A stretch of 64,000 nt of DNA, from NCBI GenBank assembly GCA_013178125.1, contig JABLXJ010000008.1, forward strand, positions 78,305 to 142,304, written 5' to 3'. Positions 1 to 64,000 of the stretch are shown here, piece by piece. Both the position numbers and the translations under genes were made by a program. The notes under the pieces are model-generated. The model had not been told where the DNA came from, did no database searches, and saw only the letters and a program-made list of their open reading frames with translations. Source of the stretch: Bacillota bacterium (lineage in GTDB: Bacteria > Bacillota > SHA-98 > Ch115 > JABLXJ01). Numbering within the stretch: position 1 is the stretch's first letter; the number at the start of each line of letters is the position of its first letter.

Positions 1-388
1 CATCCCTCGATGTCAACCTCATCAAGAGCTCGCGCGCAAGCTGCTGGGAGTGAACGATTATATCCGGAAAGCCCTGAATTATGAACCTGTTATAGTTGAC
101 CAGGCCGGGCGTAAAGTCGTGCATGGTCGCTACAGCGCTCACCCCCGCCTGCGCGAGCCGCTCAACAGTCTTGGCCAGGAGCCCGATGTCGTAAAGGACA
201 TACTCGAACTGGAAATGCGCCAGGGTCAACTCTTGCTCGATGATGCGAGTTGCCGCCTCAACCCCGCAGCTCGGGATCAGCCTGACATACCCCCCCAGGT
301 TCTCGAGCTCGCCTGCAAGTGCCCTCGAATATTCAGATATCCCGCACCGTTTCCCGAGGGACGGCACTACCATGCCGACCCTCATCAT
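1..388 (-). CDS. Glycosyltransferase, N-terminal part (5' partial in window; gene continues beyond position 1)
   Basis: Manual minus-strand translation from the ATG at 388: MMRVGMVVPSLGKRCGISEYSRALAGELENLGGYVRLIP... This is a typical GT4 N-domain start (GIsEY...LA.eL...G). The frame is open to the window edge. It lies tandem to the downstream GT gene. Confidence 0.5.
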   Translation of the reverse strand, partial: MMRVGMVVPSLGKRCGISEYSRALAGELENLGGYVRLIPSCGVEAATRIIEQELTLAHFQFEYVLYDIGLLAKTVERLAQAGVSAVATMHDFTPGLVNYNRFIIQGFPDIIVHSQQLARELLMRLTSRD

Positions 389-448
389 GGTCTCCCTCCG
401 GTGCTCCTGATATCCCGGCTTTTGATATCCCATCCCCGCATCCCACCT

Positions 449-1666
449 TCATTGTTGCCCCTGGATTTCGAGGAGCCTCTCATACATCTTCCCGGTGGAA
501 CTATCCCAGCTGAACCTCTCCCTCACATACCCACTCGCCCTCATCCCAACAGCCCTCGCCGCATCCCGGTTTTCATAGACCTGCCGCATCAGCCTCTTGA
601 GATGAGCCACGCTGGGCCGGGCCCAGTACGCCCCGTCATAGACTGCGTCATTGGCGATCCCGAAACGGGGTATCGGCTCCAGCCCCTCGATGTCTACGAG
701 GTAGCTATTGTCAGCATTCATGAAGTCGAGGTGCGCGGACCACCTGGTGCTTATAACCGGTAAGCCGCAAGCCATGGCTTCCATAGCCGGCATGTTCCAG
801 CCCTCCCCCCTCGTGGGGAGCACAAAGCAGTCCGCCGCCGCATACAGTTGCGGGACGGCAGCCGGGGGCAGGATGGAAGCCATGACTATAATCGGTGGGC
901 CGCTTGACCCCACCTGCGCCCTGAGGTTGTCAACCTCGCCCTTGATCTTAACCCCATTAGGGTCATAGCTGCTGTTATCGTGGACCTTCAGGATGAGACA
1001 CACATCCTCGTCCGCGCGAAACTCCTCCAAGAAGGCCCTTATGAGCAGGTCATAACCCTTGCGCGGGATCCACTCGAATACTGATAGAAAGGCGAAGCCC
1101 CGCCTCCCCGGGATGTAGAGGGGAGGCACGCCGGGCCGGAAGCGGTCGGCGTCCACCCCAAGATGCATGACCCTGACCTTTTCCGCCGGCATGCCGCTGG
1201 CTGTAAATGTGTGGTAATTAAAGGTCGAGGGCACCCATATTTCATTCATCATATTGCACCTTCCCACCCAGCTCGCCGGGATGCGGTCGCTTTCGAGCAT
1301 GGTGAGCCCGATGCTGTAACTCCCGGGGGTCGGGGAGAAGAAGGCACCGATGAATACAAAGAGGCTCACAGGGTTCACCATTGTCCCCGAATTATTTATC
1401 ATTCGCGAGAATAGCTCCTCCTCTCGCGGATCAAGCCCCACGCTAGTGACCCCGAGTCGCTTTGGTATGAGCCTGATATTCACCCCGCGCCTGTGCAGGT
1501 TTAAGAGAATATTCCGATTCACCTCTGCATACCCTACAGCCTCAAAGACAGGACCGATATCTATGAGATTCAAGCGAACCACCCCAGCTACATATGCGTC
1601 CCATATATGTATGGCCAGTACGGGTATATCCACCCGATTTTTACGATATATTATGCTATTATGCAC
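449..1666 (-). CDS. Glycosyltransferase family 1 (GT4-type)
   Basis: 405 aa. C-terminal EGWNMPAMEAMACGLPVISTRWSAHLDFM matches the GT1 EX7E/GLPVI motif region. The opposite-strand ORF 50..763 is rejected. Confidence 0.85.
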   Translation of the reverse strand: MHNSIIYRKNRVDIPVLAIHIWDAYVAGVVRLNLIDIGPVFEAVGYAEVNRNILLNLHRRGVNIRLIPKRLGVTSVGLDPREEELFSRMINNSGTMVNPVSLFVFIGAFFSPTPGSYSIGLTMLESDRIPASWVGRCNMMNEIWVPSTFNYHTFTASGMPAEKVRVMHLGVDADRFRPGVPPLYIPGRRGFAFLSVFEWIPRKGYDLLIRAFLEEFRADEDVCLILKVHDNSSYDPNGVKIKGEVDNLRAQVGSSGPPIIVMASILPPAAVPQLYAAADCFVLPTRGEGWNMPAMEAMACGLPVISTRWSAHLDFMNADNSYLVDIEGLEPIPRFGIANDAVYDGAYWARPSVAHLKRLMRQVYENRDAARAVGMRASGYVRERFSWDSSTGKMYERLLEIQGQQ

Positions 1667-1975
1667 GGCCGGTGTACCTGGTTAAGGATGCCCTGCCGAG
1701 TCGCTCCAACTTTGAAAGTCATCCTGCGGGGATTCCTGGAATACATAATTAAGGGGATTTCAGAGGGGCTCACCGATCAACCGGGCGGGGTTGAGCAACC
1801 AATTGAGCATCGGTTGAGCAATCGTGGGGTTAAACCAGATTAGACCCCCATGCGCTGGTGCAGCGCCACAGAGAATGAAAATGAGATCGAATCTCTAATT
1901 GAAAATAGTTGGGTTATCTCCGGGGTAATTGCAGGTTGGTTGCAGGTGAAAAAGCTCGCGTAGAGGTCCGGACTA

Positions 1976-2758
1976 ATGGGAGGGCTTAATATGCGGAAGC
2001 TGGTTGTGGTCTTCGTTCTCAGGGAGGCTATCTACTCTCTCGCAGCCCTGGTGGGAATGGCCGTCCTCGTCGGGCTCCTGGCTGCTGAGACCGTTATAAG
2101 GGTGCTCGGGCCCGCGACAAGTCCTGTCACTGGAAAGATCATCGTGATCGACCCGGGCCACGGGGGCATCGACCCGGGCGCCAATGATGCACAGGGAGTC
2201 AAGGAAAAGGATATCGTCCTGGCCATAGCCTCGGAGCTCCGGACCCTACTGGGAACGGTAAAGGCGATCCCGATCCAGACCAGGCTGGGTGACTGGGACC
2301 TGAGCGATATCTACCCTGACGAGCGAACGAGGCACCGGCAAGACCTCATGGCCAGGGTCCACATAGCCCATAAAAGTCAGGCCGATGCCCTCGTCAGCAT
2401 ACATGTCAATAAGTCGAGGTCAGCGAGCGCCTCGGGCGCCGTGACATTTTACAACCCCAATCAGCCTGAGAGCAAGCGCCTCGCCGCCGCGCTCCAGCGC
2501 AGGCTCAGGGAGCTCCAGCCGGAAACCGCGGGCTGGATCCTGCCCGGGGATTACTACATCCTCCGCGAGTCGAAGGTGCCCACCGTCATCGTAGAGGTCG
2601 GCTTCATCTCCAACCCCGAGGAGAAGAGGCTCCTCCTCACCGGTGAATACCGCCAGAAGCTCGCGCAGGCTATATTCGAGGGATTGTGCGACTTCTTTAG
2701 GGGCTCCCCTCTCTCTCCTTCTAACCAGGACCCCGTCCCCCTCACCAGGTCCCGATGA
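1976..2758 (+). CDS. cwlD: N-acetylmuramoyl-L-alanine amidase, CwlD-like (germination-specific)
   Basis: N-terminal TM/signal. IVIDPGHGGIDPGA zinc-amidase_3 motif. ~240 aa, the size of CwlD. Confidence 0.8.
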   Translation: MGGLNMRKLVVVFVLREAIYSLAALVGMAVLVGLLAAETVIRVLGPATSPVTGKIIVIDPGHGGIDPGANDAQGVKEKDIVLAIASELRTLLGTVKAIPIQTRLGDWDLSDIYPDERTRHRQDLMARVHIAHKSQADALVSIHVNKSRSASASGAVTFYNPNQPESKRLAAALQRRLRELQPETAGWILPGDYYILRESKVPTVIVEVGFISNPEEKRLLLTGEYRQKLAQAIFEGLCDFFRGSPLSPSNQDPVPLTRSR

Positions 2759-3488
2759 AGAGCTGGGTGAACATCTTACCGTAAGGCCCTCCATTTACAA
2801 TCCCGATCCCCACGCGATTATACGAAGGATTGAGGATATTCGCCCTGTGGCCTTCGCTGCTCATCAAGGCGCTGTGGGCCTGAGCCACGGTCGGGGCCCC
2901 GGCGATGTTCTCTCCTGCAGCCCTGTAGCTTATTCCCGCCCGCTTCAACATGTCAAAGGGCGAGCCATATGTGGGGGAATAATGGCTGAAGTAATTGCGC
3001 GCGATCATATCCGCGCTCTTCTGTCGCGCAAGCTCAACAAGCCTCATGTCGACCTGGAGGGGCGCAAGGCCCGCCCTTGACCGCTCCTGGTTTATAAGAT
3101 CGAGCATCTGCTGCTCATCAGCGGTCAGCCCACCCTGAGGCGGCTGAGGTTGTGGTTGTGGCTGGGGCTGCGGTTGGGGCTGGGGCTGCGGTTGGGGCTG
3201 GGGCTGCGGCGCAGGGTTCGTTGGCCTGTAAATATAGTAGTAGGTCCCACCGCTCCCACTCCAGTGCCAGGTATTACCCGACGTGCTGTAGTAATTTCCG
3301 GGCCTGTAAGTATAGACATAGGTGGCCCCTGACCCGGAGCTGCTCGAAGAGTAGCCAGAGTAGCCCTGGTATGTAGTCCCTCCGCTGGAGTAGTATGTGG
3401 CCGCGAATACGCTAGCCGGAATCAAGAGAAAAACAACCATGAATATGAGGACAAGAGCCTGTAAAGTAACGTTCTTCCGCCTTTGCAT
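2742..3488 (-). CDS. Secreted CAP/SCP (YkwD-like) domain protein with (PQ)14 linker
   Basis: Signal peptide MQRRKNVTLQALVLIFMVVFLLIPASVFA. Y/S/G-rich region, then a perfect PQ x14 repeat. C-terminal CAP domain (NYFSHYSPTYGSPFDMLKRAGISYRAAGENIA). Confidence 0.75.
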   Translation of the reverse strand: MQRRKNVTLQALVLIFMVVFLLIPASVFAATYYSSGGTTYQGYSGYSSSSSGSGATYVYTYRPGNYYSTSGNTWHWSGSGGTYYYIYRPTNPAPQPQPQPQPQPQPQPQPQPQPQPPQGGLTADEQQMLDLINQERSRAGLAPLQVDMRLVELARQKSADMIARNYFSHYSPTYGSPFDMLKRAGISYRAAGENIAGAPTVAQAHSALMSSEGHRANILNPSYNRVGIGIVNGGPYGKMFTQLFIGTW

Positions 3489-3730
3489 AACGCTTACTTC
3501 CCCTTTCGGTGAAATGAATTACGTGATGAATACACGAGATTGGAGAGGGTCGCCTCTTTATGTTAACTAACTCGGCCAGCTATTTCAACACACTATTCCA
3601 GGGAACCTAAGAAGATCGAGGCATGGGAGGAATATCCTTGGCAGGATGGAAATAAAAAAATAAAGCTGGCCGGCTGGCCAGCGCATGTCTCGTAGATATG
3701 AACTAGATATGAAGAACTAGAATATGGACT

Positions 3731-4753
3731 TTAGAAGAACTCGACTTCTAGGAGCCTCATGACATCCTGTATACGGTTACAGACCGTGACCTGATCAGAA
3801 CCTGCGAATAGCAGCCCGACAGCGTAGTTATCGGCATCGAGGACGAGCGACCCGCTATCACCACCTTGCGCCATGGGCCCTGCGAGAATCTGGCCTTCGA
3901 ATTCGGCGAAGGATTGGTCGCCGTAGCCTACACGAATGGTCGCATCCAGGGCCTGGACTTGGGATGTATTGAGACCCGTGGTCCTGCCGCTCTTCTTCAC
4001 GGACATCCCGAGCTCCGCCTCCTTGACCCCCGCGACCCTCCCCACCTCCAGGATATCCGGGATCACCAGGTCATCGGAAAGCGGCTTTGCGACAGCTGCG
4101 TCTACGAGATTGGTCTTGCCTGTTTCCTTGAATAGCTTTATGCTGTAGCCCGGCCTGAACTGCGCCATCCGGTAGTTCAGAACCTTCTCAAAGATCTGGG
4201 CGATGGGGCAGGTCGACGACCCCAGGCCCTTATGTATAGGCACAAACCTCTCCAGCGTGCCGATCTGGTCATCGCCGACCGTTCCGCCGTCGTAGGGGCC
4301 CGGCTGGAGCACAGGATCGCCGATCTTGGCCCTCCCATCCGCACCGTCCGTGGCATTGGCCAGGACGTGGTTGTTCGAGAGGATGAGGGGTTTACCCGTC
4401 CCCTTGTCCTTTACCAGGGCCCCAAATGTCCCGGCTGTCACCCGGTAATGAGCTATGCTCACCCCCGGCTGGGCCGGCCGCACCTTGTAGGTTCTCCCCA
4501 GGAACAAGAACCTGATATCGCCTACCTCGATAACGTCTGTGGGTACACCTTCTATCTCCGGGGGCACGAGATGGCCGGGTTTGACCTCGAGGCTCGGCAG
4601 TTTCCTTGTCACGAGAACTACAATGCACTCGTCACCGGCCCTCATACCCTTGACCTTCTTATAGCCCCTGGCGACCCCCACGACATTATCAAGACGCATG
4701 AGATAATCTCGGTGTATATTTAAGGCTTGCTTAACCCTAATAGTCCTATCCAC
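3731..4753 (-). CDS. Trypsin-like (S1 family, Trypsin_2-like) serine peptidase, no signal peptide
   Basis: 340 aa. Candidate catalytic His in LILSNNHVLAN, Asp in NLVDAAVAK, Ser in GDSGSLV. N-terminal ~110 aa domain of unknown type. Confidence 0.5.
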   Translation of the reverse strand: MDRTIRVKQALNIHRDYLMRLDNVVGVARGYKKVKGMRAGDECIVVLVTRKLPSLEVKPGHLVPPEIEGVPTDVIEVGDIRFLFLGRTYKVRPAQPGVSIAHYRVTAGTFGALVKDKGTGKPLILSNNHVLANATDGADGRAKIGDPVLQPGPYDGGTVGDDQIGTLERFVPIHKGLGSSTCPIAQIFEKVLNYRMAQFRPGYSIKLFKETGKTNLVDAAVAKPLSDDLVIPDILEVGRVAGVKEAELGMSVKKSGRTTGLNTSQVQALDATIRVGYGDQSFAEFEGQILAGPMAQGGDSGSLVLDADNYAVGLLFAGSDQVTVCNRIQDVMRLLEVEFF

Positions 4754-4853
4754 AATTCACCACTCCCCTTGGCACTATCCGCCTTTTAATCCTGATCCTT
4801 GGCTGATTTATGTATATTCCTCGAGAGGAGGAGTGGTGAATTGCGCAGACCGC

Positions 4854-5204
4854 CTACCTCGATGGCCAGGTCCAGATGAGAAGGGTCGGCAGGAGCCTGT
4901 TGAGGAAAGGCTGAATGATGGTCAAGAAAATCGAGAGGGCCGCGACGGGGTCCAGCTTCACCCCGAAGAACGAGGCCCGCTCGGGCACGGTGATCTTCAA
5001 GAAGTTGATCAGCATGATGAGAGCGAGATATATCCCACCGGCCGTGCCTACGAACTCGACAATCGCCTCCGATAACGGCGAGCTTCTTGGCTCCGGCAGC
5101 GACGGCTCCTTCTCCTCCGATCTCTTAACCCTGGATGCGACCCGCTCGCGTATGGATAGGAAGACCAGCGCTAGAAGGATGATCAGGAGGATGAGAATCT
5201 CCAT
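4854..5204 (-). CDS. Small hydrophobic membrane protein (hypothetical)
   Basis: 116 aa with two strongly hydrophobic segments. No recognisable family. Confidence 0.35.
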   Translation of the reverse strand: MEILILLIILLALVFLSIRERVASRVKRSEEKEPSLPEPRSSPLSEAIVEFVGTAGGIYLALIMLINFLKITVPERASFFGVKLDPVAALSIFLTIIQPFLNRLLPTLLIWTWPSR

Positions 5205-5365
5205 GGCTTGACACCTCCGCTACGGTTTTCCTAACCTCCTAAGGATATCTATAGGATATCTATGCGGTGTAGCCTGGGAGGTATGAATTCATTTTATCCA
5301 GGTATCCAAGTCAATTTATCCAGGTCAATGCGAGCCGGGGGGCGAGCATATGAGCGGCAAAATGA

Positions 5366-5407
5366 ATAAAATAAAATGAAAAGCAGGGCGTGTAGAATGC
5401 GCCCTGC
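5366..5407 (-). terminator. Rho-independent terminator downstream of veg
   Basis: Perfect 8-bp stem GCAGGGCG / CGCCCTGC (5383-5390 / 5400-5407) with a 9-nt loop. On the minus strand it is followed by TTTTCATTTTATTTT. Confidence 0.6.
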
Positions 5408-5460
5408 CTTCGCCCCTTTATATTATGCCTTTATATGCGGGTGATAAGAATCTATAAGTC

Positions 5461-5739
5461 TTAAAGCCCCGCGCACCCAATCCGCTTTTCCTTATCCTTG
5501 CTATATACCGAAAGTTCGACCGTTTCCGTGAGAACATCTGCATATGTGAAGGAAACCCGCTTCTCGGCTCCAGGTTTCTCATTCAGCCTTACAATAAACA
5601 CTTTTGGATAGGTTCTTTCGAGGATGCCTTCGACCTCAATTACCTTCTTGCGCCCCTGGTTTGCCTTGAGCCGAACCCTCTTGCCCACGAATGATTCCAT
5701 GTCTTCCTTGATTCTATCGAGGACGTTTTTGGCCGCCAT
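5461..5739 (-). CDS. veg: Veg (DUF1021) biofilm/sporulation-associated protein
   Basis: MAAKNVLDRIKEDMESFVGKRVRLKANQGRKKVIEVEGILERTYPKVFIVRL is a classic Veg. Start moved to the internal ATG at 5739, which is preceded by AAGGAAGGTGA. The ORF-track start at 5784 adds an unlikely leader. Confidence 0.85.
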   Translation of the reverse strand: MAAKNVLDRIKEDMESFVGKRVRLKANQGRKKVIEVEGILERTYPKVFIVRLNEKPGAEKRVSFTYADVLTETVELSVYSKDKEKRIGCAGL

Positions 5740-5952
5740 ACCTATCACCTTCCTTTGAGGGGCCATATACAAACACATATACATATCAATGATACTACGA
5801 GTCCTCGATTATGTCAAGAAAAATGTTAGTATACCAACAATTGATGTCCGTCGTCAAGGGTTCTAAACGCCCAAACATCTCGCATTCCAAGCGATTTCAA
5901 GCGCCCATGGGCCTGTAGCACCGAATCATAAGCATCTTTTGCACGAAACCTT

Positions 5953-6831
5953 TTAATCTGTCTTCGGTTTAGGGAGGCCGAGCCTGAACTTGCCACGGGT
6001 CTCGACCCCACCCATACCCTTTATGCCGGTAATGGTGTTTTCTATTACCTCATATACCTGCGCAATATTATCGACCGGAGTGAATGAGATTTTCTCAGCC
6101 ACCAGGATAGGATCATAACAGTGAATAAAGACGCGCTCAGGGGAGCTCGCGAAGTTAGCTCCGGCATCAATCAGCGCCTCATAATGAGACTGGCATGCCC
6201 CCGCCACTATAACGAGAGCATCCCTATCCGGTTGAAACCTGCGTGCCTTTCTCACTGCTTCAACAAAGAAACGCGACGTCCGGTAGCTGTCGAGGTCGTT
6301 CCGGTTGCCCCTCTTAGTAGCCAGGCCATCGTGCCCCGTCATGACAACTATCTCCGGCAGGTAGTCCTCCAGCAGCTCTGTTATCCTGTCGGGTTGTTTG
6401 GCCTCCGGAACGTACTCCCCGCGGATGGGCACGCCGAGCTGGCTATAATACTCGAGACATTCCTTCAGGTACTCGTTATCGCCATCGATATGCAGGACCC
6501 TTCCAGGCAATTCTATAAAATCATGCGCGGGATCCTTCGCTGCCCGCGCCCTGTAACCCCACGCCTTCTCTTCCTGCACCCTGCGCAGGAAGACTTTACG
6601 CGCCGTTTCCTTGGATTCCTTCAGGATATTATGCTTTAGCTCCTCAACCCGCCTGGGATCGACCTTAACCAGGTCTGAAAGTGGCGCGTCCGCAATCAGC
6701 CTCACATTTATCCCCTTGATCAGGGCGCTTCCCCTACGCGCGTCGGGATTTATGATCCTGACGACAGCGAAAAGGAGATCCATCTGATGAGATTTCCTGG
6801 CGACGACATCACCCACCGCGATCTTTTCCAA
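5953..6831 (-). CDS. yabG: Sporulation-specific protease YabG (peptidase U57)
   Basis: IAVGDVVARKSHQMDLLFAVVRIINP matches the YabG N-terminus (B. subtilis MQFQIGDMVARKSYQMDLLF). A likely TTG start at 6831 is preceded by GGGGGAGGTGGAG. It sits between ksgA and veg as in B. subtilis. Confidence 0.8.
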   Translation of the reverse strand: MEKIAVGDVVARKSHQMDLLFAVVRIINPDARRGSALIKGINVRLIADAPLSDLVKVDPRRVEELKHNILKESKETARKVFLRRVQEEKAWGYRARAAKDPAHDFIELPGRVLHIDGDNEYLKECLEYYSQLGVPIRGEYVPEAKQPDRITELLEDYLPEIVVMTGHDGLATKRGNRNDLDSYRTSRFFVEAVRKARRFQPDRDALVIVAGACQSHYEALIDAGANFASSPERVFIHCYDPILVAEKISFTPVDNIAQVYEVIENTITGIKGMGGVETRGKFRLGLPKPKTD

Positions 6832-6974
6832 ACCTGCTCCACCTCCCCCCGAGACGACATCTACCTGGGGTATCGGGCAGACCCATACGCATTCCCGATA
6901 CATAGTACGGGGAGGATAGCAAAATGGTGCAGACTAACGGTGGAGCCGTCGCTCCCGATCCTGGGCTAATGACT

Positions 6975-7445
6975 TCATTTCGTGTGCTTGTCCGCAACCT
7001 TTGAGGCGCCATACGAATCGGGCTTGATGCGCGCCTCAAAGCCTGTCCCGGTCACCATCCCTATAACCTCACGAATCAGGTCCTTTGTCGAGCCGTTCTC
7101 ACCGACATCGAGGTGGATTTCCACATTCAGGTCCGAGTGGCCGTTCTGAGCCAGTTTCTCGGCAAGCCTGCTCGCAATGCCCAGACTCTTCGCGGTCTCA
7201 TAAAATATCCGCTGCCTCAAGCTCCGCCCGACTCGTTCCTTCTCCCTAGAATAATAATACCGGGCGCCCTTGCCCACCCGGTGTACGATAATCGCGGTTA
7301 CGAAACAAGTTTCCTCGCGAAGTTGGGAATCAGTGCCTATTATAAGTTTATAGCGGGCGTTTGGCACCTCCTGGACATAGCTTATTATATCCTTGAAAGT
7401 CTCGTTGAAGCTCAGACGGCCCTTTGTAGGGCTTATGAAGATCAT
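6975..7445 (-). CDS. Hypothetical protein, possibly RNase H-like fold (DUF458/YkuK-like); occupies the position of rnmV
   Basis: 156 aa. KLIIGTDSQ resembles a beta1 catalytic-Asp strand of RNase H-like folds. No TOPRIM motif, so it is not a typical RnmV. Confidence 0.35.
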   Translation of the reverse strand: MIFISPTKGRLSFNETFKDIISYVQEVPNARYKLIIGTDSQLREETCFVTAIIVHRVGKGARYYYSREKERVGRSLRQRIFYETAKSLGIASRLAEKLAQNGHSDLNVEIHLDVGENGSTKDLIREVIGMVTGTGFEARIKPDSYGASKVADKHTK

Positions 7446-7451
7446 ATACTA

Positions 7452-8375
7452 TCACCTTTGATGTTTAAGACTATGAATACAATCAGCTAAACGCGCAAAC
7501 TCCTCTATGCTCAACGTCTCAGCCCGCCGGGATGGATCGACCTGCGCAAGCTCAAACGCGCGATCCAGTCCGGTGTCGCTGAGCACCGGCATAGCCCCCC
7601 TGAGTGCGTTACGTAAAGTCTTCCGCCGTTGCTGGAATCCAGCCCTCACGACGGCAAAAAAGAAGGCCTGGTCGGTTACGCTCACGGGAGGGCCGGTCCT
7701 GACCTTGAGCCGCACCACGGCCGAGTCCACCTCAGGCTCGGGGAGGAACGCGCTGGATGGCACAATAGAAACAATTTCCGGGGAAGTATGAAATTGCACG
7801 GCAATTGAAAAAGCGCCATAATCCTTCCCGCCCGGCCGCGCGGCCATCCTCTCGGCAACCTCTTTCTGGACCATCACGACGATCCTCTCGAATAGCCCCT
7901 TTGAATCCAGCAATTTCAAGATCGTGGGCGTCGTAATGTAGTAAGGCAGGTTGGCCACAGCCTTACACTTTCTTCCTTCATTTATAGCAGAGTGCAGGGT
8001 TTTTGTCAAGTCGACGGCCAGGATGTCGCCGTGGACCAACACTACATTACCCCGGAGCCCCAGGCGCTCCCTGAGGACGCCATAAAGCTCCTCATCCACC
8101 TCCACGGCGATCACACTACGCGCTCGCCTGGATAGCTCCTCCGTCAATGTGCCTATCCCCGGCCCTATCTCTAGAACGATATCCCCCTCGGCCACCTGCG
8201 AGGCGTCGATGATGCCTGCCAGCACCCCTTCATCCACGAGGAAGTGCTGGCCCAGGCGCCTCTTTGCGCTGAGGCCATACCTTCTTATTATCTCCAGAGT
8301 CCTAGCTGCCAACCTGGACTGTTTAACGCTCATGTCCTGACATCCACACCTTCTACTTCGCTTAAATACTCCCAA
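7452..8375 (-). CDS. rsmA: 16S rRNA (adenine1518/1519-N6)-dimethyltransferase RsmA/KsgA
   Basis: LGQHFLVD...VLEIGPGIGTLT SAM-binding motif; ~290 aa. Probable true start is the internal MSVKQ. Confidence 0.9.
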   Translation of the reverse strand: MGVFKRSRRCGCQDMSVKQSRLAARTLEIIRRYGLSAKRRLGQHFLVDEGVLAGIIDASQVAEGDIVLEIGPGIGTLTEELSRRARSVIAVEVDEELYGVLRERLGLRGNVVLVHGDILAVDLTKTLHSAINEGRKCKAVANLPYYITTPTILKLLDSKGLFERIVVMVQKEVAERMAARPGGKDYGAFSIAVQFHTSPEIVSIVPSSAFLPEPEVDSAVVRLKVRTGPPVSVTDQAFFFAVVRAGFQQRRKTLRNALRGAMPVLSDTGLDRAFELAQVDPSRRAETLSIEEFARLADCIHSLKHQR

Positions 8376-8525
8376 ATATACAAAGCGGGAAAACAGGGTC
8401 CTGGCCCCGTCTTCCCGTCGAAGTCACAGCTGTCATGGGAAATCGCTCATGCATAGAATGCTCATGTAATCATCGTGGTATATGGTATTATGTATATAGC
8501 ATCAGCATCGCCCATCAGGGCCCGC

Positions 8526-9560
8526 TTAGGGTTCCAGGAGATACACCCTAACCCTTCGCCTCCCGAATCGCAGGGCCTCTTCAAGGGTGTTAAAACATAG
8601 ATCGATGCGGTTTCCCTGGATTGCGGACCCGGTATCCCCCGCGATCGCCAGCCCGTAACCCTCTATATAAAGCCTCGTCCTGAGGGGTATAACGTCGGGG
8701 TCGACGGCCACGACGCCATATTGCGCTTTGAGCCCGATCGACGTGTACCCATCCGCGTACCTACCGCAACTCGTGGGGCCGGGCTCATAGGCCGTAGCAA
8801 GCATCACATGGGAGTCGCGGTACCTGTAGGTCCCACGTGATGTCGTGAGAGTCCTGAGCGGCTTCCGCATCCCGACCGCTACAACCCTCTTCACGGGCCT
8901 CGAGATCACCCTCTCGGACACCACCTTTTTGCTAACGGGCTTCCCGTCCTTGTAGGTGACCAGGATCTCCTGTTCCTTGAGGCCCTCTCGCCCCTCAGCT
9001 AGGACCCTCGTCCGGCCCCTGTCCATGTTTCGATCTTTTCGCACTTCTTCCTTGAAGGGGATGGTTACCTGTTTCACCTGCCTCTTCTCGGTTACCCTGA
9101 CAATGCGAATAACCATCCCATCGACCACGCGGGCCGCAAGGCCATGGCTGACCTCGTCCCTTGGGCCGATGACAAGGCCAAGCTCCTCCAGGACTTCACC
9201 CACCGTCTCTCTGGACGTCTTGACTTTCCAGGTCTTCTTATCTGCAACCACGCTTAGTGAAACTGCTCTCTTTACTACAATAACCGTGCCATCTCTTATC
9301 GTCTCATTCAAGCCCGGAAGCGTCACGTCCCTCTCGTGAAGCTTTATACCCGCCGCCTCCAGAACGCCTGCAACCGTCGTTGCCGTGGTTGCAACCGAAA
9401 TGACTTGTCCATCAACTTCGATCTTGACGTTCTTCTGCGCCCATACATAGCTCGCGAAAAGGGCAACAATGATAGCTGCGATGCATATTACCTCGAATGT
9501 GCGAGAATCACGGGCGAGGACGGCGAGCCTCTGCTTTCGCAAGGGGCTACCGTGCATCAC
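8526..9560 (-). CDS. yabE: YabE-like cell-wall-binding protein (DUF348 + G5 + 3D domains)
   Basis: N-terminal TM segment. C-terminal 3D domain (ATAYEPGPTSCGRYADGYTSIGLKAQYGVVAVDPDVIPLRTRLYIEGYGLAIAGDTGSAIQGNRIDL). Lies in the tatD-yabE-ksgA position. Confidence 0.75.
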   Translation of the reverse strand: MMHGSPLRKQRLAVLARDSRTFEVICIAAIIVALFASYVWAQKNVKIEVDGQVISVATTATTVAGVLEAAGIKLHERDVTLPGLNETIRDGTVIVVKRAVSLSVVADKKTWKVKTSRETVGEVLEELGLVIGPRDEVSHGLAARVVDGMVIRIVRVTEKRQVKQVTIPFKEEVRKDRNMDRGRTRVLAEGREGLKEQEILVTYKDGKPVSKKVVSERVISRPVKRVVAVGMRKPLRTLTTSRGTYRYRDSHVMLATAYEPGPTSCGRYADGYTSIGLKAQYGVVAVDPDVIPLRTRLYIEGYGLAIAGDTGSAIQGNRIDLCFNTLEEALRFGRRRVRVYLLEP

Positions 9561-9876
9561 ACCAACCTCCCAAATCCTCCCTCTTTCTCTGCGGTTTTAG
9601 AATTCTAACCTTTTATAACCAGTATAGCCACTCGCATTTCTTTTTATTCAAATCAAGAAACAAAGGTGCACGTCCCCATGCCTGATCTCAGGTGATCTCA
9701 GGCGCTTCTGTCCACCCATCGTCTATTGGAATTCAATTTATGTTCAATCTTTCCATTCGACGTCGCTCTGGCAATTCCTTCTCGATTTTCCTCTAAAATT
9801 TTCCTATACAAATCAAGCCGGGCGCGCCTCCCGGCATCGCGACCGGGGGACCGCGCCCAGCCCAGCTCTATAATGT

Positions 9877-10587
9877 CTAAAACCTGTAGCCAACCCCGAC
9901 AAACGGGCCGCTGTTGCTCAGCTTCCAATCATCATTCGAAGGCCCGATCGCCGAGAGATAGCGATAGCCCGCGCTGATGTTGATCTGGGGCGCGACCTCA
10001 TATGCTACGCTGCCGAGGAACTCGACGGCGCTCGCGGTCTGCTCGGGCTCCGCGGGGACGGGAACTACCGCAATTTTCGCAGCCTTGGTTTCCGTCTTTG
10101 TAGATAAGGATGGGTAATAGCCGATACTCATCTGGCCCGTTATCCCCTTCGCCAGCGCAGTCTCGGCCTTGATGCCAACCTTGAAGCCGCTGAGGCTGAC
10201 TGTCGCAGACCCCGTTGAGTCCGCTAAGCTGCTCGTGAGATTCGCGTATCCTACCAGCGGGTAGAGGGTGACCGCGGGATCCGAGTAGAACCTGTAGAGC
10301 CCATCCACGCTGAAATAGCTCAGGCCCAGCGTGGCGTCTGCGTTCTCCTCGCTCTTGACGTCGGAGAAACCATAGTAGGCTATGCCCAGGCCAAACTGCG
10401 GCGTGAGCATGAAATCGCCGTTGATCATCAGGCTGTTAGCCTTCACAGTCAGCTTGCTCCCGTTCACACCCTCAAACACCGTGCTCCCTATAACATAGGA
10501 GGCCGTCGCGCCGCCCTGGGCCGACGCGACCCCTGCGAGGGCACACAGCATTATCGCGACGAGACCAACGATCATACCCCTCTTCAT
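9877..10587 (-). CDS. Outer-membrane beta-barrel protein (OmpW/OmpA-like porin family), predicted
   Basis: Signal peptide MKRGMIVGLVAIMLCALAGVASAQ. Alternating hydrophobic/polar beta-strand pattern rich in G/S/T/Y. C-terminal aromatic terminus ...GVGYRF, the OM beta-barrel sorting signature. Confidence 0.55.
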   Translation of the reverse strand: MKRGMIVGLVAIMLCALAGVASAQGGATASYVIGSTVFEGVNGSKLTVKANSLMINGDFMLTPQFGLGIAYYGFSDVKSEENADATLGLSYFSVDGLYRFYSDPAVTLYPLVGYANLTSSLADSTGSATVSLSGFKVGIKAETALAKGITGQMSIGYYPSLSTKTETKAAKIAVVPVPAEPEQTASAVEFLGSVAYEVAPQINISAGYRYLSAIGPSNDDWKLSNSGPFVGVGYRF

Positions 10588-10728
10588 TTCTAAAACTCCC
10601 CCTTGTCATTCCTAATTTGCCATCCTTGATCTTGATTACTATGAACAAACACCCGCGTCCAATAATACATATTCGTTAGTGCCTGGGGTTTTCCTTCCAA
10701 CTCGCGATTGTTTTACCGCATCTCAATC

Positions 10729-11583
10729 TCATTCGGGCACCTGGGCGCTGGCACTAAGGGGCGGGGAAGGAAGGCGGGGGAAAGCGCTCCTGGCATTGGT
10801 TGTCGTGATCTCCGCGATTACATTGAGAGGCATGACCCTGATCCCGGCGAGCCTCTCGGCGGTAAACCTTACAAATCCGGGCTCGTTGCGCTCGCCACGG
10901 TGCGGTGCAGGGGCGAGGTAGGGGCAATCCGTCTCGAGCAGGATCCTGTCGAGCGGGAGGGCGGCCGCCATCTCGCGAAGCCGCCTGGCGTTGTCGAATG
11001 TGAGCGGCCCACCAAGGGAGATGTAGAATCCCATCTTCATGCACTCGCGCGCCATCTCCAGGCTCCCCGAGAAGCAGTGGAGAATGCCCCCTGCCTCCCG
11101 GAGCCCCGCGGCGCGCGCCCTCAAGAGGTCCAGCACGTCACCGTGGGCTTCGCGATCATGTATCACGACTGGGAGGCCGAGCTCCCGCGCAAGGTCGAGC
11201 TGGCGGGCGAAAAGCTCGCGCTGGACATCCCTGGGCGAGAAATCATAGTGGTAATCGAGGCCAATCTCGCCTATAGCAAGCACGGCCCTATCCTGCGCCA
11301 GGTTCCTGAGGCGGTCTATAGCATCGGGCGGCGCGTTCAAGGCATCATGAGGGTGTATGCCGATCACGGCATACACCCCTTTATATGACCGGTTGAAGGC
11401 TATAGCAGCCTCCGACGAAGGAATATCACAGCCTACATTGATTATCAGCTTCACGCCGCCGCGCGCCGCCCGTTCAACAACCTCATCACGGTCAGGGCCG
11501 AATCGCTCGTCGTCCAGGTGGGCATGGGTATCTACAAGGAAAAGCTCTCCGGGTTGCGTATCGATCATCGCCGTGTCGATCAC
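10729..11583 (-). CDS. tatD: TatD-family metal-dependent DNase/hydrolase
   Basis: LVDTHAHLDDERF and EIGLDYHY motifs. The start overlaps the metG stop by 4 nt. Confidence 0.9.
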   Translation of the reverse strand: MIDTAMIDTQPGELFLVDTHAHLDDERFGPDRDEVVERAARGGVKLIINVGCDIPSSEAAIAFNRSYKGVYAVIGIHPHDALNAPPDAIDRLRNLAQDRAVLAIGEIGLDYHYDFSPRDVQRELFARQLDLARELGLPVVIHDREAHGDVLDLLRARAAGLREAGGILHCFSGSLEMARECMKMGFYISLGGPLTFDNARRLREMAAALPLDRILLETDCPYLAPAPHRGERNEPGFVRFTAERLAGIRVMPLNVIAEITTTNARSAFPRLPSPPLSASAQVPE

Positions 11584-13754
11584 CGGACCTTCGCCCCGGG
11601 CTCTATCTCCTTATCCGGGGTGAGAACCACGACCCTCTCGCCATCCTGGGAAACGGCCGCCAGGAGCATGCCCTGGGACAGGATGCCCCGCAGCCTGGCC
11701 GGCTGGAGATTTGCAACAACTACTATTTCCTTGCCTACGAGCTCCTCGGGGGAATAGTGCTTGGCGATCCCCGCGACAATCTGGCGCTTCTCCGTTCCCA
11801 GATCAACCTCGAGCTGCAGCAGCTTGTCCGCTCCCTCGACCTTTCGCGCGTCAACTACCCGGGCCACCCTCAAATTAACCTGAGCGAACTGGTCTATGGT
11901 AATCAACCCGGTCCCCGGAGTCTCCGTCCCGGGAACCCCTGTCTTGATCTTGGATACACCCTCAGATGCCTGCTCAGATGCCTGGCCTTCTGCCACTTTC
12001 TTCTCTCCTCCATTTGCGTTTCTTGCGGTTTTCGCGGTCTGTGCGGTTTTCGTTTTACCCGGGCCCTCTTTCTCGCTCCCGGCCCCTCCCGCTTCTGCGG
12101 CCACCTGGCGTTCAAGCCTGGGGAAGATCGGGTCCCCTCGCCGAATCCGCGTCCCCGGCGTCGTCTTCCCCCACTCGAGGGCGCTGGCCCAGCCCGCGCC
12201 CTCGGGGCTGCCATCGAGCCCGAGCTGGTCCCATATCTTACGGGCCGCGCCCGGGATGAACGGGCTCACCATTATGGCCGTGACGCGCAAGGCCTCAACC
12301 AGGTTGTACATGACCGTGTTCAGCGCGTCGCGCATCGTCTCGCTCCTGGCAAGCGTCCAGGGGGCCTTCTCATCGATATACTTATTTCCATCGTCAACTA
12401 TCGTCCAGATATCAGCTATGGCGCCGGAGAAATCGAGGGCCTCCATCTTCTCCCTCGCAGCCCGCGCTGCCCTCATGGCATTGGCCACGAGCGCGTCATC
12501 CCGGCCATCGCTGGCCCCGGGGGCAGGCACAACGCCACCCAGGAAGCGTTCGGTCATGGCCACCGTCCTATTCAGCAGGTTCCCGAGATCGTTGGCCAGG
12601 TCGGAGTTATAGCGTTCCCTCAACCCATCGATAGTGAAATCCCCGTCGCGCCCAAACTGGATGTCCCTCATTAGATAGTAGCGCAGCGCATCCGCCCCGT
12701 ACTCATCTGCAAGCTTGATGGGGTCGACCACCGTCCCCTCCGATTTGCTCATGCGCGCGCCGCCGATGTTCACAAACCCGTGGCCAAAGACCGTCCCGGG
12801 CAACGGGAGCCCGGCGGCCATCAAGGTCGCGGGCCATATAACGCAATGAAACCAGGTTATATCCTTCCCGATTATGTGAAGGTCAGCGGGCCACCATCTT
12901 TCAAACTCTCTAGACTCTCCAGGCTCTCCAGGTCCCGCCGCACCTGTCACCTCACCTGCATTCACGCCGGCTCCCTCGCCCCGAGTCACATCCCCGGCCA
13001 TCCCGGACATATAGCTGGCATACCCAGCCCCCGTCAGGTAGTTTATGAGCGCATCAAACCAGACGTAGACCACCTGGCCGGGATCCATGGGAAGAGGGAT
13101 GCCCCATTCCACCGTTGATCTCGAGATGCTTACATCCTGGAGACCCTCTCTAATGCGGTTTACAATCTCATTGCAGCGCGTCTCAGGCAGTATGAATTCG
13201 GGGTGCTTTTCAATATGATCGAGGAGGGCATCCTGGAATTTAGACAGGGCGAAAAAGTAGTTCTTCTCCTCCACCCATTCCACCTTTCTGCTCGGATGGA
13301 GAGGGCAGCGCCCATCAACGAGCTGACCTTCGCTGAGGAACGCCTCACACGAGACGCAATACCAGCCCGAATATGTTCCCTGATATATGTAGCCCCTGTC
13401 ATTAGCCCGGCGCACAATGTCCCGGACAGTAGCGACGTGATCCTCGTCGGTGGTGCGGATGAACCTATCATACTTGATACCGAGTTTCTCCCAGGCACGC
13501 TTGAACGAGGCCACCATCCTGTCACAAAACTCCTTGGGCGACATCCCTTCAGCGTGCGCCTTCCGTGCTACATTGAGGCTGTGTTCATCCGTCCCGGTTA
13601 AAAAGAATGTATCATAACCCGCGAGACGCTTAAAACGGGCTATAACGTCTGCAGCTATTTTCTCGTAAGCGTGTCCCAGGTGGGGCTCACCATTAACGTA
13701 GTCTATGGCTGTCGTGAGGTAGAATTTCGCCAAACAAGACACACCTCCTGGCAA
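11580..13754 (-). CDS. metG: Methionine--tRNA ligase with C-terminal tRNA-binding (EMAP/Trbp111) domain
   Basis: HLGHAY (HIGH) and KMSKS motifs. C-terminal ...QFAQVNLRVARVV...VVANLQPARLRG. G/E/A-rich low-complexity insertions. Confidence 0.95.
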   Translation of the reverse strand: MPGGVSCLAKFYLTTAIDYVNGEPHLGHAYEKIAADVIARFKRLAGYDTFFLTGTDEHSLNVARKAHAEGMSPKEFCDRMVASFKRAWEKLGIKYDRFIRTTDEDHVATVRDIVRRANDRGYIYQGTYSGWYCVSCEAFLSEGQLVDGRCPLHPSRKVEWVEEKNYFFALSKFQDALLDHIEKHPEFILPETRCNEIVNRIREGLQDVSISRSTVEWGIPLPMDPGQVVYVWFDALINYLTGAGYASYMSGMAGDVTRGEGAGVNAGEVTGAAGPGEPGESREFERWWPADLHIIGKDITWFHCVIWPATLMAAGLPLPGTVFGHGFVNIGGARMSKSEGTVVDPIKLADEYGADALRYYLMRDIQFGRDGDFTIDGLRERYNSDLANDLGNLLNRTVAMTERFLGGVVPAPGASDGRDDALVANAMRAARAAREKMEALDFSGAIADIWTIVDDGNKYIDEKAPWTLARSETMRDALNTVMYNLVEALRVTAIMVSPFIPGAARKIWDQLGLDGSPEGAGWASALEWGKTTPGTRIRRGDPIFPRLERQVAAEAGGAGSEKEGPGKTKTAQTAKTARNANGGEKKVAEGQASEQASEGVSKIKTGVPGTETPGTGLITIDQFAQVNLRVARVVDARKVEGADKLLQLEVDLGTEKRQIVAGIAKHYSPEELVGKEIVVVANLQPARLRGILSQGMLLAAVSQDGERVVVLTPDKEIEPGAKVR

Positions 13755-14074
13755 TTTGGGTCCGGGGCATCACCGCGGGTCGCCCTGGCGTCTACGTGTA
13801 TAATGAGCGATGCCAGGCCTCCATATGCAGCAAGCTTCTATATCATCCAGCCAGATCCAGCATTCAGATCCAGCAAGCCTCCATATGACAGCAACGGGCC
13901 AGATGCGGCAATGGGCCAAACCCCTATTGATATCATAGAGCCCACCAGTAGAAAATGCAATATCAAATCGCCCCGCATTCACTCAGGTAATTTTCAAATC
14001 CTGCCCCAGGCCCTCTTGACAATAGACGAATTAGGTTTATATTGGAAGTGAAAACAAAAAATATAAATATCGTC

Positions 14075-14123
14075 TTGACTTACCTTGGAAATTTAAGTAT
14101 ACTCTTACTAGAACCTTGTCGAA
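14075..14123 (+). promoter_or_regulatory. sigmaA-type promoter of abrB with a downstream Spo0A (0A) box
   Basis: TTGACT (14075-14080), 17-nt spacer, TATACT (14098-14103). TGTCGAA (14117-14123) sits ~14 nt downstream of the -10. RBS GAAAGGGG and a TTG start at 14151. Confidence 0.55.
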
Positions 14124-14150
14124 ACGTGTAGAAGAAAGGGGCTGAATACC

Positions 14151-14396
14151 TTGAAATCAACCGGCATTGTTAGAAAGGTCGATGAGCTTGGCCGAGTGGT
14201 CATACCCATCGAGCTCAGGAGAACCCTCCAGATCGGCGAGAAGGATGCGCTCGAAATCTATGTGGATGGGGAGAAAATCATTCTGAAGAAGTATGAGCCA
14301 GCCTGCATCTTTTGCGGCAACGCGGATAACATCCGCAACTTCAAGGAGAAGAATATCTGCAAAGACTGCCTGGAGGCTATGAAGAGCGTATCGTAA
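14151..14396 (+). CDS. abrB: Transition-state regulator AbrB
   Basis: MKSTGIVRKVDELGRVVIPIELRRTLQIGEKDALEIYVDGEKIILKKY is a near-canonical AbrB/SpoVT swapped-hairpin N-domain. 81 aa. Placed between rsmI and metG as in B. subtilis. Confidence 0.9.
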   Translation: MKSTGIVRKVDELGRVVIPIELRRTLQIGEKDALEIYVDGEKIILKKYEPACIFCGNADNIRNFKEKNICKDCLEAMKSVS

Positions 14397-14554
14397 GGTA
14401 AGGGGCGCAGGAACAGGAGGTCGCAGAGACAGGGAATCGCAGGATGATATAGGATAGTGGATGTAGGGTGGTATTAGGCGAATATAGGATAATAAATATC
14501 GGACGATAGATGTAGCCGGATTTATGTTTGTGTAGCGGGATTCATAGGTCATCT

Positions 14555-14592
14555 AGCGCCGGGAGGCTAACGCCGGAAGGCGCTATTTTTTT
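14555..14592 (+). terminator. Putative Rho-independent terminator after abrB
   Basis: AGCGCC...GGCGCT stem enclosing an internal CCGG/CCGG helix, followed by ATTTTTTT. Overlaps the rsmI stop codon on the other strand. Confidence 0.4.
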
Positions 14593-15551
14593 AGCGAAAG
14601 CCTGTAGAGCTCCCGGCCGCTGAAACCCGTTTCCTTCGAGACCAGTCTCGCGGCGTCCTTCCTCCCCATCCCGGCGTCAACAAGCTGCTGCATACGATTC
14701 AAAGCGCCCTCTTTCTCTTGTATACCGCCCCTGCTGCCCCCCTCCTCCTCCTGGCCCTGCACCCCCTGCGCCGCCTGCGTCCTCTGCGTCCCCTGCGCAG
14801 CCAGCGGCGCCTCTGCCGGTCCAAGGACGAGCACGAATTCGCCTAGGGGGTTTGCGAGGCCCGGCCTCTCCATGAGGCTCTCCAGGTCGCCCAGGGTCCC
14901 GCGAAGGAACTCTTCATGAATCTTCGTGAGCTCGCGGGCTATCGCGACCCTACGCTCCGGCCCCAGCCGGTCGCGGAGCTCCCGCAGAGTCCGGCACACC
15001 CTGTGGGGCGCCTCGTAGATGATCGCTGTCCGCCTTTCGGTGGCAAGGGAATCCAGCAGGGTTTCGCGGTCCCTTCCCTTGCGCGGGAGGAATCCGAGGA
15101 ATACAAAGGCATCGGTGGGGAGCCCTGAGGCCACGAGCGCGGCCACAAAGGCTGTCGGGCCCGGGACCGGGATGACCCTTATACCCGCCTCGATAGCCTG
15201 CCGCACGAGGTCGGAGCCCGGGTCGGAGATTCCAGGCATGCCAGCATCCGAAACCAGGGCTACCTTCCTGCCGGACCTGAGCTTGTCCAAGATTTCCGGC
15301 CCCATTTCCCTCATATTATGTTCATGGTAGCTCACCAGCGGGGTTTTTATATCGTAACGCGCCAGGAGCTTGCGCGTCTGGCGCGTATCCTCGGCGGCAA
15401 TGAAATCCACCTCTCTCAATGTAGCAAGGGCCCGCAGCGTTATATCTCCCAGGTTTCCTATCGGCGTCCCGCAAATATAGAGGACCCCCAGCCCCGGGTC
15501 GCCCTGCAGAGCGCGCTCTGCAGGCCCGTTCGCGGATTCACCTTCATTCAT
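14583..15551 (-). CDS. rsmI: 16S rRNA (cytidine1402-2'-O)-methyltransferase RsmI (YabC) with C-terminal extension
   Basis: LYICGTPIGNLGDITLRALATLREVDFIAAEDTRQTRKLL (tetrapyrrole-methylase fold). Start set at the internal Met (MNEGES), which abuts the yaaT stop. The ORF-track start would overlap yaaT by 125 nt. Confidence 0.8.
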   Translation of the reverse strand: MNEGESANGPAERALQGDPGLGVLYICGTPIGNLGDITLRALATLREVDFIAAEDTRQTRKLLARYDIKTPLVSYHEHNMREMGPEILDKLRSGRKVALVSDAGMPGISDPGSDLVRQAIEAGIRVIPVPGPTAFVAALVASGLPTDAFVFLGFLPRKGRDRETLLDSLATERRTAIIYEAPHRVCRTLRELRDRLGPERRVAIARELTKIHEEFLRGTLGDLESLMERPGLANPLGEFVLVLGPAEAPLAAQGTQRTQAAQGVQGQEEEGGSRGGIQEKEGALNRMQQLVDAGMGRKDAARLVSKETGFSGRELYRLSLKK

Positions 15552-15552
15552 C

Positions 15553-16323
15553 TTAGCATCCTTCTCCATCCCCATCTCCATCCCCGTCCCCGCCTCCATC
15601 CGGGTCCATGGCAGGCTCGGGGGGAGCCTCCTGGGGCGCCCTGCCCTGCTGGGGCTCCTTGACGCGCTTGTAGGCATCAGACTCGTACTTCAGGCAGCAC
15701 ATGAGCCTCCCGCATATGCCGGATATCTTCGAAGGATTCAGTGAGAGATTCTGGTCCTTGGCCATGCGGATGGAGACTGGCTCAAAGTCCCCCAGGAAAG
15801 TAGCGCAGCAGAGTGGCCGGCCGCATGGGCCCAGCCCCCCGAGCATCTTGGCCTCATCCCTCACACCTATCTGGCGGAGCTCAATCCGGGTCCTGAATAC
15901 GCTCGCCAGATCCTTAACCAGCTCTCTAAAATCGACCCTGCCATCGGCCGTAAAATAGAACGTTATCTTGCTATTATCAAAAGAGCATTCAACGTCTATG
16001 AGCTTCATCGGGAGCCCGTGATCAGCTATCTTCTGGAGGCATATCTCAAAGACCTTTTTCTCCCTCCGCTTATTCTCCTCCACCTGGGCCTCATCCTCGG
16101 CCGTGGCCTCTCTCAATACCTTCTTAAGCGGGCTCACGATGTCCTCTTCCCTGACCTGCTTGGGACCTATAACAACCTCTCCATATTCGACCCCTCTTGA
16201 AGTTTCAACTATCACCTTATCACCGGCGGCCACGTCGATCCCGTCCGGGTCAAAGTAATATATCTTCCCCGCCTTCTTAAACCTCACACCTACAACCTCA
16301 TACATCCCCAAGACTCCCCTCAA
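15553..16323 (-). CDS. ricT: PSP1-domain protein YaaT/RicT (stage 0 sporulation / RNase Y regulator)
   Basis: MYEVVGVRFKKAGKIYYFDPDGIDVAAGDKVIVETSRGVEYGEVV is a PSP1 N-domain, with a Cys-rich region (CGRPLCCATF, CGRLMCCLKYE). C-terminal (GD)n repeat. Confidence 0.85.
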   Translation of the reverse strand: MRGVLGMYEVVGVRFKKAGKIYYFDPDGIDVAAGDKVIVETSRGVEYGEVVIGPKQVREEDIVSPLKKVLREATAEDEAQVEENKRREKKVFEICLQKIADHGLPMKLIDVECSFDNSKITFYFTADGRVDFRELVKDLASVFRTRIELRQIGVRDEAKMLGGLGPCGRPLCCATFLGDFEPVSIRMAKDQNLSLNPSKISGICGRLMCCLKYESDAYKRVKEPQQGRAPQEAPPEPAMDPDGGGDGDGDGDGEGC

Positions 16324-16330
16324 ACGTCTC

Positions 16331-17563
16331 TCACACGTTGAAAATCAAAGCGAAGAGCATATTCTCGAGGGCCAGCCTCAGATTCGCATTCCTCCTGATA
16401 CCCTGCCTTGCCGCCTCGATGACGCCAATCGAGTTGACTGCCCTGTCAGTGGAGCACATCCTCGCCTGCTCCTCGAGCACCTCGAGCTTATCCACGTTTA
16501 TTACAAGAGTCTCTAAAAGGCCCTCCGTCTCGTGGGGAATCCCACGTTCAAGGCTTACCCGCTCAAGACTTACCCGTTCAAGGCCCACCCCGTCATGAGC
16601 TGCCTCATAGACTATCATGAGGTCCCTGTACCAGTCCTCGAGAAGGTCAAGAATCTCATCAAGATCATCTTTGCGCTTCTCAAGCTCCCCAGCGTTCCTC
16701 AGAGCCTCCAGCATTCCTCCGCCCCTACCTGCCTCGTACCCGGCCTGTGCCTGTCCTAAAACGCTCCCGGCGAGGGCGATAACCTCATCCCGGGGCGGCA
16801 GGGGAATCCGGCCGGTGGCCCAGCCCACCGCCTTCCCTACGCTCCCGTGACAGAGAAAAGCCATTACCCTGGCCTCCTCTCTTGGGATACCGTACCTGCT
16901 CTCGAGCAACCCTGATATCGCGGAGGCGCCGACCGGGTAGAACCGGAGGATCTGGCAGCGTGAGACTATAGTGGGGAGGATGCTCAGGACGTTCGAGGCC
17001 AAGAGGATGAAAACCGTTCTTTCCTGGGGTTCCTCGAGGACTTTGAGGATGCTGTTTGCAGCCTGCTCTGTCATCTTGTCGCAATCTTCTATTATCCACA
17101 CCCTATAACGTCCCTCATATGGCCTGTAGGACATCTCCCTCTTGATCTCCCGTATCTGGTCGATTCTAACGGAGGCCCCATCAGGGGATATGACCTTTAC
17201 GTCTGGGTGATTGCCGTTGGCGATCTTCCGGCAGGATGGGCAGGTGCCACACGGAGCGAAAAATCCCGCCCTATTACCAGGTTTACCGGGTTTGTCATCG
17301 GGCCCACTTTCATTATCCTTATCGGTGCAATCCATATCCGTGCGGAGACAATTCAGGGCCCTGGCAAAACACAGCGCAAGGGTTTTTTTGCCGACCCCGC
17401 TCGGGCCGGCAAACAGGTATGCATGAGCTATCCTCCCTGTCTCCAGGGCACGTTGAAGCAGCCTCAGGGTCTCGGGCTGGCCCACAACCTCTCCGCAGAA
17501 GAAATCGCTTTCCACCAAATCGCTCCTCACCCGCGCAATATCCCGCTCTTCACATTCCCGCAT
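16331..17563 (-). CDS. holB: DNA polymerase III delta' subunit (HolB), with insertions
   Basis: AHAYLFAGPSGVGKKTLALCFARALNC. Zinc module CGTCPSC. Walker B VWIIEDCDKM. SRC sensor motif. Confidence 0.8.
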   Translation of the reverse strand: MRECEERDIARVRSDLVESDFFCGEVVGQPETLRLLQRALETGRIAHAYLFAGPSGVGKKTLALCFARALNCLRTDMDCTDKDNESGPDDKPGKPGNRAGFFAPCGTCPSCRKIANGNHPDVKVISPDGASVRIDQIREIKREMSYRPYEGRYRVWIIEDCDKMTEQAANSILKVLEEPQERTVFILLASNVLSILPTIVSRCQILRFYPVGASAISGLLESRYGIPREEARVMAFLCHGSVGKAVGWATGRIPLPPRDEVIALAGSVLGQAQAGYEAGRGGGMLEALRNAGELEKRKDDLDEILDLLEDWYRDLMIVYEAAHDGVGLERVSLERVSLERGIPHETEGLLETLVINVDKLEVLEEQARMCSTDRAVNSIGVIEAARQGIRRNANLRLALENMLFALIFNV

Positions 17564-17569
17564 TTCGAA

Positions 17570-17911
17570 TCAGACCTTCTCAAAGTGGGCCACATCAACG
17601 ACGAATATGGTTGCCCCTCCGACCTTTACCTCCACAGGCTGGGGGACGTACGACGTTATGGACCTCCCTACTGCAGGCATCGGCGTGATGAGCTGGGTCC
17701 GGGATTTACAGACATCCTTGACCACGCCAACGACATCCTGCACCTGGTCATCGTCCACGCCCACCAGCAACGTCGTATTGCCGACCCTCAGAAACCCCCC
17801 TGTACTCGCAAGCTTCGTGGCCTTATAACCCTTCTTGACGAGACGATCCAGGAGGCCGGCCACGTCCTGATCCTGGACTATCGCTATCACGAGCTTCATT
17901 GCCTTCACCAC
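17570..17911 (-). CDS. darA: PII-like cyclic-di-AMP receptor DarA (YaaQ, DUF970)
   Basis: MKLVIAIVQDQDVAGLLDRLVKKGYKATKLASTGGFLRVGNTTLLVGVDDDQV; ~110 aa. Conserved position next to holB. Confidence 0.8.
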   Translation of the reverse strand: MVKAMKLVIAIVQDQDVAGLLDRLVKKGYKATKLASTGGFLRVGNTTLLVGVDDDQVQDVVGVVKDVCKSRTQLITPMPAVGRSITSYVPQPVEVKVGGATIFVVDVAHFEKV

Positions 17912-18102
17912 CCCCGGTCCTGCAATCCAGTCCTTCCTGCCCTACCTCTATCCTCCATCTCCTCCGTCTCCTGCATCTCCTGAGCCTGATGCTCTGCCAG
18001 TAAACCCGCCCGACATCCTGGCCCGGCATTCTGCCCTGAAAATGACCCAATCAATTCCAGGACATTTTCATTCTCCGGGGTGCCGCGCTGCGGCATGGAG
18101 GT

Positions 18103-19701
18103 CTACTTTGAGAATATCACTACACGCCTATTCGGTTCAACCCCGATGCTGACAGACTGCAAGCTTTTCCTGGAGGCGAGCTCATGCTGCAATCTACGAA
18201 TATATGCGTTCTGAGGCCGCAATTCCACCGGTTGAGCATGCCTTGAAACGCGCAACGCCGCTTCCTCGGCCTCGCGGAGGGCGCCTTCTTCAGGTCGAGC
18301 CCCTGGAGTCACACCCTCACCCGAGCCGCCCCCGCCTGAGCCGCACCTCTGTCGCAGGAAACCCAATATCTGGCTTATCGTATTGCTCTTGATGATGTGG
18401 ATGGGGAGACCCCGCTCCGCCGCCTCGCGCAACCTCTTGGGCATCTTGCGATACTGTCCCCTCAATGTGAGGATTACATCTGCGCTATCGATGTCCCGTG
18501 CTATATAGGCTCGCACACCGCTCGCCTCGATGGCCTCGCTCAACTTGTTATGACTTACAGCATATGGAAATATCCGCAAAAACCTGGGCTGTTCCTCAGT
18601 AGGACCTTGGATGGCGCCTTGAGCACCGCCTCTTCCCGGCTCAATCTCTCCCGGCCCCATCCTATCCATAGCACCGGGGAACCCGGCCTCCTGGACTATC
18701 TTTATCTCGCCTCCAGAACCCCGCACCCTGATCTCGGGCCGCGGCTCGATGCCCCGGAGAAGCAGGTCCACCGTCCTCGCCACGTCGTGGTGAATTGCAA
18801 GCGTATCCCTATCTTTTATCTCAATTACCACATCAAAGGTGGGCGGGGCCTTCCGCTCCAAAACAGTCTTCTGAGTCCCTCGCTTTCGCGCCTCCTCATC
18901 GCCGAGGGTCACGGCCTGGATGCCCCCGACAAGATCGCTCAGCACCGGGTTGAGAACCAGGTTGGTCAGGGTATCACCGTGAGCCGTCCCTATGAGCTGG
19001 ACCCCGCGCTCAGCTATTGTCCGCGCGGCGTCTGCCTCGGCCTCTGTGCCGATTTCGTCAATCACTATGACCTCCGGCATGTGATTCTCCACAGCCTCTA
19101 TCATAACATCCGCCTGCTTTGCAGGTGTTGGCACCTGCATGCGCCGGGAGCGCCCTATACCAGGGTGCGGGATATCCCCATCCCCGGCGATCTCATTTGA
19201 GGTATCAACAACGACGACCCGCTTTTCAAACTCGTCACTCAGAACCCGGGCCACCTCACGAAGCATCGTCGTCTTGCCAACTCCCGGCCGGCCAAGCAAC
19301 AGGAGGCTCTTTTCCTGCTCCACCACATCCCTGATTATATCAATGGTCCCAAAAACCGCCCGACCGACCCTGCAGGTAAGGCCGATGATTTCACCTGTGC
19401 GGTTCCGTATGGCGGAGATCCTGTGCAGGGTTCTCTCAATCCCTGCCCTGTTATCACCCCCGAACCTCCCGACGCGCTTCAGGACATACCCGATATCCTC
19501 GCGGGAGACGGGCTCCTCGCTCAGATAGATGAATCTTCCGGCAAATCGGGCCTCCGGCTGGCGACCCAGGTCGAGGATAACCTCAACGAGGTCATTCAAA
19601 TCATCCAGGGCCTCGATGCCGCCCCTCAACCTCGGGGGTAAAACCTCCAGGAGCAGGTCAATATTATCAGTTATCTCTTGCCGCGTCAAGGTTCCCTTCA
19701 C
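18103..19701 (-). CDS. SpoIIIAA/Ycf45-like AAA ATPase with C-terminal R3H nucleic-acid-binding domain
   Basis: Walker A LLLGRPGVGKTT and Walker B VIVIDEIGT. C-terminal R3H-like LRPQNAYIRRLQHELAS. Confidence 0.55.
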   Translation of the reverse strand: MKGTLTRQEITDNIDLLLEVLPPRLRGGIEALDDLNDLVEVILDLGRQPEARFAGRFIYLSEEPVSREDIGYVLKRVGRFGGDNRAGIERTLHRISAIRNRTGEIIGLTCRVGRAVFGTIDIIRDVVEQEKSLLLLGRPGVGKTTMLREVARVLSDEFEKRVVVVDTSNEIAGDGDIPHPGIGRSRRMQVPTPAKQADVMIEAVENHMPEVIVIDEIGTEAEADAARTIAERGVQLIGTAHGDTLTNLVLNPVLSDLVGGIQAVTLGDEEARKRGTQKTVLERKAPPTFDVVIEIKDRDTLAIHHDVARTVDLLLRGIEPRPEIRVRGSGGEIKIVQEAGFPGAMDRMGPGEIEPGRGGAQGAIQGPTEEQPRFLRIFPYAVSHNKLSEAIEASGVRAYIARDIDSADVILTLRGQYRKMPKRLREAAERGLPIHIIKSNTISQILGFLRQRCGSGGGGSGEGVTPGARPEEGALREAEEAALRVSRHAQPVELRPQNAYIRRLQHELASRKSLQSVSIGVEPNRRVVIFSK

Positions 19702-19703
19702 TC

Positions 19704-21299
19704 CTATCCGCTTCCACTACCTGCCACGCGCAGGAATGCCAGATCCGGGTCCTCGGGCCCCTGGAACTTCGCCCCCAGCTCCCTGGCCACCGTGAGGAAC
19801 TCGATTACTCCCTGCGTAATCTCCTCCCCCGGGCAGATTACCGCTATCCCGGGTGGGTAAGGCGCAACAATCTCGGCGCTCACGCGCCCGGCAGCTTCAC
19901 GCAGCGGCACAGCCTCGGTTCCGCCAAGACACGCCTGCCTCGGCGGGAGGCGCTGCGGCGGAGTCGTGAATACCTCGCCCATGCGCTGCAGGATTTGAAG
20001 GTATTTGGAGCCGCCGGCGATGCCAGGCACCTCCGTGCCCCTCGCCTCGCTTACGCCCCTTATGGCTTCGATAAGGTGATCTATATCTTCATCCCTATCG
20101 GCTATTGTAACCATGACGAGTAGATTCCATATATCAGCGAACTCGACCTGGACCCCATATCCCTCTCGCAGCAGGCGTCCCGCTTCATACCCGCTCATCC
20201 CGATCTCCCGAGATGAAATTGTAATCTTCGTGGGATCCAGGAGCATTGAGGCGTCGCCAATTCTCGCGACGTCACCGGCCCCTGCGAGATCACCGGCTCT
20301 GGCCGAAGGCGCCGGAAGCTCCAGACACCCCCCGGGAATTATCCCGCTGATCGAGCCACGCGCCCTCTCCGCGAGCTTCACTGCCCTGTCCACGAGCTCC
20401 CGTCCGCATACAGCCATCCGGCGGCGCGCTGCGTCCAGAGAGGCCATTAAGATATAAGACGGGCTCGTAGTCTGCAAAATCCGGAGCGCCTGGCGCAGCC
20501 TGGCCATATCCACACGCCGCCCCTTCACGTGGAGCATCGATGACTGCGTCAACGAGCCGAGGGTCTTATGCGTGCTCTGGACCACAATATCAGCGCCCGC
20601 GCTGAGACCCGGGGGCGGGAGTGCATCATGAAACGCAAAATGCGCCCCGTGAGCCTCATCTACCACTACTATTTTATCATATTGGTGACAGAGGTCGACT
20701 GAATATCTCAGATCTCGCGTGACGCCATAGTAGTTCGGGTTCATGAGCACCACCAGTCTCGCAGAAGGGTGGGCCTTGAGGGCATCGAGAAGGCTCCCAG
20801 GCTCGGGTCCCAGGGGGATGCCGAAAACCGGGTCAATTGCCGCCGGGATATAGACGGGCGAGGCCCCACTCAATATCAGGCCACCGATGGCTGATCGATG
20901 GACATCTCTGGGGAGGATCACCCCGTCGCCGGGACCGCACGCCGCAATTATGGCAGCCTGAATGCCAGCGCTCGTGCCGTTTACAAGGAAGAATGTATGA
21001 TCCGCGCCGAAAAGCTCGCTGGCAAGCTCCTCGGCCATGCGTATGGCCCCCTCGGGTGCGTGAAGGTCGTCGAGGCCGGGGAGCTCGGTGAGATCCATGG
21101 CAAGGACATTCCTGCCAAGGAATCCGGCGAATTCGGGATCGATCCCGCTGGCTGGACCCGGCTCCCGGCCCTGCTTGTGACCGGGCATGTGAAAGGGGGT
21201 TAGACCGAGCCGGATATGCTTCAGGATGGCCTCGAAAAGCGGAGCGGATGCCTGACGCTGACGTGAGGCCCGGCAAACTAAAGTCTGACGATGAGTCAT
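19704..21299 (-). CDS. Orn/Lys/Arg decarboxylase family PLP enzyme (YaaO/SpeA-like)
   Basis: FHMPGHKQG N-terminal motif. PLP-lysine region STHKTLGSLTQSSMLH. 531 aa. Syntenic with B. subtilis yaaO. Confidence 0.85.
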   Translation of the reverse strand: MTHRQTLVCRASRQRQASAPLFEAILKHIRLGLTPFHMPGHKQGREPGPASGIDPEFAGFLGRNVLAMDLTELPGLDDLHAPEGAIRMAEELASELFGADHTFFLVNGTSAGIQAAIIAACGPGDGVILPRDVHRSAIGGLILSGASPVYIPAAIDPVFGIPLGPEPGSLLDALKAHPSARLVVLMNPNYYGVTRDLRYSVDLCHQYDKIVVVDEAHGAHFAFHDALPPPGLSAGADIVVQSTHKTLGSLTQSSMLHVKGRRVDMARLRQALRILQTTSPSYILMASLDAARRRMAVCGRELVDRAVKLAERARGSISGIIPGGCLELPAPSARAGDLAGAGDVARIGDASMLLDPTKITISSREIGMSGYEAGRLLREGYGVQVEFADIWNLLVMVTIADRDEDIDHLIEAIRGVSEARGTEVPGIAGGSKYLQILQRMGEVFTTPPQRLPPRQACLGGTEAVPLREAAGRVSAEIVAPYPPGIAVICPGEEITQGVIEFLTVARELGAKFQGPEDPDLAFLRVAGSGSG

Positions 21300-21575
21300 A
21301 GGTCATTCACGCGGCCCGCTGTCTGGCCTTCTTTCACACCGCCTTCCTTCTGGCCAGGCTTTGCCTTCCTGCTCCTTGCCTTACCCCTGCCTTGCCTCGC
21401 CGACGGTCCAACAAATCCTAAGTCTTGAAGGGCTCAGGAAAGCTCAAAAGCCAGGCATCGCTACCGCTACCTGGCTTCCTCGAGATAACCTCATCCGCGA
21501 TCACAGGGTGCAATACCTGGCATACCTGACCTTACCTTGTATCTAATTGGAATCTGATTGAAGATCGGGTCTGGA

Positions 21576-21917
21576 TCAATATCGCGCCGCGTATCGCGAC
21601 GAACTTCCCCTATTACCGTGGGAATAAGAATTAGAATGCTTGGCATAGCAATCTCTGCAGTACACAGGCCGATCTTCCCTCGGCTGGAATGGAACCTGTG
21701 TCTCGCAACCGCATTCGGCACAGATCGCAGAATACATAACCCGCTCCCGGTTCCTATCCCCGTACCCGCCACGATTCTGCTGCTTACGGGCCCTCCTGCA
21801 ATCCGGGCACCGGCCCGGCTCGTTCGTAAAGCCCTTTTCCGCGTAAAATTGTTGCTCGCTCTCAGTAAAGGTGAATTCAGCTCCGCAGTCTTTACACCGC
21901 AGGATCTTGTCCGCCAA
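21576..21917 (-). CDS. Small zinc-ribbon protein (four CxxC pairs)
   Basis: CKDCG...CPDCRR...CAECGC...CRDCY; 113 aa. Confidence 0.45.
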   Translation of the reverse strand: MADKILRCKDCGAEFTFTESEQQFYAEKGFTNEPGRCPDCRRARKQQNRGGYGDRNRERVMYSAICAECGCETQVPFQPREDRPVYCRDCYAKHSNSYSHGNRGSSSRYAARY

Positions 21918-22030
21918 CCTGATCGCCTCCTTCTTAATTTTGATTTTTGTCGATCAAGTTGGCTCTTGTTCTGAGATCGGACAAGAATCCAAAGACCGCA
22001 AATTAACTATATCAGAGTTAGGCGAGCGCG

Positions 22031-23434
22031 TCAATAGGCGGTCGTTTCTTTTCGTTTCTTTTTTTGCGTCTTCTGCACCCCGCCTCCCGGACCTTCATTA
22101 ACATCATTAACATCAGGCTGAACAGCCATGAGCAAAAGGGCTATAGATAAAAGAGCTCCGCCGGATGCAAGGAGATAAAGATTCGCTGTGCCGATCCTAT
22201 CAACAAGAAAACCACCCCCGAGATTCCCGGCGATCGCTCCCCCTCCAAAGGAAAAAGCCCAGAATACCGCCTGGCCTGTAGTCTTGAGCTCAGGCGGGCT
22301 GACCTCACTCACAAAGACGACGGCAGCACTGTAAAACAGCGCGAAACCCAGACCCTGAACCACCTGCACGAGCAGGATCGGGCCCGGGGTTGGTGACATA
22401 GCATATACGAAAAAACGCAGGGCGTAAGTGGCGCTCGCCCACGTGATTATGGTTCTGGAGGAAGCCCTGGCTATAACCCTGCCGGAGAGCCCGAAGGCCG
22501 GCACCTCGCTCAAGGCTGCAATCAGCTGAGCTGTGCCGATTATCAGTGTACTGGCCCCCATGCGGCTCAGGTGAATGGGGAAAAACGTGCCAACGCTCAT
22601 CGTGGCAGCCTGCAGAATAAAAATCGCGAAGAGAAACCCTATGAAATTCCTATTGACAAGCAAGCGGGTTATTCCGGCGCGACCAGGGCCGCGATCGGCG
22701 CAACATCCATGCCCATGAGGCGGAGGATTCTCATTGCCCTCACGAAGGCAAGGAAAAGGAAGAGGGGCCTGGCCCGGATCCCTCTGTGTCTCCGGCATAA
22801 AGCGGCTTGCAAGGTGGGTCATGAACATGAGGACCGAGTATAAGATAAAAAGGTTCGCAAGAGAGGTGCGCTGCAAGAACCAGCCCGCAAGGGGAACGAC
22901 GAGGGAGAACCCTATTGATCCCCAGAGACGGAGCATCCCATACTCGCCTGTGTTCGAATAATCCTCCAGGTAGCGAAGGCTGATGCTGTCGGCTAGAGGC
23001 ATTATGGGATTTGTGAACACCGAGAAGAGGATCATCATCCATACAAGGGAGTAGAACTCCCGCGCGGTCAGGAAAAAGAGAACCAGCACGGATGCGGCAA
23101 GGGTTGTAAGCATCAAAACCGCGCGACGCCCTCTGAAAACATCGGAAAGCGTGCCCCACACGGTCTGCATGAAGAGGCCGACTGCCGGCGTAATCGCGCT
23201 GATCAAGCCTATCTCCTCTCCGGACAGGCCAATGCCGCGAAAGTAGAGATTGACATAGGGAAAGAATGGCGCCATGGTCGCAAAGAAGAGAAAATAAAAG
23301 AGCTTGCAACTTGTGGCGCCGTCCTGAATCCCGAGCCCCCAGCGAGAAAAAGAGCCAAACACCGGCCCCCGTAGATGTACATTCAAGGGCCTTTGCCACC
23401 TCCGCCAGATCACGCGGCACCGGGGCTTCCACAT
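22031..23434 (-). CDS. MFS transporter (start uncertain)
   Basis: 12-TM-like hydrophobic profile. GxLSDVFGRR-type motif (GTLSDVFRGRR). TM1 begins before the first internal ATG, so a non-ATG start is likely. Confidence 0.7.
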   Translation of the reverse strand: MWKPRCRVIWRRWQRPLNVHLRGPVFGSFSRWGLGIQDGATSCKLFYFLFFATMAPFFPYVNLYFRGIGLSGEEIGLISAITPAVGLFMQTVWGTLSDVFRGRRAVLMLTTLAASVLVLFFLTAREFYSLVWMMILFSVFTNPIMPLADSISLRYLEDYSNTGEYGMLRLWGSIGFSLVVPLAGWFLQRTSLANLFILYSVLMFMTHLASRFMPETQRDPGQAPLPFPCLREGNENPPPHGHGCCADRGPGRAGITRLLVNRNFIGFLFAIFILQAATMSVGTFFPIHLSRMGASTLIIGTAQLIAALSEVPAFGLSGRVIARASSRTIITWASATYALRFFVYAMSPTPGPILLVQVVQGLGFALFYSAAVVFVSEVSPPELKTTGQAVFWAFSFGGGAIAGNLGGGFLVDRIGTANLYLLASGGALLSIALLLMAVQPDVNDVNEGPGGGVQKTQKKKRKETTAY

Positions 23435-23661
23435 TATTGAAGTACGGGAAGGAGACTCCCGGAACGCCCGGTCCCTTTGACACTAGCTTACGATAGAACC
23501 GCCAATTAAGGCAAGTCCCCTTTCCGCCATGGCCCCTTTCCTTCCCAGGTCCTTGCCAATCTCAGCCGGAAACCTGAGAAAATCTCCGGGGAGCACGTCA
23601 GGATATCACCTCACATCTTCTAATATACTCCTAGTCTATAGATCAAGCCGTGGTTCATGCC

Positions 23662-24507
23662 TCAAGATTTGACAGCCCCCGCGGCCAGGCCCTTCACGAG
23701 GTTGCGCTCGGCCATCATAAACAATATGACGATAGGCACAATCCCGATTACCGCCCCGGTCATCAGGTGGTGCCAATTGATCGTCCATAATCTGATGAAA
23801 TTGTATAGACCAACGGTTAGAGGCCTCATCTCCGCCCGCGATATGAATGTCAGGGCAAACATGAATTCATTCCATACGCTGATGAATGTATATATAGCGG
23901 TGGTGACGATCCCAGGTGCAGCTATGGGGATCAAGATCTTTGTTATGGTTTGAACCCTCGAGCACCCGTCAATCAGAGCGGCCTGCTCGATGTCAACCGG
24001 CACGTTATTGAAATAGCTTGATAGCATCCATATGGAGAAGGAGAGCGTAAACACCGTATTGGTAATGATCAGCGACTGGTAGGTATCAAGGAGGCCCCAT
24101 ATAGCCATGAGCTTGAACAGCGGCATGATTATTATCACCGGGGAAAACATCTGGACAACGAGGAACATGTACATGAACATCTTCCTGCCGGCGAAACGCA
24201 GCCTTGATACGGCGTAGGCGGCAGGGACGGCGAGGACGCCGTTCAGAATCGTGCATGTCACCGCAATAAGAAAGCTATTGGATATGTAGCGCCCCAGCGG
24301 GTACTGTTGCCATATCTCGATATAGTTCTTCCAGTAGATAACCTTGGGGATCCAGGTTGGAGGGGTCGAGTATACCTCGCCTACCTGCTTTAGAGAGGTT
24401 GAAAGCATAACAAAGAACGGAAATAGCAATGCAAATAACGCCACCGTGGAAATGACATAGAATGCAATCGCCTGTACCTTTTTCCTAATCGAACCCGAAA
24501 GCTCCAA
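23662..24507 (-). CDS. Sugar ABC transporter permease (MalG/CUT1 type)
   Basis: EAA-loop region IDGCSRVQTITKILIPIAAPG; 281 aa. Confidence 0.85.
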   Translation of the reverse strand: MELSGSIRKKVQAIAFYVISTVALFALLFPFFVMLSTSLKQVGEVYSTPPTWIPKVIYWKNYIEIWQQYPLGRYISNSFLIAVTCTILNGVLAVPAAYAVSRLRFAGRKMFMYMFLVVQMFSPVIIIMPLFKLMAIWGLLDTYQSLIITNTVFTLSFSIWMLSSYFNNVPVDIEQAALIDGCSRVQTITKILIPIAAPGIVTTAIYTFISVWNEFMFALTFISRAEMRPLTVGLYNFIRLWTINWHHLMTGAVIGIVPIVILFMMAERNLVKGLAAGAVKS

Positions 24508-24510
24508 GGA

Positions 24511-25506
24511 CTATCCCTCCTTAAAATATAGCCTCGCATACGCCAGGCTAAATACAAGGAGAACGATGAAAGTGATAAACGCCATGACGGAAGCGTGACT
24601 GAAATCGAGAAACAGGAAAGCTGTCTTATATAGGTAGGTGACCAGAATGTCGGTGGTGTTCATCGGCCCACCCTTAGTGATGATGTATATTACATTAAAA
24701 TCATTAAACGTCCACATTACGGAGAGCAAGGTGGCCACCAGTATAACCGGCCTCAGAAACGGCAGGGTTATATAGGAGAACCGCTGGAACGAGTTAGCCC
24801 CGTCAATCTGAGCTGCCTCATAGTATTCATGTGATATCGCCTGGAGCCCGGCGAGGAACGCCAACGCCATAAATGGTATGCCAAGCCACACATCAACCGT
24901 CAAATTCGCCCAAAAAGCCGTGGTCGGGTTGGCAAGCCAGGCCGGTGGATGGGGGGTAAAGCCCATCTGCTTGAGAAAATGATTCAACAGGCCGAACTGG
25001 CTGTTGAAGGTCCACATCCATATCATCGCCGCTATAGGGACCGGCGCGGCCCATGGTATGACGATCAACGTTCTTATAATGCCGCGTCCCCTGTAATCCT
25101 GGTTGAGGAGGACTCCGAGCCCGAGGCCGGCCAGCGTTTTCAAACTCACGGCTACCACGGTCCAGAAGACTGACCGGGCCAGGACGACCCAGAATGTCCT
25201 GTCAGCAAATAGGGACGAGAAATTCCCAAGCCCTACAAATCGAACCCAATCGCCCATCTTGTTCATCTCAAAGAACGAGGAGAGCAATGTGCTGATGACG
25301 GGGTAAAAGACTATGGCCACCATGGCCAGCAGGGCCGGTCCCATCAGTAAATACGCTATACCCGCTTCCGAATGAGACCGTCCCTTTGATTTTATCTTCA
25401 TATTGTTCATCTTGACTTTTGCACCCCTTACAGTGGGATAGCGGGTTGCCGGATTGCCAGCCCCAGCAATCCGGCAACCCGCCATCCCCCCGGAAGTAAT
25501 CACCAC
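24511..25506 (-). CDS. Sugar ABC transporter permease (MalF/CUT1 type)
   Basis: EAA-loop AAQIDGANSFQRFSYITLPFLRPV. Probable start at the internal MNNMKIK. Confidence 0.85.
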   Translation of the reverse strand: MVITSGGMAGCRIAGAGNPATRYPTVRGAKVKMNNMKIKSKGRSHSEAGIAYLLMGPALLAMVAIVFYPVISTLLSSFFEMNKMGDWVRFVGLGNFSSLFADRTFWVVLARSVFWTVVAVSLKTLAGLGLGVLLNQDYRGRGIIRTLIVIPWAAPVPIAAMIWMWTFNSQFGLLNHFLKQMGFTPHPPAWLANPTTAFWANLTVDVWLGIPFMALAFLAGLQAISHEYYEAAQIDGANSFQRFSYITLPFLRPVILVATLLSVMWTFNDFNVIYIITKGGPMNTTDILVTYLYKTAFLFLDFSHASVMAFITFIVLLVFSLAYARLYFKEG

Positions 25507-25588
25507 CGCTACGCTCTATGGATTAACTAACACCACTATGAACTGACTAATCATCATGGACCAATCTAAGGCCCGATCCATGAATTGA

Positions 25589-26842
25589 CTACTTTCTCCT
25601 GTAGGCATCAATTTCCTTGGCCGCCTCATCCAGCGCCTGCTTCGGCGGCTTTATCTTCAGGAGCGCGGCGCCAACGGCATCCCACAGGACATCCTCCGCC
25701 TTGGCCCATTCGGACATCAAAGGCCATCCCTGAGCCCTCGGGAGCTGGTCTATATAGACCTTGTAGTAGGGCGTCTGGAAGTAGCTCATCGCCCCCACGC
25801 TGGCCCTGACCGGGAGCATGCCGAATGCCTTGTTGAACTCAAGTCTATACTTGTCCTGGTATATGAAATTGAGGTACTTAACCGCCGCCTCCTTATTCTT
25901 GGAGGACTTGAACATCACTATGGAATCCGTCACCATGAGAGTGCTCTGAGGCTTGCCATCGTTGTGAGGCATGGGCGCAACGCCCCACTTCAGGTTTGGA
26001 GCGCGCTCCTGCAGCATGGCGGCAAACCACGGGCCGGTTTCAACCATTGCGAGCTTGCCAGCTATAAACAGGTCCTGGAGAGAGCCCCTATCATTCTCTG
26101 TAACGTTGGGCTCTGTGACCTTGTACTTGTGGACGAGGTCGACCATGAACTGGAGGGCTTCGACACCAGCCTTGTCATTGAATTTGGCCTTGCCATAGCT
26201 GCCATCCGGTTCGATTTCAAAGAAAGAGCCACCGTTGCCATAGAGGTAGTAAACGAACTCCGTGAGCTCTACGAACTTCTTACCCGACACGCCTATCCCG
26301 TAGATCTTGTGTTTGGAAGTCACCTCTTGCGCGACCTTGACAAGCTCGCTCCATGTAGTAGGTGGCTTTGAAATCAAGTCAGAGCGGTAGAAGAGAGTCC
26401 TGGCGCTCATCGCAACCGGCAGCCCGTAAAGCTTGCCCTTGATCCTGGCCTCGAGAGCGCCCGGGTAGAAGCCCTTGATGAACTCCGGCGATAGCCACTT
26501 GTCCAGGGGCTCCAGAACCCCCATGTCGTTGAATTCCAGCACCCACCTGGTCCCGGTGTTTGCTATGTCCGGGGCCTGGCGACCAGCTATCCATGTCACG
26601 AGACGGTCGTGGCCCTCATTCCACGGGAGTATGATGGTCTCTACATCGATATCGGGGTTCTCCTTCTCGAAATCCTGCTCCATGGTCTGGTAAACTGTGT
26701 TGAACCTTGCGTCATAGTCCATCCAGACTACCCGCAGCTTCGTCTTGGCGCTTGCACTTATGGCGAGCGCAAACACCAGACACAACGCAGCCACGAGCAC
26801 CAACCATTTTGACTTCATCATCACATTCATCCTCCTATGCAT
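25589..26842 (-). CDS. ABC transporter extracellular solute-binding protein, family 1 (sugar)
   Basis: Signal peptide plus lipobox-like ALCLVFALAISASA; 417 aa. Operonic with the two permeases. Confidence 0.85.
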   Translation of the reverse strand: MHRRMNVMMKSKWLVLVAALCLVFALAISASAKTKLRVVWMDYDARFNTVYQTMEQDFEKENPDIDVETIILPWNEGHDRLVTWIAGRQAPDIANTGTRWVLEFNDMGVLEPLDKWLSPEFIKGFYPGALEARIKGKLYGLPVAMSARTLFYRSDLISKPPTTWSELVKVAQEVTSKHKIYGIGVSGKKFVELTEFVYYLYGNGGSFFEIEPDGSYGKAKFNDKAGVEALQFMVDLVHKYKVTEPNVTENDRGSLQDLFIAGKLAMVETGPWFAAMLQERAPNLKWGVAPMPHNDGKPQSTLMVTDSIVMFKSSKNKEAAVKYLNFIYQDKYRLEFNKAFGMLPVRASVGAMSYFQTPYYKVYIDQLPRAQGWPLMSEWAKAEDVLWDAVGAALLKIKPPKQALDEAAKEIDAYRRK

Positions 26843-27138
26843 TTTTAGCTATCAGCCTTGACCATCAGCGGCTATCACTAGTCTTCAGTCATCTCAGTCA
26901 TCACTGCTTCGCCTGCTTCCCCCAACCGTATAATCAGGTCGCCACCCCGCTCATTACCACCCCCCCCTATCTGAGACCCCATCAACTCTCCCCGTGTTCC
27001 CCTCAGGTCTGCCTCGTATCGGCCACGGTATAGCCACGCTAACTGCATTGCTACATTACTGCATTAGCTACGTTGACTGCACGGACCTACCCGGATTACA
27101 TAGACTACCGGATCGCATAGGCTAAACCTCGACCACGA

Positions 27139-28167
27139 CTAAACGTTGACTACCGCGCCAGTCTCGACCGAGGTCCTCGCCGCGAGCGCCACCTTCAGCG
27201 CGGTGACCGCATCCTGCGGGGTGACCATCGACGGAGGTGTGTTGGTCTCTATGCATTTGATGAAGTACTCTATCTCAGCGAGATAAGCGTCCCTCGACGG
27301 GACCTCGGGATAGCGGACCTTCTCGCCCCTCTTATGCACCGCCAGGGCCGGCTTTGCCGCCTCGCGGGCCTCTATATTCACCCCGGCCCGGGCCTGGAAG
27401 TCTACGCAGCCTTTCTCGCACACTATCCTCAATATGGTGGTGAAGGGGAAATCCTCGGGCATCATCCAGCCGCCCTCCACATTCGCCGTCCCGCCCGCCT
27501 CATAGGAGATCATCGTCACTATATGATCAAGTGCCCCCTTCTCGGATTTCAGGCCCCTCGCGAAGACCGACATCGGCTTGCCGAGGACCCAGTTCACGTA
27601 ATCCAGGTCGTGAATATGGAGGTCGAGCGCCGCCCCGCCACTCAGCTCGGGCTTGAGAATCCAGTTGTCCGCCGACCAGACGGGCGTTGTGCTCAGCCTG
27701 GCAGCAGCGACCTCTACCGGCCTCCCGAGCTCGCCGCTGTCTATCACCTGCTTGGCCGCCAGGTACTCCGGCCAGAACCGGACCACGTGAGCCACCATGA
27801 ACATAACCCCTGCTTTGCCCGTCGCCTCAACCATCCTCTCAGCCTGCTCGAGGTTGAGTGCTATGGGTTTTTCACAGAGGATGTGCTTGCCGGCCCTGGC
27901 AGCGGCCACGACATATTTCTCATGTAAAAAGGTTGGAAGGCAGACATCAACCACATCAATTGATTCATCTGCAATAAGGTCGTCAGGGTTTGAATAAACA
28001 TTCGCGCCCCCGCACTTGCCTGCAAGGGCGGAAGCCGCCTCTGTATTAACGTCGGCCACAGCCGTTACCGTGGCCCCCTGGAGCTTTGCGTAAGCGTCGA
28101 CGTGCACGCCTGCAATGAAGCCAGCCCCCAGAAGTCCCACTCGAAGAGCCATTCTCTCTCCCTCCAC
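27139..28167 (-). CDS. Gfo/Idh/MocA family NAD(P)-dependent oxidoreductase
   Basis: LRVGLLGAGFIAGVHVDAY Rossmann N-terminus and EKP motif. Confidence 0.85.
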   Translation of the reverse strand: MEGERMALRVGLLGAGFIAGVHVDAYAKLQGATVTAVADVNTEAASALAGKCGGANVYSNPDDLIADESIDVVDVCLPTFLHEKYVVAAARAGKHILCEKPIALNLEQAERMVEATGKAGVMFMVAHVVRFWPEYLAAKQVIDSGELGRPVEVAAARLSTTPVWSADNWILKPELSGGAALDLHIHDLDYVNWVLGKPMSVFARGLKSEKGALDHIVTMISYEAGGTANVEGGWMMPEDFPFTTILRIVCEKGCVDFQARAGVNIEAREAAKPALAVHKRGEKVRYPEVPSRDAYLAEIEYFIKCIETNTPPSMVTPQDAVTALKVALAARTSVETGAVVNV

Positions 28168-28189
28168 ATCCGTTGATTAAGTTGATTAA

Positions 28190-29050
28190 TTAGAGCCCGA
28201 GTATAGCATCCATAGCCCGCGAAGCGTTTGCGAGCCGGACCTCGGGGCAATACCTGTAATGGGGGATCATCTCGGCGATCAGGTAGCCGTCGTATTCGAC
28301 ATCCCTCAAGGCGCTGACGACGGCCGGCCAGTTTACATCCCCCTCCAGCAGGTCGACAAACCCTTCCGCGGTGCCGACGCTCCTCCTAAAATCCTTGAGG
28401 TGGACCTTCTTTATGCGCTTGCCGAGGATCCTTACCCACTGCTCGGGGTAGCCCGTCAGCATTACATTCCCCACATCGAGGTAGGCGCCCAGGTAGGGGC
28501 TCCCTATGGAATCAATAAACTCCCTGAGCTCCAGCGGGCTGAGGAGAAATCTATTCCAGACATTCTCCAGTGCGATGTTGACCCTGGCCTTTTCGGCCGC
28601 CGGCACCAGCTTCTCCATCGCCTCGCGCAGCTTGGCATACGCCACCTCATACGGCACAGGCTTCACTTCCGGCATGAAGAAGACGTCGACGGCCCCTGGT
28701 AACACCAGCAGGGCATCCGCCCCCAGGGCTGATGCAATCTCGAGGCCGCGTTCGACTATGTGCATGGCCTCCCGGCGGACCTCTTCATCGTCATCTGTGA
28801 GCGACTTCTCCCAGAGTAAGCCCGTTGCGACGCTGCAGATATCTATGCCAATGGACTTCGCGTGATCTCTTATGGCCTTCAAGCGCTCCGGCTGGACATC
28901 CACCGGGAGGGCTCCCGACCCGGCAAAGCATAGCTCAACGCCGTCAAACCCCAGCTCCCTGGCCTCATCCAGGCAGCTCATGATATCCTTGCTCCCTTCA
29001 AGCCCTCCCGGGAAGGACCAGTAGTTGATGGCCTTTTTCATTGACTCCAT
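28190..29050 (-). CDS. Sugar phosphate isomerase/epimerase (xylose isomerase-like TIM barrel)
   Basis: AP-endonuclease-2/TIM barrel pattern (GFDGVEL...ALENVWNRF...HLKD). Confidence 0.8.
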   Translation of the reverse strand: MESMKKAINYWSFPGGLEGSKDIMSCLDEARELGFDGVELCFAGSGALPVDVQPERLKAIRDHAKSIGIDICSVATGLLWEKSLTDDDEEVRREAMHIVERGLEIASALGADALLVLPGAVDVFFMPEVKPVPYEVAYAKLREAMEKLVPAAEKARVNIALENVWNRFLLSPLELREFIDSIGSPYLGAYLDVGNVMLTGYPEQWVRILGKRIKKVHLKDFRRSVGTAEGFVDLLEGDVNWPAVVSALRDVEYDGYLIAEMIPHYRYCPEVRLANASRAMDAILGL

Positions 29051-29176
29051 CCCCCCATCGTATCTGCCTGATCTACCTGCTTAATATACCGATCTACTTC
29101 TACCGAATCTACGCACTGCCCGTTTCATTGCCCTTTGTCCTGGCCCAGCCTGCCGCGATGAATCTCTCCTTTCAAC

Positions 29177-30043
29177 TCAACGTCCGGCGTCAATGCTCGA
29201 TATCAGGCTCCGGTATGGCCCGTAGCCCAGGGCTGGCCTCGGGTCGAAATCGATATATAGCTCGATATACCCGTCCCCCGAGTCCCTGCACTGCCGCTCC
29301 TTCCTCGCCTCGAGCAGCCCCTTGATTATCCGCTGCTGGGATTCGAACTTGCTCAGGGCCGAAGCTACCTTCGCCTCGGCAGATGGAGGCGCCTTTATAG
29401 CCCTGTTCGCCCGGATGGAGCTATCGCTACCAGCGACGAGTGCATCCTCGGGCGAGAAATCCCCCCACACGGCATATTCGAGGAAGGACTTGATCCTCAC
29501 CGGCTTCCCCCAGTCCACCAGGATCTCATCCCCCACCTGCGGTCCATCGAATGCGCCGATGCGGCCCACCGACTCGTGGTCGATATGCTCCCGGTAACGG
29601 TTTGGTATAACAAGCCTCGTTATCCCAAGATTACGTAGATTCTTAATAGTCTTGGTAAAACTGCCCTCAGCCCCCCACGGCAACATCCACCCTATGTTAG
29701 GGAGCACGCTGTAATCAGGGTAATCAAATCTAATTAGGTTGCCCTCGCCAAACCCGAGCTCTGCATAGGCCGCCCTGGTCTCGTCCCTTCGCTTCTTGAC
29801 GATGATATCCTTGTCCTCGGGGAAGCTATAGCCTCCATTGCCATTGCAGAATATGAACACAAAGGGCTCACCGCCGCTTTCGGCCACGGCCTGGATAAGG
29901 TAGCCGGCCCCAAGAATAGCGTCGTCGTCGTGGGGTGAGAAGATGGCCACCCTCTCCCCGCCCCTCTCCCAGCCGGGGAAGAGGAGATCGATATCCCCTG
30001 ACTGCGTGGCCCTGCGAAGATCATAGTACCGGAATCCCATCAA
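29177..30043 (-). CDS. PIG-L/LmbE family N-acetylglucosaminyl deacetylase
   Basis: VAIFSPHDDDAILGAG zinc-binding motif and HIDH. Confidence 0.8.
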   Translation of the reverse strand: MMGFRYYDLRRATQSGDIDLLFPGWERGGERVAIFSPHDDDAILGAGYLIQAVAESGGEPFVFIFCNGNGGYSFPEDKDIIVKKRRDETRAAYAELGFGEGNLIRFDYPDYSVLPNIGWMLPWGAEGSFTKTIKNLRNLGITRLVIPNRYREHIDHESVGRIGAFDGPQVGDEILVDWGKPVRIKSFLEYAVWGDFSPEDALVAGSDSSIRANRAIKAPPSAEAKVASALSKFESQQRIIKGLLEARKERQCRDSGDGYIELYIDFDPRPALGYGPYRSLISSIDAGR

Positions 30044-30134
30044 CCCTTAACCTCCCATTCTGATTCAGACCCTCATCCTGATCATTCTGATTCGAACCCT
30101 CAACCTCCGCGTCCTCGATCCGTTGAGCCTGAAA

Positions 30135-31415
30135 CTATTTCCTGGCAGCAGTCCTCTGCGTAGCAGTCCCCTGGATAGCAGACCTCTGCGCAGCGGACCT
30201 CTGCCGGATGTGCCGCTCAAATGCAGCCTCAAAAACCGGAATGCTCGCCCCCAGGAGGCGGGCGGACTCGCCCAGGCTCGAGATCTTCACCGGGACTCTC
30301 TCGTCCAGTATCGGCCGGAATTTGTTTATGGCGCGCCCTATTTCCTCGAAAAGCGGCTGCCCCTTCTCAATTATCTTGCCGCTCAGGAATATCACATCCG
30401 GATTCAGGATGCGGCTCAGATTCACGATGCCGGCAGCCAGGTAGCCAGCAACCTTCTGAATAGCCTCCATGGCAACGGCATCGCCCTGGCGCGCCGCCTG
30501 GGAGATTGCTGACACGGGAATCTTGCCCTCCTGGTCCCGCTCCGCGGTTGAGAGGACGCTATCTCTTCCTGCATTCAACATACCATCTACATACTCCACA
30601 AGCGCCTTCATGGAGGCGACGCGTTCCAGGCAACCACGGTTCCCACATTCACATTCCGGTCCATCCATATCTATCACGGTATGACCGATCTCGCCCGCCA
30701 CCCCGTCGGCCCCCCTGTGAATCCTGCCGTCGACCATGAGCCCGACGCCGATACCGTCAAATATATTGAGGTATAGAAGATTTTTGACGTCCGTCTTCTC
30801 GCCGAAGTAGTGCTCGCCAAGTATGGCCGCGGCGGTCTCCTTTGTGATGAAGACGGGATAGCTAAAGGCCTGGGTGAGCATGGTCTTGAGGGGGACATTC
30901 CGCCAGCCGAGCGGGTAGGAGACCAGTACCGTGCCCGTTTCGGGATCGGATATACCCGGCACCGCCACCCCGATCCCCAGGATCTGCTCCCTCATGGATA
31001 CCCGGGTCTTGATGAAGGTATCCAGGGCGCGGATCAAATCCAGCATCAGCGTGTTTTCACCGGGCTTGACGTGAAAATTCGCGCTGCTGATTATCCGGCC
31101 CGCCAGGTCCACCACCGCAACCTTGATATCCTTATCGCTCATATCAACGCAGATGCTGTATTTGCCCTCACCGTTGATATCATATAGGACCGCGCGACGC
31201 CCACCCGTTGACTTTCCGATGCCTTTTTCCTTTATGAAGCCCAGCGCGACCAGGTCCCTTATTATATTCGTCGCGCTCACCGTCGTAAGGCCCGTCATCC
31301 TCGCTATATCCGGCTTCGAGACCGGCCCGTACCGGCGCACGATATCGACCACGGCCGCCCTGTTTTCCCTGTAGACTGATTGAACATTCTTACCTGAATA
31401 GACTTTGCCGTCCAA
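30135..31415 (-). CDS. ROK family transcriptional regulator (N-terminal wHTH + ROK sugar-kinase-like domain)
   Basis: HTH ISKPDIARMTGLTTVSATNIIRDL. ROK zinc motif CECGNRGCLE. Confidence 0.85.
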   Translation of the reverse strand: MDGKVYSGKNVQSVYRENRAAVVDIVRRYGPVSKPDIARMTGLTTVSATNIIRDLVALGFIKEKGIGKSTGGRRAVLYDINGEGKYSICVDMSDKDIKVAVVDLAGRIISSANFHVKPGENTLMLDLIRALDTFIKTRVSMREQILGIGVAVPGISDPETGTVLVSYPLGWRNVPLKTMLTQAFSYPVFITKETAAAILGEHYFGEKTDVKNLLYLNIFDGIGVGLMVDGRIHRGADGVAGEIGHTVIDMDGPECECGNRGCLERVASMKALVEYVDGMLNAGRDSVLSTAERDQEGKIPVSAISQAARQGDAVAMEAIQKVAGYLAAGIVNLSRILNPDVIFLSGKIIEKGQPLFEEIGRAINKFRPILDERVPVKISSLGESARLLGASIPVFEAAFERHIRQRSAAQRSAIQGTATQRTAARK

Positions 31416-31980
31416 GCCTGCGCACTTCTTCCCCTATTTTTAGGTGTTTTAAGTGTCCTAAGTGTCCTGAGCTCCCCTGCTTTGGTGCCTCGCGCTTTGG
31501 TGCCGCGCACTTCGGCTCTAGGTGCCCGGTGCCGCGCAGGTTCAAACCTACATGGGAATATTCGAAATGCGTTTACGAAGTAACGCGAGGGCACTGCTAT
31601 AGCCGCGTAGGCACCGTACGAACCCGAAGACCTGCAACTTCATACATTAAGAGAGCGGGACCACTCTGCGTCGAACCCACGTGAATCGGGCTGATGCATA
31701 TAAAAAGCCGGAATATGCAATGATCATGGGATATTACTTTGCAAAGACCTTTTATAATCTCTATTTCTAAGTGTTCTACATGCCTGGTGAATTTCCTGCT
31801 TCACTTAGAAAAAAAATCTCCCAGGTTGCCGGGAGGCCCGTGGGGGTTCGTAGATATGAGGTTCGCATTCGTAGATAGAGGTCCGCAGAGGAACATCATA
31901 CATCCCGGCAAATCAGCTCGCCTGGTAACCCTCGCCCGGCAGAATCATATGTTGCCAGGGCAACCTCCAGGGCTCTTAGT

Positions 31981-33228
31981 TCATCCCCCCTGTAGTTGCT
32001 GGGCAGAGGCTTTAATTCTTATGGCTTTCTCTTGATAAAATATATTTACAAAAATGATAGCAACCCCCAGAATCGGCAGGAGGGCCGTAGCGAGCGCAAT
32101 TCGCAACCCGAGATGGTCAGCCAGGGCCCCTATGATCCACGGGTAGACCATGCCGCCTATCGCGCCGGCGGCGATCAGGGCCCCAAAAGCGCTGCCAGTC
32201 ATGGCCCCGAATCTCCCGCCGGCATATGCAAGGATGGTGGGCCAGATCGGCGAATATGCGAGCCCGACAAGAAAGAAGGTTATGAGGGCAAGCCATGGCG
32301 CCCGAACGACGATGGCCAGGGCCAGCAGGGCAAAACCCGCAACTGCGCAGCAGAATACCAGGGCCGCCTCGGAGCAGTACCGCAACACAAAGCCCGCACT
32401 GAATCTCCCGATGATCATCGACCCCCAGAAGAGGGAAAGGGCCGAGCTTGCCAGGATCGCGCCTGCGGACAGGCTTGTTGCCATATACGTCGGGACCCAG
32501 CTTGCAACCCCCATCTCGGACCCAACGTAAAACGCCATGCCGAGCGCAAGCTTGAGAAAAAGCCTGTCGCCCCCCAGCTTCCGGAGCTTGTCCACGGTTA
32601 TAGGCTCATCAGATCCCGAAGCCCTCGGGAACACCTGCCTTGCGAGGGTTCCGAAGCATACAAGGGCCAGGACCGCGGTGGCTACGTACATCACACGCCA
32701 GCTCAGATTGCTCGCCACCAGGCTGCCCGCTATAAACGGCCCGAGGAGCGCGCCAAGCCCGAAGAAGACCTGCGACAGGTTGAGGAAGAACCCCTTCCTC
32801 TCAGGATTCAAGTCCGCTACCAGCGCGCTGACGGTGCCTTCAGTGATCCCGCACCCCATGCCGAGGACAAATGACGAAACGAGCATAAGCCCGAATGACG
32901 GTGAGAATCCGAACCCCAGGAGGCCGCAAGCCATGATGGCAAGGCCCAGGATTAGAACCCTGCGCCCGAGGATATCAGACATGATCCCGGAGAACACCAC
33001 CACGGCTGAAAAACCGAGGAAATAAATCAGGAATAGGGCGCCGAGCCTTGCCAGGCCGACCCGCAGGTCGCCATCGATACTTACGAGCGAGGCTGGTGTG
33101 ATGTTCGAAGCTATAGCCATCGTGACTACCGCGAAATACGACAAATAGGTAAGCTTCTGCGAATTATACAAAAAGATCACCGCTCCTCCAGGACTGCTCG
33201 CCCATCTCTGTGCGTCCATTATATTCAC
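31981..33228 (-). CDS. MFS transporter
   Basis: 12 hydrophobic segments. DILGRRV motif. Confidence 0.8.
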   Translation of the reverse strand: MNIMDAQRWASSPGGAVIFLYNSQKLTYLSYFAVVTMAIASNITPASLVSIDGDLRVGLARLGALFLIYFLGFSAVVVFSGIMSDILGRRVLILGLAIMACGLLGFGFSPSFGLMLVSSFVLGMGCGITEGTVSALVADLNPERKGFFLNLSQVFFGLGALLGPFIAGSLVASNLSWRVMYVATAVLALVCFGTLARQVFPRASGSDEPITVDKLRKLGGDRLFLKLALGMAFYVGSEMGVASWVPTYMATSLSAGAILASSALSLFWGSMIIGRFSAGFVLRYCSEAALVFCCAVAGFALLALAIVVRAPWLALITFFLVGLAYSPIWPTILAYAGGRFGAMTGSAFGALIAAGAIGGMVYPWIIGALADHLGLRIALATALLPILGVAIIFVNIFYQEKAIRIKASAQQLQGG

Positions 33229-33242
33229 ATATTTTCACATAT

Positions 33243-33500
33243 TCACGGCGCGACATCATAATAAGCAGGCGGATTCAAGACCGCCCTCCAGAAAACCTTG
33301 AGCCGGTCCCGGTAGAAGTCGTAACCAGAATCAAAGGGGCTGACCTCCGAGATATGCCTCTCACATCGCCTGCACACGAAATGACCCAGGATGGTGATCC
33401 CGCGCACCATCATTCTACCACATATGATGCATTTCCTTCGCTCCAGAATCCTGCCCCTGCGCCCGGTCACGTATCCCACCGCCCAGATAGCATCGTTCAT
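33243..33500 (-). CDS. csfB: Anti-sigma-G factor Gin (CsfB)
   Basis: CIICGRMMVRGITILGHFVCRRCERHISEVSPFDSGYDFYRDRLK aligns with B. subtilis CsfB (CVICDQ...RGIHLYTKFICLDCERKVIS...DPDYAFYVKKLK). The N-terminal extension in the ORF is probably not translated. Confidence 0.75.
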   Translation of the reverse strand: MNDAIWAVGYVTGRRGRILERRKCIICGRMMVRGITILGHFVCRRCERHISEVSPFDSGYDFYRDRLKVFWRAVLNPPAYYDVAP

Positions 33501-33664
33501 CTATAGAATTCCCGCCCTTTCGCCATATTCCTTCTTTGAACCTCTGCCCTGCTATTAAGGTATTCCCCGGTGTGAAGAAATGTGAGGCGTATTGTGAGGC
33601 ATATCGGAGGCATATTTTGGGCCCGGTCACCTCACCACCTCCCCGGTGACCTCGAGCGGTAATC

Positions 33665-35608
33665 TCAAGCATTTTCCCCCTCCGATTTCCCCGCTGTTTT
33701 CAGCCTGCGCCACAGGGTGGTCTGGCTGATCCCGAGAAGCGCCGCCGCCCTTCTCTTGCTCCCCCCGCACTCCTTTAGCGCCCTCTCGATAGCCTCCAGC
33801 TCCATCTCGCGGAGGCTTCTACAACCGCCCTCCTCACCCCCCTCACGGCGCCCATGCGACCCGGGGCATTCCTTGCTGGATAACATGGAATTCACGAGGC
33901 CGGGGGGCATACTCCCGTCCCCGGGGTCGGCCAGGGCTCCTATACGCTCCACGAAATTCTCCAGCTCCCGGATATTGCCAGGCCACCTGTAATTCAACAC
34001 GACCTCCATATCCTCAGGATCCAATTCCTTGAGGGGGTGGCCGAGCCGGAGCTCGCACTTTCTCATGAAGTATTCAAGACATGCCCGTATGTCTTCCTTA
34101 CCCCGTTCCCTTAGGGGTGGAAGCATGAGATTGAGGACGTCAAGGCGGTAGTATAAGTCCTTCCGGAAGTTACCTTCCTGAACAAGGGCCTCGAGATCCT
34201 TGTTCGTGGCCGCGATGATCCTTATATCCACAGGTATGACCCTATCATCCCCTAAACGTATGACCTCCTTTTCCTGGATGACCCTGAGGAACCTCGCCTG
34301 CACGCTCAGGGGCATCTCGCTGACCTCATCAAGGAATATGGTCCCCCGGTGAGCCAGCTCAAACAACCCCGCCTTCCCCTGCTTCCGCGCGCCCGTAAAC
34401 GCCCCCTCCACATAGCCGAAGAGCTCGCTCTCCAAGAGGCTTTCAGGCAGGGCCGCGCAATTCACCGCCACAAAAGGGCCATTAGCCCTCGGGCTTGCGT
34501 TGTGGATGGCCTGGGCGAACATCTCCTTGCCCGTGCCCGTTTCACCGCAAATCAGGATGGGGCTATCCATCTGGCTGTATCGCTTCGCCATTTCAACCAG
34601 CTGCGACATAGCACGGCTCGACCCGATGATATCCGAGAAATGAACCCTGGCGACAAGGCCCCGCGTCGCCAGCGCCTTTCGCGCCTTGGCCTCGAGGCCC
34701 TGGATCCGGCCTATATCAAGAAAATTTACCACGGCGCCAACAGGCCGTCCGTCAAGAACGATGGGGATACGATTAGTTATGACCTGGACCCCGCCAATAT
34801 TCCGTATCTTGCCAACCTCGGGCCCTGTCTTGAGAGCTAGGATATCTGTGCCGCGTAACTCCGGCATTACGAAGTCTATGGGTTTGCCAATGACATTGGA
34901 TGCCTTGAGGCGAGTTATCTGCTCAGCCATGGGGTTGAAGACGGTGATTATCCCGTTCTTATCGAGGGCGATGATCCCGTCATAGGCGAAATCCAGGATC
35001 GCGCGGATGTTCTCAGTCCGTTCCCGCTCCCGCTGCTTGACGGGGATGAGGCGCCAGGCCTCGAGAAGGGCGGCGGCGAGCGCCTCCTCCCCAGCCTTTA
35101 TCCTGAGCCCCTGAATGCCATAGGAGGCTGCAAGGGAGGTGACAGCAATGCCCCCGAGGAGAACCTCCACCCCAAGGTCCCGCATCCGTCGAATTGCGTC
35201 ATGAAGGGCCTTGGGCCTGTCCGAATCGAGGACATAGGCGCCCACGAACTTCATGCCCAGGAGAGGGGCCAGCATCGAGGCGCCCTTTACAACATTGGAC
35301 ATGTGTGCGACCCCGACCCTGTCGCTGACCGCCCTCGCGGCATTCAGGGCGCGGGCTATATCATAACCCGTTATCTCCACGTTTACGAGGGGGACATCTG
35401 AAACCTGCCGGGCGCGCCTCAGGCTGTAGCCCCACCTGCTGACCACAACCTCAATCCCTCTCTCACTGCATGTGGCCAAGAGCTTGAGCCGCTCCTCCCC
35501 TACGGCGACCACTATATCTACCCCGACGTCGATGCCCAGGGAATCCTCCAGTTTGCCAACCAGCTGTGCAGTCTCCTCCTCCGGCGCGATAAATAGAATC
35601 TTGCCCAA
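33665..35608 (-). CDS. Sigma-54-dependent transcriptional activator, PrpR-like N-terminal sensing domain + PAS + AAA+ + Fis HTH
   Basis: GETGTGKEMFAQAIH and GAFTGA motifs; ESELFGY; C-terminal HTH AAALLGISQTTLWRRLK. 647 aa. Confidence 0.9.
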   Translation of the reverse strand: MGKILFIAPEEETAQLVGKLEDSLGIDVGVDIVVAVGEERLKLLATCSERGIEVVVSRWGYSLRRARQVSDVPLVNVEITGYDIARALNAARAVSDRVGVAHMSNVVKGASMLAPLLGMKFVGAYVLDSDRPKALHDAIRRMRDLGVEVLLGGIAVTSLAASYGIQGLRIKAGEEALAAALLEAWRLIPVKQRERERTENIRAILDFAYDGIIALDKNGIITVFNPMAEQITRLKASNVIGKPIDFVMPELRGTDILALKTGPEVGKIRNIGGVQVITNRIPIVLDGRPVGAVVNFLDIGRIQGLEAKARKALATRGLVARVHFSDIIGSSRAMSQLVEMAKRYSQMDSPILICGETGTGKEMFAQAIHNASPRANGPFVAVNCAALPESLLESELFGYVEGAFTGARKQGKAGLFELAHRGTIFLDEVSEMPLSVQARFLRVIQEKEVIRLGDDRVIPVDIRIIAATNKDLEALVQEGNFRKDLYYRLDVLNLMLPPLRERGKEDIRACLEYFMRKCELRLGHPLKELDPEDMEVVLNYRWPGNIRELENFVERIGALADPGDGSMPPGLVNSMLSSKECPGSHGRREGGEEGGCRSLREMELEAIERALKECGGSKRRAAALLGISQTTLWRRLKTAGKSEGENA

Positions 35609-36079
35609 TGCCCGGCTCCCTCCTCAATAATTAAGTACCAATGTAAGTAACTGTGTGATTACCAATGAATTTACCAATAGATTACGGATGCGCTTTTCAT
35701 TCTGAAATACGAGAGCCAATACCGACCTCCTGACGAGGCAATATTTGATCCAACGTTTCATTTTGTAAAGACCATGTTTCATTTTTTAATTCGACGTTGC
35801 CGTTTCCTCTCCTGCCGGGCGGCTCTGCTCCGGCCCCGGACCGCGCCTCGAAAATTAATTTATGGCCATATGCCTTGACCCTAAGGCATATGGCCTGTGC
35901 CCACGATGCTTTCCCCTGGTCTCCTGGCATCCATCTTGCTTCATGTGATGGATAAGACATTGAACATGTAAAATGTGTGGAACACCCCAGTAGTCGCCTG
36001 TAATCCTAAGGGCGAGTTTCGAAGATTACCGCTGCTTTTCCAGGACTTACGGTGTTTGCGTGACGGGGCCTTTGAAATT

Positions 36080-36095
36080 TGGCAGGGCCCTCGCG
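36080..36095 (+). promoter_or_regulatory. Candidate sigma-54 (-24/-12) promoter for the amidohydrolase-tct operon
   Basis: TGGCAGGGCCCTCGC has GG (36081-82) and GC (36093-94) at the canonical 12-nt register of TGGCAC-N5-TTGC. It is ~185 nt upstream of the ATG at 36282 and adjacent to the sigma54 activator gene. It is embedded in the inverted repeat AAATTTGGC-N11-GCCAAATTT (36075-36103). Confidence 0.35.
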
Positions 36096-36281
36096 CCAAA
36101 TTTCAACGGAGGCGCGCCGCAAGCGCGCCGTCCCCGGAGCGCAATACCGTAAGTCCTGGAACGTGCTGGTAAACTGGCACAAATTAGGGAACCTGCACTT
36201 AGCATAACTGTAAACATCTCATCTCCACTATCATGGCACATCTCTATTACTGGCATCGACTATGTAAGGAGGTCTTTATCA

Positions 36282-37673
36282 ATGAACGGAAAAGTGCAGC
36301 TGCTGATCACCGGCGGGGATGTTTACACCCCATCGAGGCCAATCAAGGCCGATATCGTAGTGAAAGATGAGAAGATCGTTTCCCTTCAGGCCCCCGGGAC
36401 GTTCCAGGGGGAGGCGGAAAAGATCATCGATGCATCCGGGAAGTCCGTCATCCCGGGCCTGATCGATACCCACGCCCACTTCAGGGAGCCCGGCTTCACC
36501 CACAAGGAGGACTTCGAGACGGGCACACGGGCCGCCGCGGCGGGAGGCGTCACCCTCGCCGTTGACATGCCTAACACCAAGCCCACTACCAATTCGCCCG
36601 AGCGCTTCGAGGAGCACCGCAAGGCCTCCGAGCAGAAGGCAATAGTTGACTTCAACCACTGGCCGGGACCTCCCCATGACCTGGATCAGATCAAGGACCT
36701 GATGGACATGGGCGCAATAGGTATCAAGGTCTTCATGATGAAGGATACCAAGCGGGGTTATCCCCACATGCCCGAGCTGGGCATAACCGACGACGGTCAC
36801 CTCATGGAGATTATGAGGGCATGCCAGAAATACGGCGCGATTGTCGCAATTCACCCTCACAACCAGGAGCTCTGTGAGCATATCGAGAAACGGTATTTCT
36901 GGGAGAAGGGCCTCACGAGCCCTGGAGACTACGCCAAGGCATTGAGATGGGGCGACTCGATAATCTACGACACGGCCTTCGCCCTGCTCCTCCTCCTGGC
37001 GCGGTCAACAGGTGTCAAGCTGCACCTCCTGCACCTCAACACCTATCTCGGCGTCGAGATGGTGAGGCTTGCCACGCAGTATAACGTGAATGTGACGGCT
37101 GAGATCAACCCGCCGCACCTCTTTGTCACATGGAAGGACGTCCAGGAGAAGGGCCCTTATGTGCTGGGGACGTGGACGCCGCCCAAGGACCAGGAGGCCC
37201 TGTGGCGAGCATGCACGGAGGACCTGTTTACCGTCCTGCTTGCAACCGATCACGCGCCTCACGCGAAAGAGGAGAAGGAGATCGGCTGGCAGGATATGTG
37301 GAAGGCGCACGGCGGCGCCCCGTATATCCAGCATTATCTCTCGCTGCTCCTCACGGCGGCGAACGAGGGCAGGATAACAGTCGAGCGGATCGTCAAGCTC
37401 TGCTCGGAGACGCCTGCGAAGGTCTTCGGCTTCTACCCGCGCAAGGGGGTCATCCAGCCCGGCTCTGACGCCGACCTGGTAATCATCGACATGAATAAAA
37501 AGGAGGAAATAACCACAGATAGAATTTATAGTAAGTGCGGCTGGACTCCTTTCGAGGGATGGGAGGTAAAGGGCGTGCCCATCCAGACGATCGTGAGAGG
37601 CAAGGTAGTCATGGAGAACGGGGAGGTGATCGGCGAGCCCGGGCATGGGAAGTTCATTACGCCGCAGAGGTAG
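36282..37673 (+). CDS. Cyclic amidohydrolase (dihydropyrimidinase/allantoinase/dihydroorotase-type)
   Basis: DTHAHFREPG HxH metal motif. Carboxylated-Lys region GIKVFMMKD. 463 aa, which fits the hydantoinase/allantoinase size class. Confidence 0.8.
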   Translation: MNGKVQLLITGGDVYTPSRPIKADIVVKDEKIVSLQAPGTFQGEAEKIIDASGKSVIPGLIDTHAHFREPGFTHKEDFETGTRAAAAGGVTLAVDMPNTKPTTNSPERFEEHRKASEQKAIVDFNHWPGPPHDLDQIKDLMDMGAIGIKVFMMKDTKRGYPHMPELGITDDGHLMEIMRACQKYGAIVAIHPHNQELCEHIEKRYFWEKGLTSPGDYAKALRWGDSIIYDTAFALLLLLARSTGVKLHLLHLNTYLGVEMVRLATQYNVNVTAEINPPHLFVTWKDVQEKGPYVLGTWTPPKDQEALWRACTEDLFTVLLATDHAPHAKEEKEIGWQDMWKAHGGAPYIQHYLSLLLTAANEGRITVERIVKLCSETPAKVFGFYPRKGVIQPGSDADLVIIDMNKKEEITTDRIYSKCGWTPFEGWEVKGVPIQTIVRGKVVMENGEVIGEPGHGKFITPQR

Positions 37674-37782
37674 GCACAATTAAAATTATAGGTAGCAACT
37701 AAAGGTAGACGGGTAGATATCGATAAGTAATAGCCGGGTAATAGTAAACTGCAGGTAAGGAAGCAACTATAATTTACAGGGG

Positions 37783-38799
37783 GTGAGGAGTTTCATGATG
37801 AATAGGGGTTTGAAACGCCTGGCAAGCGGTTTGTTGATGGGGATAATGTTCCTATCCCTGTGCGTGGGGGTGGCCGCAGCCCAGGAGGAGAAGTTTCCGA
37901 CCAAGCCCATCCGCATGATTATAACGCATGATGTCGGCGGCAGCGTCGATATGGCGGCAAGGGGAATAATCCCTTACCTAGAGAAGTACCTCGGGGTGAA
38001 TATACAACCAGAGAATATGGTCGGCGCCGGCGGGCGGCGGGCGATGGAATATATGTTTAATCAGGCTCCCGCCGATGGTTATACAATCGTGGTGTCGGCC
38101 TTCCCATCCAGGCTGCTCGGTGAGCTGACCTATCCCCAGTCGAAATATAAGATGTCGGAGTTCGTCCACCTCGGAGCGTGGGTGGGCGGGGACTATCGAT
38201 CGATAATAGTGGCCAAATCATCGAAATTTAAGACATTTAACGACATCCTGAATGAATCCAAAAAGAGGAAGCTGACGGCCGCCGGTGGAGGGGGCCTCGG
38301 CTCCACGTCGCAGCTCCAGGCCGTCATGTTGAAGGATGTCGTTGGTCTGAATGCTGAGTTTATCCCCTTCGACAGCACGGCGGAGGTTGCCGCCGCAGTG
38401 CTCGGGAAACATGTGGACTTCGGTTTGATGCCCCTTTCGAGCTCCCTGCGGTATGCGAAAACGGGCGATGTGAGGATCGTGGCCGTCCACTCGCGCAAGA
38501 GGATGCCCGAATGTCCTGATGTGCCTACCATGGAGGAGCTGGGGTTCCCAGGCGTGGTAATTCCCTACGGTGTCGGCGCCTGGGCGCCTCCTAAGACCCC
38601 GGCCTCGAAGGCCAAAATCCTCGAGGAGGCGATCGTCAAGGCATCCAATGACCCGCAATTCAAGGCATGGGCTGAGAAGACCGATATGCTCCTCGAACCG
38701 CTTAATGCTGAGGAATTCTACAGGACGACGATGGATGATTATAAGAACATCCAAAAGGTCCTGCCTATGCTGATGAAGGCAGCGGGGACGAGCAAATAG
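37783..38799 (+). CDS. tctC: Tripartite tricarboxylate transporter substrate-binding protein TctC (Bug family)
   Basis: Signal peptide; 338 aa. Operonic with tctB and tctA. Confidence 0.8.
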   Translation: MRSFMMNRGLKRLASGLLMGIMFLSLCVGVAAAQEEKFPTKPIRMIITHDVGGSVDMAARGIIPYLEKYLGVNIQPENMVGAGGRRAMEYMFNQAPADGYTIVVSAFPSRLLGELTYPQSKYKMSEFVHLGAWVGGDYRSIIVAKSSKFKTFNDILNESKKRKLTAAGGGGLGSTSQLQAVMLKDVVGLNAEFIPFDSTAEVAAAVLGKHVDFGLMPLSSSLRYAKTGDVRIVAVHSRKRMPECPDVPTMEELGFPGVVIPYGVGAWAPPKTPASKAKILEEAIVKASNDPQFKAWAEKTDMLLEPLNAEEFYRTTMDDYKNIQKVLPMLMKAAGTSK

Positions 38800-39014
38800 C
38801 ATCAAAAGCATCATACCTGCGAATTGCCGTTCATTAATCGCCGTTCATTGTCCGGCTTCAGTCTAAACAGGGGTAAGCCCGCTGCGACCTCGCTGCGACC
38901 TCAGGGTTGCCAGCGCAGGATGCGCCACCGGGGCCGCAGCGGGCTCCACACACTAAACTACACACCTATAATAGTGGGCTGGAGCTGATGTAAAAGACAC
39001 GAGGGGGCGAAGAT

Positions 39015-39488
39015 ATGTCAAAAAAGGCGACCTATACCTGGGTCGGCATCGCTGAGTGGTTATTTCCCCTTGTCCTGCTGGCATTCTGCCTCCTGCTCTT
39101 CTTTATGGGATTTAGATATCAACCAAGGACGAGGGAACTGCCTCAAATCATCGCAGCTATTACCGCGGCGATGCTGGTGGCACACCTGGCGCTCATACGC
39201 ATGGATCGCAGGGACGCAAAGACGGTGCCGATGCCGCGGGCCAATAAGGCGGCGTTGATTTACTCACTCCTGGCCGTACCTGTGTTTATCCTGATCCTCC
39301 ATTTCCTGGGCTTCATTATCGCTTCTCTGGTCCTGGTAGCGGCCCTCACATATATTCTCGGGATGCGCCGCACCCCGGTGCTTGTCGCTGTGCCAATCGG
39401 CGCCACGCTTTTTCTATATGCGGTCTTTGGGATGCTCCTCGGTGTCCCGCTGCCGCGTGGGCTGATATTCCAGTTACTTTTCCATTAA
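39015..39488 (+). CDS. tctB: Tripartite tricarboxylate transporter small membrane protein TctB
   Basis: 157 aa with 4 TM. Sits between the tctC and tctA homologues. Confidence 0.6.
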   Translation: MSKKATYTWVGIAEWLFPLVLLAFCLLLFFMGFRYQPRTRELPQIIAAITAAMLVAHLALIRMDRRDAKTVPMPRANKAALIYSLLAVPVFILILHFLGFIIASLVLVAALTYILGMRRTPVLVAVPIGATLFLYAVFGMLLGVPLPRGLIFQLLFH

Positions 39489-39623
39489 TACCTGGGCCAG
39501 GATAAGACCGCTACCGCTAAAGCGCGTAGATATAAATAAACGCGATATATGCGGTATAGAGGTCCTTCTCGAATTAAAAACCCCTTTCTGAATCTCTAAA
39601 AACCCCGAAAGGAGTGAGGTCCC

Positions 39624-41153
39624 ATGCAATGGCTTCAGGCCCTCTCCACCCTGGCAAACCCCGCATGCATAGCGTTCATGCTGCTTGGGTGCATAATTGG
39701 CATCATCGGGGGAGCCCTCCCGGGGATTGGTGCCAGCCTGACCATGTCACTACTTATTCCATTTACATTTACGCTGCCCAAAACCATAGGGCTACCGTTC
39801 CTGATCGCGGCATGGTCGGCGGTCCTGTGGGGCGGCTCCATCACCGCCATCCTGCTGAATACCCCGGGGACCGGCGGCAACGTGGCGACGTGCTTCGATG
39901 GCTTCCCCTTGTCGGAGAAGGGTCGAGGCGGGGTCGGCCTCGGGATATCCGCTATGTCATCGATGGTGGGCGGCCTCGTAGGGATCATCGTGTTGATCCT
40001 ATTTGCGCCACTGCTCGCCAGCTTCTCTTTAAGATTCGGGCCTGCGGAGTACTTCCTTCTAGCTATATTCGGTATGAGCATCATAGCCACGACTACAGAA
40101 GGCGCTGCCCTCAAGGGGCTCATAGGCGCCGGGATCGGCCTTCTCATCAGCCTTATAGGCTATGACCTGATCTCCGGCGAGATACGCTACGACTTCGGAA
40201 CCCTCTACTTACAGGATGGCATCCCCTTCCTGGACGTGATAATCGGGCTCTTCGCCGTCTCGCAGGCGTTCGTCTTCGCCGAGGAGCTCGAAGCCACGGT
40301 CGCCAAGGCGGGGAAAGTGGTAGGTAGCGCCTTCGAGGGTATACTCATCCCCTTCAAGTATGTCGTAACGCTGGTGCGGAGCTGCCTCATAGGAGTTATC
40401 TTCGGCTTCGCTCCCGGCGTGGGCACCGCCGCTGCAAACATGGTCGCCTGGACGGAGGCAAAAAGGAGCTCCAGCCACCCGGAAACGTTCGGCTCAGGTG
40501 ACGAGGAAGGATTAGTGGCAGCCGAGACTGCAAACAATGCTGTTCAAGGTGGCGCCCTCATCCCCGCCCTCACCCTCGGCATTCCGGGCAACTCCGATTC
40601 GGCGGTCTTCCTGGTCGCGCTCATGATGTACGGCATAACGCCCGGCAAAGATCTCTTCGGGAACAACCCCGACCTTGTCTATGTGCTCTTTACGGCCTTG
40701 CTGATAGGCCAAATCCTCTTTTTCGCGATAGGAGTGCCGTTTTCTAATCTCTGGGCGAAGGTGACCATAGTCCCAACAAGCATCGTTATGCCGGTTGTGT
40801 TGATAACCTGTTATGTGGGGGCTTTCGCGCTAAGAAACAACATCTGGGACATTCTCACGGTCTCCATATTCGGACTGCTGGGATACATCATGAAGAAGCT
40901 CAAATTCCCTGTGGTCCCGATGATGCTCGCCGTGATCCTCGGGCCCATAGCGGAAAAGAACTTCTACCGGGCCCTCTTGATATCCGGCGGCTCCTTTAAG
41001 ATATTCGTTTCCAGCCTGATATCTCAAGCCCTTATCCTGCTCATTGTTTTCGCGCTCGCCTTTCCATATATTTCAAGCGTTTTAAGAACGCGGCGGCAGA
41101 AAAATAGGGATAAAAACGGGGCATTGGACACACCACGGAGGTGCGAGTCATGA
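39624..41153 (+). CDS. tctA: Tripartite tricarboxylate transporter large permease TctA
   Basis: 509 aa polytopic protein. Conserved GxxxG-rich segments (GIIGGALPGIGASLTMSLLIP). Confidence 0.85.
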   Translation: MQWLQALSTLANPACIAFMLLGCIIGIIGGALPGIGASLTMSLLIPFTFTLPKTIGLPFLIAAWSAVLWGGSITAILLNTPGTGGNVATCFDGFPLSEKGRGGVGLGISAMSSMVGGLVGIIVLILFAPLLASFSLRFGPAEYFLLAIFGMSIIATTTEGAALKGLIGAGIGLLISLIGYDLISGEIRYDFGTLYLQDGIPFLDVIIGLFAVSQAFVFAEELEATVAKAGKVVGSAFEGILIPFKYVVTLVRSCLIGVIFGFAPGVGTAAANMVAWTEAKRSSSHPETFGSGDEEGLVAAETANNAVQGGALIPALTLGIPGNSDSAVFLVALMMYGITPGKDLFGNNPDLVYVLFTALLIGQILFFAIGVPFSNLWAKVTIVPTSIVMPVVLITCYVGAFALRNNIWDILTVSIFGLLGYIMKKLKFPVVPMMLAVILGPIAEKNFYRALLISGGSFKIFVSSLISQALILLIVFALAFPYISSVLRTRRQKNRDKNGALDTPRRCES

Positions 41154-42175
41154 ATATGTCCGTAAAAGCCGGGGGGCTTGAGCTCAAGAATCCCCTAGTC
41201 CTTGCATCAGCAAGCTACAGCGCGAATGCATCGGGGATAGAAAAATATATAAGGCTCGGCTTCTCGGCCGTGATAACAAAGACGGTCACGAGGAAGCCGC
41301 TCGCAGGTGCGCCCCCACCGAGGATATTCTGGTACGACCCGAATGAAAAGCGGATGCTGAGCGGGGTCGAGGCCCTGCGAAACCCGGGCTACGAGAAGGT
41401 CTGCGAGGCTATAGCCAGGTGCAAGCCCCTTGCCGCCCAGGAGGATTGTAAAATCATCGCGAGCCTCAGCGGCCAGTCTGAACAGGAGATGGCCGAAATG
41501 GCAAGAGCCCTCGAGAGCGCGGGAGCCGATGGCATTGAGCTCAACCTCGTTTGCCCGTCCACAGGCCCCCATCTCGGGCCGGATTATGACCGCCTCGGCA
41601 AGTACTGGTCTGAAACGCCTGAGCGGGTCATCTCGGTCATATCTGCCGTGAAATCCGCTGTCAACGCGCCGGTATGGGCGAAGTGCACCCTGGGCAGCAT
41701 CATCAAACCCGAATTCATAAAAGAGGTGGATGCGAAGGCCCCGCCAGATGCGTATGCGTTCATAGGCGGGCGCATGCCCTGCCTCGTGATAGATACCGAT
41801 ACGGGAAAGCCGAAATTCCCGGGGAATACGCTCCTGAGGTTCGAAAAGGGCATACCTGTCATGCCGACGGTCACGGGGCCCGTCAAGCCGAGCACGATAT
41901 TGCATACGGCCTACCTTGCAAAAATCACGAAGACCCCGCTCATATGCTCAGGCGGCTTGGGCAAAGGCCTAGACATCATTGAGGCCCTTATGGTAGGCGC
42001 CTCGGCGGCGTGTATCAGCACAGCCGTCTATAGAAAGGGTGACATTTCGCTCGAGATACTCAGGGAGATACAGGACTTCATGGAGAGGAAGGGGCTTTCC
42101 TCGCTGGACTCTATCAAAGGGATCGCCCTCCAGCACATCCCTGACCCGCCGCTCCTGAAAGTCCCGGGGCTCTGA
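41141..42175 (+). CDS. Dihydroorotate dehydrogenase-family flavoenzyme (DHOD 1A / PreA-like TIM barrel)
   Basis: LKNPLVLASASY, ITKTVT, GIELNLVCPS (equivalent of NxSCPN), CSGGLG. Confidence 0.7.
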   Translation: MRVMNMSVKAGGLELKNPLVLASASYSANASGIEKYIRLGFSAVITKTVTRKPLAGAPPPRIFWYDPNEKRMLSGVEALRNPGYEKVCEAIARCKPLAAQEDCKIIASLSGQSEQEMAEMARALESAGADGIELNLVCPSTGPHLGPDYDRLGKYWSETPERVISVISAVKSAVNAPVWAKCTLGSIIKPEFIKEVDAKAPPDAYAFIGGRMPCLVIDTDTGKPKFPGNTLLRFEKGIPVMPTVTGPVKPSTILHTAYLAKITKTPLICSGGLGKGLDIIEALMVGASAACISTAVYRKGDISLEILREIQDFMERKGLSSLDSIKGIALQHIPDPPLLKVPGL

Positions 42176-42340
42176 CCGAATAACTAATATGACCCAATAT
42201 ATGACTATAATGACATCTACTCTACCGGCACCCGCCCCAGATTGATCAGCCCTGAGTCGGGCTGAATTGCATCATTTGGGGATAAAGTCGGAATAAATTC
42301 AGATCGCTTCTGGAGCTAAAGTATACGGGGAGGCATTCCG

Positions 42341-43051
42341 ATGGACGTCGCAGAGGATATCCAGCAAATAAAGGAGAATCTGGCCCAGGCGGTGCGCGTC
42401 CTGGCCAATGGCGGGATTCTCACCCTCATGGTGGGGCACGTAAGCCAGAGAGTTAAATCCGATGGGAGCATAGTAATCCTGGGACACGCTCACAGGCTTG
42501 GGAAGACGCTCAGCAAGGTCGCGGCCGGCGATATGGTGACTATTGACATGAATGGGAATCTCATAGATGGGCGCCTCGGCCCGCCTGGGGAGAGGTTTAT
42601 TCACACAGCGATATATCGCGCGAGGCCGGACGTAGGAGCCGTGATACATGCCCATCCCCTCGCCTCCTTGCCGTTCGGCATAGCAGGTGTTGAGATCATC
42701 CCAGTGTTTGCCAGGGCTGTGCAGCTCGGGCCGAAGGTGCCGATCTTCGATTACCCGGGCCAGATCGATACGGAAGCCAAGGGCGAGGAGCTTGCGCGCA
42801 ACCTGGGCCCCAACAAGGCTTTGCTCCTCCGTGGACATGGGATCGTGGTCGTGGGCGAAACCCTCGAGGAGGCCTGCGTGAACGCTTTTATGCTCGAGAT
42901 GAACGCTGATATCCAATTCAAGGCGAGCCTGCTGGGCTCAGCCAGGCCCGTGACCCCCGAAGAAGTCTACGGCGAGAATCATCAGAGCCGCCATACGCCT
43001 ACAAGCTCATGGTTTTATTTCGTAGAGCGCTACAACGGCTGCGGCGATTAG
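42341..43051 (+). CDS. Class II aldolase/adducin-domain protein (aldolase or decarboxylase/dehydratase-type)
   Basis: FIHTAIYRARPDVGAVIHAHP metal-binding His motif; 236 aa. Confidence 0.8.
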   Translation: MDVAEDIQQIKENLAQAVRVLANGGILTLMVGHVSQRVKSDGSIVILGHAHRLGKTLSKVAAGDMVTIDMNGNLIDGRLGPPGERFIHTAIYRARPDVGAVIHAHPLASLPFGIAGVEIIPVFARAVQLGPKVPIFDYPGQIDTEAKGEELARNLGPNKALLLRGHGIVVVGETLEEACVNAFMLEMNADIQFKASLLGSARPVTPEEVYGENHQSRHTPTSSWFYFVERYNGCGD

Positions 43052-43413
43052 GGGATAATACAACTCGCGCTCTATTATAAGGCATGAGGCTATGAGGCCG
43101 CGTGTACAGCCCACTAAGTAACATGGGGGACGTGGCCTCAGCTATATTCCTCGATAACTGCACTTGAGTCTAACTCGAGTCTATCGCCGATAGATATCAA
43201 GTTTAGATTCCCCCAACTTTCAAAATGATGAAATCTTCTACCGAAGGAAAAACTAATATGGCGACGAATACGGAAGAAGATTGTACCTGACCGGGGTCCG
43301 GCCCACCTACCTGTGGTAACCCTGATCATCAATGTCAATGATGGATTGCTTCAAGGGTTGGCGGTATAATGGTCTAACTAGAAGTCTCACTCACTCGACT
43401 ACGACAAGATTGG

Positions 43414-43767
43414 ATGCTACAAAGGGGGTGTTTCTTTATGAATGGCTTTACTGAAGCGCTTGGGATTACAGTGGTAGGAATGGTCACAGTTTTCGCTGGC
43501 CTATTGGTCCTCGCGTTCTGCATAAAGCTCCTCGAGAGGCTCTTCGGCCCCGAAAACGCCCCTCTCGAGCAGGAGCAGGGCATGGCTCAGCTTGAGCCTG
43601 CCGAGGGTGGCCGAGAAGAGGCTCAGGTATATGAGGGTCTGGCCGGGGAGATAATAGCGGCGATTACTGCGAGCCTTATTGCCGCAGGAGTCAACCCGAA
43701 GCGCGTCACCATACGGCCCGCGGACGCGAGCGCAGCGGAGGAGAAAGAGGACCGTGCTATAGCATAG
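43414..43767 (+). CDS. oadG: Na+-translocating decarboxylase gamma subunit (OadG-like)
   Basis: MNGFTEALGITVVGMVTVFAGLLVLAFCIKLL is a typical OadG TM helix. Probable start is the internal Met at 43438. Confidence 0.7.
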   Translation: MLQRGCFFMNGFTEALGITVVGMVTVFAGLLVLAFCIKLLERLFGPENAPLEQEQGMAQLEPAEGGREEAQVYEGLAGEIIAAITASLIAAGVNPKRVTIRPADASAAEEKEDRAIA

Positions 43768-44037
43768 GATGTTCTCTTAAGGATATCCTTTCGAAAACAT
43801 TGTACATGAGTTCACAATTTGAGAACGATAGCTGGACGATAGTCAATAGTGGCCAATGGCTAATTTGAATCGCCAATGGTCAACTTGCTGGTGGTTGAGG
43901 GTTTACAATGGTTACCAAAGTGATAGTCACTGAGCGACAAATAACATATAGCGATTACCAGGGGCACCCGAAGAGGTTATCTATCTAAAGGGGTTACCCC
44001 ATTATATTTTTTATTAGAAAGGCAAGATGGTCGTTTT

Positions 44038-44439
44038 ATGAGAAAATTTAAAGTAGTGGTCGGCGGAAACGAGTATGACGTAGAAGTTGAAGAATACCGC
44101 GAGGAAGAGGCGGCTGCAGAGCCTGTTGCGAAGAAGCCCGTCGCCGTGGCGACACCGGCACCGGCGCCGAAGCCCAAAGCCGTACAGCCCAAGCCCACCC
44201 GCGAGGGGCATGCCCCCAATTCCAAGACGATCACCGCCCCTCTTGGTGGAACCATCCTCAAGGTCAACGTCAAAGAAGGGGACAGGGTTAAGGCGGGGCA
44301 GATCGTTCTGACCCTCGAGGCTCTCAAACTCGAAAACGAGATTGCTGCGCCGGCAGACGGGGTTGTTCGCGAAATCGTCGTGTCGTCCGGAAACACCGTA
44401 GAGATCGGGCAGACGTTGATGGTTATCGAACTTGACTGA
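44038..44439 (+). CDS. Biotin carboxyl carrier protein (stand-alone biotinyl domain)
   Basis: Ala/Pro-rich linker then a biotinyl domain, ...GQIVLTLEALKLENEIAAPADGVV. The ALKL motif takes the place of the canonical AMKM. Confidence 0.8.
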   Translation: MRKFKVVVGGNEYDVEVEEYREEEAAAEPVAKKPVAVATPAPAPKPKAVQPKPTREGHAPNSKTITAPLGGTILKVNVKEGDRVKAGQIVLTLEALKLENEIAAPADGVVREIVVSSGNTVEIGQTLMVIELD

Positions 44440-44596
44440 TGGTTATAAACACTGATGGTTATCAACCGTGAGCAGTGGGAAAACGCGGGAAAAATAATTA
44501 AGGTAGAATTCAGTAGATCGGTCCCCCGATCTATATCCCGATCTATATATAGTAATGGCAATAGCAATAAACGTCCTTAAGGGGGCATAGTTCAAG

Positions 44597-45709
44597 GTGC
44601 TAACTCGAATGTTGGAGTTCATAAGGAGCACGGGTTTCGTCAATATCACCCCTGGCGAGGCCCTGATGATTCTTGTATCATTTGTCCTGCTCTACCTGGC
44701 CATAAAAAAGGGGTACGAGCCGCTGCTCCTGGTCCCGATCGGGTTCGGGGTCATGCTCGCTAACCTCCCGCTCGCCAATTTAATGGAGAAGGGCGGGTTG
44801 CTATACAACCTTTACCAGGGGGTCAAGCTCGGCATATACCCGCCCCTCATCTTCCTGGGGGTCGGGGCGCTCACGGATTTCGGGCCGCTGATTGCAAACC
44901 CGTTTAGCATACTCCTCGGGGCGGCAGCGCAAATTGGCATATTCACCACCTTCCTGGGTGCTATAGGTCTCAATTTCACCCTGAAGGAGGCTGCCTCGAT
45001 CGGCATAATCGGCGGGGCCGATGGGCCGACGGCGATATATCTCACATCCAAGCTGGCGCCCCACTTGCTTGGGCCCATCGCGATAGCAGCCTACTCTTAT
45101 ATGGCTCTCGTCCCAATTATCCAGCCTCCAATAATGAAGGCCCTGACGACCCCGGAAGAGCGCAAGACAATGATGGCACAGCTAAGAACGGTATCTAAGG
45201 CCGAGAGGATCATCTTCCCCATAGTTGTCACCGTCCTTGGAATCTTGATTGTCCCGTCCGCCGGGGCTCTAATAGGTGCGCTCATGCTTGGCAATCTTAT
45301 GCGCGAGAGCGGCGTTGTGGACCGGCTGACCAAGACCGCCCAGAACGAGCTGATAAACATCGTGACGATATTCATTGGCTTGACCGTGGGCGCCACAGCA
45401 AATGCGGCCACATTCCTGACCTTCCGGACCATCAGCATTGTTATCCTAGGCCTCCTGGCCTTCGCCGCAAGCACCGCAGGCGGGGTCATTTTCGGCAAGA
45501 TCATGTATAAGCTAACCGGGGGCAAGGTGAACCCCTTGATAGGCTCGGCGGGCGTCTCGGCCGTTCCAATGGCCGCCAGGGTCTCACAAAAGGTGGGCCA
45601 GGAGGCCAATCCGGAGAACTTCCTGCTGATGCACGCGATGGGGCCAAATGTGGCAGGGGTTATAGGCTCGGCGATCGCAGCCGGCGTCCTGCTTGCCGCC
45701 CTCGGGTAA
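44597..45709 (+). CDS. oadB: Na+-translocating decarboxylase beta subunit (OadB/GcdB/MmdB family)
   Basis: 370 aa polytopic protein; [17 protein letters not shown]; GADGPTAIY. Confidence 0.9.
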
Positions 45710-45765
45710 TATCGGATTTCGGATTAAGGAAGAATTGAATCGAAAGGGGATTGAGAGGGGATATC

Positions 45766-47205
45766 ATGAGCGCTGACGAAGTCAGAAACCATGCACTCAA
45801 AGAAAGCAAGGCCGGCAGCGCCGCTGCGCTGCAAGAGACGCCGGCGCCAAAGAGGCGGATAAAGGTCACCGATACGATCTTCCGGGACGCGCACCAGTCC
45901 CTCCTGGCCACCAGGATGCGCACCGAGGATATGCTCGCAGTGGCCGACGAGATTGATAAAGTGGGGTATTATTCCCTGGAGGTCTGGGGTGGGGCTACCT
46001 TCGACTCCTGCCTCAGGTATCTCGACGAGGACCCTTGGGTCCGCCTCCGTAAGCTGAAGGAACGAATCAAGAACACGCCGCTTCAGATGCTTCTCCGCGG
46101 GCAGAACCTGCTCGGCTACCGCCAGTATCCAGATGATGTGGTGCGGGAATTCATAAAGCTCTCCATCGCTAACGGGATAGACATCATGCGTATATTCGAT
46201 GCGCTCAACGACGTGCGCAACATGCAGGTAGCCATCGAGGCCACCAAGCGTGAAGGAGGGCACGCCCAGGCGTCTGTCGTCTACACTACGAGCCCGGTGC
46301 ACAACCTGGACCTCTATGTGAAGATAGCAAGAGCCCTGAGGGACATGGGCGCTGATTCTATATGTATCAAGGATATGGCCGGGCTCCTCACTCCATATGC
46401 AGCCTATGAGCTCGTGAAGCGCCTCAAGGAGGAGATCGCCCTCCCGGTTCACCTTCACAGCCACTATACCAATGGCCTGGCCGCCATGGCCTACCTCAAG
46501 GGAATCGAGGCGGGCGCCGATGGCATAGATACCGCCCTGTCCGCGCTCGCGCTCGGGAGTTCCCAACCGGCTACGGAAACGATGGTTGCGACCCTGCAGG
46601 GGACGCCTTACGATACAGAGCTGGATCTCAGCCTCATCAGCTCGATAAACTCCTATTTCAAGGGCGCAAAGGAAAAATACGCAAAGGTGGCTGCCCCTGT
46701 AGCCGTTAACCCTGAAGGGCTCATCTGGCAGATACCCGGCGGGATGCTCTCGAATCTCAGGGCGCAGCTGAAGGCGCAGGGCATGCTGGATAAGCTCCCC
46801 GCCGTTCTCGACGAGGTCCCGCGGGTGCGCGAGGAGATGGGCTACCCGCCCCTCGTAACGCCCATGAGCCAGATCGTCGGGACGCAGGCTGTCCTGAACA
46901 TCGCTACGGGGAAGAGGTATGCGATAAAGTCAAAAGAAATCCGCGACTATGTCAAAGGCCTCTACGGGACGCCGCCAGCCCCGATAAATGATGATATCAG
47001 GCGGATGATCATAGGCGACGAGGAAGTCGTCACGTGCCGGCCCGCGGACCTTCTCGAGCCACAGCTCGAAAAGGCAGAGGCTGAGCTGGGGGACTACATG
47101 CAAAGCCAGGAGGACCTACTCTCTTACGTGCTCTTCCCCGAGGTGGCCATGGACTTCTTCAAGAAGCGAGAGCAAGTGCAGGAAGAGGCCCAGGCGGGAG
47201 CGTAA
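45766..47205 (+). CDS. oadA: Oxaloacetate decarboxylase alpha / pyruvate carboxylase subunit B-type carboxyltransferase (no biotinyl domain)
   Basis: ITDTIFRDAHQSLLATRMRTEDML (HMGL-like TIM barrel). ~480 aa without a C-terminal biotin domain. Start at 45766 after the GAGGGG RBS. Confidence 0.85.
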   Translation: MSADEVRNHALKESKAGSAAALQETPAPKRRIKVTDTIFRDAHQSLLATRMRTEDMLAVADEIDKVGYYSLEVWGGATFDSCLRYLDEDPWVRLRKLKERIKNTPLQMLLRGQNLLGYRQYPDDVVREFIKLSIANGIDIMRIFDALNDVRNMQVAIEATKREGGHAQASVVYTTSPVHNLDLYVKIARALRDMGADSICIKDMAGLLTPYAAYELVKRLKEEIALPVHLHSHYTNGLAAMAYLKGIEAGADGIDTALSALALGSSQPATETMVATLQGTPYDTELDLSLISSINSYFKGAKEKYAKVAAPVAVNPEGLIWQIPGGMLSNLRAQLKAQGMLDKLPAVLDEVPRVREEMGYPPLVTPMSQIVGTQAVLNIATGKRYAIKSKEIRDYVKGLYGTPPAPINDDIRRMIIGDEEVVTCRPADLLEPQLEKAEAELGDYMQSQEDLLSYVLFPEVAMDFFKKREQVQEEAQAGA

Positions 47206-47221
47206 CAGGTGCCGTGCAAAG

Positions 47222-47490
47222 TGCCAAGATTCTTGGCAGTCTTCCCCGGTCAAAAGTGAAATTGGCAGCTTTCTTGGCAGGCTGCACGTGAAGATGCCAA
47301 GATTCTGGGCAGTTACCCGCTCATCCTGCCAATATTCTTGGCAGTTTGCCCCGGCCAAAGGTGAAAGTGCCAAGAATTTTGGCAGGTCGCGCGTAAAGGT
47401 GCCAAGATTCTTGGCAGTTTTGCCGCGTACAGGGGTTAGCCTGCCAAATTCCTTGGCAAGAGGTGAGTCATCCTGCCAAGTTTCTTTGCA
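47222..47490. repeat. Array of eight imperfect 17-bp palindromes (consensus TGCCAAGATTCTTGGCA), helically phased
   Basis: Copies start at 47222, 47263, 47295, 47327, 47368, 47400, 47442 and 47474. Centre-to-centre spacings are 41,32,32,41,32,42,32 bp, i.e. about 3 or 4 helical turns. Spacers after copies 1 and 4 are similar, giving a ~105-bp higher-order unit. The array lies in the convergent intergenic region between oadA (+) and a DUF355-like gene (-). Confidence 0.85.
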
Positions 47491-47536
47491 GCCCCGACGT
47501 ATCAGTAGCACGTCCGGCGCAGAGCTTCTAGATCTC

Positions 47537-48055
47537 TTAAAGCTTATATCCTATAGTCCTGAGGAGCTTCTTCCGCGCGGCTATATCCTCCGCGCCCTCA
47601 ATCCCTGCGGACACCAGCCCGTCGATGACGCCCAGAATCCCGCGCCCCTGCTTCGTCTCGGCGATGATCACCTCAACAGGATTCGCGGTTGCGCAATAGA
47701 TGCCGCATACCTCGGGCACCTGCTTGATGGCGTTGAGCACGTTGATTGGGTAGGCATTCTCCATGAGGATGATGAAGCTGTGCCCCGCCGCCAGTTTCAA
47801 GGCGTTGTTCCGTGCAAGCTCGACGAGGCGCTCGTCGTTCCCCGCATACCGCACGAGCCGCGGGCCCGAAGATTCGCAAAACGCCACGCCAAACTTGATC
47901 CCCGGGCCCGACGTCGCCATCGCCTCATAGATATCCTCGACGGTCTTTATGAAGTGGGCCTGCCCGAGAATCATATTCATGTCTTCTGGCTTATCGATCT
48001 TGACTACTTTTAGCTCCAACCCTGCTTCCACCATGGCCTCCACCTCGCTATCCAC
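47537..48055 (-). CDS. DUF355/adenosine-specific-kinase-like family protein (tentative)
   Basis: 172 aa soluble protein. From memory it resembles the ~160-aa archaeal/clostridial PF04008-like family, so the family assignment is weak. Confidence 0.35.
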   Translation of the reverse strand: MDSEVEAMVEAGLELKVVKIDKPEDMNMILGQAHFIKTVEDIYEAMATSGPGIKFGVAFCESSGPRLVRYAGNDERLVELARNNALKLAAGHSFIILMENAYPINVLNAIKQVPEVCGIYCATANPVEVIIAETKQGRGILGVIDGLVSAGIEGAEDIAARKKLLRTIGYKL

Positions 48056-48302
48056 CTACTGTTACTACCTAAAAACTGCCCAGCTATTCCCAGGCAATAT
48101 TTTCATTACCTGTGGCGCCGCAGCGCGGCATGAGGGTCTCCTCCGGGAATAACCCAATTATCTCCAACTAGAAATTCGATCCCTTCTAGAGATTTGATCC
48201 CTCTTATTCTTCTTGGCGCTGCGCCAGCGCACGGGGTCTACCCTTATTTATCATCCCCCTAAGGTGTAGCTATCTTGCAGCTATCCTATAGCTATCTTGC
48301 AG

Positions 48303-49838
48303 CTACCTTGCAAGCGCCGCGCCCTGCCGGAATGCCTCTTGGAGGGCGGGATAAAGCGAGGTATAGAGCCTGTAATACCCGTCATATACCTTCACATTCG
48401 CCACATCCGGCTCGGTGTGGCTCATGATGCTGACCGTGCTCTCGGCCGCCTCCTCCACGCTCCGGTAAACGCCGACCCCGACCCCAGCAAGCAGCGCCGC
48501 TCCAAAGGCGGGTCCTTCGTCCACGTTTATCGTAACAACCTCGACATTCATTATATCGGCCTGCATCTGCCGCCACAGCGGGCTCTTTGCGCCCCCGCCG
48601 ATGGCCCTGAGCTGTTTTACCTCGATGCCGAGGCCCTTTATAATTTCGAGAGAGTCCCTGAGCCCGAACACGACACCCTCCATTACCGCACGGGCCATAT
48701 GGGCCTTCCCGTGACGCAGGCTCAAGCCAAAGAATACACCACGCGCGTTAGCATCCGCATGGGGCGTGCGCTCACCTGTAAGATATGGAAGGAAGACGAG
48801 GCCTTCAGATCCAGGCGGGATGCGCCCGGCTGCGCGCCCGATCAAATCATAGGCGTCGATACCGGAAGCCCTCTCGACCTCCTTCTCCACCTGCGCCAGG
48901 GAATCTCTGAACCACTTGAGCGACATGCCGGCCGAGAGCATTACACCCATGAGGTACCACTTGTGCGGGACTGAGTGGTTAAACGTATGCACCCGCCCCA
49001 GGGGGTCTCGTTTGACCTCATCAACCTGCGCCACGATCACACCTGAGGAGCCGATGCTCGATAGAGCGCGCCCGGTCCTCACAATGCCTGCGCCGACGGC
49101 GCCGCAGGTGTTGTCCGCCCCGCCGCCCACCATGGGCGTCCCGGCCGCAAGGCCCGTCTTCTCCGCCACCTCGCGTGTCACGTAGCCGCACACGTCCGGC
49201 GACTCGCACCACCTTGGCACTATATCAAGGGGCAGCCCCAGCCCCTCGAGGACCTCGCGGGACCAGTCCCTCCTGGCTACGTCAAACAGCAGGGTCCCGG
49301 CCGCGTCCGAAATCTCGGTGACGAGCTCGCCTGTCAGCTTGTAACGTATGTAATCCTTGGGAAGAACCACCTTCTTGACCTTGGCGAATACCTCCGGCTT
49401 GTGCTTACGGAGCCAGATTATCTTGGGAGCCGTAAAGCCTTCGAGGGCCGGATTACATGTATACTCGATCAGCTTGTCCCGGCCAATTGTATCAGTAATC
49501 CAGCGACACTCCTCCGCTGTCCTGACGTCACACCAAAGGAGCGCGGGGTGCAGGACGTTATTGTTCTCGTCTAAAAATACGGAGCTGTGCATCTGCCCAG
49601 AAAGTCCTATGCCCTTCACATCCTGGCCGGCTATCCCGGATGAGGCCAGCGCCTTTTGAATGGACCTCACCGTTGCCTCCCACCAGTCCTGCGGGTTCTG
49701 CTCCGCCCAGCCAGGTTTCGGACTGTAGAGAGGGTATTCCTCAAAGGCCTTTCCAATCGTCTTGCCGGATGGATCGCAGATAAGAGTCTTTACGCCTGAC
49801 GTGCCGATGTCGAGCCCCATTAGATAGGCCATACGCAT
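48303..49838 (-). CDS. xylB: Xylulokinase (FGGY family)
   Basis: MAYLMGLDIGTSGVKTLICD N-terminal ATPase motif; GGGA...; 511 aa. Confidence 0.85.
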   Translation of the reverse strand: MRMAYLMGLDIGTSGVKTLICDPSGKTIGKAFEEYPLYSPKPGWAEQNPQDWWEATVRSIQKALASSGIAGQDVKGIGLSGQMHSSVFLDENNNVLHPALLWCDVRTAEECRWITDTIGRDKLIEYTCNPALEGFTAPKIIWLRKHKPEVFAKVKKVVLPKDYIRYKLTGELVTEISDAAGTLLFDVARRDWSREVLEGLGLPLDIVPRWCESPDVCGYVTREVAEKTGLAAGTPMVGGGADNTCGAVGAGIVRTGRALSSIGSSGVIVAQVDEVKRDPLGRVHTFNHSVPHKWYLMGVMLSAGMSLKWFRDSLAQVEKEVERASGIDAYDLIGRAAGRIPPGSEGLVFLPYLTGERTPHADANARGVFFGLSLRHGKAHMARAVMEGVVFGLRDSLEIIKGLGIEVKQLRAIGGGAKSPLWRQMQADIMNVEVVTINVDEGPAFGAALLAGVGVGVYRSVEEAAESTVSIMSHTEPDVANVKVYDGYYRLYTSLYPALQEAFRQGAALAR

Positions 49839-50217
49839 TCATCCCTTCTTCCTCGAATCTTCCACATGGTAAGTAACATCGATCCAAGTGAAATTTACTG
49901 GGGATACCCATAAACTCCACCGCAAGGCGCAAAAAGAGATCCTCGACAGCTGTATAAAACCTATCCAGATACTGCATTACATTATTCATTGCTATTCAAG
50001 ATTCGAAATCAAGGAACCGGCTTCAGCTAACCTAGCCTTATTCTACCATGGCCCAGGCGGTAGCGTCAACCAAGTCCTGGATATTATCCAGGACCGCGCA
50101 TATTGACAACAATCCATGCCTCTGCTATATTTATCTATAGTTACTAGGGCTCCATCAGGAGTTATTAGGACTTCATCAGGCTATCCAGAAAGGTATCCGG
50201 GGAAGATGGTATACTGT

Positions 50218-50292
50218 TGGGGCGTAGCCAAGCGGTAAGGCACGGGACTTTGGATCCTGCATGCGGAGGTTCGAATCCTCCCGCCCCAGCCA
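50218..50292 (+). tRNA. tRNA-Gln (anticodon TTG)
   Basis: Folded by hand. Acceptor stem TGGGGCG/CGCCCCA with U1:A72 (characteristic of bacterial tRNA-Gln). D arm GCC-AAGCGGTAA-GGC. Anticodon stem CGGGA/TCCTG with loop CTTTGGA. T arm GGAGG-TTCGAAT-CCTCC. Discriminator G, then CCA. Close to B. subtilis tRNA-Gln. Confidence 0.9.
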
Positions 50293-50350
50293 GCAGTTTT
50301 AAGCCTCCAACCGCACATAATCGGCGAGGTTTTTTTGTTTAAAGAGCATT

Positions 50351-50977
50351 TCAATAGCTTGCAAGGAGCTCCTTCTGGAGCCTTGTAAAATACTCTTTAA
50401 CCTCAGTCCAAGTTATCCGGGTCAAGGTGATCGGGTCCACATCCCTTTCGGCGTCATCAAAAAAGGCAAGGCTCCTGATTATATGATAAAGGCTGTATCC
50501 GGTCCCTTTGTATTTATCCTCGAGAAGTTTCAAAAGCTCATTAACGGGGATGACCTCTTTACAGATCACATATAAATCGATGAAGTCCTTCTTACTACCC
50601 CGGCTCGATATAGCCGTAATCTTCATAAGCGCGATGTCCCTGAGATCAGCTATATCTATCCCTTTAAACCTTTTCACGGGGAAAAGCAGCGGGTACTTAT
50701 AAGTCATAAAACTGACCCTGACTCCGTCCAGTATTCCATGCACGGTACACCATGCTTCGCCCGTCAAGCTGAAGCTACCCAGTGAGGCTAGCCTCTGTAT
50801 CAGAGTGACTGGATCAAATTCTTCCCTTGAAAAAAAGTCGAAATCGTAAGATAGCCTATGGCCCAACTGCAACGCTGCAGCCGTGCCGCCGGCTATATAA
50901 AAACGTGACGTGAGATTGTTGCTCTTTAATGAGGCCAAAACGGACTCTCCATTCTCCGGTAATACGTTGACAAACAT
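50351..50977 (-). CDS. Nucleotidyltransferase toxin, AbiEii/MenT (DUF1814)-like
   Basis: YIAGGTAAALQLGHRLSYDFDFF matches the GGTAL..HR.S.DiDfF signature of AbiEii-family NTases. 208 aa. Confidence 0.55.
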   Translation of the reverse strand: MFVNVLPENGESVLASLKSNNLTSRFYIAGGTAAALQLGHRLSYDFDFFSREEFDPVTLIQRLASLGSFSLTGEAWCTVHGILDGVRVSFMTYKYPLLFPVKRFKGIDIADLRDIALMKITAISSRGSKKDFIDLYVICKEVIPVNELLKLLEDKYKGTGYSLYHIIRSLAFFDDAERDVDPITLTRITWTEVKEYFTRLQKELLASY

Positions 50978-51207
50978 CTAACCTCTTCCTCTGCCAGGCC
51001 ATAATAATTCTGCCAGAGACGAGCGGTCTTTCTCGAAAGGCGCCTGCTTGCGCGAATGACCTCCAACCTTTGATTATCACTGTAATAGGACATAACCCAT
51101 CTTATTGACCGGTCGTCTCCGTCTTCCAAAAGCCGCTCGATCACAAAGAAATAGTCCCTATCAGGGTTTATCCTCTTGGGGTCTACGTCCCAAAAAAACT
51201 TATGCAC
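50926..51207 (-). CDS. Small upstream partner ORF overlapping the toxin gene (putative antitoxin; unrecognised family)
   Basis: 93 aa, overlapping the toxin start by 52 nt in the usual antitoxin-upstream arrangement. No wHTH recognisable. Confidence 0.3.
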   Translation of the reverse strand: MHKFFWDVDPKRINPDRDYFFVIERLLEDGDDRSIRWVMSYYSDNQRLEVIRASRRLSRKTARLWQNYYGLAEEEVRCLSTYYRRMESPFWPH

Positions 51208-51453
51208 GAAATCGGGTAGAATAGGGCAACCCTCCCCTACGCGACTCGATTCAAGAAAGCCGTCTCTCGATCCCCTGCAGCTTTATTATATCATGGATAC
51301 CATATTTTATCATCCCGTATTTTATCCTTCATCCGCAAACCTCATCTGCAAAACGTCAAGATTTTTCATGGATATCTGGAGGAATTGGCGGCCAGAGCCC
51401 AGAATATAAAGTAGCACACAATCCCTGATCACGCTCGAAAGGAAGAGTGCCTT

Positions 51454-53103
51454 ATGCATTATCTCCTGGGAGTCGATGTCGGCACCACGCATCTCAAGGC
51501 AATCGTATTCGACGAAAAGGGGAATGAGATCTCTCGATCGATACGGAATACCCCTTCGATAGCCTTCCCCGACGGCAAAGTCGACCAAAACCCGGATGAA
51601 CTCTGGCATGCTGTCGCAGCCACGATAGCGGAGGCGGTCTCAGAGATGGGCGGCCTGGATGATGCGCGGAAGATAGAAGGCCTCGCAGTGGCGAGCGTCG
51701 CCGAGGCCGGCGTCCTGCTGGATGCCCACGGCCAGTGGCTCTATCCGATCATCGCCTGGTATGACCTGCGGACTGTGGCGGAGAGCAACTGGTGGCGCGA
51801 GACGGTCGGCCCGGAGGACATCTTCGCCGTTACGGGGCTCAACGCCGACCCGATGTATTCGGTAACCAAGATCATGTGGATAAAGAATAACCACCCCGAT
51901 GCTTATAACAAGGCGACCAGGTGGCTATGCACCTCTGATTACATAAACTACCGGCTCACAGGGGAGATGGCGATGGATCTCTCCCTCGCCTCCCGGACTA
52001 TGCTGTTCGACCAGCGAAAGCAGGCCTGGTCGGAGGAATTTCTTAGCCATGCGGGGCTTCCCATAACGCTCATGCCGCCCGCCGTAGATTCAGGCACGCT
52101 CGTAGGGAGGGTAACCCGTGAAGCTGCCCGCATGACAGGGCTCCCGGAGGGGATCCCCGTATTTGCCGGAGGGCATGACCACCTCTGCGGCGCGCTGGCC
52201 GCCGGGATCATCGGCACGGGCCTGGTGCTGGATTCCATAGGCACGGCAGAGAGCCTCCTCGGGGTCACTGATGCGCCGAGGCTCTCGCCTGAGGTTCACA
52301 AGATGGGTTTCGGCGTGGGACACCACGTGGTCAGGGATAAATATTACATTATGGGTGGCACCCTCAGCGCAGGGGCATCGATCGAGTGGCTCGCGCGAAC
52401 GTTTATAGCCAATAGCTCTGGCAGCAGCAATGCTGGCGCCCCCCACGGTTCCCATGCTGGTGCGGCGCACGGCGGCCGTGAGACTGAGACACGTGAGGTA
52501 AAAGATGTGTATCGGATAATAGAGAGCCTGGCCCGGGAGAGCACGCCCTGCGCCAGGGGATTATTCTTCCTCCCGCACCTCAGGGGGAGCGGTCCGCCAA
52601 GGCGCGATCCCATGTCGCGAGGGGTCTTCCTGGGGCTCAGGACCCATCATTCGCTGGCGGACATCACACGGGCCACAATCGAGGGCCTCTGCCTCGAGCT
52701 CCGGTCAGGCCTCCAGGCCCTGGAGGCGGCGATGGGCTCGGGCGTCCAGGAGATCCGGGCGATAGGCGGTGGGGCCAAGAATAGATTCTGGCTCGAGACA
52801 AAGGCGACCGTTCTTGGGCGTCCCGTAAAGCTGCCCGGAAATCCCGAGGCCGTGGCCCTCGGCGCAGCGCTCCTTGCGGGTATAGGGTCCGGCATCTACA
52901 AGGACGAGGCCGATGCGGTGAGGAATACCTACCGCGAGCTCGGGCAGGTGGAGCCCGACGGCGACCTGCAGCCCATCTATGATTCCGCCTATTCGATCTA
53001 TAAGTCTATCTACCCTGCTACCAGGGAGATCAGCTATTCTATCGAAACTCAATTAGAGGCTAAACTGAAGGAGCTCGAGTCCAGGTTGAATACCATAGGT
53101 TAA
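51454..53103 (+). CDS. FGGY-family carbohydrate kinase (xylulokinase/rhamnulokinase-like) with low-complexity insertion
   Basis: MHYLLGVDVGTTHLKAIVFDEKGNEI; 549 aa. S/G/A/H-rich insertion (SSGSSNAGAPHGSHAGAAHGG). Confidence 0.85.
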   Translation: MHYLLGVDVGTTHLKAIVFDEKGNEISRSIRNTPSIAFPDGKVDQNPDELWHAVAATIAEAVSEMGGLDDARKIEGLAVASVAEAGVLLDAHGQWLYPIIAWYDLRTVAESNWWRETVGPEDIFAVTGLNADPMYSVTKIMWIKNNHPDAYNKATRWLCTSDYINYRLTGEMAMDLSLASRTMLFDQRKQAWSEEFLSHAGLPITLMPPAVDSGTLVGRVTREAARMTGLPEGIPVFAGGHDHLCGALAAGIIGTGLVLDSIGTAESLLGVTDAPRLSPEVHKMGFGVGHHVVRDKYYIMGGTLSAGASIEWLARTFIANSSGSSNAGAPHGSHAGAAHGGRETETREVKDVYRIIESLARESTPCARGLFFLPHLRGSGPPRRDPMSRGVFLGLRTHHSLADITRATIEGLCLELRSGLQALEAAMGSGVQEIRAIGGGAKNRFWLETKATVLGRPVKLPGNPEAVALGAALLAGIGSGIYKDEADAVRNTYRELGQVEPDGDLQPIYDSAYSIYKSIYPATREISYSIETQLEAKLKELESRLNTIG

Positions 53104-53113
53104 ACACAAGAGG

Positions 53114-54100
53114 TTGAGCCAGGGAACGGAAACGGGGAGAGTCGCAGCAGTGATAGCTACAATTACGCCGAATCCATCGATAGACAGGACGGTATTCGTA
53201 GATGAGCTGGTGCCCGGGAAGCTTCACCGCGTCAGGCTGGTCCGACGGGACCCGAGCGGCAAGGGAGTAAATGTATCGCGCGCCTTGAAATGCCTCGGGA
53301 TGGACTCCATAGCATTCGGTTTCCTCGGCGGAGACCCGGGCAGGGAGCTCGAGGAGGGCATCAAGGCCCTTGGCATTTCGACCAGGTTCACTTGGGTTTC
53401 AGGCGACACGAGGACCAATACCAAGGTTGTCGAGGATAAGACCGGCAGGATGACCGAGATAAACGAACCCGGTCCTCTCGTTTCGGACGGCGATATCGAG
53501 AGGCTGAAGGAGACCATACTATCCGCCGCCGCGGACAAGGAATTCGAATTCGCCGTGCTATCAGGCAGCCGCCCTCCCGGGGTTCCTGATGACTTCTATT
53601 CTGACCTCGTGGCACTGCTCAATAAGCACGGTGTCAAGACCATCCTCGATTGTGACGGCTCAGCCCTCAGGCTCGGCATCGAGGCGAGGCCTTTTATGAT
53701 CAAGCCTAACAGGTTCGAGATGGAGATGCTATTTGGGAAGGCCTTCCCCTCGGCTGGCGAGATCGTAGAGGCCGCAACCGACTTGCTGGGGAAGGGCCTC
53801 TCAGTCGTCGTGATCTCGCTCGGGGCGGAGGGCGCGATCTTCGTCAGGGGGAACGCCAGGGAAAATGAGATATGCTGGGCCAGAGCCGGAGGGCCGGTGG
53901 AGCCGAAGAGCACCGCGGGATGCGGGGATACGATGGTGGCCTCCATCCTGCTGGCGCTGCAGCGCGGGTGGTCCTGGGAATACACTGCAAGGTTTGCGGT
54001 GGCCGCAGCTACTGTAGCAGCAACCAAAGAAGGGACGCAATTCCCGGCCTATGACGAAGCCCTGGATGCTTTGCGGCTCGTGAAGCTAGTCCGTCTATAA
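53114..54100 (+). CDS. PfkB-family sugar kinase (1-phosphofructokinase / tagatose-6-P kinase-like)
   Basis: ITPNPSIDRT N-terminus typical of FruK/LacC. GG dipeptide and C-terminal DTMVA...GA anion-hole region. Confidence 0.8.
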   Translation: MSQGTETGRVAAVIATITPNPSIDRTVFVDELVPGKLHRVRLVRRDPSGKGVNVSRALKCLGMDSIAFGFLGGDPGRELEEGIKALGISTRFTWVSGDTRTNTKVVEDKTGRMTEINEPGPLVSDGDIERLKETILSAAADKEFEFAVLSGSRPPGVPDDFYSDLVALLNKHGVKTILDCDGSALRLGIEARPFMIKPNRFEMEMLFGKAFPSAGEIVEAATDLLGKGLSVVVISLGAEGAIFVRGNARENEICWARAGGPVEPKSTAGCGDTMVASILLALQRGWSWEYTARFAVAAATVAATKEGTQFPAYDEALDALRLVKLVRL

Positions 54101-54243
54101 AGATAGACCCCTCGGGCTTCTCGTTTTCATGTTCATGATGCGCAGGATACGAGCGGTCGGTAAGGCGCATACCCAAAGATACCTGAGCTCGGAAGGAAGG
54201 GAGGCAATTAGGCCCGGCCTAATTCGCCGGGCCCACGCGGGGG

Positions 54244-55326
54244 TTAACAGAAGTTCGACATCAGCGCTTCAGCGTCCGTTTCCTCCATTACTGGGAATAA
54301 CAGATACAAACCATCAGAGCCGTAGCGGTTGACCAGCTTTGTGGCCTTCTCGATCCAATCTTCAACAGTCCCGTCCGATATACCTATCCAAAGCGATTTC
54401 CCCGCAGATTTAGCCTTATCATATATGGGATACCAGAGCTCGCTGCCTCCATCGGGCTTACCGGCCCCCGGCGTCCATTGCAGCGCATCCAATTCGTCTA
54501 TCTCCATCAATGCGTCCAGATGCTTAATAGCGTCCGGCCCGTCGAGGTGATAGAGTGAGTAATCCAGCCTCTTGCATTGTTTGCGCAATGATGGCTGCAC
54601 AAACTCCCTGAACTGCTTTGGCGACATCAGTGCCGAGAAATCACATTGCAGTTTGGCCGTTTTCCCCGGCCCCCATATGGAAAACGCTGTATAGCTGCTG
54701 CTGCCATCATCATCTGCCACGATATCGTAAAAGACATCATAATATCGGAAATATAGTTCGTCTATCTGATGTATGTAATCTTTCACCAACTCCGGCTCAT
54801 CCACGAGGTCAAAACAAAACTCCTGTGGCCCCCGCATAGCAGCTAAGATGTCGACATTTTCGACAATATCCGGGATATTGACCAACATATCTTTATCCGC
54901 TAGCTCCTTTGCTCGCTTCACCGACTCTACATGACGCTTCCACCAATGATTGTCAACATCGTATTTCAGCGGCCCGTGTCGGCGCCAGTTTTCTCTCACA
55001 CATGGTGTGTACCATACTGTATCCCATGCGAAATTAGGCTCCGACCCGAGGTATGTGGCCATAGAACCCGGACCGATGTTAAGGTCCACAGAAGGGAATG
55101 CTTCCGCCATGAATATATGGGTACGGCAAAAGTTACGCATCTCCTTTACAAGCCGCTCTGGATCAAGGTGTAGCGCTTCAGGGTCTTTAGGCGGTTGCAC
55201 CGGTTCAATAGGCTCCATCGGATGGCTACGCCGCGCTATAATTCTGAGCATGGGCCTACCTATGCTGGAATGGTTCCACCATGCTATAAATCGCTCCTTT
55301 GCTTCACCCCAATCTCGCTTATACAT
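54244..55326 (-). CDS. Uroporphyrinogen-decarboxylase (URO-D/MtaA)-fold family protein, divergent
   Basis: C-terminal half (LYHLDGPDAIKHLDALMEIDELDALQWTPGAG) parallels the URO-D-like paralogue at 58705..59715. Start set at the internal ATG at 55326 after a GGAGGA RBS. Confidence 0.45.
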   Translation of the reverse strand: MYKRDWGEAKERFIAWWNHSSIGRPMLRIIARRSHPMEPIEPVQPPKDPEALHLDPERLVKEMRNFCRTHIFMAEAFPSVDLNIGPGSMATYLGSEPNFAWDTVWYTPCVRENWRRHGPLKYDVDNHWWKRHVESVKRAKELADKDMLVNIPDIVENVDILAAMRGPQEFCFDLVDEPELVKDYIHQIDELYFRYYDVFYDIVADDDGSSSYTAFSIWGPGKTAKLQCDFSALMSPKQFREFVQPSLRKQCKRLDYSLYHLDGPDAIKHLDALMEIDELDALQWTPGAGKPDGGSELWYPIYDKAKSAGKSLWIGISDGTVEDWIEKATKLVNRYGSDGLYLLFPVMEETDAEALMSNFC

Positions 55327-55482
55327 TGCTATTGATCCTCCAATCTTCACCGTATCCGCTCGGGCAAGGTATGGCAGAGTTCTCCCCATCACCAGGCAGC
55401 AGCGGCAACTTGAGCAAATTCGCCACAAACAGCGTCACTATGGGGTCTAGAGGGGTAGCGGCCGCCGCTCTCTTACGCAGTC

Positions 55483-56352
55483 TCAGCCCTTCAGGCCGCT
55501 CAAGGTAATGCCTTCGATGAAATTCTTCTGGGCTGCGAAGAAGACGATTAGCACGGGCAATATCGACAGTAGTGTACCTGCCATAATCACGTTCCAATCC
55601 AGCGTTCCAAAAGTCTGGCGGAAAAGCGCCAGCCCCAAAGGCAAAGTCCGCTTGGCCATATCGTCAATCACCAATACGGGCCAGAGGAAGTCATCCCAGC
55701 TGAACATAAAGATAAAGATTCCCAGGGCGGATAAAGCCGGCTTAGATAAAGGAAGCACTATACGACTGTAAATCCCAAATTCCGAGCACCCGTCGATACG
55801 GGCTGCGTCGACCAGGGCTGTCGGGATCCCCATCATGAACTGCCGCATCAGAAAAATCCCATAGGCACTGACCAACCGGGGGATGATCAGTGCCGTTAGA
55901 CTGTTTAGCATCCCTAAGTCTCTTACTATGATGTATACTGGAATTAAGATAACCTCGAAAGGCACCATCATTGTGGCTAAGATGCCCAGAAACAAAATAT
56001 TCCTACCCCAGAAATCAAACTTGCCGAAAATGTAACCTGCCAGAGAACTGGTGAATAAGGTACCCAAGGTGATAGTGGTAGCGACGATCAGGCTGTTCCA
56101 GAGGAAGCTGAAGAAGGGGATTTCACTTAAAACTCGAGCATAGGCCGTAAACCCGGCAAACTCCGTCGGCAAAAAGCGCGGGGGAAATGAAATGGCATCC
56201 CAGTTATACTTGAAGGAGGTGGAAACCATCCAAATAAAAGGTGCCAGCATTATGCTTGCGACAAGGGCGCAGAACACTGCCTTGGCAAGATTCTTGAGGA
56301 GTTTGAGCTGGGTGTACAAGTTGATCTCCTCCCTATTCCTCCCTATTACCAT
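55483..56352 (-). CDS. Sugar ABC transporter permease (CUT1)
   Basis: EAA loop AARIDGCSEFGIYSRIVLPLSKPAL. Confidence 0.85.
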   Translation of the reverse strand: MVIGRNREEINLYTQLKLLKNLAKAVFCALVASIMLAPFIWMVSTSFKYNWDAISFPPRFLPTEFAGFTAYARVLSEIPFFSFLWNSLIVATTITLGTLFTSSLAGYIFGKFDFWGRNILFLGILATMMVPFEVILIPVYIIVRDLGMLNSLTALIIPRLVSAYGIFLMRQFMMGIPTALVDAARIDGCSEFGIYSRIVLPLSKPALSALGIFIFMFSWDDFLWPVLVIDDMAKRTLPLGLALFRQTFGTLDWNVIMAGTLLSILPVLIVFFAAQKNFIEGITLSGLKG

Positions 56353-56385
56353 GGGTTTATTTACCGCTTCGTGTACGTGGATTTG

Positions 56386-57375
56386 TCAGTACTCAAAATC
56401 CGGCTTAAAGTATTTGAGTTGTAGAATTGTTGCGACCAAAACCAGGGCAAAAAGGATAAAGGCCAAAGCCGAGGCTCTGCCCATTTCAAAGAATTTGAAG
56501 CCCGTTTCGTAGATATGCATTACCAGCGTTCGGGTGGCTGTACCCGGTCCACCCTGGGTCATGACGTAAATCTGGGTAAAAACTTGAAACGCCCCGATCA
56601 TACCTGTGACCAATACGAATAACGTAGTCGGTTTAAGTAACGGGATGGTGATATGAAGTAGTGTCCTCCACTGGGAAGCGCCGTCAACCCTGGCGGCTTC
56701 GTAAAACTCGCCGGGGATAGTGGTGAGCCCTGCTAAGAATAGCACCATAGTGTAACCTACGCTCTTCCAGACACTCATGATAATAATAGAAGGCATAGCC
56801 TGGGAGGATGAGTTTAACCATTCGTAAGGCCCCAGGCCGATAAAGCCCAGGACGTAATTAAGCACGCCGAACGTGGGCTGGTAGAGCCAAACAAACATCA
56901 AAGCCACCGCCACCATAGAGGTGACTACAGGCATGAAGATTACCCCTCGCATGAGGCTCTTAAAAGGGTCCCTCAGGCTATTGACAAAGAGGGCCAACAG
57001 CAGCCCGAAAACAATACCAAGAAGAACGTAAAAAAAGGCGAAATATATGGTGTTCTTTACCGAGACCCAAAAAACGGGGTCATTGAACGCCCACAAGTAA
57101 TTTCCCATGCCGAAAAACGGCTTTTCCTTTTCTAAAAGGCCCCAGCGGTGAAGGCTAATATAAAAAGCGGAGGTTACAGGATACACGGAGAAAATAAGAA
57201 AATAAGTCATCACCGGAAAGAGACCGATGACAATAAACCGCAACTGTTTGGCTCTGCCCGCTGAAAACCTGCGTTTGACCCTGTCTTTACGGCTCATGAT
57301 CCGAGTGACCATTGCGCTGTAACGCCTCCTTTGAAGGCCGAGAAATCGAAGATTCGATCTCTCGGCCTCAAACAT
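56386..57375 (-). CDS. Sugar ABC transporter permease (CUT1)
   Basis: EAARVDGASQWRTLLHITIPLLKP. Confidence 0.85.
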   Translation of the reverse strand: MFEAERSNLRFLGLQRRRYSAMVTRIMSRKDRVKRRFSAGRAKQLRFIVIGLFPVMTYFLIFSVYPVTSAFYISLHRWGLLEKEKPFFGMGNYLWAFNDPVFWVSVKNTIYFAFFYVLLGIVFGLLLALFVNSLRDPFKSLMRGVIFMPVVTSMVAVALMFVWLYQPTFGVLNYVLGFIGLGPYEWLNSSSQAMPSIIIMSVWKSVGYTMVLFLAGLTTIPGEFYEAARVDGASQWRTLLHITIPLLKPTTLFVLVTGMIGAFQVFTQIYVMTQGGPGTATRTLVMHIYETGFKFFEMGRASALAFILFALVLVATILQLKYFKPDFEY

Positions 57376-57390
57376 TCAAACATGTCGGCT

Positions 57391-58674
57391 CTATCTGAGT
57401 TCAGCTAATATCGCATTGATACGTTTTTCAGCTTTAGCCAGAGCTTTCTCCGGAGACTGCTCGCCTACAACCATCCGTTCCAATTCCTCTGCCATGGCTG
57501 TGTCGACCTTTGCCCAGCCCGGGATTTTGGCGTAGTAAACCTCTGCAACTTCCAGGGCTTTCCCAAAAGCTCTGATCCAAGGGTCGCTCACATATTCTTC
57601 ATTACTGTAGTTTGCCTTTCGGAAGCTGATGAACCCAATCTTGTTTGCCATCTCGAGGTATTTCTCGTCGTTTGAGAGGTACTGGAGGAATTTCCAGGCC
57701 CATTCCTTCTGGGCGGGGGACGAAGCGGCATTTACCACCCAGAACCAAGCATACATAGAAGTCACTTGACGGGCAGGGCCCTTTAGGGGTGGAATAGCCT
57801 TAAACTTGAGACGGGGATTGTTCTGCCTGAAAAAGGCTCTATCCCAGGGGCCGCCCCACATCATAGCTGACTTGCCCAAGGTAAAGGCGTCAGGAGCATT
57901 CATGAAGTTGGCATGTGTGAGTTTCGCGTAAACCTTGGTAGCTTCCAAGCCCGGGGGAGTATTGAATGCTGCTTTGGTGCCATCTTTGGAGATGTACTGG
58001 CTGCCAAAGGCTCTTACAATAGTGCTCCAGTGGATGACGTTCCAATAACCTTCTTTGGTTGCCATCAGTGTAGTTCCAGCCTGGACTAACCGCCCGTTCG
58101 CATCGTATTTATCCAACTTCTTGTTTGCTGCCAGCAACTCTTCGTATGTCGTAGGGAGCTCCAAGCCGGCCTGCTCATAGAGGTCCACATTGACAATGGG
58201 CGTGGGGATACCAATGTGCTGAATGTACCCATAGATCTTACCATTATACTCTGCACTCTGGCCGGCAACTGCCACGGTATTCTGCCGGATATCTTCAACC
58301 ACCGGTGTGGGAGCTGGGTCAAGCCAGCCACTTTTCACCAGCTCCGCCATCCACGGGCCGTGAACGCCGATGATGTCAGGAGCGGTTCCAGCAACCAGCG
58401 AGGTCATCAGTTTGGTGTATAAATCCTCATGATTTACTGTAGTGTACTCGATTTTGACGTTGGGATGCAGCTTCTCAAATTCCGTGGCTTGTTTTCTCAG
58501 CAGATCATTCCAGGGTTTGTAGTTGTGACTCAAAAACCGAAGGGTAACCTGTTCAGCTGCGGCAGAAATACTTCCTAAAGCAAATACTAGCAGCAGCATC
58601 ACTGCCCCTATAACTACGAACCTGCGGTTCAGCACTTTGATTTCTCCTCCTTTTGTTGTGCACCAGTTGTGCAC
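57391..58674 (-). CDS. ABC transporter extracellular solute-binding protein, family 1
   Basis: Signal peptide; 427 aa. Adjacent to the permeases. Confidence 0.85.
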   Translation of the reverse strand: MHNWCTTKGGEIKVLNRRFVVIGAVMLLLVFALGSISAAAEQVTLRFLSHNYKPWNDLLRKQATEFEKLHPNVKIEYTTVNHEDLYTKLMTSLVAGTAPDIIGVHGPWMAELVKSGWLDPAPTPVVEDIRQNTVAVAGQSAEYNGKIYGYIQHIGIPTPIVNVDLYEQAGLELPTTYEELLAANKKLDKYDANGRLVQAGTTLMATKEGYWNVIHWSTIVRAFGSQYISKDGTKAAFNTPPGLEATKVYAKLTHANFMNAPDAFTLGKSAMMWGGPWDRAFFRQNNPRLKFKAIPPLKGPARQVTSMYAWFWVVNAASSPAQKEWAWKFLQYLSNDEKYLEMANKIGFISFRKANYSNEEYVSDPWIRAFGKALEVAEVYYAKIPGWAKVDTAMAEELERMVVGEQSPEKALAKAEKRINAILAELR

Positions 58675-58704
58675 CCTTTTTTGTGACGTGTTGCTTCTGA
58701 CCCC

Positions 58705-59715
58705 TCAGTAACCTTCAAAAGCTGCCTCCACCATAGCTTTAAAGTTCAACGGATTCACGTAATCCGGTACGGTATTGCTGGAGCCGACACAGTAACCTCC
58801 ATTGTAACCTAGCTTTTCGATACGATCTCGCACCAGCAGCCGTACCTGTTCCGGGGTCCCACGACTCAACAGGTCTACATCGATATTACCGATAAGACAG
58901 AATTGATGCCCCCTCTTGGCTTTCACCTCCTCTGCATCCATAGATTTGGGTTCTAGGGGATGAATTGCTGACACACCGATATCGACGAAATCATCAAAGA
59001 CCTCCCACAAATTGCCATCGGTATGGTACAGGAATGGCACCCCTAGTTGTTTCGCCAGGACAGAGATCTTTTTCATCCAAGGGAACAGATGACCCCGCAG
59101 AAATTCGGGGTTGACCAATAAACCAGATCCGAACGCGATATCATCGGTATACCAAATGGCACCGACCGCCTCACCCGCAAGTTCAACCGCTCTCCTATTA
59201 ACCTCATAGACGGCGTGCCCCAGCTGTTGCATGAGCTCGGCCACAAGCTCCGGTTGTTCATATAGGGAAAGGCAGAAATGGGTATACCCCATATGGGTCC
59301 ATGCTTTTGTGAAAATGTCGCCGGTAGACAGGATGATCTTCATGTCCTGTGGAAGGTGTTTCTTTACATCAATCAAAAGAGAATAGTCGACGTTGTCCAG
59401 CTCGGTGCGCCAAGGCCAGTTCCTTTCTCTCAGATCCTCCCAAGTTCGCAGTACTCCTACGCTTTCAATAGAAGCATCTCTATGGTCAATGGCATCGAAT
59501 CTGTAATCCGGCCGAACATGTACGTAATCATATCCGGCTTTTACCCAAAACTCCACTTCATCTGCCGCAGTCTGCAAGGGATGTTCAATTACCAATTCTT
59601 TGATTTCTTTGGCAATAAGAAATTCCCCCAAGGGTGGGCGATCGGACCGCCCCTCTAAGGTGAGGGATCTACGAATCCGATTGAAGTCAGGCTCCGGCTT
59701 GATGCTTAGTTTCAC
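58705..59715 (-). CDS. Uroporphyrinogen decarboxylase (URO-D) family protein (MtaA/CmuA-like fold)
   Basis: IWYTDDIA, FLYHTDGN, IHPLEP, GNIDV..LSRGTPEQV are recurring URO-D family segments. 336 aa. Confidence 0.65.
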   Translation of the reverse strand: MKLSIKPEPDFNRIRRSLTLEGRSDRPPLGEFLIAKEIKELVIEHPLQTAADEVEFWVKAGYDYVHVRPDYRFDAIDHRDASIESVGVLRTWEDLRERNWPWRTELDNVDYSLLIDVKKHLPQDMKIILSTGDIFTKAWTHMGYTHFCLSLYEQPELVAELMQQLGHAVYEVNRRAVELAGEAVGAIWYTDDIAFGSGLLVNPEFLRGHLFPWMKKISVLAKQLGVPFLYHTDGNLWEVFDDFVDIGVSAIHPLEPKSMDAEEVKAKRGHQFCLIGNIDVDLLSRGTPEQVRLLVRDRIEKLGYNGGYCVGSSNTVPDYVNPLNFKAMVEAAFEGY

Positions 59716-60730
59716 TAGGGTTCCCCCTCGTTTCGGTAGTATTTCGGGGTATAAGTATGCCGGGAATCAGCGTTTGGCTGCCACTGCTGTCCCCTGTACA
59801 CATATCCAATAACATAGTGACTGCTTTCTCCACAATAAGGTCGGACTGTACATCAAAAGCGGTGATTCCTGGCTGGCTCATTTCATCCAAATCTCCCCCC
59901 ATATAGCCAATGACAGCTACTTCGTCAGGGATATTAATCCCCGCCTGTAAAGCTTCCTGGACAAACTGGAAACGGGTCGTGCCTTCACTGATGAGAATCC
60001 CGTCAAATTCTTGATGACGGCTGATTAGATATCTAATAGCCCGTCTCCGCTCATTTTGTTTGCCTGTGCTCCACACACAGAGAGAATGATCGATATCCAA
60101 CCCTGCTTGCTGGCAATTCTTGATCAACTCCTGATAAATGCGAAGATCAACAGCTACCGAAGATCTTCGGCCCAGATGGGCTATACGCCGGCATCCCCTA
60201 CCAAACAGGTGCTGAACCGCTTCACGGATAATTTGCTCTACGTCCGCATCGACGTAGGCGAGGCCATCATTATTAGCGCAACGGCCTACCAAAACAAAGG
60301 GGACTTCGCGGCTCTTGAGGACCGGGATCCGCGGGTCAATCATTTCTACTTCAAAAACCAGGAACCCGTCCACCTGGCCGCCTTCAACTACTTGTTCTAT
60401 TCCGGTAATCCTCGATTGTGATTCTTGATTCGGGTATAGTGTTACGTAATACCCCCGTTTTCTCGCGCATATTATGACCTGAGATATAAACTCAAGATAG
60501 CTTTCTCCAGGGTGATTATCTGGATCAAAGGGGTACAATACCCCGATTGAGTTATTGCTTCCCCTGGCCAAAGTGCGAGCGGCGTGGTTGGGAACGTAGC
60601 CGAGGTTCTGCATGGCCATCTCTACCCGACGACACAGTTCGGGGCGTACGGAAGGTTTGCCATTGATCACATTGGATACTGTCCCCACCGATACTTTAGC
60701 TGCTCTTGCTATATCGTAGATCGTAGGCAT
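59687..60730 (-). CDS. LacI-family transcriptional regulator
   Basis: MPTIYDIARAAKVSVGTVSNVINGKPSVRP HTH. Periplasmic-binding-fold C-domain. Start at the internal ATG at 60730 after GGAAGGG. Confidence 0.9.
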   Translation of the reverse strand: MPTIYDIARAAKVSVGTVSNVINGKPSVRPELCRRVEMAMQNLGYVPNHAARTLARGSNNSIGVLYPFDPDNHPGESYLEFISQVIICARKRGYYVTLYPNQESQSRITGIEQVVEGGQVDGFLVFEVEMIDPRIPVLKSREVPFVLVGRCANNDGLAYVDADVEQIIREAVQHLFGRGCRRIAHLGRRSSVAVDLRIYQELIKNCQQAGLDIDHSLCVWSTGKQNERRRAIRYLISRHQEFDGILISEGTTRFQFVQEALQAGINIPDEVAVIGYMGGDLDEMSQPGITAFDVQSDLIVEKAVTMLLDMCTGDSSGSQTLIPGILIPRNTTETRGNPSETKHQAGA

Positions 60731-61092
60731 CTTTTTCCCTTCCATCCCTTTTCAATGAAGCGCTTCATTTATATAGTAGCATTGTTAATTCTTGTAGTCA
60801 AGAGGATGAATACTGGTACTGGACTTATGATATGAGGCCCCACTATATGGAATGCGGCAGCTAGCTGGGAGTCTGTGCTAGAAACAGATGGCATGGAAAG
60901 AGTCGCAAAATTACTTCTTTGGCTATCCACTTGCCGTGCGTTGGTTCCGTTAGAGCTAGGGCAAGCGTCTGGAGTGATTGAGAGTGTCAGAGGTGGGCTG
61001 TGTGCTACCAAGACGGTACGCACCGATAGCGCCGTATTGGTACCGGCGCTCGTATAAGAAGTCTCTTTGCTGGAACCCGGCACTTCATAGGC

Positions 61093-62931
61093 TCATGGAG
61101 AAGGGTCGATTCCGTAACGCTCCAGGATACACGCCACGAAGTCGTGATCTTCCTGGGGTCCCTTAAGCCTCATCCCTGATAGGATCCCGAGTTCCGTAAC
61201 ATCCAAAATGCCATATGAACCTTGATAAAAGACGATAATCTTGTCCATATTGGCGCTGGCAAGCTGGCGGCGCCAGCGTGCCATACCTACTTCCTGAAAG
61301 GGATCAGATTCCTTCCGGCTACCATTCCTTGTGGAGGCAAGAGGCTTAGATGATCCATCCAGGCCTTCTTGAGTAGGCCAGAGCTCGGCATCAAGGCCTG
61401 ATACGCCCTATACGCCTGTACGGGAGCGAACGTGGCAAGGACCATGTAGATATGGTTATATACAGCATTGAGGAATTTCTTAGGGATGATGCCAAGCCCA
61501 AATGCCTGTTTGCCCTCGTGGTGGAGGAGGTTTTCTATGTTGCTCCTCTCATCGTAACCGTCAAAGGCAACAAATGGATCATCAACCGGCCCATTGGTGA
61601 GAAAGACAGTCTTGCCTGCGGGACCAGAATCTTTGCTATCCCACTTCCTCACCACCACGACGTCTATAGGCTGAGGAATATGGTCTTTTCGGAATATATG
61701 GTTTACCTCTTCTTGAGGGCAATACTGATCGTAAGTACAGAGACCTTCTATCCCTACAAGCTCGGTAAGGAGGCGTTCGGTAGTCTTGGCGCTGCCATAG
61801 CCGTGGGAGACTTCAGTTGTGCGGCTTGCGACATGCCCCTCACCAGATGAGGCAATGGATCTTGCGTCACATGTCACACGCATATTGTCTTTAGCTGGGG
61901 TGACGAAGGTGATGCGCATCTTATCCAGTTCATATAGCGTTGGACCATCTAAGAACCCCTTATCGAAGAAAAGACGGGTTATCTTCGCGTAGGACCCGAT
62001 GTTTTCCTGGGCCTTACGGACGAGTTCGAGGGTGTAGTTCACCTCGTGCTCGTTTATCTTAACTATCTTCGCCGCAAGGGGGGATACGGCCTTTTTGCCA
62101 AAGCACCATTATGAGCTTAAAGCCATGGACAACGACCTCGACCTCCTGGATTTTACCGTGCTTGTCTACGACCTTTTGTTTTCGGATGACCGTGCCGCAG
62201 TCGTCCTTGGGAAAGCTATCAGGGACTATGAGGTCGGTTGCGTCGATTATCGTGTAGAGCTCCTCATCCAGGAGCGCACTTCTCGCGATTAGGGAGATAA
62301 GGATATTAAGAAGCGCTTCAGCTTTCTCGATAGAAAACCTCTCCATGACATTTGCCAGGGTCTGCGGGGAAAATGGGGTCGGTTTCTCTTTGCCCTGGGC
62401 GCGGCTATGATGACCTCGATTACAGATACCATCCTTAAGCACCTGGGCATTAAATCCGAGTAGTTCCATGGCAGACGCCCATGCCGCTACGCAGAACCAT
62501 CAGGTAAAGGAAAATCCCCTGATGCGGGTGGAGCTATTTTCAGGGTAGACCCCCCATGCCGCATAAGCGGCACCACCAGAGAATGAAAATGACCTCTGTA
62601 AGATTATTTTCAGGGTAGCGCAATTGGCGAAAAGCATCTCCGGCATGGCGTTCATGGAAGGGATGTCGAGGAGGATTTTGGTCATGTAAGTCAGGGTAAA
62701 CTGCACCAGGGGAAGGATCATGCGCTTATATGACACGATGTTGAATCTTTTCAAAGCATCCATGAAGCCGATGTGATTCATGAAGACAAGGAGGCCATCG
62801 AGGAGGCCGGCTGAATCTAGGGTATGGAGGGAATCGATCTCCTCGCGGTCATAAATGGCCTTGGCGACCCGGTTATCGTCGCGGGTTGCAAATCTAAGAG
62901 TTATTGTGGAATTAGTGGTAGTTTCAGTCAT
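61093..62931 (-). pseudogene. Frameshift-disrupted DDE transposase (IS4/IS1634-superfamily-like), in three or four ORF fragments
   Basis: Consecutive same-strand ORFs 62500..62931, 62059..62469, 61287..62042 (+61093..61284) read as N-terminal, middle (IIDATDL, first catalytic D) and C-terminal (YDERSNIENLL) parts of one transposase. ~47% GC. Confidence 0.55.
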
Positions 62932-63396
62932 ATGAGTATATCTTCCGCCTAAGCAATAGCGCCCAAAGTGTTTTATATCAGGACATTCGACATAAAGGAG
63001 GGAGTACCTCTGGTAATTATTGTAAATCGATAATAATATTTTATGTTTTGAGAAGGCTTCAATGGTGCACTGGGGTATAATTGACGGATGGTAAAGATCT
63101 GGAAGGTTATATCAAAAGTCCAGATACTGGTAAACACCTCAAAATCGCGGACCCAATTCGCTTGGGCTAAAGCCGGTGTAGCGTTTGAAGACCTTAGAGA
63201 AATAGTGGGGGTCACTGAAGCCCATCTGCCGTTGAACAGTAAACCCTCACAAAACGCCCTATTCGCAAAACCTGGATCAAGCGTGACAAGGCTTTTCGGG
63301 ATCACGTATCGTAGGTAAAACGAAAACTTGTAGTAACAAATAATATAGGATTCTTTCTTGACTAGATGAGGCAGTTAGCTATATAATATAGCTACA

Positions 63397-64000
63397 ATGT
63401 ATATCCGAACTGTCACTGCAAAAACCAAAAATGGCCCGCTGGAATACGTCCAGCTCGCCCACAACCACCGGGACCCGGCAACCGGGATCTCCAAGACCCA
63501 GGTCCTGTTCAACTTCGGGCGTGCCGACCATCTCGACCTTGAAGCCGTAAGGCGCCTCATAAAAAGCCTTTCCAAGCTTCTGGGGCCGGACGAAGCAGCC
63601 GAGATCCATAAACAGCTTGGCGAGGACTACGGCTTCGAGTTCCTCGGCTCCCGCCAATTCGGCGGCCCCTGGCTCCTAGACGGTATGTGGAAGAGGCTTC
63701 GCATCGACACTGTCCTCAAAAGGCTCCTCGCTAATAGGGACTATCGGACTCCCGTGGAGCGGTCGATCTTCGCCATGGTAGCCAACCGGGCGTTAAATCC
63801 CGGGAGCAAGTTGAGCATCGAGGACTGGACAGCCCAGGAAGTTTTGATAGACGGACTGCCAGAGGCCGAGGTCCATCAGCTTTATCGAGCCATGGACTTC
63901 CTGCTAGAAGCCGCGCCGGAGATCCAAAAGGAAGTCTTCTTTTCCGTTGCCAACCTCTTCAACCTGGAAGTCGACCTCATCTTCCTGGACACGACCACCA
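63397..64000 (+). mobile_element. IS1634-family transposase gene, 5' part (runs off window end)
   Basis: Manual translation from the ATG at 63397: MYIRTVTAKTKNGPLEYVQLAHNHRDPATGISKTQVLFNFGRADHLDLEAVRRL... This matches the characteristic IS1634 N-terminus (M.vR..k.K.G..Y.qiveSyR..Gk.kq.vl.nLG). Open to position 64000. Confidence 0.65.

What the first reader, a model, noticed from the sequence alone, without database searches (positions are those of the whole stretch)
33665..43051. Uncharacterised sigma54-controlled catabolic module: cyclic amidohydrolase + TctCBA + DHOD-like flavoenzyme + class II aldolase-like enzyme
A PrpR-type sigma54 activator is divergently placed from an operon. The operon encodes a hydantoinase/dihydroorotase-class amidohydrolase, a complete tripartite tricarboxylate (TTT) uptake system, a DHOD/PreA-like TIM-barrel flavoenzyme and a class II aldolase/adducin-fold enzyme (this fold also gives decarboxylases and dehydratases). 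A sodium-pumping oxaloacetate-type decarboxylase follows directly. The enzyme set suggests reductive ring opening of a carboxylated cyclic amide or imide taken up by TctC. Candidates are orotate/dihydroorotate, a hydantoin- or succinimide-carboxylate, ending in a C4 dicarboxylate. That product could feed the downstream Na+-translocating decarboxylase for energy conservation, as orotate fermentation does in Clostridium oroticum. I do not recognise this combination as a described pathway.
Basis: partly seen in the sequence, partly recalled or inferred. Interest (0 to 1): 0.65.

Follow-up and report, generated by a model that had tools for sequence, protein, structure and literature searches.

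The report
Uncharacterised N-heterocyclic acid breakdown operon
A regulated operon in an uncultured spore-forming anaerobe pairs a dihydroorotase-like ring-opening enzyme with an unusual dihydroorotate-dehydrogenase-like flavoenzyme, an acid importer and a decarboxylase-like protein; the same core recurs in several bacterial phyla, probably degrades an orotate-like ring acid, and matches no described pathway I could find.

Summary
All genes are at the stated coordinates, and the only exact sigma54 -24/-12 promoter in the window lies between the activator and the operon.

The amidohydrolase (AH) and the DHOD-like flavoenzyme (DHODL) form a conserved core. They co-occur in 16 of 30 related loci from Bacillota, Spirochaetota and Syntrophus-type MAGs, usually with a carboxylate importer and often with the aldolase-fold protein (ALD2).

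- **AH** keeps the dihydroorotase metal ligands and its Arg/Asn/His carboxylate triad.
- **DHODL** keeps the catalytic Cys but has lost 3 of the 4 pyrimidine-binding Asn. It has no PyrK/PreT partner and belongs to a rare clade.
- **ALD2** is closest to a pyridine-dicarboxylate decarboxylase.

Related loci add a xanthine-dehydrogenase-family Mo hydroxylase (XDH) and amidases from three superfamilies. This points to catabolism of an orotate-like carboxylated N-heterocycle: optional hydroxylation or decarboxylation, ring reduction, hydrolytic opening, then deamidation.

The Na+ oxaloacetate decarboxylase (OAD) is not generally conserved with the module. It does recur beside one independently arranged relative.

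The substrate is unresolved. Orotate itself is possible but disfavoured. No published description was found. This is a new variant of a known catabolic logic.

The parts
33665..35608 (-). sigma54-dependent activator (PrpR_N sensor, PAS, AAA+ with GAFTGA, Fis-type HTH)
   Evidence: Pfam Sigma54_activat 240.8 bits, PrpR_N 86.4, PAS, HTH_8. It is below all NCBIfam equivalog cut-offs; PrdR and PrpR are the best matches. Walker A (GETGTGKE) and GAFTGA are visible in the translation.
35864..35895 (.). perfect 13-bp inverted repeat GGCCATATGCCTT-N6-AAGGCATATGGCC; candidate activator binding site (inferred)
   Evidence: it lies about 30 bp upstream of the -24 element.
35925..35940 (+). sigma54 -24/-12 promoter TGGCATCCATCTTGCT
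   Evidence: The only zero-mismatch match to TGGCAY-N5-TTGCW in 64 kb; correct intergenic region and orientation.
36038..36161 (+). long stable hairpin in the ~340-nt leader between promoter and first gene; function unknown
   Evidence: Inverted repeats I1 and I2. RNA fold z = -4.97 against shuffles. No Rfam family matched.
36282..37673 (+). AH: dihydroorotase-like binuclear-metal cyclic amidohydrolase (ring opening)
   Evidence: Amidohydro_1. TIGR00857 scores 296 bits against a cut-off of 279; all equivalog models fall below cut-off. Best PDB match is the L-hydantoinase 1GKR at 1e-77. The DHOase motifs HxHxREPG, MPN and DHAPH are invariant in 10 orthologues.
37783..38799 (+). TctC solute-binding lipoprotein (signal peptide with LSLC lipobox)
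   Evidence: Pfam TctC 108 bits; sequence.
39015..39488 (+). TctB small membrane subunit
   Evidence: Pfam TctB 47 bits.
39624..41153 (+). TctA large membrane subunit
   Evidence: Pfam TctA 440.7 bits.
41141..42175 (+). DHODL: divergent DHOD/DPD-fold FMN enzyme, predicted ring C=C reductase
   Evidence: DHO_dh 94.9 bits. Best NCBIfam score is 133 bits against a cut-off of 269. AF2 model pLDDT 87; best folds are DPD and DHOD-B, TM 0.62-0.69. Cys138 is invariant, and 3 of the 4 pyrimidine-binding Asn are lost. Only 20 representative clusters reach E<=1e-30 among 1.84 billion.
42341..43051 (+). ALD2: class II aldolase-fold metalloenzyme, predicted decarboxylase
   Evidence: Aldolase_II 121.8 bits. 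Best PDB match by sequence and by fold is 2Z7B, 3-hydroxy-2-methylpyridine-4,5-dicarboxylate decarboxylase (TM 0.84). H103, H105, H166 and E84 are invariant.
43414..47205 (+). Na+-translocating oxaloacetate decarboxylase genes: OadG-like 43414-43767, BCCP 44038-44439, OadB 44597-45709, OadA 45751-47205. Possibly linked sink; membership in the module uncertain.
   Evidence: Pfam OAD_gamma, Biotin_lipoyl, OAD_beta, PYC_OADA. OadB TIGR01109 scores 508 bits against a cut-off of 190. OadA PRK12331 scores 732 bits against a cut-off of 718. Among related loci, OAD recurs only in L029.

Best explanation
This is a sigma54-controlled operon for uptake and reductive-hydrolytic breakdown of an orotate-like carboxylated N-heterocycle. 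The likely substrate is a six-membered ring with an amide, imide or ureide carbonyl conjugated to a C=C and carrying a ring carboxylate.

Proposed sequence:
1. A carboxylate effector activates the PrpR_N/PAS activator, which fires the -24/-12 promoter (inferred).
2. The lipid-anchored TctC and TctBA import the acid (inferred from family).
3. ALD2, a metal-dependent relative of a hydroxypyridine-dicarboxylate decarboxylase, removes an extra ring carboxyl (inferred; the weakest step).
4. DHODL, an FMN TIM-barrel enzyme that keeps the DHOD/DPD catalytic cysteine and the carbonyl-polarising Asn, reduces the C=C next to the ring carbonyl. Its electron donor is unknown.
5. AH has a complete dihydroorotase metal site and the dihydroorotase Arg/Asn/His carboxylate clamp. 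It hydrolyses the saturated ring to a linear N-carbamoyl or amide dicarboxylate.

In other genomes the same AH-DHODL core is fed by a xanthine-dehydrogenase-family Mo hydroxylase. It is finished by an amidase of the isochorismatase, CN-hydrolase or M20 type.

The product probably enters C4 or C5 dicarboxylate metabolism. In this genome and one other it may reach oxaloacetate and the adjacent Na+ pump.

Shown here: gene content, motifs, folds, promoter and conservation. All chemistry is inferred.
For: **Gene content and promoter:**

**Conservation**
- AH and DHODL lie in one cluster in 16 of 30 non-redundant related loci. Many of the remaining loci are too short to judge.
- The full AH-DHODL-TctCBA-ALD2 set occurs in a Syntrophus MAG (L002), a Spirochaetia chromosome (L012), a Peptostreptococcaceae MAG (L008), and in L017 and L018.

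**AH:** the DHOase triad and metal ligands are invariant. They are absent from L-hydantoinase, allantoinase and D-hydantoinase.

**DHODL**
- It has the DHOD/DPD fold and an invariant Cys138 and Asn135, but GNP->GAP, MLN->MLS(+Glu77) and INT->IGG(R211).
- It has no PyrK/PreT partner in any locus.

**ALD2:** its nearest solved structure is HMPDdc. A 40% homologue sits in a GMC/ADH/ALDH/XDH cluster.

**Accessory enzymes in relatives**
- XDH in L006, L015, L016, L017, L024, L037 and L039. L017 carries both XDH and ALD2.
- UbiD in L021 and Amidohydro_2 in L018.
- Amidases in L008, L037, L023, L029, L042, L010 and L034.

**One shared core substrate:** AH is 83-85% identical between ALD2-type and XDH-type clusters.

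**Precedent for the logic:** the Aspergillus nidulans nicotinate pathway (PMC9304392).
Against: - No enzyme of this cluster or of its close relatives has been assayed, and every relative comes from a MAG or metagenome.
- The role of ALD2 rests on about 25-30% identity to one decarboxylase. Its other structural neighbours are O2-dependent iron enzymes.
- No amidase and no Mo hydroxylase is present in this window, so the pathway as encoded here ends at an amide or carbamoyl acid unless other genes act.
- Several deltaproteobacterial loci carry DHODL without AH (L010, L014).
- The electron donor of DHODL is unidentified.
Confidence: 0.55

Rival explanations
1. Genuine orotate fermentation. Orotate is imported, reduced by DHODL to dihydroorotate, and opened by AH to N-carbamoyl-L-aspartate. 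This is then converted to aspartate and oxaloacetate, which the Na+ pump decarboxylates.
For: - AH passes TIGR00857 and carries the exact DHOase substrate triad.
- DHODL keeps the catalytic Cys.
- OAD lies directly downstream here and also in L029/L032, which is organised differently.
- The accessory amidases belong to families that include N-carbamoyl amidohydrolases.
Against: - DHODL lost 3 of the 4 Asn that hold the pyrimidine in DHOD and DPD, and gained an invariant Glu in the carboxylate-binding loop.
- Orotate needs neither the Mo hydroxylase nor the ALD2, UbiD or Amidohydro_2 decarboxylases that accompany the core.
- This window encodes no decarbamoylase.
- From my own knowledge, not tested here: the classical orotate fermenter uses a DHOD-B type enzyme.
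Confidence: 0.2
2. A nicotinate-fermentation-like route for a hydroxypyridine carboxylate. DHODL makes a tetrahydro-oxo-pyridine carboxylate. AH acts like enamidase and releases ammonia directly with a 2-oxo or formyl acid. ALD2 decarboxylates the resulting beta-carbonyl acid.
For: - Mo hydroxylases and aromatic-acid decarboxylases are recurrent neighbours.
- ALD2-family enzymes include beta-keto-acid decarboxylases (OtnC-type model hit).
- Precedent in the E. barkeri and Azorhizobium pathway, as summarised in PMC9304392.
Against: - AH has the dihydroorotase carboxylate clamp, not an enamidase-like profile.
- Amidases from three superfamilies sit beside the core in seven loci. This suggests the ring-opened product still carries an amide or carbamoyl nitrogen.
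Confidence: 0.12
3. A carboxylated hydantoin route, for example 5-carboxymethylidene- or 5-carboxymethyl-hydantoin to N-carbamoyl-aspartate. AH would act as an L-hydantoinase/carboxymethylhydantoinase, and DHODL would reduce an exocyclic C=C.
For: - The best solved relative of AH overall is the L-selective hydantoinase 1GKR, at 1e-77.
- Decarbamoylase-type neighbours are present, and OAD is adjacent.
Against: - The substrate-binding motifs of AH match DHOase, not 1GKR.
- There is no evidence for a natural source of such substrates.
- XDH and ALD2 remain unexplained.
Confidence: 0.08
4. Biosynthetic pyrC/pyrD paralogues that happen to sit beside a transporter; no catabolic pathway.
For: Automatic annotation calls AH 'dihydroorotase family protein' and relatives of DHODL 'dihydroorotate dehydrogenase'.
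Against: - DHODL scores 133 bits against a cut-off of 269 and lacks the pyrimidine-binding Asn and any PyrK partner.
- The pair travels with importers, catabolic-type regulators (sigma54 activator, GntR/FCD, LacI), hydroxylases and amidases, and never with pyrB, pyrE or pyrF in an operon.
Confidence: 0.03

Closest known systems
Reductive pyrimidine catabolism (PreT/PreA or DPD, dihydropyrimidinase, beta-ureidopropionase)
   Same: A DHOD-fold flavoenzyme with a catalytic Cys reduces the ring C=C. A binuclear-metal cyclic amidohydrolase opens the ring. A CN-hydrolase or M20 amidase finishes the pathway.
   Different: DHODL lacks the PreA ferredoxin domain, the PreT partner and 3 of the 4 uracil-binding Asn. 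AH has the DHOase carboxylate clamp rather than dihydropyrimidinase motifs. A carboxylate importer, ALD2 and XDH accompany the core.
Orotate fermentation of Clostridium oroticum / de novo PyrC-PyrD run in reverse
   Same: A dihydroorotase-type amidohydrolase plus a DHOD-type flavoenzyme. The product could reach aspartate and oxaloacetate.
   Different: DHODL is not a PyrD orthologue and has no PyrK. The accessory hydroxylase and decarboxylases are not needed for orotate.
Nicotinate catabolism with ring saturation (Aspergillus nidulans Hxn pathway, PMC9304392; E. barkeri fermentation)
   Same: The logic is Mo hydroxylase, then flavin ene-reductase, then hydrolytic opening of a cyclic imide or amide, then an amidase.
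   Different: The enzyme families are entirely different: OYE versus DHOD fold, and PuuE-like imidase or enamidase versus a DHOase-like enzyme. The hosts here are anaerobic bacteria with TTT uptake.
3-hydroxy-2-methylpyridine-4,5-dicarboxylate decarboxylase (HMPDdc, PDB 2Z7B) of vitamin B6 degradation
   Same: Best sequence and fold match of ALD2. The His3/Glu metal site is conserved.
   Different: Only about 25-30% identity. The host pathway is aerobic and has no DHOD-like or DHOase-like partners.

Membership tests
Class 1 DHOD (PyrD) / DPD-PreA | FMN-binding TIM-barrel fold of the DHO_dh family | tested here: met
   Pfam DHO_dh 94.9 bits against a cut-off of 27. AF2 model pLDDT 87. Best folds are DPD and DHOD-B, TM 0.62-0.69.
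Class 1 DHOD (PyrD) / DPD-PreA | Catalytic Cys in the ELNxSCPN loop | tested here: met
   ELNLVC138P; Cys138 and Asn135 are invariant in 23 sequences. The loop carries a 7-residue insertion.
Class 1 DHOD (PyrD) / DPD-PreA | Four Asn that hydrogen-bond the pyrimidine ring | tested here: not met
   Only the ELN Asn is kept. GNP->GAP, MLN->MLS and INT->IGG in the HMMER alignment to DHOD-B, consistently across 12 family members. Which Asn binds which ring atom is from my own knowledge of the DHOD-A/B structures.
Class 1 DHOD (PyrD) / DPD-PreA | Curated HMM cut-off for PyrD or PreA | tested here: not met
   Best score is 133 bits against a cut-off of 269 (PRK07259). PreA scores 90 against a cut-off of 335.
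Class 1 DHOD (PyrD) / DPD-PreA | Electron-transfer partner (PyrK, PreT) or a fused Fe-S domain | tested here: not met
   None in the window or in any related locus.
Type I dihydroorotase (PyrC) | Binuclear metal ligands HxH, carbamylated Lys, His, His, Asp | tested here: met
   H64, H66, K150, H192/H194, H251 and D324 are invariant in 10 orthologues.
Type I dihydroorotase (PyrC) | Substrate carboxylate triad Arg (HxHxR), Asn (MPN), His (DHAPH) | tested here: met
   R68, N98 and H328 are invariant. They align to the same motifs in B. anthracis DHOase 3MPG and are absent from 1GKR, 3HM7 and 1NFG.
Type I dihydroorotase (PyrC) | Curated HMM cut-offs | tested here: inconclusive
   Passes the subfamily_domain model TIGR00857 (296 bits against a cut-off of 279). 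Fails every equivalog DHOase model; the best is 311 against a cut-off of 482.
Type I dihydroorotase (PyrC) | Activity on L-dihydroorotate / role in pyrimidine synthesis | not testable with these tools
   The gene context is catabolic: importer, regulators, hydroxylase, amidases.
HMPDdc-like decarboxylases of the class II aldolase/adducin fold | Fold and His3/Glu metal site | tested here: met
   Foldseek top hit is 2Z7B, TM 0.84, rmsd 2.5. E84, H103, H105 and H166 are invariant.
HMPDdc-like decarboxylases of the class II aldolase/adducin fold | Decarboxylase activity on a hydroxylated heteroaromatic dicarboxylate | not testable with these tools
   Only 25-30% identity. All NCBIfam models fall below cut-off.
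Tripartite tricarboxylate transporter (TTT) | TctC, TctB and TctA all present and adjacent | tested here: met
   Pfam TctC 108 bits, TctB 47 bits, TctA 441 bits.
sigma54-dependent regulon | Activator with AAA+ GAFTGA domain plus a -24/-12 promoter | tested here: met
   Sigma54_activat 240.8 bits, and GAFTGA in the sequence. Exact TGGCAT-N5-TTGCT at 35925-35940. rpoN itself is not in the window.
Na+-translocating oxaloacetate decarboxylase | Alpha carboxyltransferase, beta membrane subunit, gamma subunit, biotin carrier | tested here: met
   OadA scores 732 bits against a cut-off of 718. OadB scores 508 against a cut-off of 190. OAD_gamma scores 45.7 against a cut-off of 27, and BCCP Biotin_lipoyl 68.7.

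The most novel reading that the evidence does not exclude
The DHODL/AH pair defines a previously unrecognised anaerobic route for 'deaza-orotate'-type pyridone carboxylates, for example citrazinate or decarboxylated hydroxypyridine-dicarboxylates derived from dipicolinate, quinolinate or related acids. A new DHOD-fold ene-reductase class and a dihydroorotase recruited as a cyclic imidase would open the ring. In some organisms the resulting oxaloacetate-type acid would be decarboxylated by the adjacent Na+ pump. N-heterocycle fermentation would then be directly energy-conserving.
Probability: 0.15. Interest if true: 0.75.

Novelty: new variant of a known kind. Interest (0 to 1): 0.55.

Why it matters
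Anaerobic fates of carboxylated N-heterocycles are poorly mapped at the gene level. These include orotate, pyridine mono- and dicarboxylates such as nicotinate, isonicotinate, quinolinate and dipicolinate, and hydantoin acids.

This module offers a defined, conserved set of candidate genes. It includes a rare DHOD-fold subfamily with an altered substrate pocket, and a dihydroorotase-type enzyme apparently recruited for catabolism. It would correct widespread mis-annotation as 'dihydroorotase', 'dihydroorotate dehydrogenase' or 'tRNA-dihydrouridine synthase'.

It would also give enzymologists new ene-reductase and cyclic amidase activities to test. If the oxaloacetate decarboxylase link holds, it would add a new substrate class to sodium-motive decarboxylation energetics.

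Tried and rejected
- **Biosynthetic pyrC/pyrD:** rejected on HMM cut-offs, the lost Asn, the missing PyrK and the gene context.
- **ALD2 and XDH as mutually exclusive alternatives:** rejected, because L017 carries both.
- **OAD as unrelated:** I first concluded this from the genome loci. I softened it after L029/L032 showed a second, differently arranged adjacency.
- **Riboswitch in the long leader:** no Rfam match.
- **XDH large subunit as a guide to substrate:** uninformative. It is equally distant from 4-hydroxybenzoyl-CoA reductase, aldehyde oxidase and XdhA.
- **TctC identity classes as a split between ALD2-type and XDH-type clusters:** no clean partition.
- **Literature:** eight full-text searches found no description of this gene combination. 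They covered orotate catabolism, hydantoinase/DHOD/aldolase/TTT, enamidase, pyridine dicarboxylates, citrazinate and Mo hydroxylase plus DHOD.
- **Other pyr genes in this genome:** could not be checked, because only 64 kb is available.

Full report
**1. The observation**

- 33665-35608 (-): a 647-aa sigma54 activator with PrpR_N, PAS, AAA+ and HTH_8 domains.
- 36282-37673 (+): a 463-aa Amidohydro_1 enzyme, called AH here.
- 37783-41153 (+): TctC, TctB and TctA.
- 41141-42175 (+): a 344-aa DHO_dh-fold protein, called DHODL here.
- 42341-43051 (+): a 236-aa Aldolase_II-fold protein, called ALD2 here.
- 43414-47205 (+), after a 362-bp gap: OadG-like, a separate biotin carrier, OadB and OadA.

OadA and OadB pass NCBI's cut-offs for the Na+ oxaloacetate decarboxylase.

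The source is a Bacillota MAG; identical proteins are named 'Firmicutes bacterium HPY71'. The window also carries the sporulation gene gin. The rest of the window holds sugar transporters, kinases and housekeeping genes. It has no pyr genes and no amidase or Mo hydroxylase.

**2. Regulation**

The only exact match to the sigma54 consensus TGGCAY-N5-TTGCW in 64 kb is TGGCATCCATCTTGCT at 35925-35940. It lies on the + strand, between the divergent activator gene and AH.

A perfect 13-bp inverted repeat (35864-35895) and three GTTTCATTTTKTAA copies lie just upstream. They are candidate activator or bending-protein sites.

The promoter is about 340 nt from the AH start codon. This leader contains a very stable hairpin at 36038-36161, with z = -4.97 against shuffles. 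It matches no Rfam family.

No terminator-like site follows ALD2. A TATAAT box lies about 45 nt before oadG. Whether the OAD genes are co-transcribed with the operon is therefore open.

**3. Is the cluster conserved?**

DHODL is the most distinctive protein.
- A word-indexed search found about 70 clusters at 48% identity or more. Identity then drops sharply to 33% and to 25-29%, where ordinary DHOD-B sits.
- An exhaustive HMMER scan of 1.84 billion representatives found only 20 with E<=1e-30. The clade is rare.

Scans of genome and metagenome collections, plus exact-protein look-ups, gave 30 non-redundant related loci. I mapped them by tblastn with the window's proteins.
- **AH and DHODL:** in the same cluster in 16 loci. 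Most of the others are contigs too short to tell.
- **Full set AH-DHODL-TctC(B)A-ALD2:** recurs in a Syntrophus MAG (L002), a closed Spirochaetia chromosome (L012), a Peptostreptococcaceae MAG (L008), and in L017 and L018.
- **Regulator:** varies. It is the sigma54 activator here, an orthologous GntR/FCD protein in eight loci, LacI in L008 and L021, and PAS-LuxR in L002.

This is the pattern of a mobile catabolic module.

**4. Accessory genes in relatives**

Seven loci add a three-subunit xanthine-dehydrogenase-family Mo hydroxylase next to the core: L006, L015, L016, L017, L024, L037 and L039. Two more distant loci (L041, L044) do the same.

L017 has both the hydroxylase and ALD2. AH is 83-85% identical between ALD2-type and hydroxylase-type clusters, and the two types intermix in trees. 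The AH/DHODL substrate is therefore very probably the same in both. The hydroxylase and ALD2 would then be peripheral enzymes.

Other neighbours:
- a UbiD decarboxylase (L021);
- an Amidohydro_2 protein (L018);
- isochorismatase-family amidases, weakly BiuH/RutB-like (L008, L037, and L023 with AH);
- CN-hydrolases (L029, L042);
- M20 amidohydrolases (L010, L034).

In L010 a PuuE-like deacetylase-fold protein sits where AH would be.

A 53%-identical AH homologue in L022 pairs with two F420-type LLM oxidoreductases and an XDH set. This is the same logic with a different reductase.

**5. The enzymes**

*AH.* It is most similar overall to the L-selective hydantoinase 1GKR, at 1e-77. Its substrate-binding motifs, however, are those of type I dihydroorotase: HxHxR68EPG, MPN98 and D324HAPH328. 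These are identical to the B. anthracis DHOase 3MPG. They are absent from 1GKR, allantoinase 3HM7 and D-hydantoinase 1NFG. These residues and all binuclear-metal ligands are invariant in 10 orthologues. AH passes TIGR00857 but no equivalog model. From my own knowledge of DHOase structures, this Arg/Asn/His triad clamps the carboxylate of dihydroorotate. I therefore infer that the AH substrate is a saturated ring with a carboxylate in the equivalent position.

*DHODL.* It has the DHOD/DPD barrel, with pLDDT 87 and TM 0.62-0.69 to DPD and DHOD-B. It keeps Lys47, Asn135 and the catalytic Cys138. It has replaced three of the four Asn that hold the pyrimidine in DHOD and DPD. It has also gained an invariant Glu77 in the loop that binds the orotate carboxylate, a 7-residue insertion in the active-site loop, and the invariant residues FWYD, GGR211 and His255. 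It scores far below all PyrD and PreA cut-offs. It never has a PyrK or PreT partner. It is thus a DHOD-fold enzyme with the chemistry retained and the substrate pocket rebuilt.

*ALD2.* Its best match by sequence and by fold is 3-hydroxy-2-methylpyridine-4,5-dicarboxylate decarboxylase, TM 0.84. The His3/Glu metal site is invariant. Its other structural neighbours are O2-dependent iron enzymes, which are unlikely in these anaerobes.

**6. Most likely mechanism**

Taken together, the module imports a carboxylated N-heterocycle. It optionally hydroxylates the ring (XDH, in other genomes) or decarboxylates it (ALD2, UbiD, Amidohydro_2). DHODL reduces the C=C conjugated to a ring carbonyl, and AH opens the saturated ring hydrolytically. 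Where an amidase is present, it removes the remaining amide or carbamoyl group.

This is the logic of reductive pyrimidine degradation. It is also the logic of the Aspergillus nicotinate pathway: Mo hydroxylase, flavin ene-reductase, cyclic imidase, amidase (PMC9304392). Here it is built from different protein families.

The substrate should resemble orotate in the placement of its carboxylate and carbonyl, as AH indicates. It should differ in the ureide part of the ring, as DHODL indicates. 2,6-Dihydroxyisonicotinate (citrazinate, that is 1-deaza-orotate) and related 4-carboxy-2-pyridones fit this geometry. That is chemical inference, not a result.

**7. The oxaloacetate decarboxylase**

None of the longer genome loci has OAD next to the module. 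I therefore first treated it as a neighbour by chance.

Two overlapping metagenome contigs, L032 and L029, are 96% identical over 1151 bp. Together they give this arrangement: AH, TAXI-TRAP, DHODL, tandem CN-hydrolase, DUF401, YheO regulator, OadG-BCCP-OadB-OadA, GntR/FCD. The organisation differs from the window's, and so does the GC content (49% against 55%).

Two adjacencies among roughly 15 loci long enough to judge is more than expected for a single-copy operon. It is still thin evidence. It keeps alive the idea that the end product reaches oxaloacetate, for example via N-carbamoyl-aspartate and aspartate.

**8. Comparison with the known, and novelty**

The cluster is not a member of the PyrC/PyrD biosynthetic pair. 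It is not PreTA-type pyrimidine reduction, nor any described nicotinate, picolinate or dipicolinate cluster. Eight literature searches found no description.

It works like known reductive ring-opening pathways. I therefore rate it a new variant of a known kind. It has a new DHOD-fold subfamily and an unassigned substrate.

**9. Limits**

All relatives are from uncultured organisms. No activity data exist. The electron donor of DHODL, the role of ALD2 and the substrate are all inferred. The rest of this genome could not be inspected for canonical pyr genes, amidases or hydroxylases.

Noticed in passing
window 47222-47490: Eight copies of a 17-bp palindrome TGCCAA-N5-TTGGCA, spaced alternately about 32 and 41 bp. 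They lie between the oadA stop and a convergent adenosine-kinase-like gene. The pattern (up to 2 mismatches) has 13 matches in the window against 2.5 expected by chance; these eight copies have 0-2 mismatches each. ORF 47288-48013, which has no Pfam hit, probably just reads through the array. Function unknown: repeated operator, REP-like element or terminator array.
   Followed up: partly
window 36038-36161: Very stable ~120-nt hairpin inside the ~340-nt leader between the sigma54 promoter and the AH start codon (z = -4.97). No Rfam family matches. It could be an attenuator, a processing site or a palindromic insertion.
   Followed up: partly
window 35694-35895: Perfect 13-bp inverted repeat GGCCATATGCCTT-N6-AAGGCATATGGCC, and three GTTTCATTTTKTAA direct repeats, upstream of the -24/-12 promoter. 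These are candidate activator or IHF sites.
   Followed up: no
L029 1-9921 with L032 1-4283: A differently organised version of the module: AH, TAXI-TRAP, DHODL, tandem two-domain CN-hydrolase, DUF401 membrane protein, YheO-type regulator. It is directly followed by a Na+ oxaloacetate decarboxylase operon and a GntR/FCD regulator.
   Followed up: partly
L015 11973-14743: Next to an XDH-type version of the module sit a non-pyrrolysine MttB-family methyltransferase and a SAM-type methyltransferase. This hints that a quaternary N-methylated heterocycle such as trigonelline might be demethylated upstream. Pure speculation.
   Followed up: no
L022 10001-18248: A 53%-identical AH homologue is clustered with two F420-type LLM oxidoreductases, an alpha/beta hydrolase and an XDH set. 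This suggests an aerobic or actinobacterial-style analogue in which an F420 reductase replaces DHODL.
   Followed up: no
L010 10001-15494: Deltaproteobacterial loci carry DHODL without AH. Instead it sits beside gamma-glutamyltransferase, an M20 amidohydrolase and a PuuE-like deacetylase-fold protein, which is a possible alternative ring hydrolase.
   Followed up: no
window 33243-33500 and 50351-50977: A Gin (anti-sigma-G) sporulation gene lies just downstream of the activator gene, marking the host as an endospore former. An AbiEii-family toxin gene lies further on.
   Followed up: no
window 37783-38799: TctC begins with a lipoprotein-type signal peptide (…FLSLC). This fits a membrane-anchored binding protein in a monoderm host. 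The L008 homologue also has a lipobox.
   Followed up: no

Follow-up and report, generated by a model that had tools for sequence, protein, structure and literature searches.

A helically phased array of 17-bp dyads between convergent genes of a Bacillota bacterium, with putative sites for a dimeric protein

We analyse a stretch of Bacillota DNA of 64,000 nucleotides (from here on, the window) and find that the spacer between two of its convergent genes holds eight 17-bp dyads, all of them set on one face of the helix, in an array that is non-coding and tandemly amplified. The reading that we favour, with a confidence just short of even, is that these dyads are putative sites for a dimeric protein whose neighbouring dimers would bind cooperatively along that face. 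The array is not unique in kind: it appears to belong to a small class of arrays that sit in promoter-less convergent spacers of a few uncultured Bacillota. Protein binding, its cooperativity and the action of the resulting complex are predictions that we draw from sequence statistics, and properties of the array count against them. The array is dispensable locus by locus and changes its copy number fast, as a neutral minisatellite would, and its palindromes can fold as hairpins, in a location at 3' ends that would suit a role at the RNA level.

The array and its neighbourhood

The array occupies positions 47222-47490 and consists of eight dyads of the form TGCCAA-N5-TTGGCA, with the consensus TGCCAAGATTCTTGGCA. 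Copies 1 (47222..47238) and 6 (47400..47416) match this consensus, TGCCAAGATTCTTGGCA, perfectly. Single mismatches are found in copies 3 (47295..47311, TGCCAAGATTCTGGGCA) and 4 (47327..47343, TGCCAATATTCTTGGCA), and two mismatches each in copies 5 (47368..47384, TGCCAAGAATTTTGGCA) and 8 (47474..47490, TGCCAAGTTTCTTTGCA), the last of which carries one of its changes in the right half-site. Copy 7 (47442..47458, TGCCAAATTCCTTGGCA) has three mismatches, with both half-sites intact and the centre changed, and copy 2 (47263..47279, TGGCAGCTTTCTTGGCA) has four, its left half-site being degenerate. Search and coordinates bear out the original prediction, which had counted eight copies, perfect at 47222 and 47400 and with one to four changes elsewhere. 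The enrichment is strong: allowing up to three mismatches, the 17-mer yields 13 strand-matches in the window (shuffled sequences are expected to yield 0.23), all of them within the array, so that the 64 kb hold no motif copy outside it at this threshold. The degenerate dyad TGCCAA-N5-TTGGCA, allowed at most one mismatch, gives 7 matches against 0.12 expected. Outside the dyads the left flank is asymmetric in all units, with an A at -4 in eight of eight and a T at -6 in seven of eight and no mirror of these on the right; the flanks read AAAG, AAGG, ATCC or AGCC on one side and GTTT, GTCT or GGTC on the other.

The distances from one dyad start to the next are, in order, 41, 32, 32, 41, 32, 42 and 32 bp, and the proposal that such spacings would place every site on the same helix face holds up when it is quantified. 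At a helical repeat of 10.5 bp the centres of the eight sites give a resultant vector of R = 0.973. It drops to 0.86 at 10.4 bp and 0.88 at 10.6 bp, and to 0.22 at 10.2 bp and 0.30 at 10.8 bp. None of 20,000 random spacing sets reaches the array's R, and when only the four independent intervals are counted the phasing has p = 0.005.

The array grew by tandem duplication, as is evident from a 105-bp unit with three dyads that is directly duplicated. Tandem Repeats Finder reports this duplication, which the original prediction had already noted as a unit of about 105 bp, at 47222..47419 on the plus strand (1.9 copies, 81% matches, score 275), with the second unit beginning at copy 4; a second repeat finder recovers it as 93 nt at 81% identity with a spacing of 105. 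Within the unit the dyads are followed by spacers of 24, 15 and 15 nt, and the spacers of the three dyads are mutually unrelated. Between the duplicated units of the window's array the spacers are about as conserved as the cores, and our argument for selection therefore rests mainly on the sister arrays found in other genomes.

The array lies within a 331-bp spacer, bounded by the stop codons of two convergent genes (47206..47536). On its left is an oadA-like gene (45766..47205, plus strand) whose product matches PYC_OADA and HMGL-like, contains no biotin domain and is identical to NPV53611.1, the source contig of which also encodes NPV53612.1. It is the final gene in an oadG / biotin carrier / oadB / oadA operon that has its own sigma-70-like promoter near 43320-43350. 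On the right, an adenosine-specific kinase gene (adoK; 47537..48034, minus strand; Adenosine_kin, PF04008) points its 3' end towards the array, and an FGGY kinase gene comes after it. The PYC_OADA and PF04008 matches agree with the convergent setting first read from the gene ends at 47205 and 47537. That there is no promoter to control, as was also claimed, is right insofar as both genes end here, with the qualification that the spacer contains a single, weak promoter-like match on the minus strand (47405-47376), which is there because TTGGCA looks like a -35 hexamer. We reject an intrinsic (Rho-independent) terminator: a scan of 47206-47536 finds no terminator-like site, and U-tracts are missing after the hairpins, the longest run being the GTTTT after copy 6. 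We likewise reject a known RNA family, since an Rfam search of the spacer finds no family at the gathering threshold or at E <= 1 and the sole match is a sub-threshold mir-255 hairpin that we judge to be due to chance.

Widening the view to the rest of the window, a Pfam scan of its larger ORFs reveals no ParA, ParB, ParR, Rep, Y1 transposase or cas gene, which extends to the larger ORFs of the 64 kb the earlier statement that no par or rep gene is adjacent, and no DNA-binding gene in the window is linked to the array. A replication origin or terminus at the array is rejected because the GC skew does not switch there. Plasmid or phage origin is rejected as well, given that blastn against 72,556 plasmids and 50,697 phages returns no match and that the viral contigs scanned contain no such array. 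The first 21 kb of the window carry a yaaO-like decarboxylase gene, darA, holB, rsmI, metG, tatD, yabE, ksgA, yabG and veg, a gene block that we take to be the origin-proximal block of Bacillus (B. subtilis). Two further elements, at 48269-48306 and 36075-36103, had been put forward as related half-sites. They are unrelated, the one being a separate 11-bp tandem repeat (AGCTATCTTGC, 4 copies) and the other a hairpin within a structured leader.

Related arrays: what stays and what varies

A scan for perfect cores in adjacent pairs, run over 185,579 species genomes, returns 23 loci. Most of these are unrelated (coding repeats or isolated pairs), and true arrays are present at 4 of the 23, all in uncultured Bacillota, three of them from Candidatus Fermentithermobacillaceae MAGs. 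Between convergent M48 and M28 peptidase genes lie 13 copies at 42 bp in one species (L021; 12 of them differ from the core by at most 1 mismatch, and the remaining, terminal copy is degenerate), 17 copies at 42 bp at the same locus in another species (L001), and 4 copies in a third genome (L092), which are orthologous to the last four of L021. A further array of 9 copies, alternating between 41 and 42 bp, abuts the 3' end of addA (L019), and one of 6 copies at 52 bp is found between convergent histidine phosphatase and radical SAM/SPASM genes (L004). Sister arrays thus run from 4 to 17 copies with periods of 41/42 or 52 bp, and when the window is included the periods of 32, 41/42 and 52 bp equal 3, 4 and 5 helical turns. 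An extended half-site, (A)GTGCCAA(C/G), is common to the four arrays that the scan returned (L021, L001, L019 and L004). Convergent spacers are confirmed at three independent loci, the window's among them, and half-confirmed at a fourth (L019). Kinship of the sister arrays to the array in the window is suggested by core, architecture and context, these three being what they have in common. In about 100 kb of loci from the related genomes there is no motif copy outside the arrays. Beyond this class, a metagenome scan for dyad pairs returns a mixed set with spacings of 24-55 bp and many coding repeats; a universal helical-phasing rule for TGCCAA-N5-TTGGCA pairs is unsupported because this set is so heterogeneous.

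To see what is held constant, consider the 17-copy array (L001), in which 13 units are in phase. TGCCAA is invariant across them (entropy 0), the period is exactly 42 bp with zero indels, and the spacer columns average about 1.4 bits, without any 3-base periodicity (1.33, 1.45 and 1.36 by phase). Invariant cores, an indel-free period and aperiodic spacers point to an array that is old and non-coding and in which cores and spacing are maintained. The pairing between the two half-sites behaves differently. Over the six core pairs in 54 units from six arrays we count 40 departures, of which 33 break pairing, 5 are one-sided wobbles and 2 are double changes. No array shows an imbalance between G-T and A-C mismatches, which argues that no strand-specific hairpin is being preserved; together with the lack of compensation among the core departures, this leads us to reject a strand-specific RNA hairpin. 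The dyad centre (N3-N5) varies freely, as would be expected of a non-contacted spacer between two half-sites. The innermost pair shows a symmetric difference between lineages, the window having G...C where the sister arrays have C...G, and this symmetry is predicted by the hairpin model and by a homodimer with altered half-site preference alike.

A coding repeat is an explanation that we weighed seriously, since the 42-bp period of sister arrays amounts to 14 codons and their frames are open; two reading frames of the window's spacer are also stop-free. We reject it nonetheless. The window's array mixes steps of 32, 41 and 42 bp, of which 32 and 41 are not divisible by 3, L019 alternates between 41 and 42 bp and so does not preserve a frame, the spacer entropy of L001 has no 3-base periodicity, and ORFs spanning the arrays find no match in Pfam.

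The arrays as such come and go: they are gained, lost and resized on the timescale on which species diverge, and none is essential at a given locus. A sister species, seen in L090 (GCA_012839815.1) and again in L097, has the same oadA/adoK convergent pair, with genes at roughly 83-93% nucleotide identity (about 85%). Its oadA/adoK spacer is 158 bp long, shows no homology to that of the window, carries a long inverted repeat of its own and contains no motif copy, an absence which implies that the array is either recent or dispensable at this locus. A more distant oadA relative (L025, 82% protein identity) has a different neighbour and no array. At the M48/M28 locus the copy number among relatives is 0, 4, 13 or 17. 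The M48 protein of the four-copy relative is 91% identical to that of L021, and the extra copies of L021 carry near-identical spacers, which suggests recent amplification; where the M48 protein is 72% identical (L093) the array is absent from the M48/M28 junction, because the two genes overlap there. In still more distant relatives the gene order around M48 and M28 differs. The original prediction had held that absence from a close relative with the same flanking genes would suggest a recent, non-functional slippage product. The absence is real, but a one-off slippage product does not fit, since arrays of this kind are found again in other Bacillota.

Sequence and geometry, then, are kept where pairing and reading frame are not, and this combination points to recognition of duplex DNA by a protein that is symmetric and requires adjacent molecules to lie along one face. 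In the cooperative protein-binding model that we favour, a sequence-specific dimeric DNA-binding protein would occupy each dyad. Within a dyad, 11 bp or about one helical turn separates the centres of the two half-sites. From one dyad to the next the distance is 3 or 4 turns in the window and 4 or 5 in the relatives, and with such whole-turn spacing the bound dimers would align on one face and could touch. Aligned dimers may in this way coat about 270 bp as a single cooperative nucleoprotein complex. It could serve, where two transcription units converge, as a roadblock or insulator between them; other candidate roles are a topological (supercoil) barrier and an anchoring or titration site. 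Since there is no promoter and both neighbours end at the array, the complex would more likely be structural than regulatory; this is the weakest step of the model and we hold it with low confidence. The original prediction had likened the array to parC/parS arrays, iterons and operator arrays. It is the cooperative dimer array that the constraint on the sister arrays supports best, without a specific identity among the three.

What these arrays would mean depends on which explanation is right. Containment of convergent transcription and of its supercoiling is poorly understood beyond the REP/BIME elements of E. coli. If a protein does coat the arrays, they would be a bacterial counterpart of the insulator or centromere-like repeat arrays, placed where transcription units collide, and each would offer a bait of 8-17 sites for fishing out a DNA-binding protein of an uncultured lineage. 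A broader claim, which we regard as unlikely, is that they make up a new class of cis-element: phased pads for a dimeric or oligomerising binder that would serve as an insulator of transcription and supercoils or as a chromosome anchor, and that tandem duplication resizes. If instead the arrays are hairpin clusters or neutral minisatellites, they are an ordinary lineage-specific repeat, of use as a strain marker and as a warning of assembly breaks.

Competing explanations

The main rival is that the array is a REP/BIME-like cluster of palindromes that acts as single-stranded nucleic acid, an explanation that we consider somewhat unlikely. It comes in two variants. Tandem hairpins at the 3' ends of both mRNAs could stop read-through or block 3' exonucleases, or the hairpins could be substrates of a REP-associated tyrosine transposase that spreads or amplifies them. 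Location and turnover are what this rival explains: the 17-bp dyads are extragenic, they sit at 3' ends in a convergent spacer that has no canonical terminator, they are present or absent between close relatives, and their copy number changes quickly. REPs prefer convergent spacers and cluster into BIMEs (PMC3184786), and the hairpin of one published Stenotrophomonas REP class, GGTGG-GTGCCAACC-TTG-GTTGGCAC, nearly equals the hairpin of the sister arrays (PMC2817692). Folding is likewise substantial. The whole spacer is far more stable than its shuffled versions (z = -4.9 and -7.9), and the palindromes can form hairpins of -4.6 to -11 kcal/mol, with intact copies at -7 to -11 kcal/mol (copy 1, for example, at -9.4 and -8.7 kcal/mol on the two strands).

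The same hairpins are where this explanation runs into trouble. Three of the eight copies fold weakly, at -1.3 to -4.8 kcal/mol (the two strands of copy 2 give -4.8 and -1.3 kcal/mol), none is followed by a U-tract, 33 of the 40 core departures break pairing without compensation, and the G-T and A-C mismatches have no strand bias. A role as RNA or as single-stranded DNA would also leave unexplained why the period is a whole number of turns, tight to 1 bp. As to dispersal, REPs usually number more than 100 copies per genome, scattered over it (PMC2817692), whereas neither the 64-kb window nor the roughly 100 kb of related loci yields a further copy outside the arrays. The units run head-to-tail, by the direct 105-bp duplication, and do not alternate in orientation; no head of the GTAG or GGTGG type is found next to the hairpin; and no Y1-transposase (RAYT) gene is found among the Pfam-scanned ORFs of the window. 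The REP/BIME alternative raised in the original prediction thus survives as regards palindromes at 3' ends and falters on the head motif and on orientation; the sequence covered, namely the window and the related loci, holds no dispersed copy. The two explanations are not fully separate, for BIMEs too are bound by proteins, namely gyrase, IHF and Pol I (PMC3184786), so that a protein-bound array and a REP/BIME-like element overlap.

A second rival needs no function at all. In a neutral minisatellite, a palindromic unit would have been expanded by slippage or unequal exchange in a spacer that tolerates it. The window's array, taken alone, looks like this: the 105-bp direct duplication has 81% identity with spacers about as conserved as cores, the sister species with the same flanking genes has no array, and in the Logan assembly of the source sample an 11-kb contig breaks off within the array. 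The 0, 4, 13 and 17 copies at the M48/M28 locus and the near-identical spacers of the L021 expansion can be added to this list. What drift leaves unexplained is the recurrence of the same half-sites and of whole-turn spacings (32, 41/42, 52 bp) at unrelated loci, and the invariant cores and indel-free period of L001 amid saturated spacers. Even within the 105-bp unit the conservation of the cores is older than the recent duplication, because the three dyads of a unit already have unrelated spacers. A neutral minisatellite accounts for the array in the window and not for the recurrence of, and constraint on, the sister arrays, and we consider it decidedly unlikely.

Least convincing of the functional rivals is the proposal that a sigma-54 activator or some other regulator uses the array as a decoy or as a remote or downstream enhancer. 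The attraction is easy to see: 17-bp TGC-N11-GCA dyads 32 bp apart resemble NtrC-type enhancer sites, and at least two same-face dyads (32, 41/42 bp), as a sigma-54 enhancer would have, are present here. A bEBP gene (PrpR_N-PAS-AAA-HTH_8) lies 12 kb upstream at 33665-35608, a good sigma-54 promoter candidate is found at 35925-35940, and a weak one, GGGCGC-N5-TTGCA, is found upstream of adoK at 48309-48324 on the minus strand. The rocG enhancer of B. subtilis sits downstream of its gene, and a downstream enhancer is reportedly documented by Belitsky and Sonenshein (1999). The same dyads, 32 bp apart, also occur just upstream of AAA_14+DUF4143 ATPase genes in unrelated taxa. Against this, the bEBP gene has a candidate UAS of its own, GGCCATATGCCTT-N6-AAGGCATATGGCC (35863-35897), beside its promoter, and the oad operon has its own sigma-70-like promoter. 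The candidate at 48309-48324 is the only one for a -24/-12 promoter within looping distance, and it has 2 mismatches, a level at which sigma-54 matches in the window are near chance (35 found, 25 expected). A sigma-54 promoter inside the array is rejected, as the spacer contains none at two or fewer mismatches, and none is consistently near the sister arrays. In the sister species the homologues of the bEBP and oad genes are retained and the array is missing, and 8-17 sites are far above the number in any known enhancer; to our knowledge none uses anywhere near eight to seventeen. That the nearby sigma-54 activator uses the array as an enhancer or decoy is therefore unlikely, and of all the explanations weighed here the one to which we attach the least belief.

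A CRISPR array is dismissed, rightly so in the original prediction as well: CRISPR repeats are 23-47 bp long, with unique spacers of similar length and usually cas genes, and here we find 17-bp cores, duplicated spacers of 15-25 nt and no cas gene among the scanned ORFs of the window.

The ATPase genes just mentioned form an observation in their own right. Two of the dyads, 32 bp apart, stand 30-70 bp upstream of an AAA_14+DUF4143 ATPase gene in each of three unrelated contigs, L011 (from Parachlamydia), L014 and L056, and the three proteins are 49-71% identical to one another. The promoter in L011 reads TTGGCA-18-TATAAT, and its -35 hexamer coincides with the right half-site. From this position we predict that the dyad can serve unrelated taxa as an operator close to a promoter. 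The arrangement suggests ATPases of the AAA_14+DUF4143 type as a candidate class of binder, which we offer as a lead and not as a result; no homologue is found in the window or in the Bacillota loci examined.

Comparison with known systems

Our literature searches on the motif, on phased palindromic arrays and on DUF4143 yield no relevant report beyond the REP and sopC papers. Comparison is made here with systems of similar architecture. NtrC-type enhancers (for example at glnAp2) have 17-bp TGC-N11-GCA dyads separated by whole turns (32 bp), on which dimers form a higher oligomer. The array shares with them the form of the dyad and the 32-bp spacing. It differs in that such enhancers have 2-5 sites near a sigma-54 promoter, whereas these arrays have 8-17 and no convincing promoter. 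The family of repeats (FR) in EBV oriP, a tethering and maintenance element, has some 20 repeats of 30 bp in tandem, and dimeric EBNA1 binds the 18-bp palindrome that each of them contains. Its architecture is the same as that of the array, by analogy only, as this element of a eukaryotic virus has no evolutionary link to the array.

The BIME-type REP clusters of proteobacteria, BIME-2 included, are nearer. They share with the array short extragenic palindromes, regular spacing, a position at 3' ends or in convergent spacers, and variable copy number. The differences are that REPs alternate within BIMEs and have a GTAG-type head (PMC2817692), whereas the array is head-to-tail and headless; that the array is helically phased; that its host phylum is not proteobacterial; and that no RAYT gene is present among the window ORFs scanned.

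The sopC centromere of plasmid F is made of 12 repeats of 43 bp, and SopB binds the 16-bp inverted repeat that each of them contains (PMC3177203). Like sopC, the array is built from tandem direct repeats around a dyad that is bound by a dimer (binding at the array being predicted), has a period of about four helical turns, and lies at the 3' end of an operon without a promoter. Unlike sopC, it has no parA/parB (sopAB) in the 64-kb window, lies on a chromosome among metabolic genes, has mixed spacings (32, 41/42 bp), is missing from the sister species and has no similarity to plasmids. As a partition centromere, then, the array has the repeated-site architecture and sites whose role in binding is predicted. 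We do not assign it that identity: a partition centromere would have parA/parB, parM/parR or tubZ/tubR genes beside it, the Pfam scan of the window's ORFs finds no ParA, ParB, ParR or Rep family, and the element is not conserved in the sister species, the spacer of which is an unrelated 158 bp. Because the array departs in at least one defining respect from each of the sopC, BIME/REP and NtrC-type families, we file it under none of them; in architecture it is closest to sopC of plasmid F, and close also to the BIME-type REP clusters.

Dyad pairs and related repeats at other loci

Pairs of the TGCCAA-N5-TTGGCA dyad lie directly upstream of AAA_14+DUF4143 ATPase genes on three contigs from unrelated taxa (L011 3539-3587, from Parachlamydia; L014 1153-1201; L056 4971-5019), and in each case the two dyads are exactly 32 bp apart. 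The -35 hexamer in L011 is the right half-site of the dyad. The pair looks like a conserved operator of this uncharacterised ATPase family.

The pair TGCCAATTGAATTGGCA / TGCCAATTCAATTGGCA, spaced by 39 bp, is a conserved element, found on at least nine contigs from metagenomes as well as in one MAG of Prevotella (loci L008, L028, L033, L046, L049, L050, L053, L062, L072 and L089). Contig L059 carries, at 780-1277, an array of GTGCCA-N7-TGGCAC in 41-bp units (at least 12), whose inner stem positions co-vary (AAC/GTT, ATG/CAT, ATA/TAT); a further conserved motif, TCCWTGCATA, is present in every spacer. Pairing appears to be preserved in this array, in contrast to the Bacillota arrays.

The array between oadA and adoK, and its surroundings

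Short-read assembly is broken by the window's own array: the Logan assembly of run SRR6186653, from the source sample (L024 11092-11233), stops within it, directly past copy 4. Copy numbers at such array loci in public assemblies may be unreliable. Upstream of adoK there are two small tandem repeats, one with two copies of an 18-bp unit (window 48168-48202) and one with four copies of AGCTATCTTGC (window 48268-48312), lying across the 3' end of the gene for the FGGY kinase; neither is related to the array motif.

In the sister species (L090, GCA_012839815.1), the array-free oadA/adoK spacer has a long inverted repeat of its own, GCGTGCCTCTATTCT...AGAATAGAGGCGCGC (L090 7040-7115), enclosing ~85 nt, so that the same convergent junction is occupied by a different palindromic structure. 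In the sister species the FGGY kinase gene and adoK are also separated by an insertion of two helicase-like genes (Helicase_C_3/ResIII; L090 2497-6337 versus window 48056-48302). This species is missing the section of the window's cluster that runs from amidohydrolase through TctCBA to aldolase. Its sigma-54 activator, at 398 aa versus 647 aa in the window, is without the N-terminal sensor domains.

The sigma-54 activator and the operon leader

The window's activator gene (PrpR_N-PAS-AAA-HTH_8) occupies 33665-35608 on the minus strand, and an operon of amidohydrolase, TctCBA, DHO-dehydrogenase-like and class II aldolase genes starts at 36282. Between them, in the 35863-35940 region, we find a long palindrome, GGCCATATGCCTT-N6-AAGGCATATGGCC, ~45 bp upstream of a good match to a sigma-54 promoter (TGGCATccatcTTGCT, 35925-35940); together these are probably the enhancer and promoter of the activator. 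The operon's long leader (36042-36160) contains nested inverted repeats, an outer one (CCAGGACTTACGG...CCGTAAGTCCTGG) and, inside it, two more hairpins (GAAATTTGGC/GCCAAATTTC and GGCGCGCC/GGCGCGCC), an arrangement that makes up a three-way-junction-like structure. It has no match in Rfam and could be an unclassified leader RNA.

Wider gene content of the window

After a tRNA-Gln gene (50218-50292) comes a gene for an AbiEii-like toxin (50351-50977). From ~54 kb the G+C content drops from ~0.57 to ~0.50 across a sugar ABC-transporter/LacI cluster, and positions 61287-62042 hold a fragment of a DDE transposase; the stretch 50218-62042 may be an acquired region. At the other end (449-21299), all on the minus strand, are a gene for a yaaO-like decarboxylase, the c-di-AMP receptor gene darA, then holB, rsmI, metG, tatD, a yabE-like gene, ksgA, yabG and veg. 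The window may lie near oriC, since this gene order agrees with that of the Bacillus subtilis origin-proximal block.
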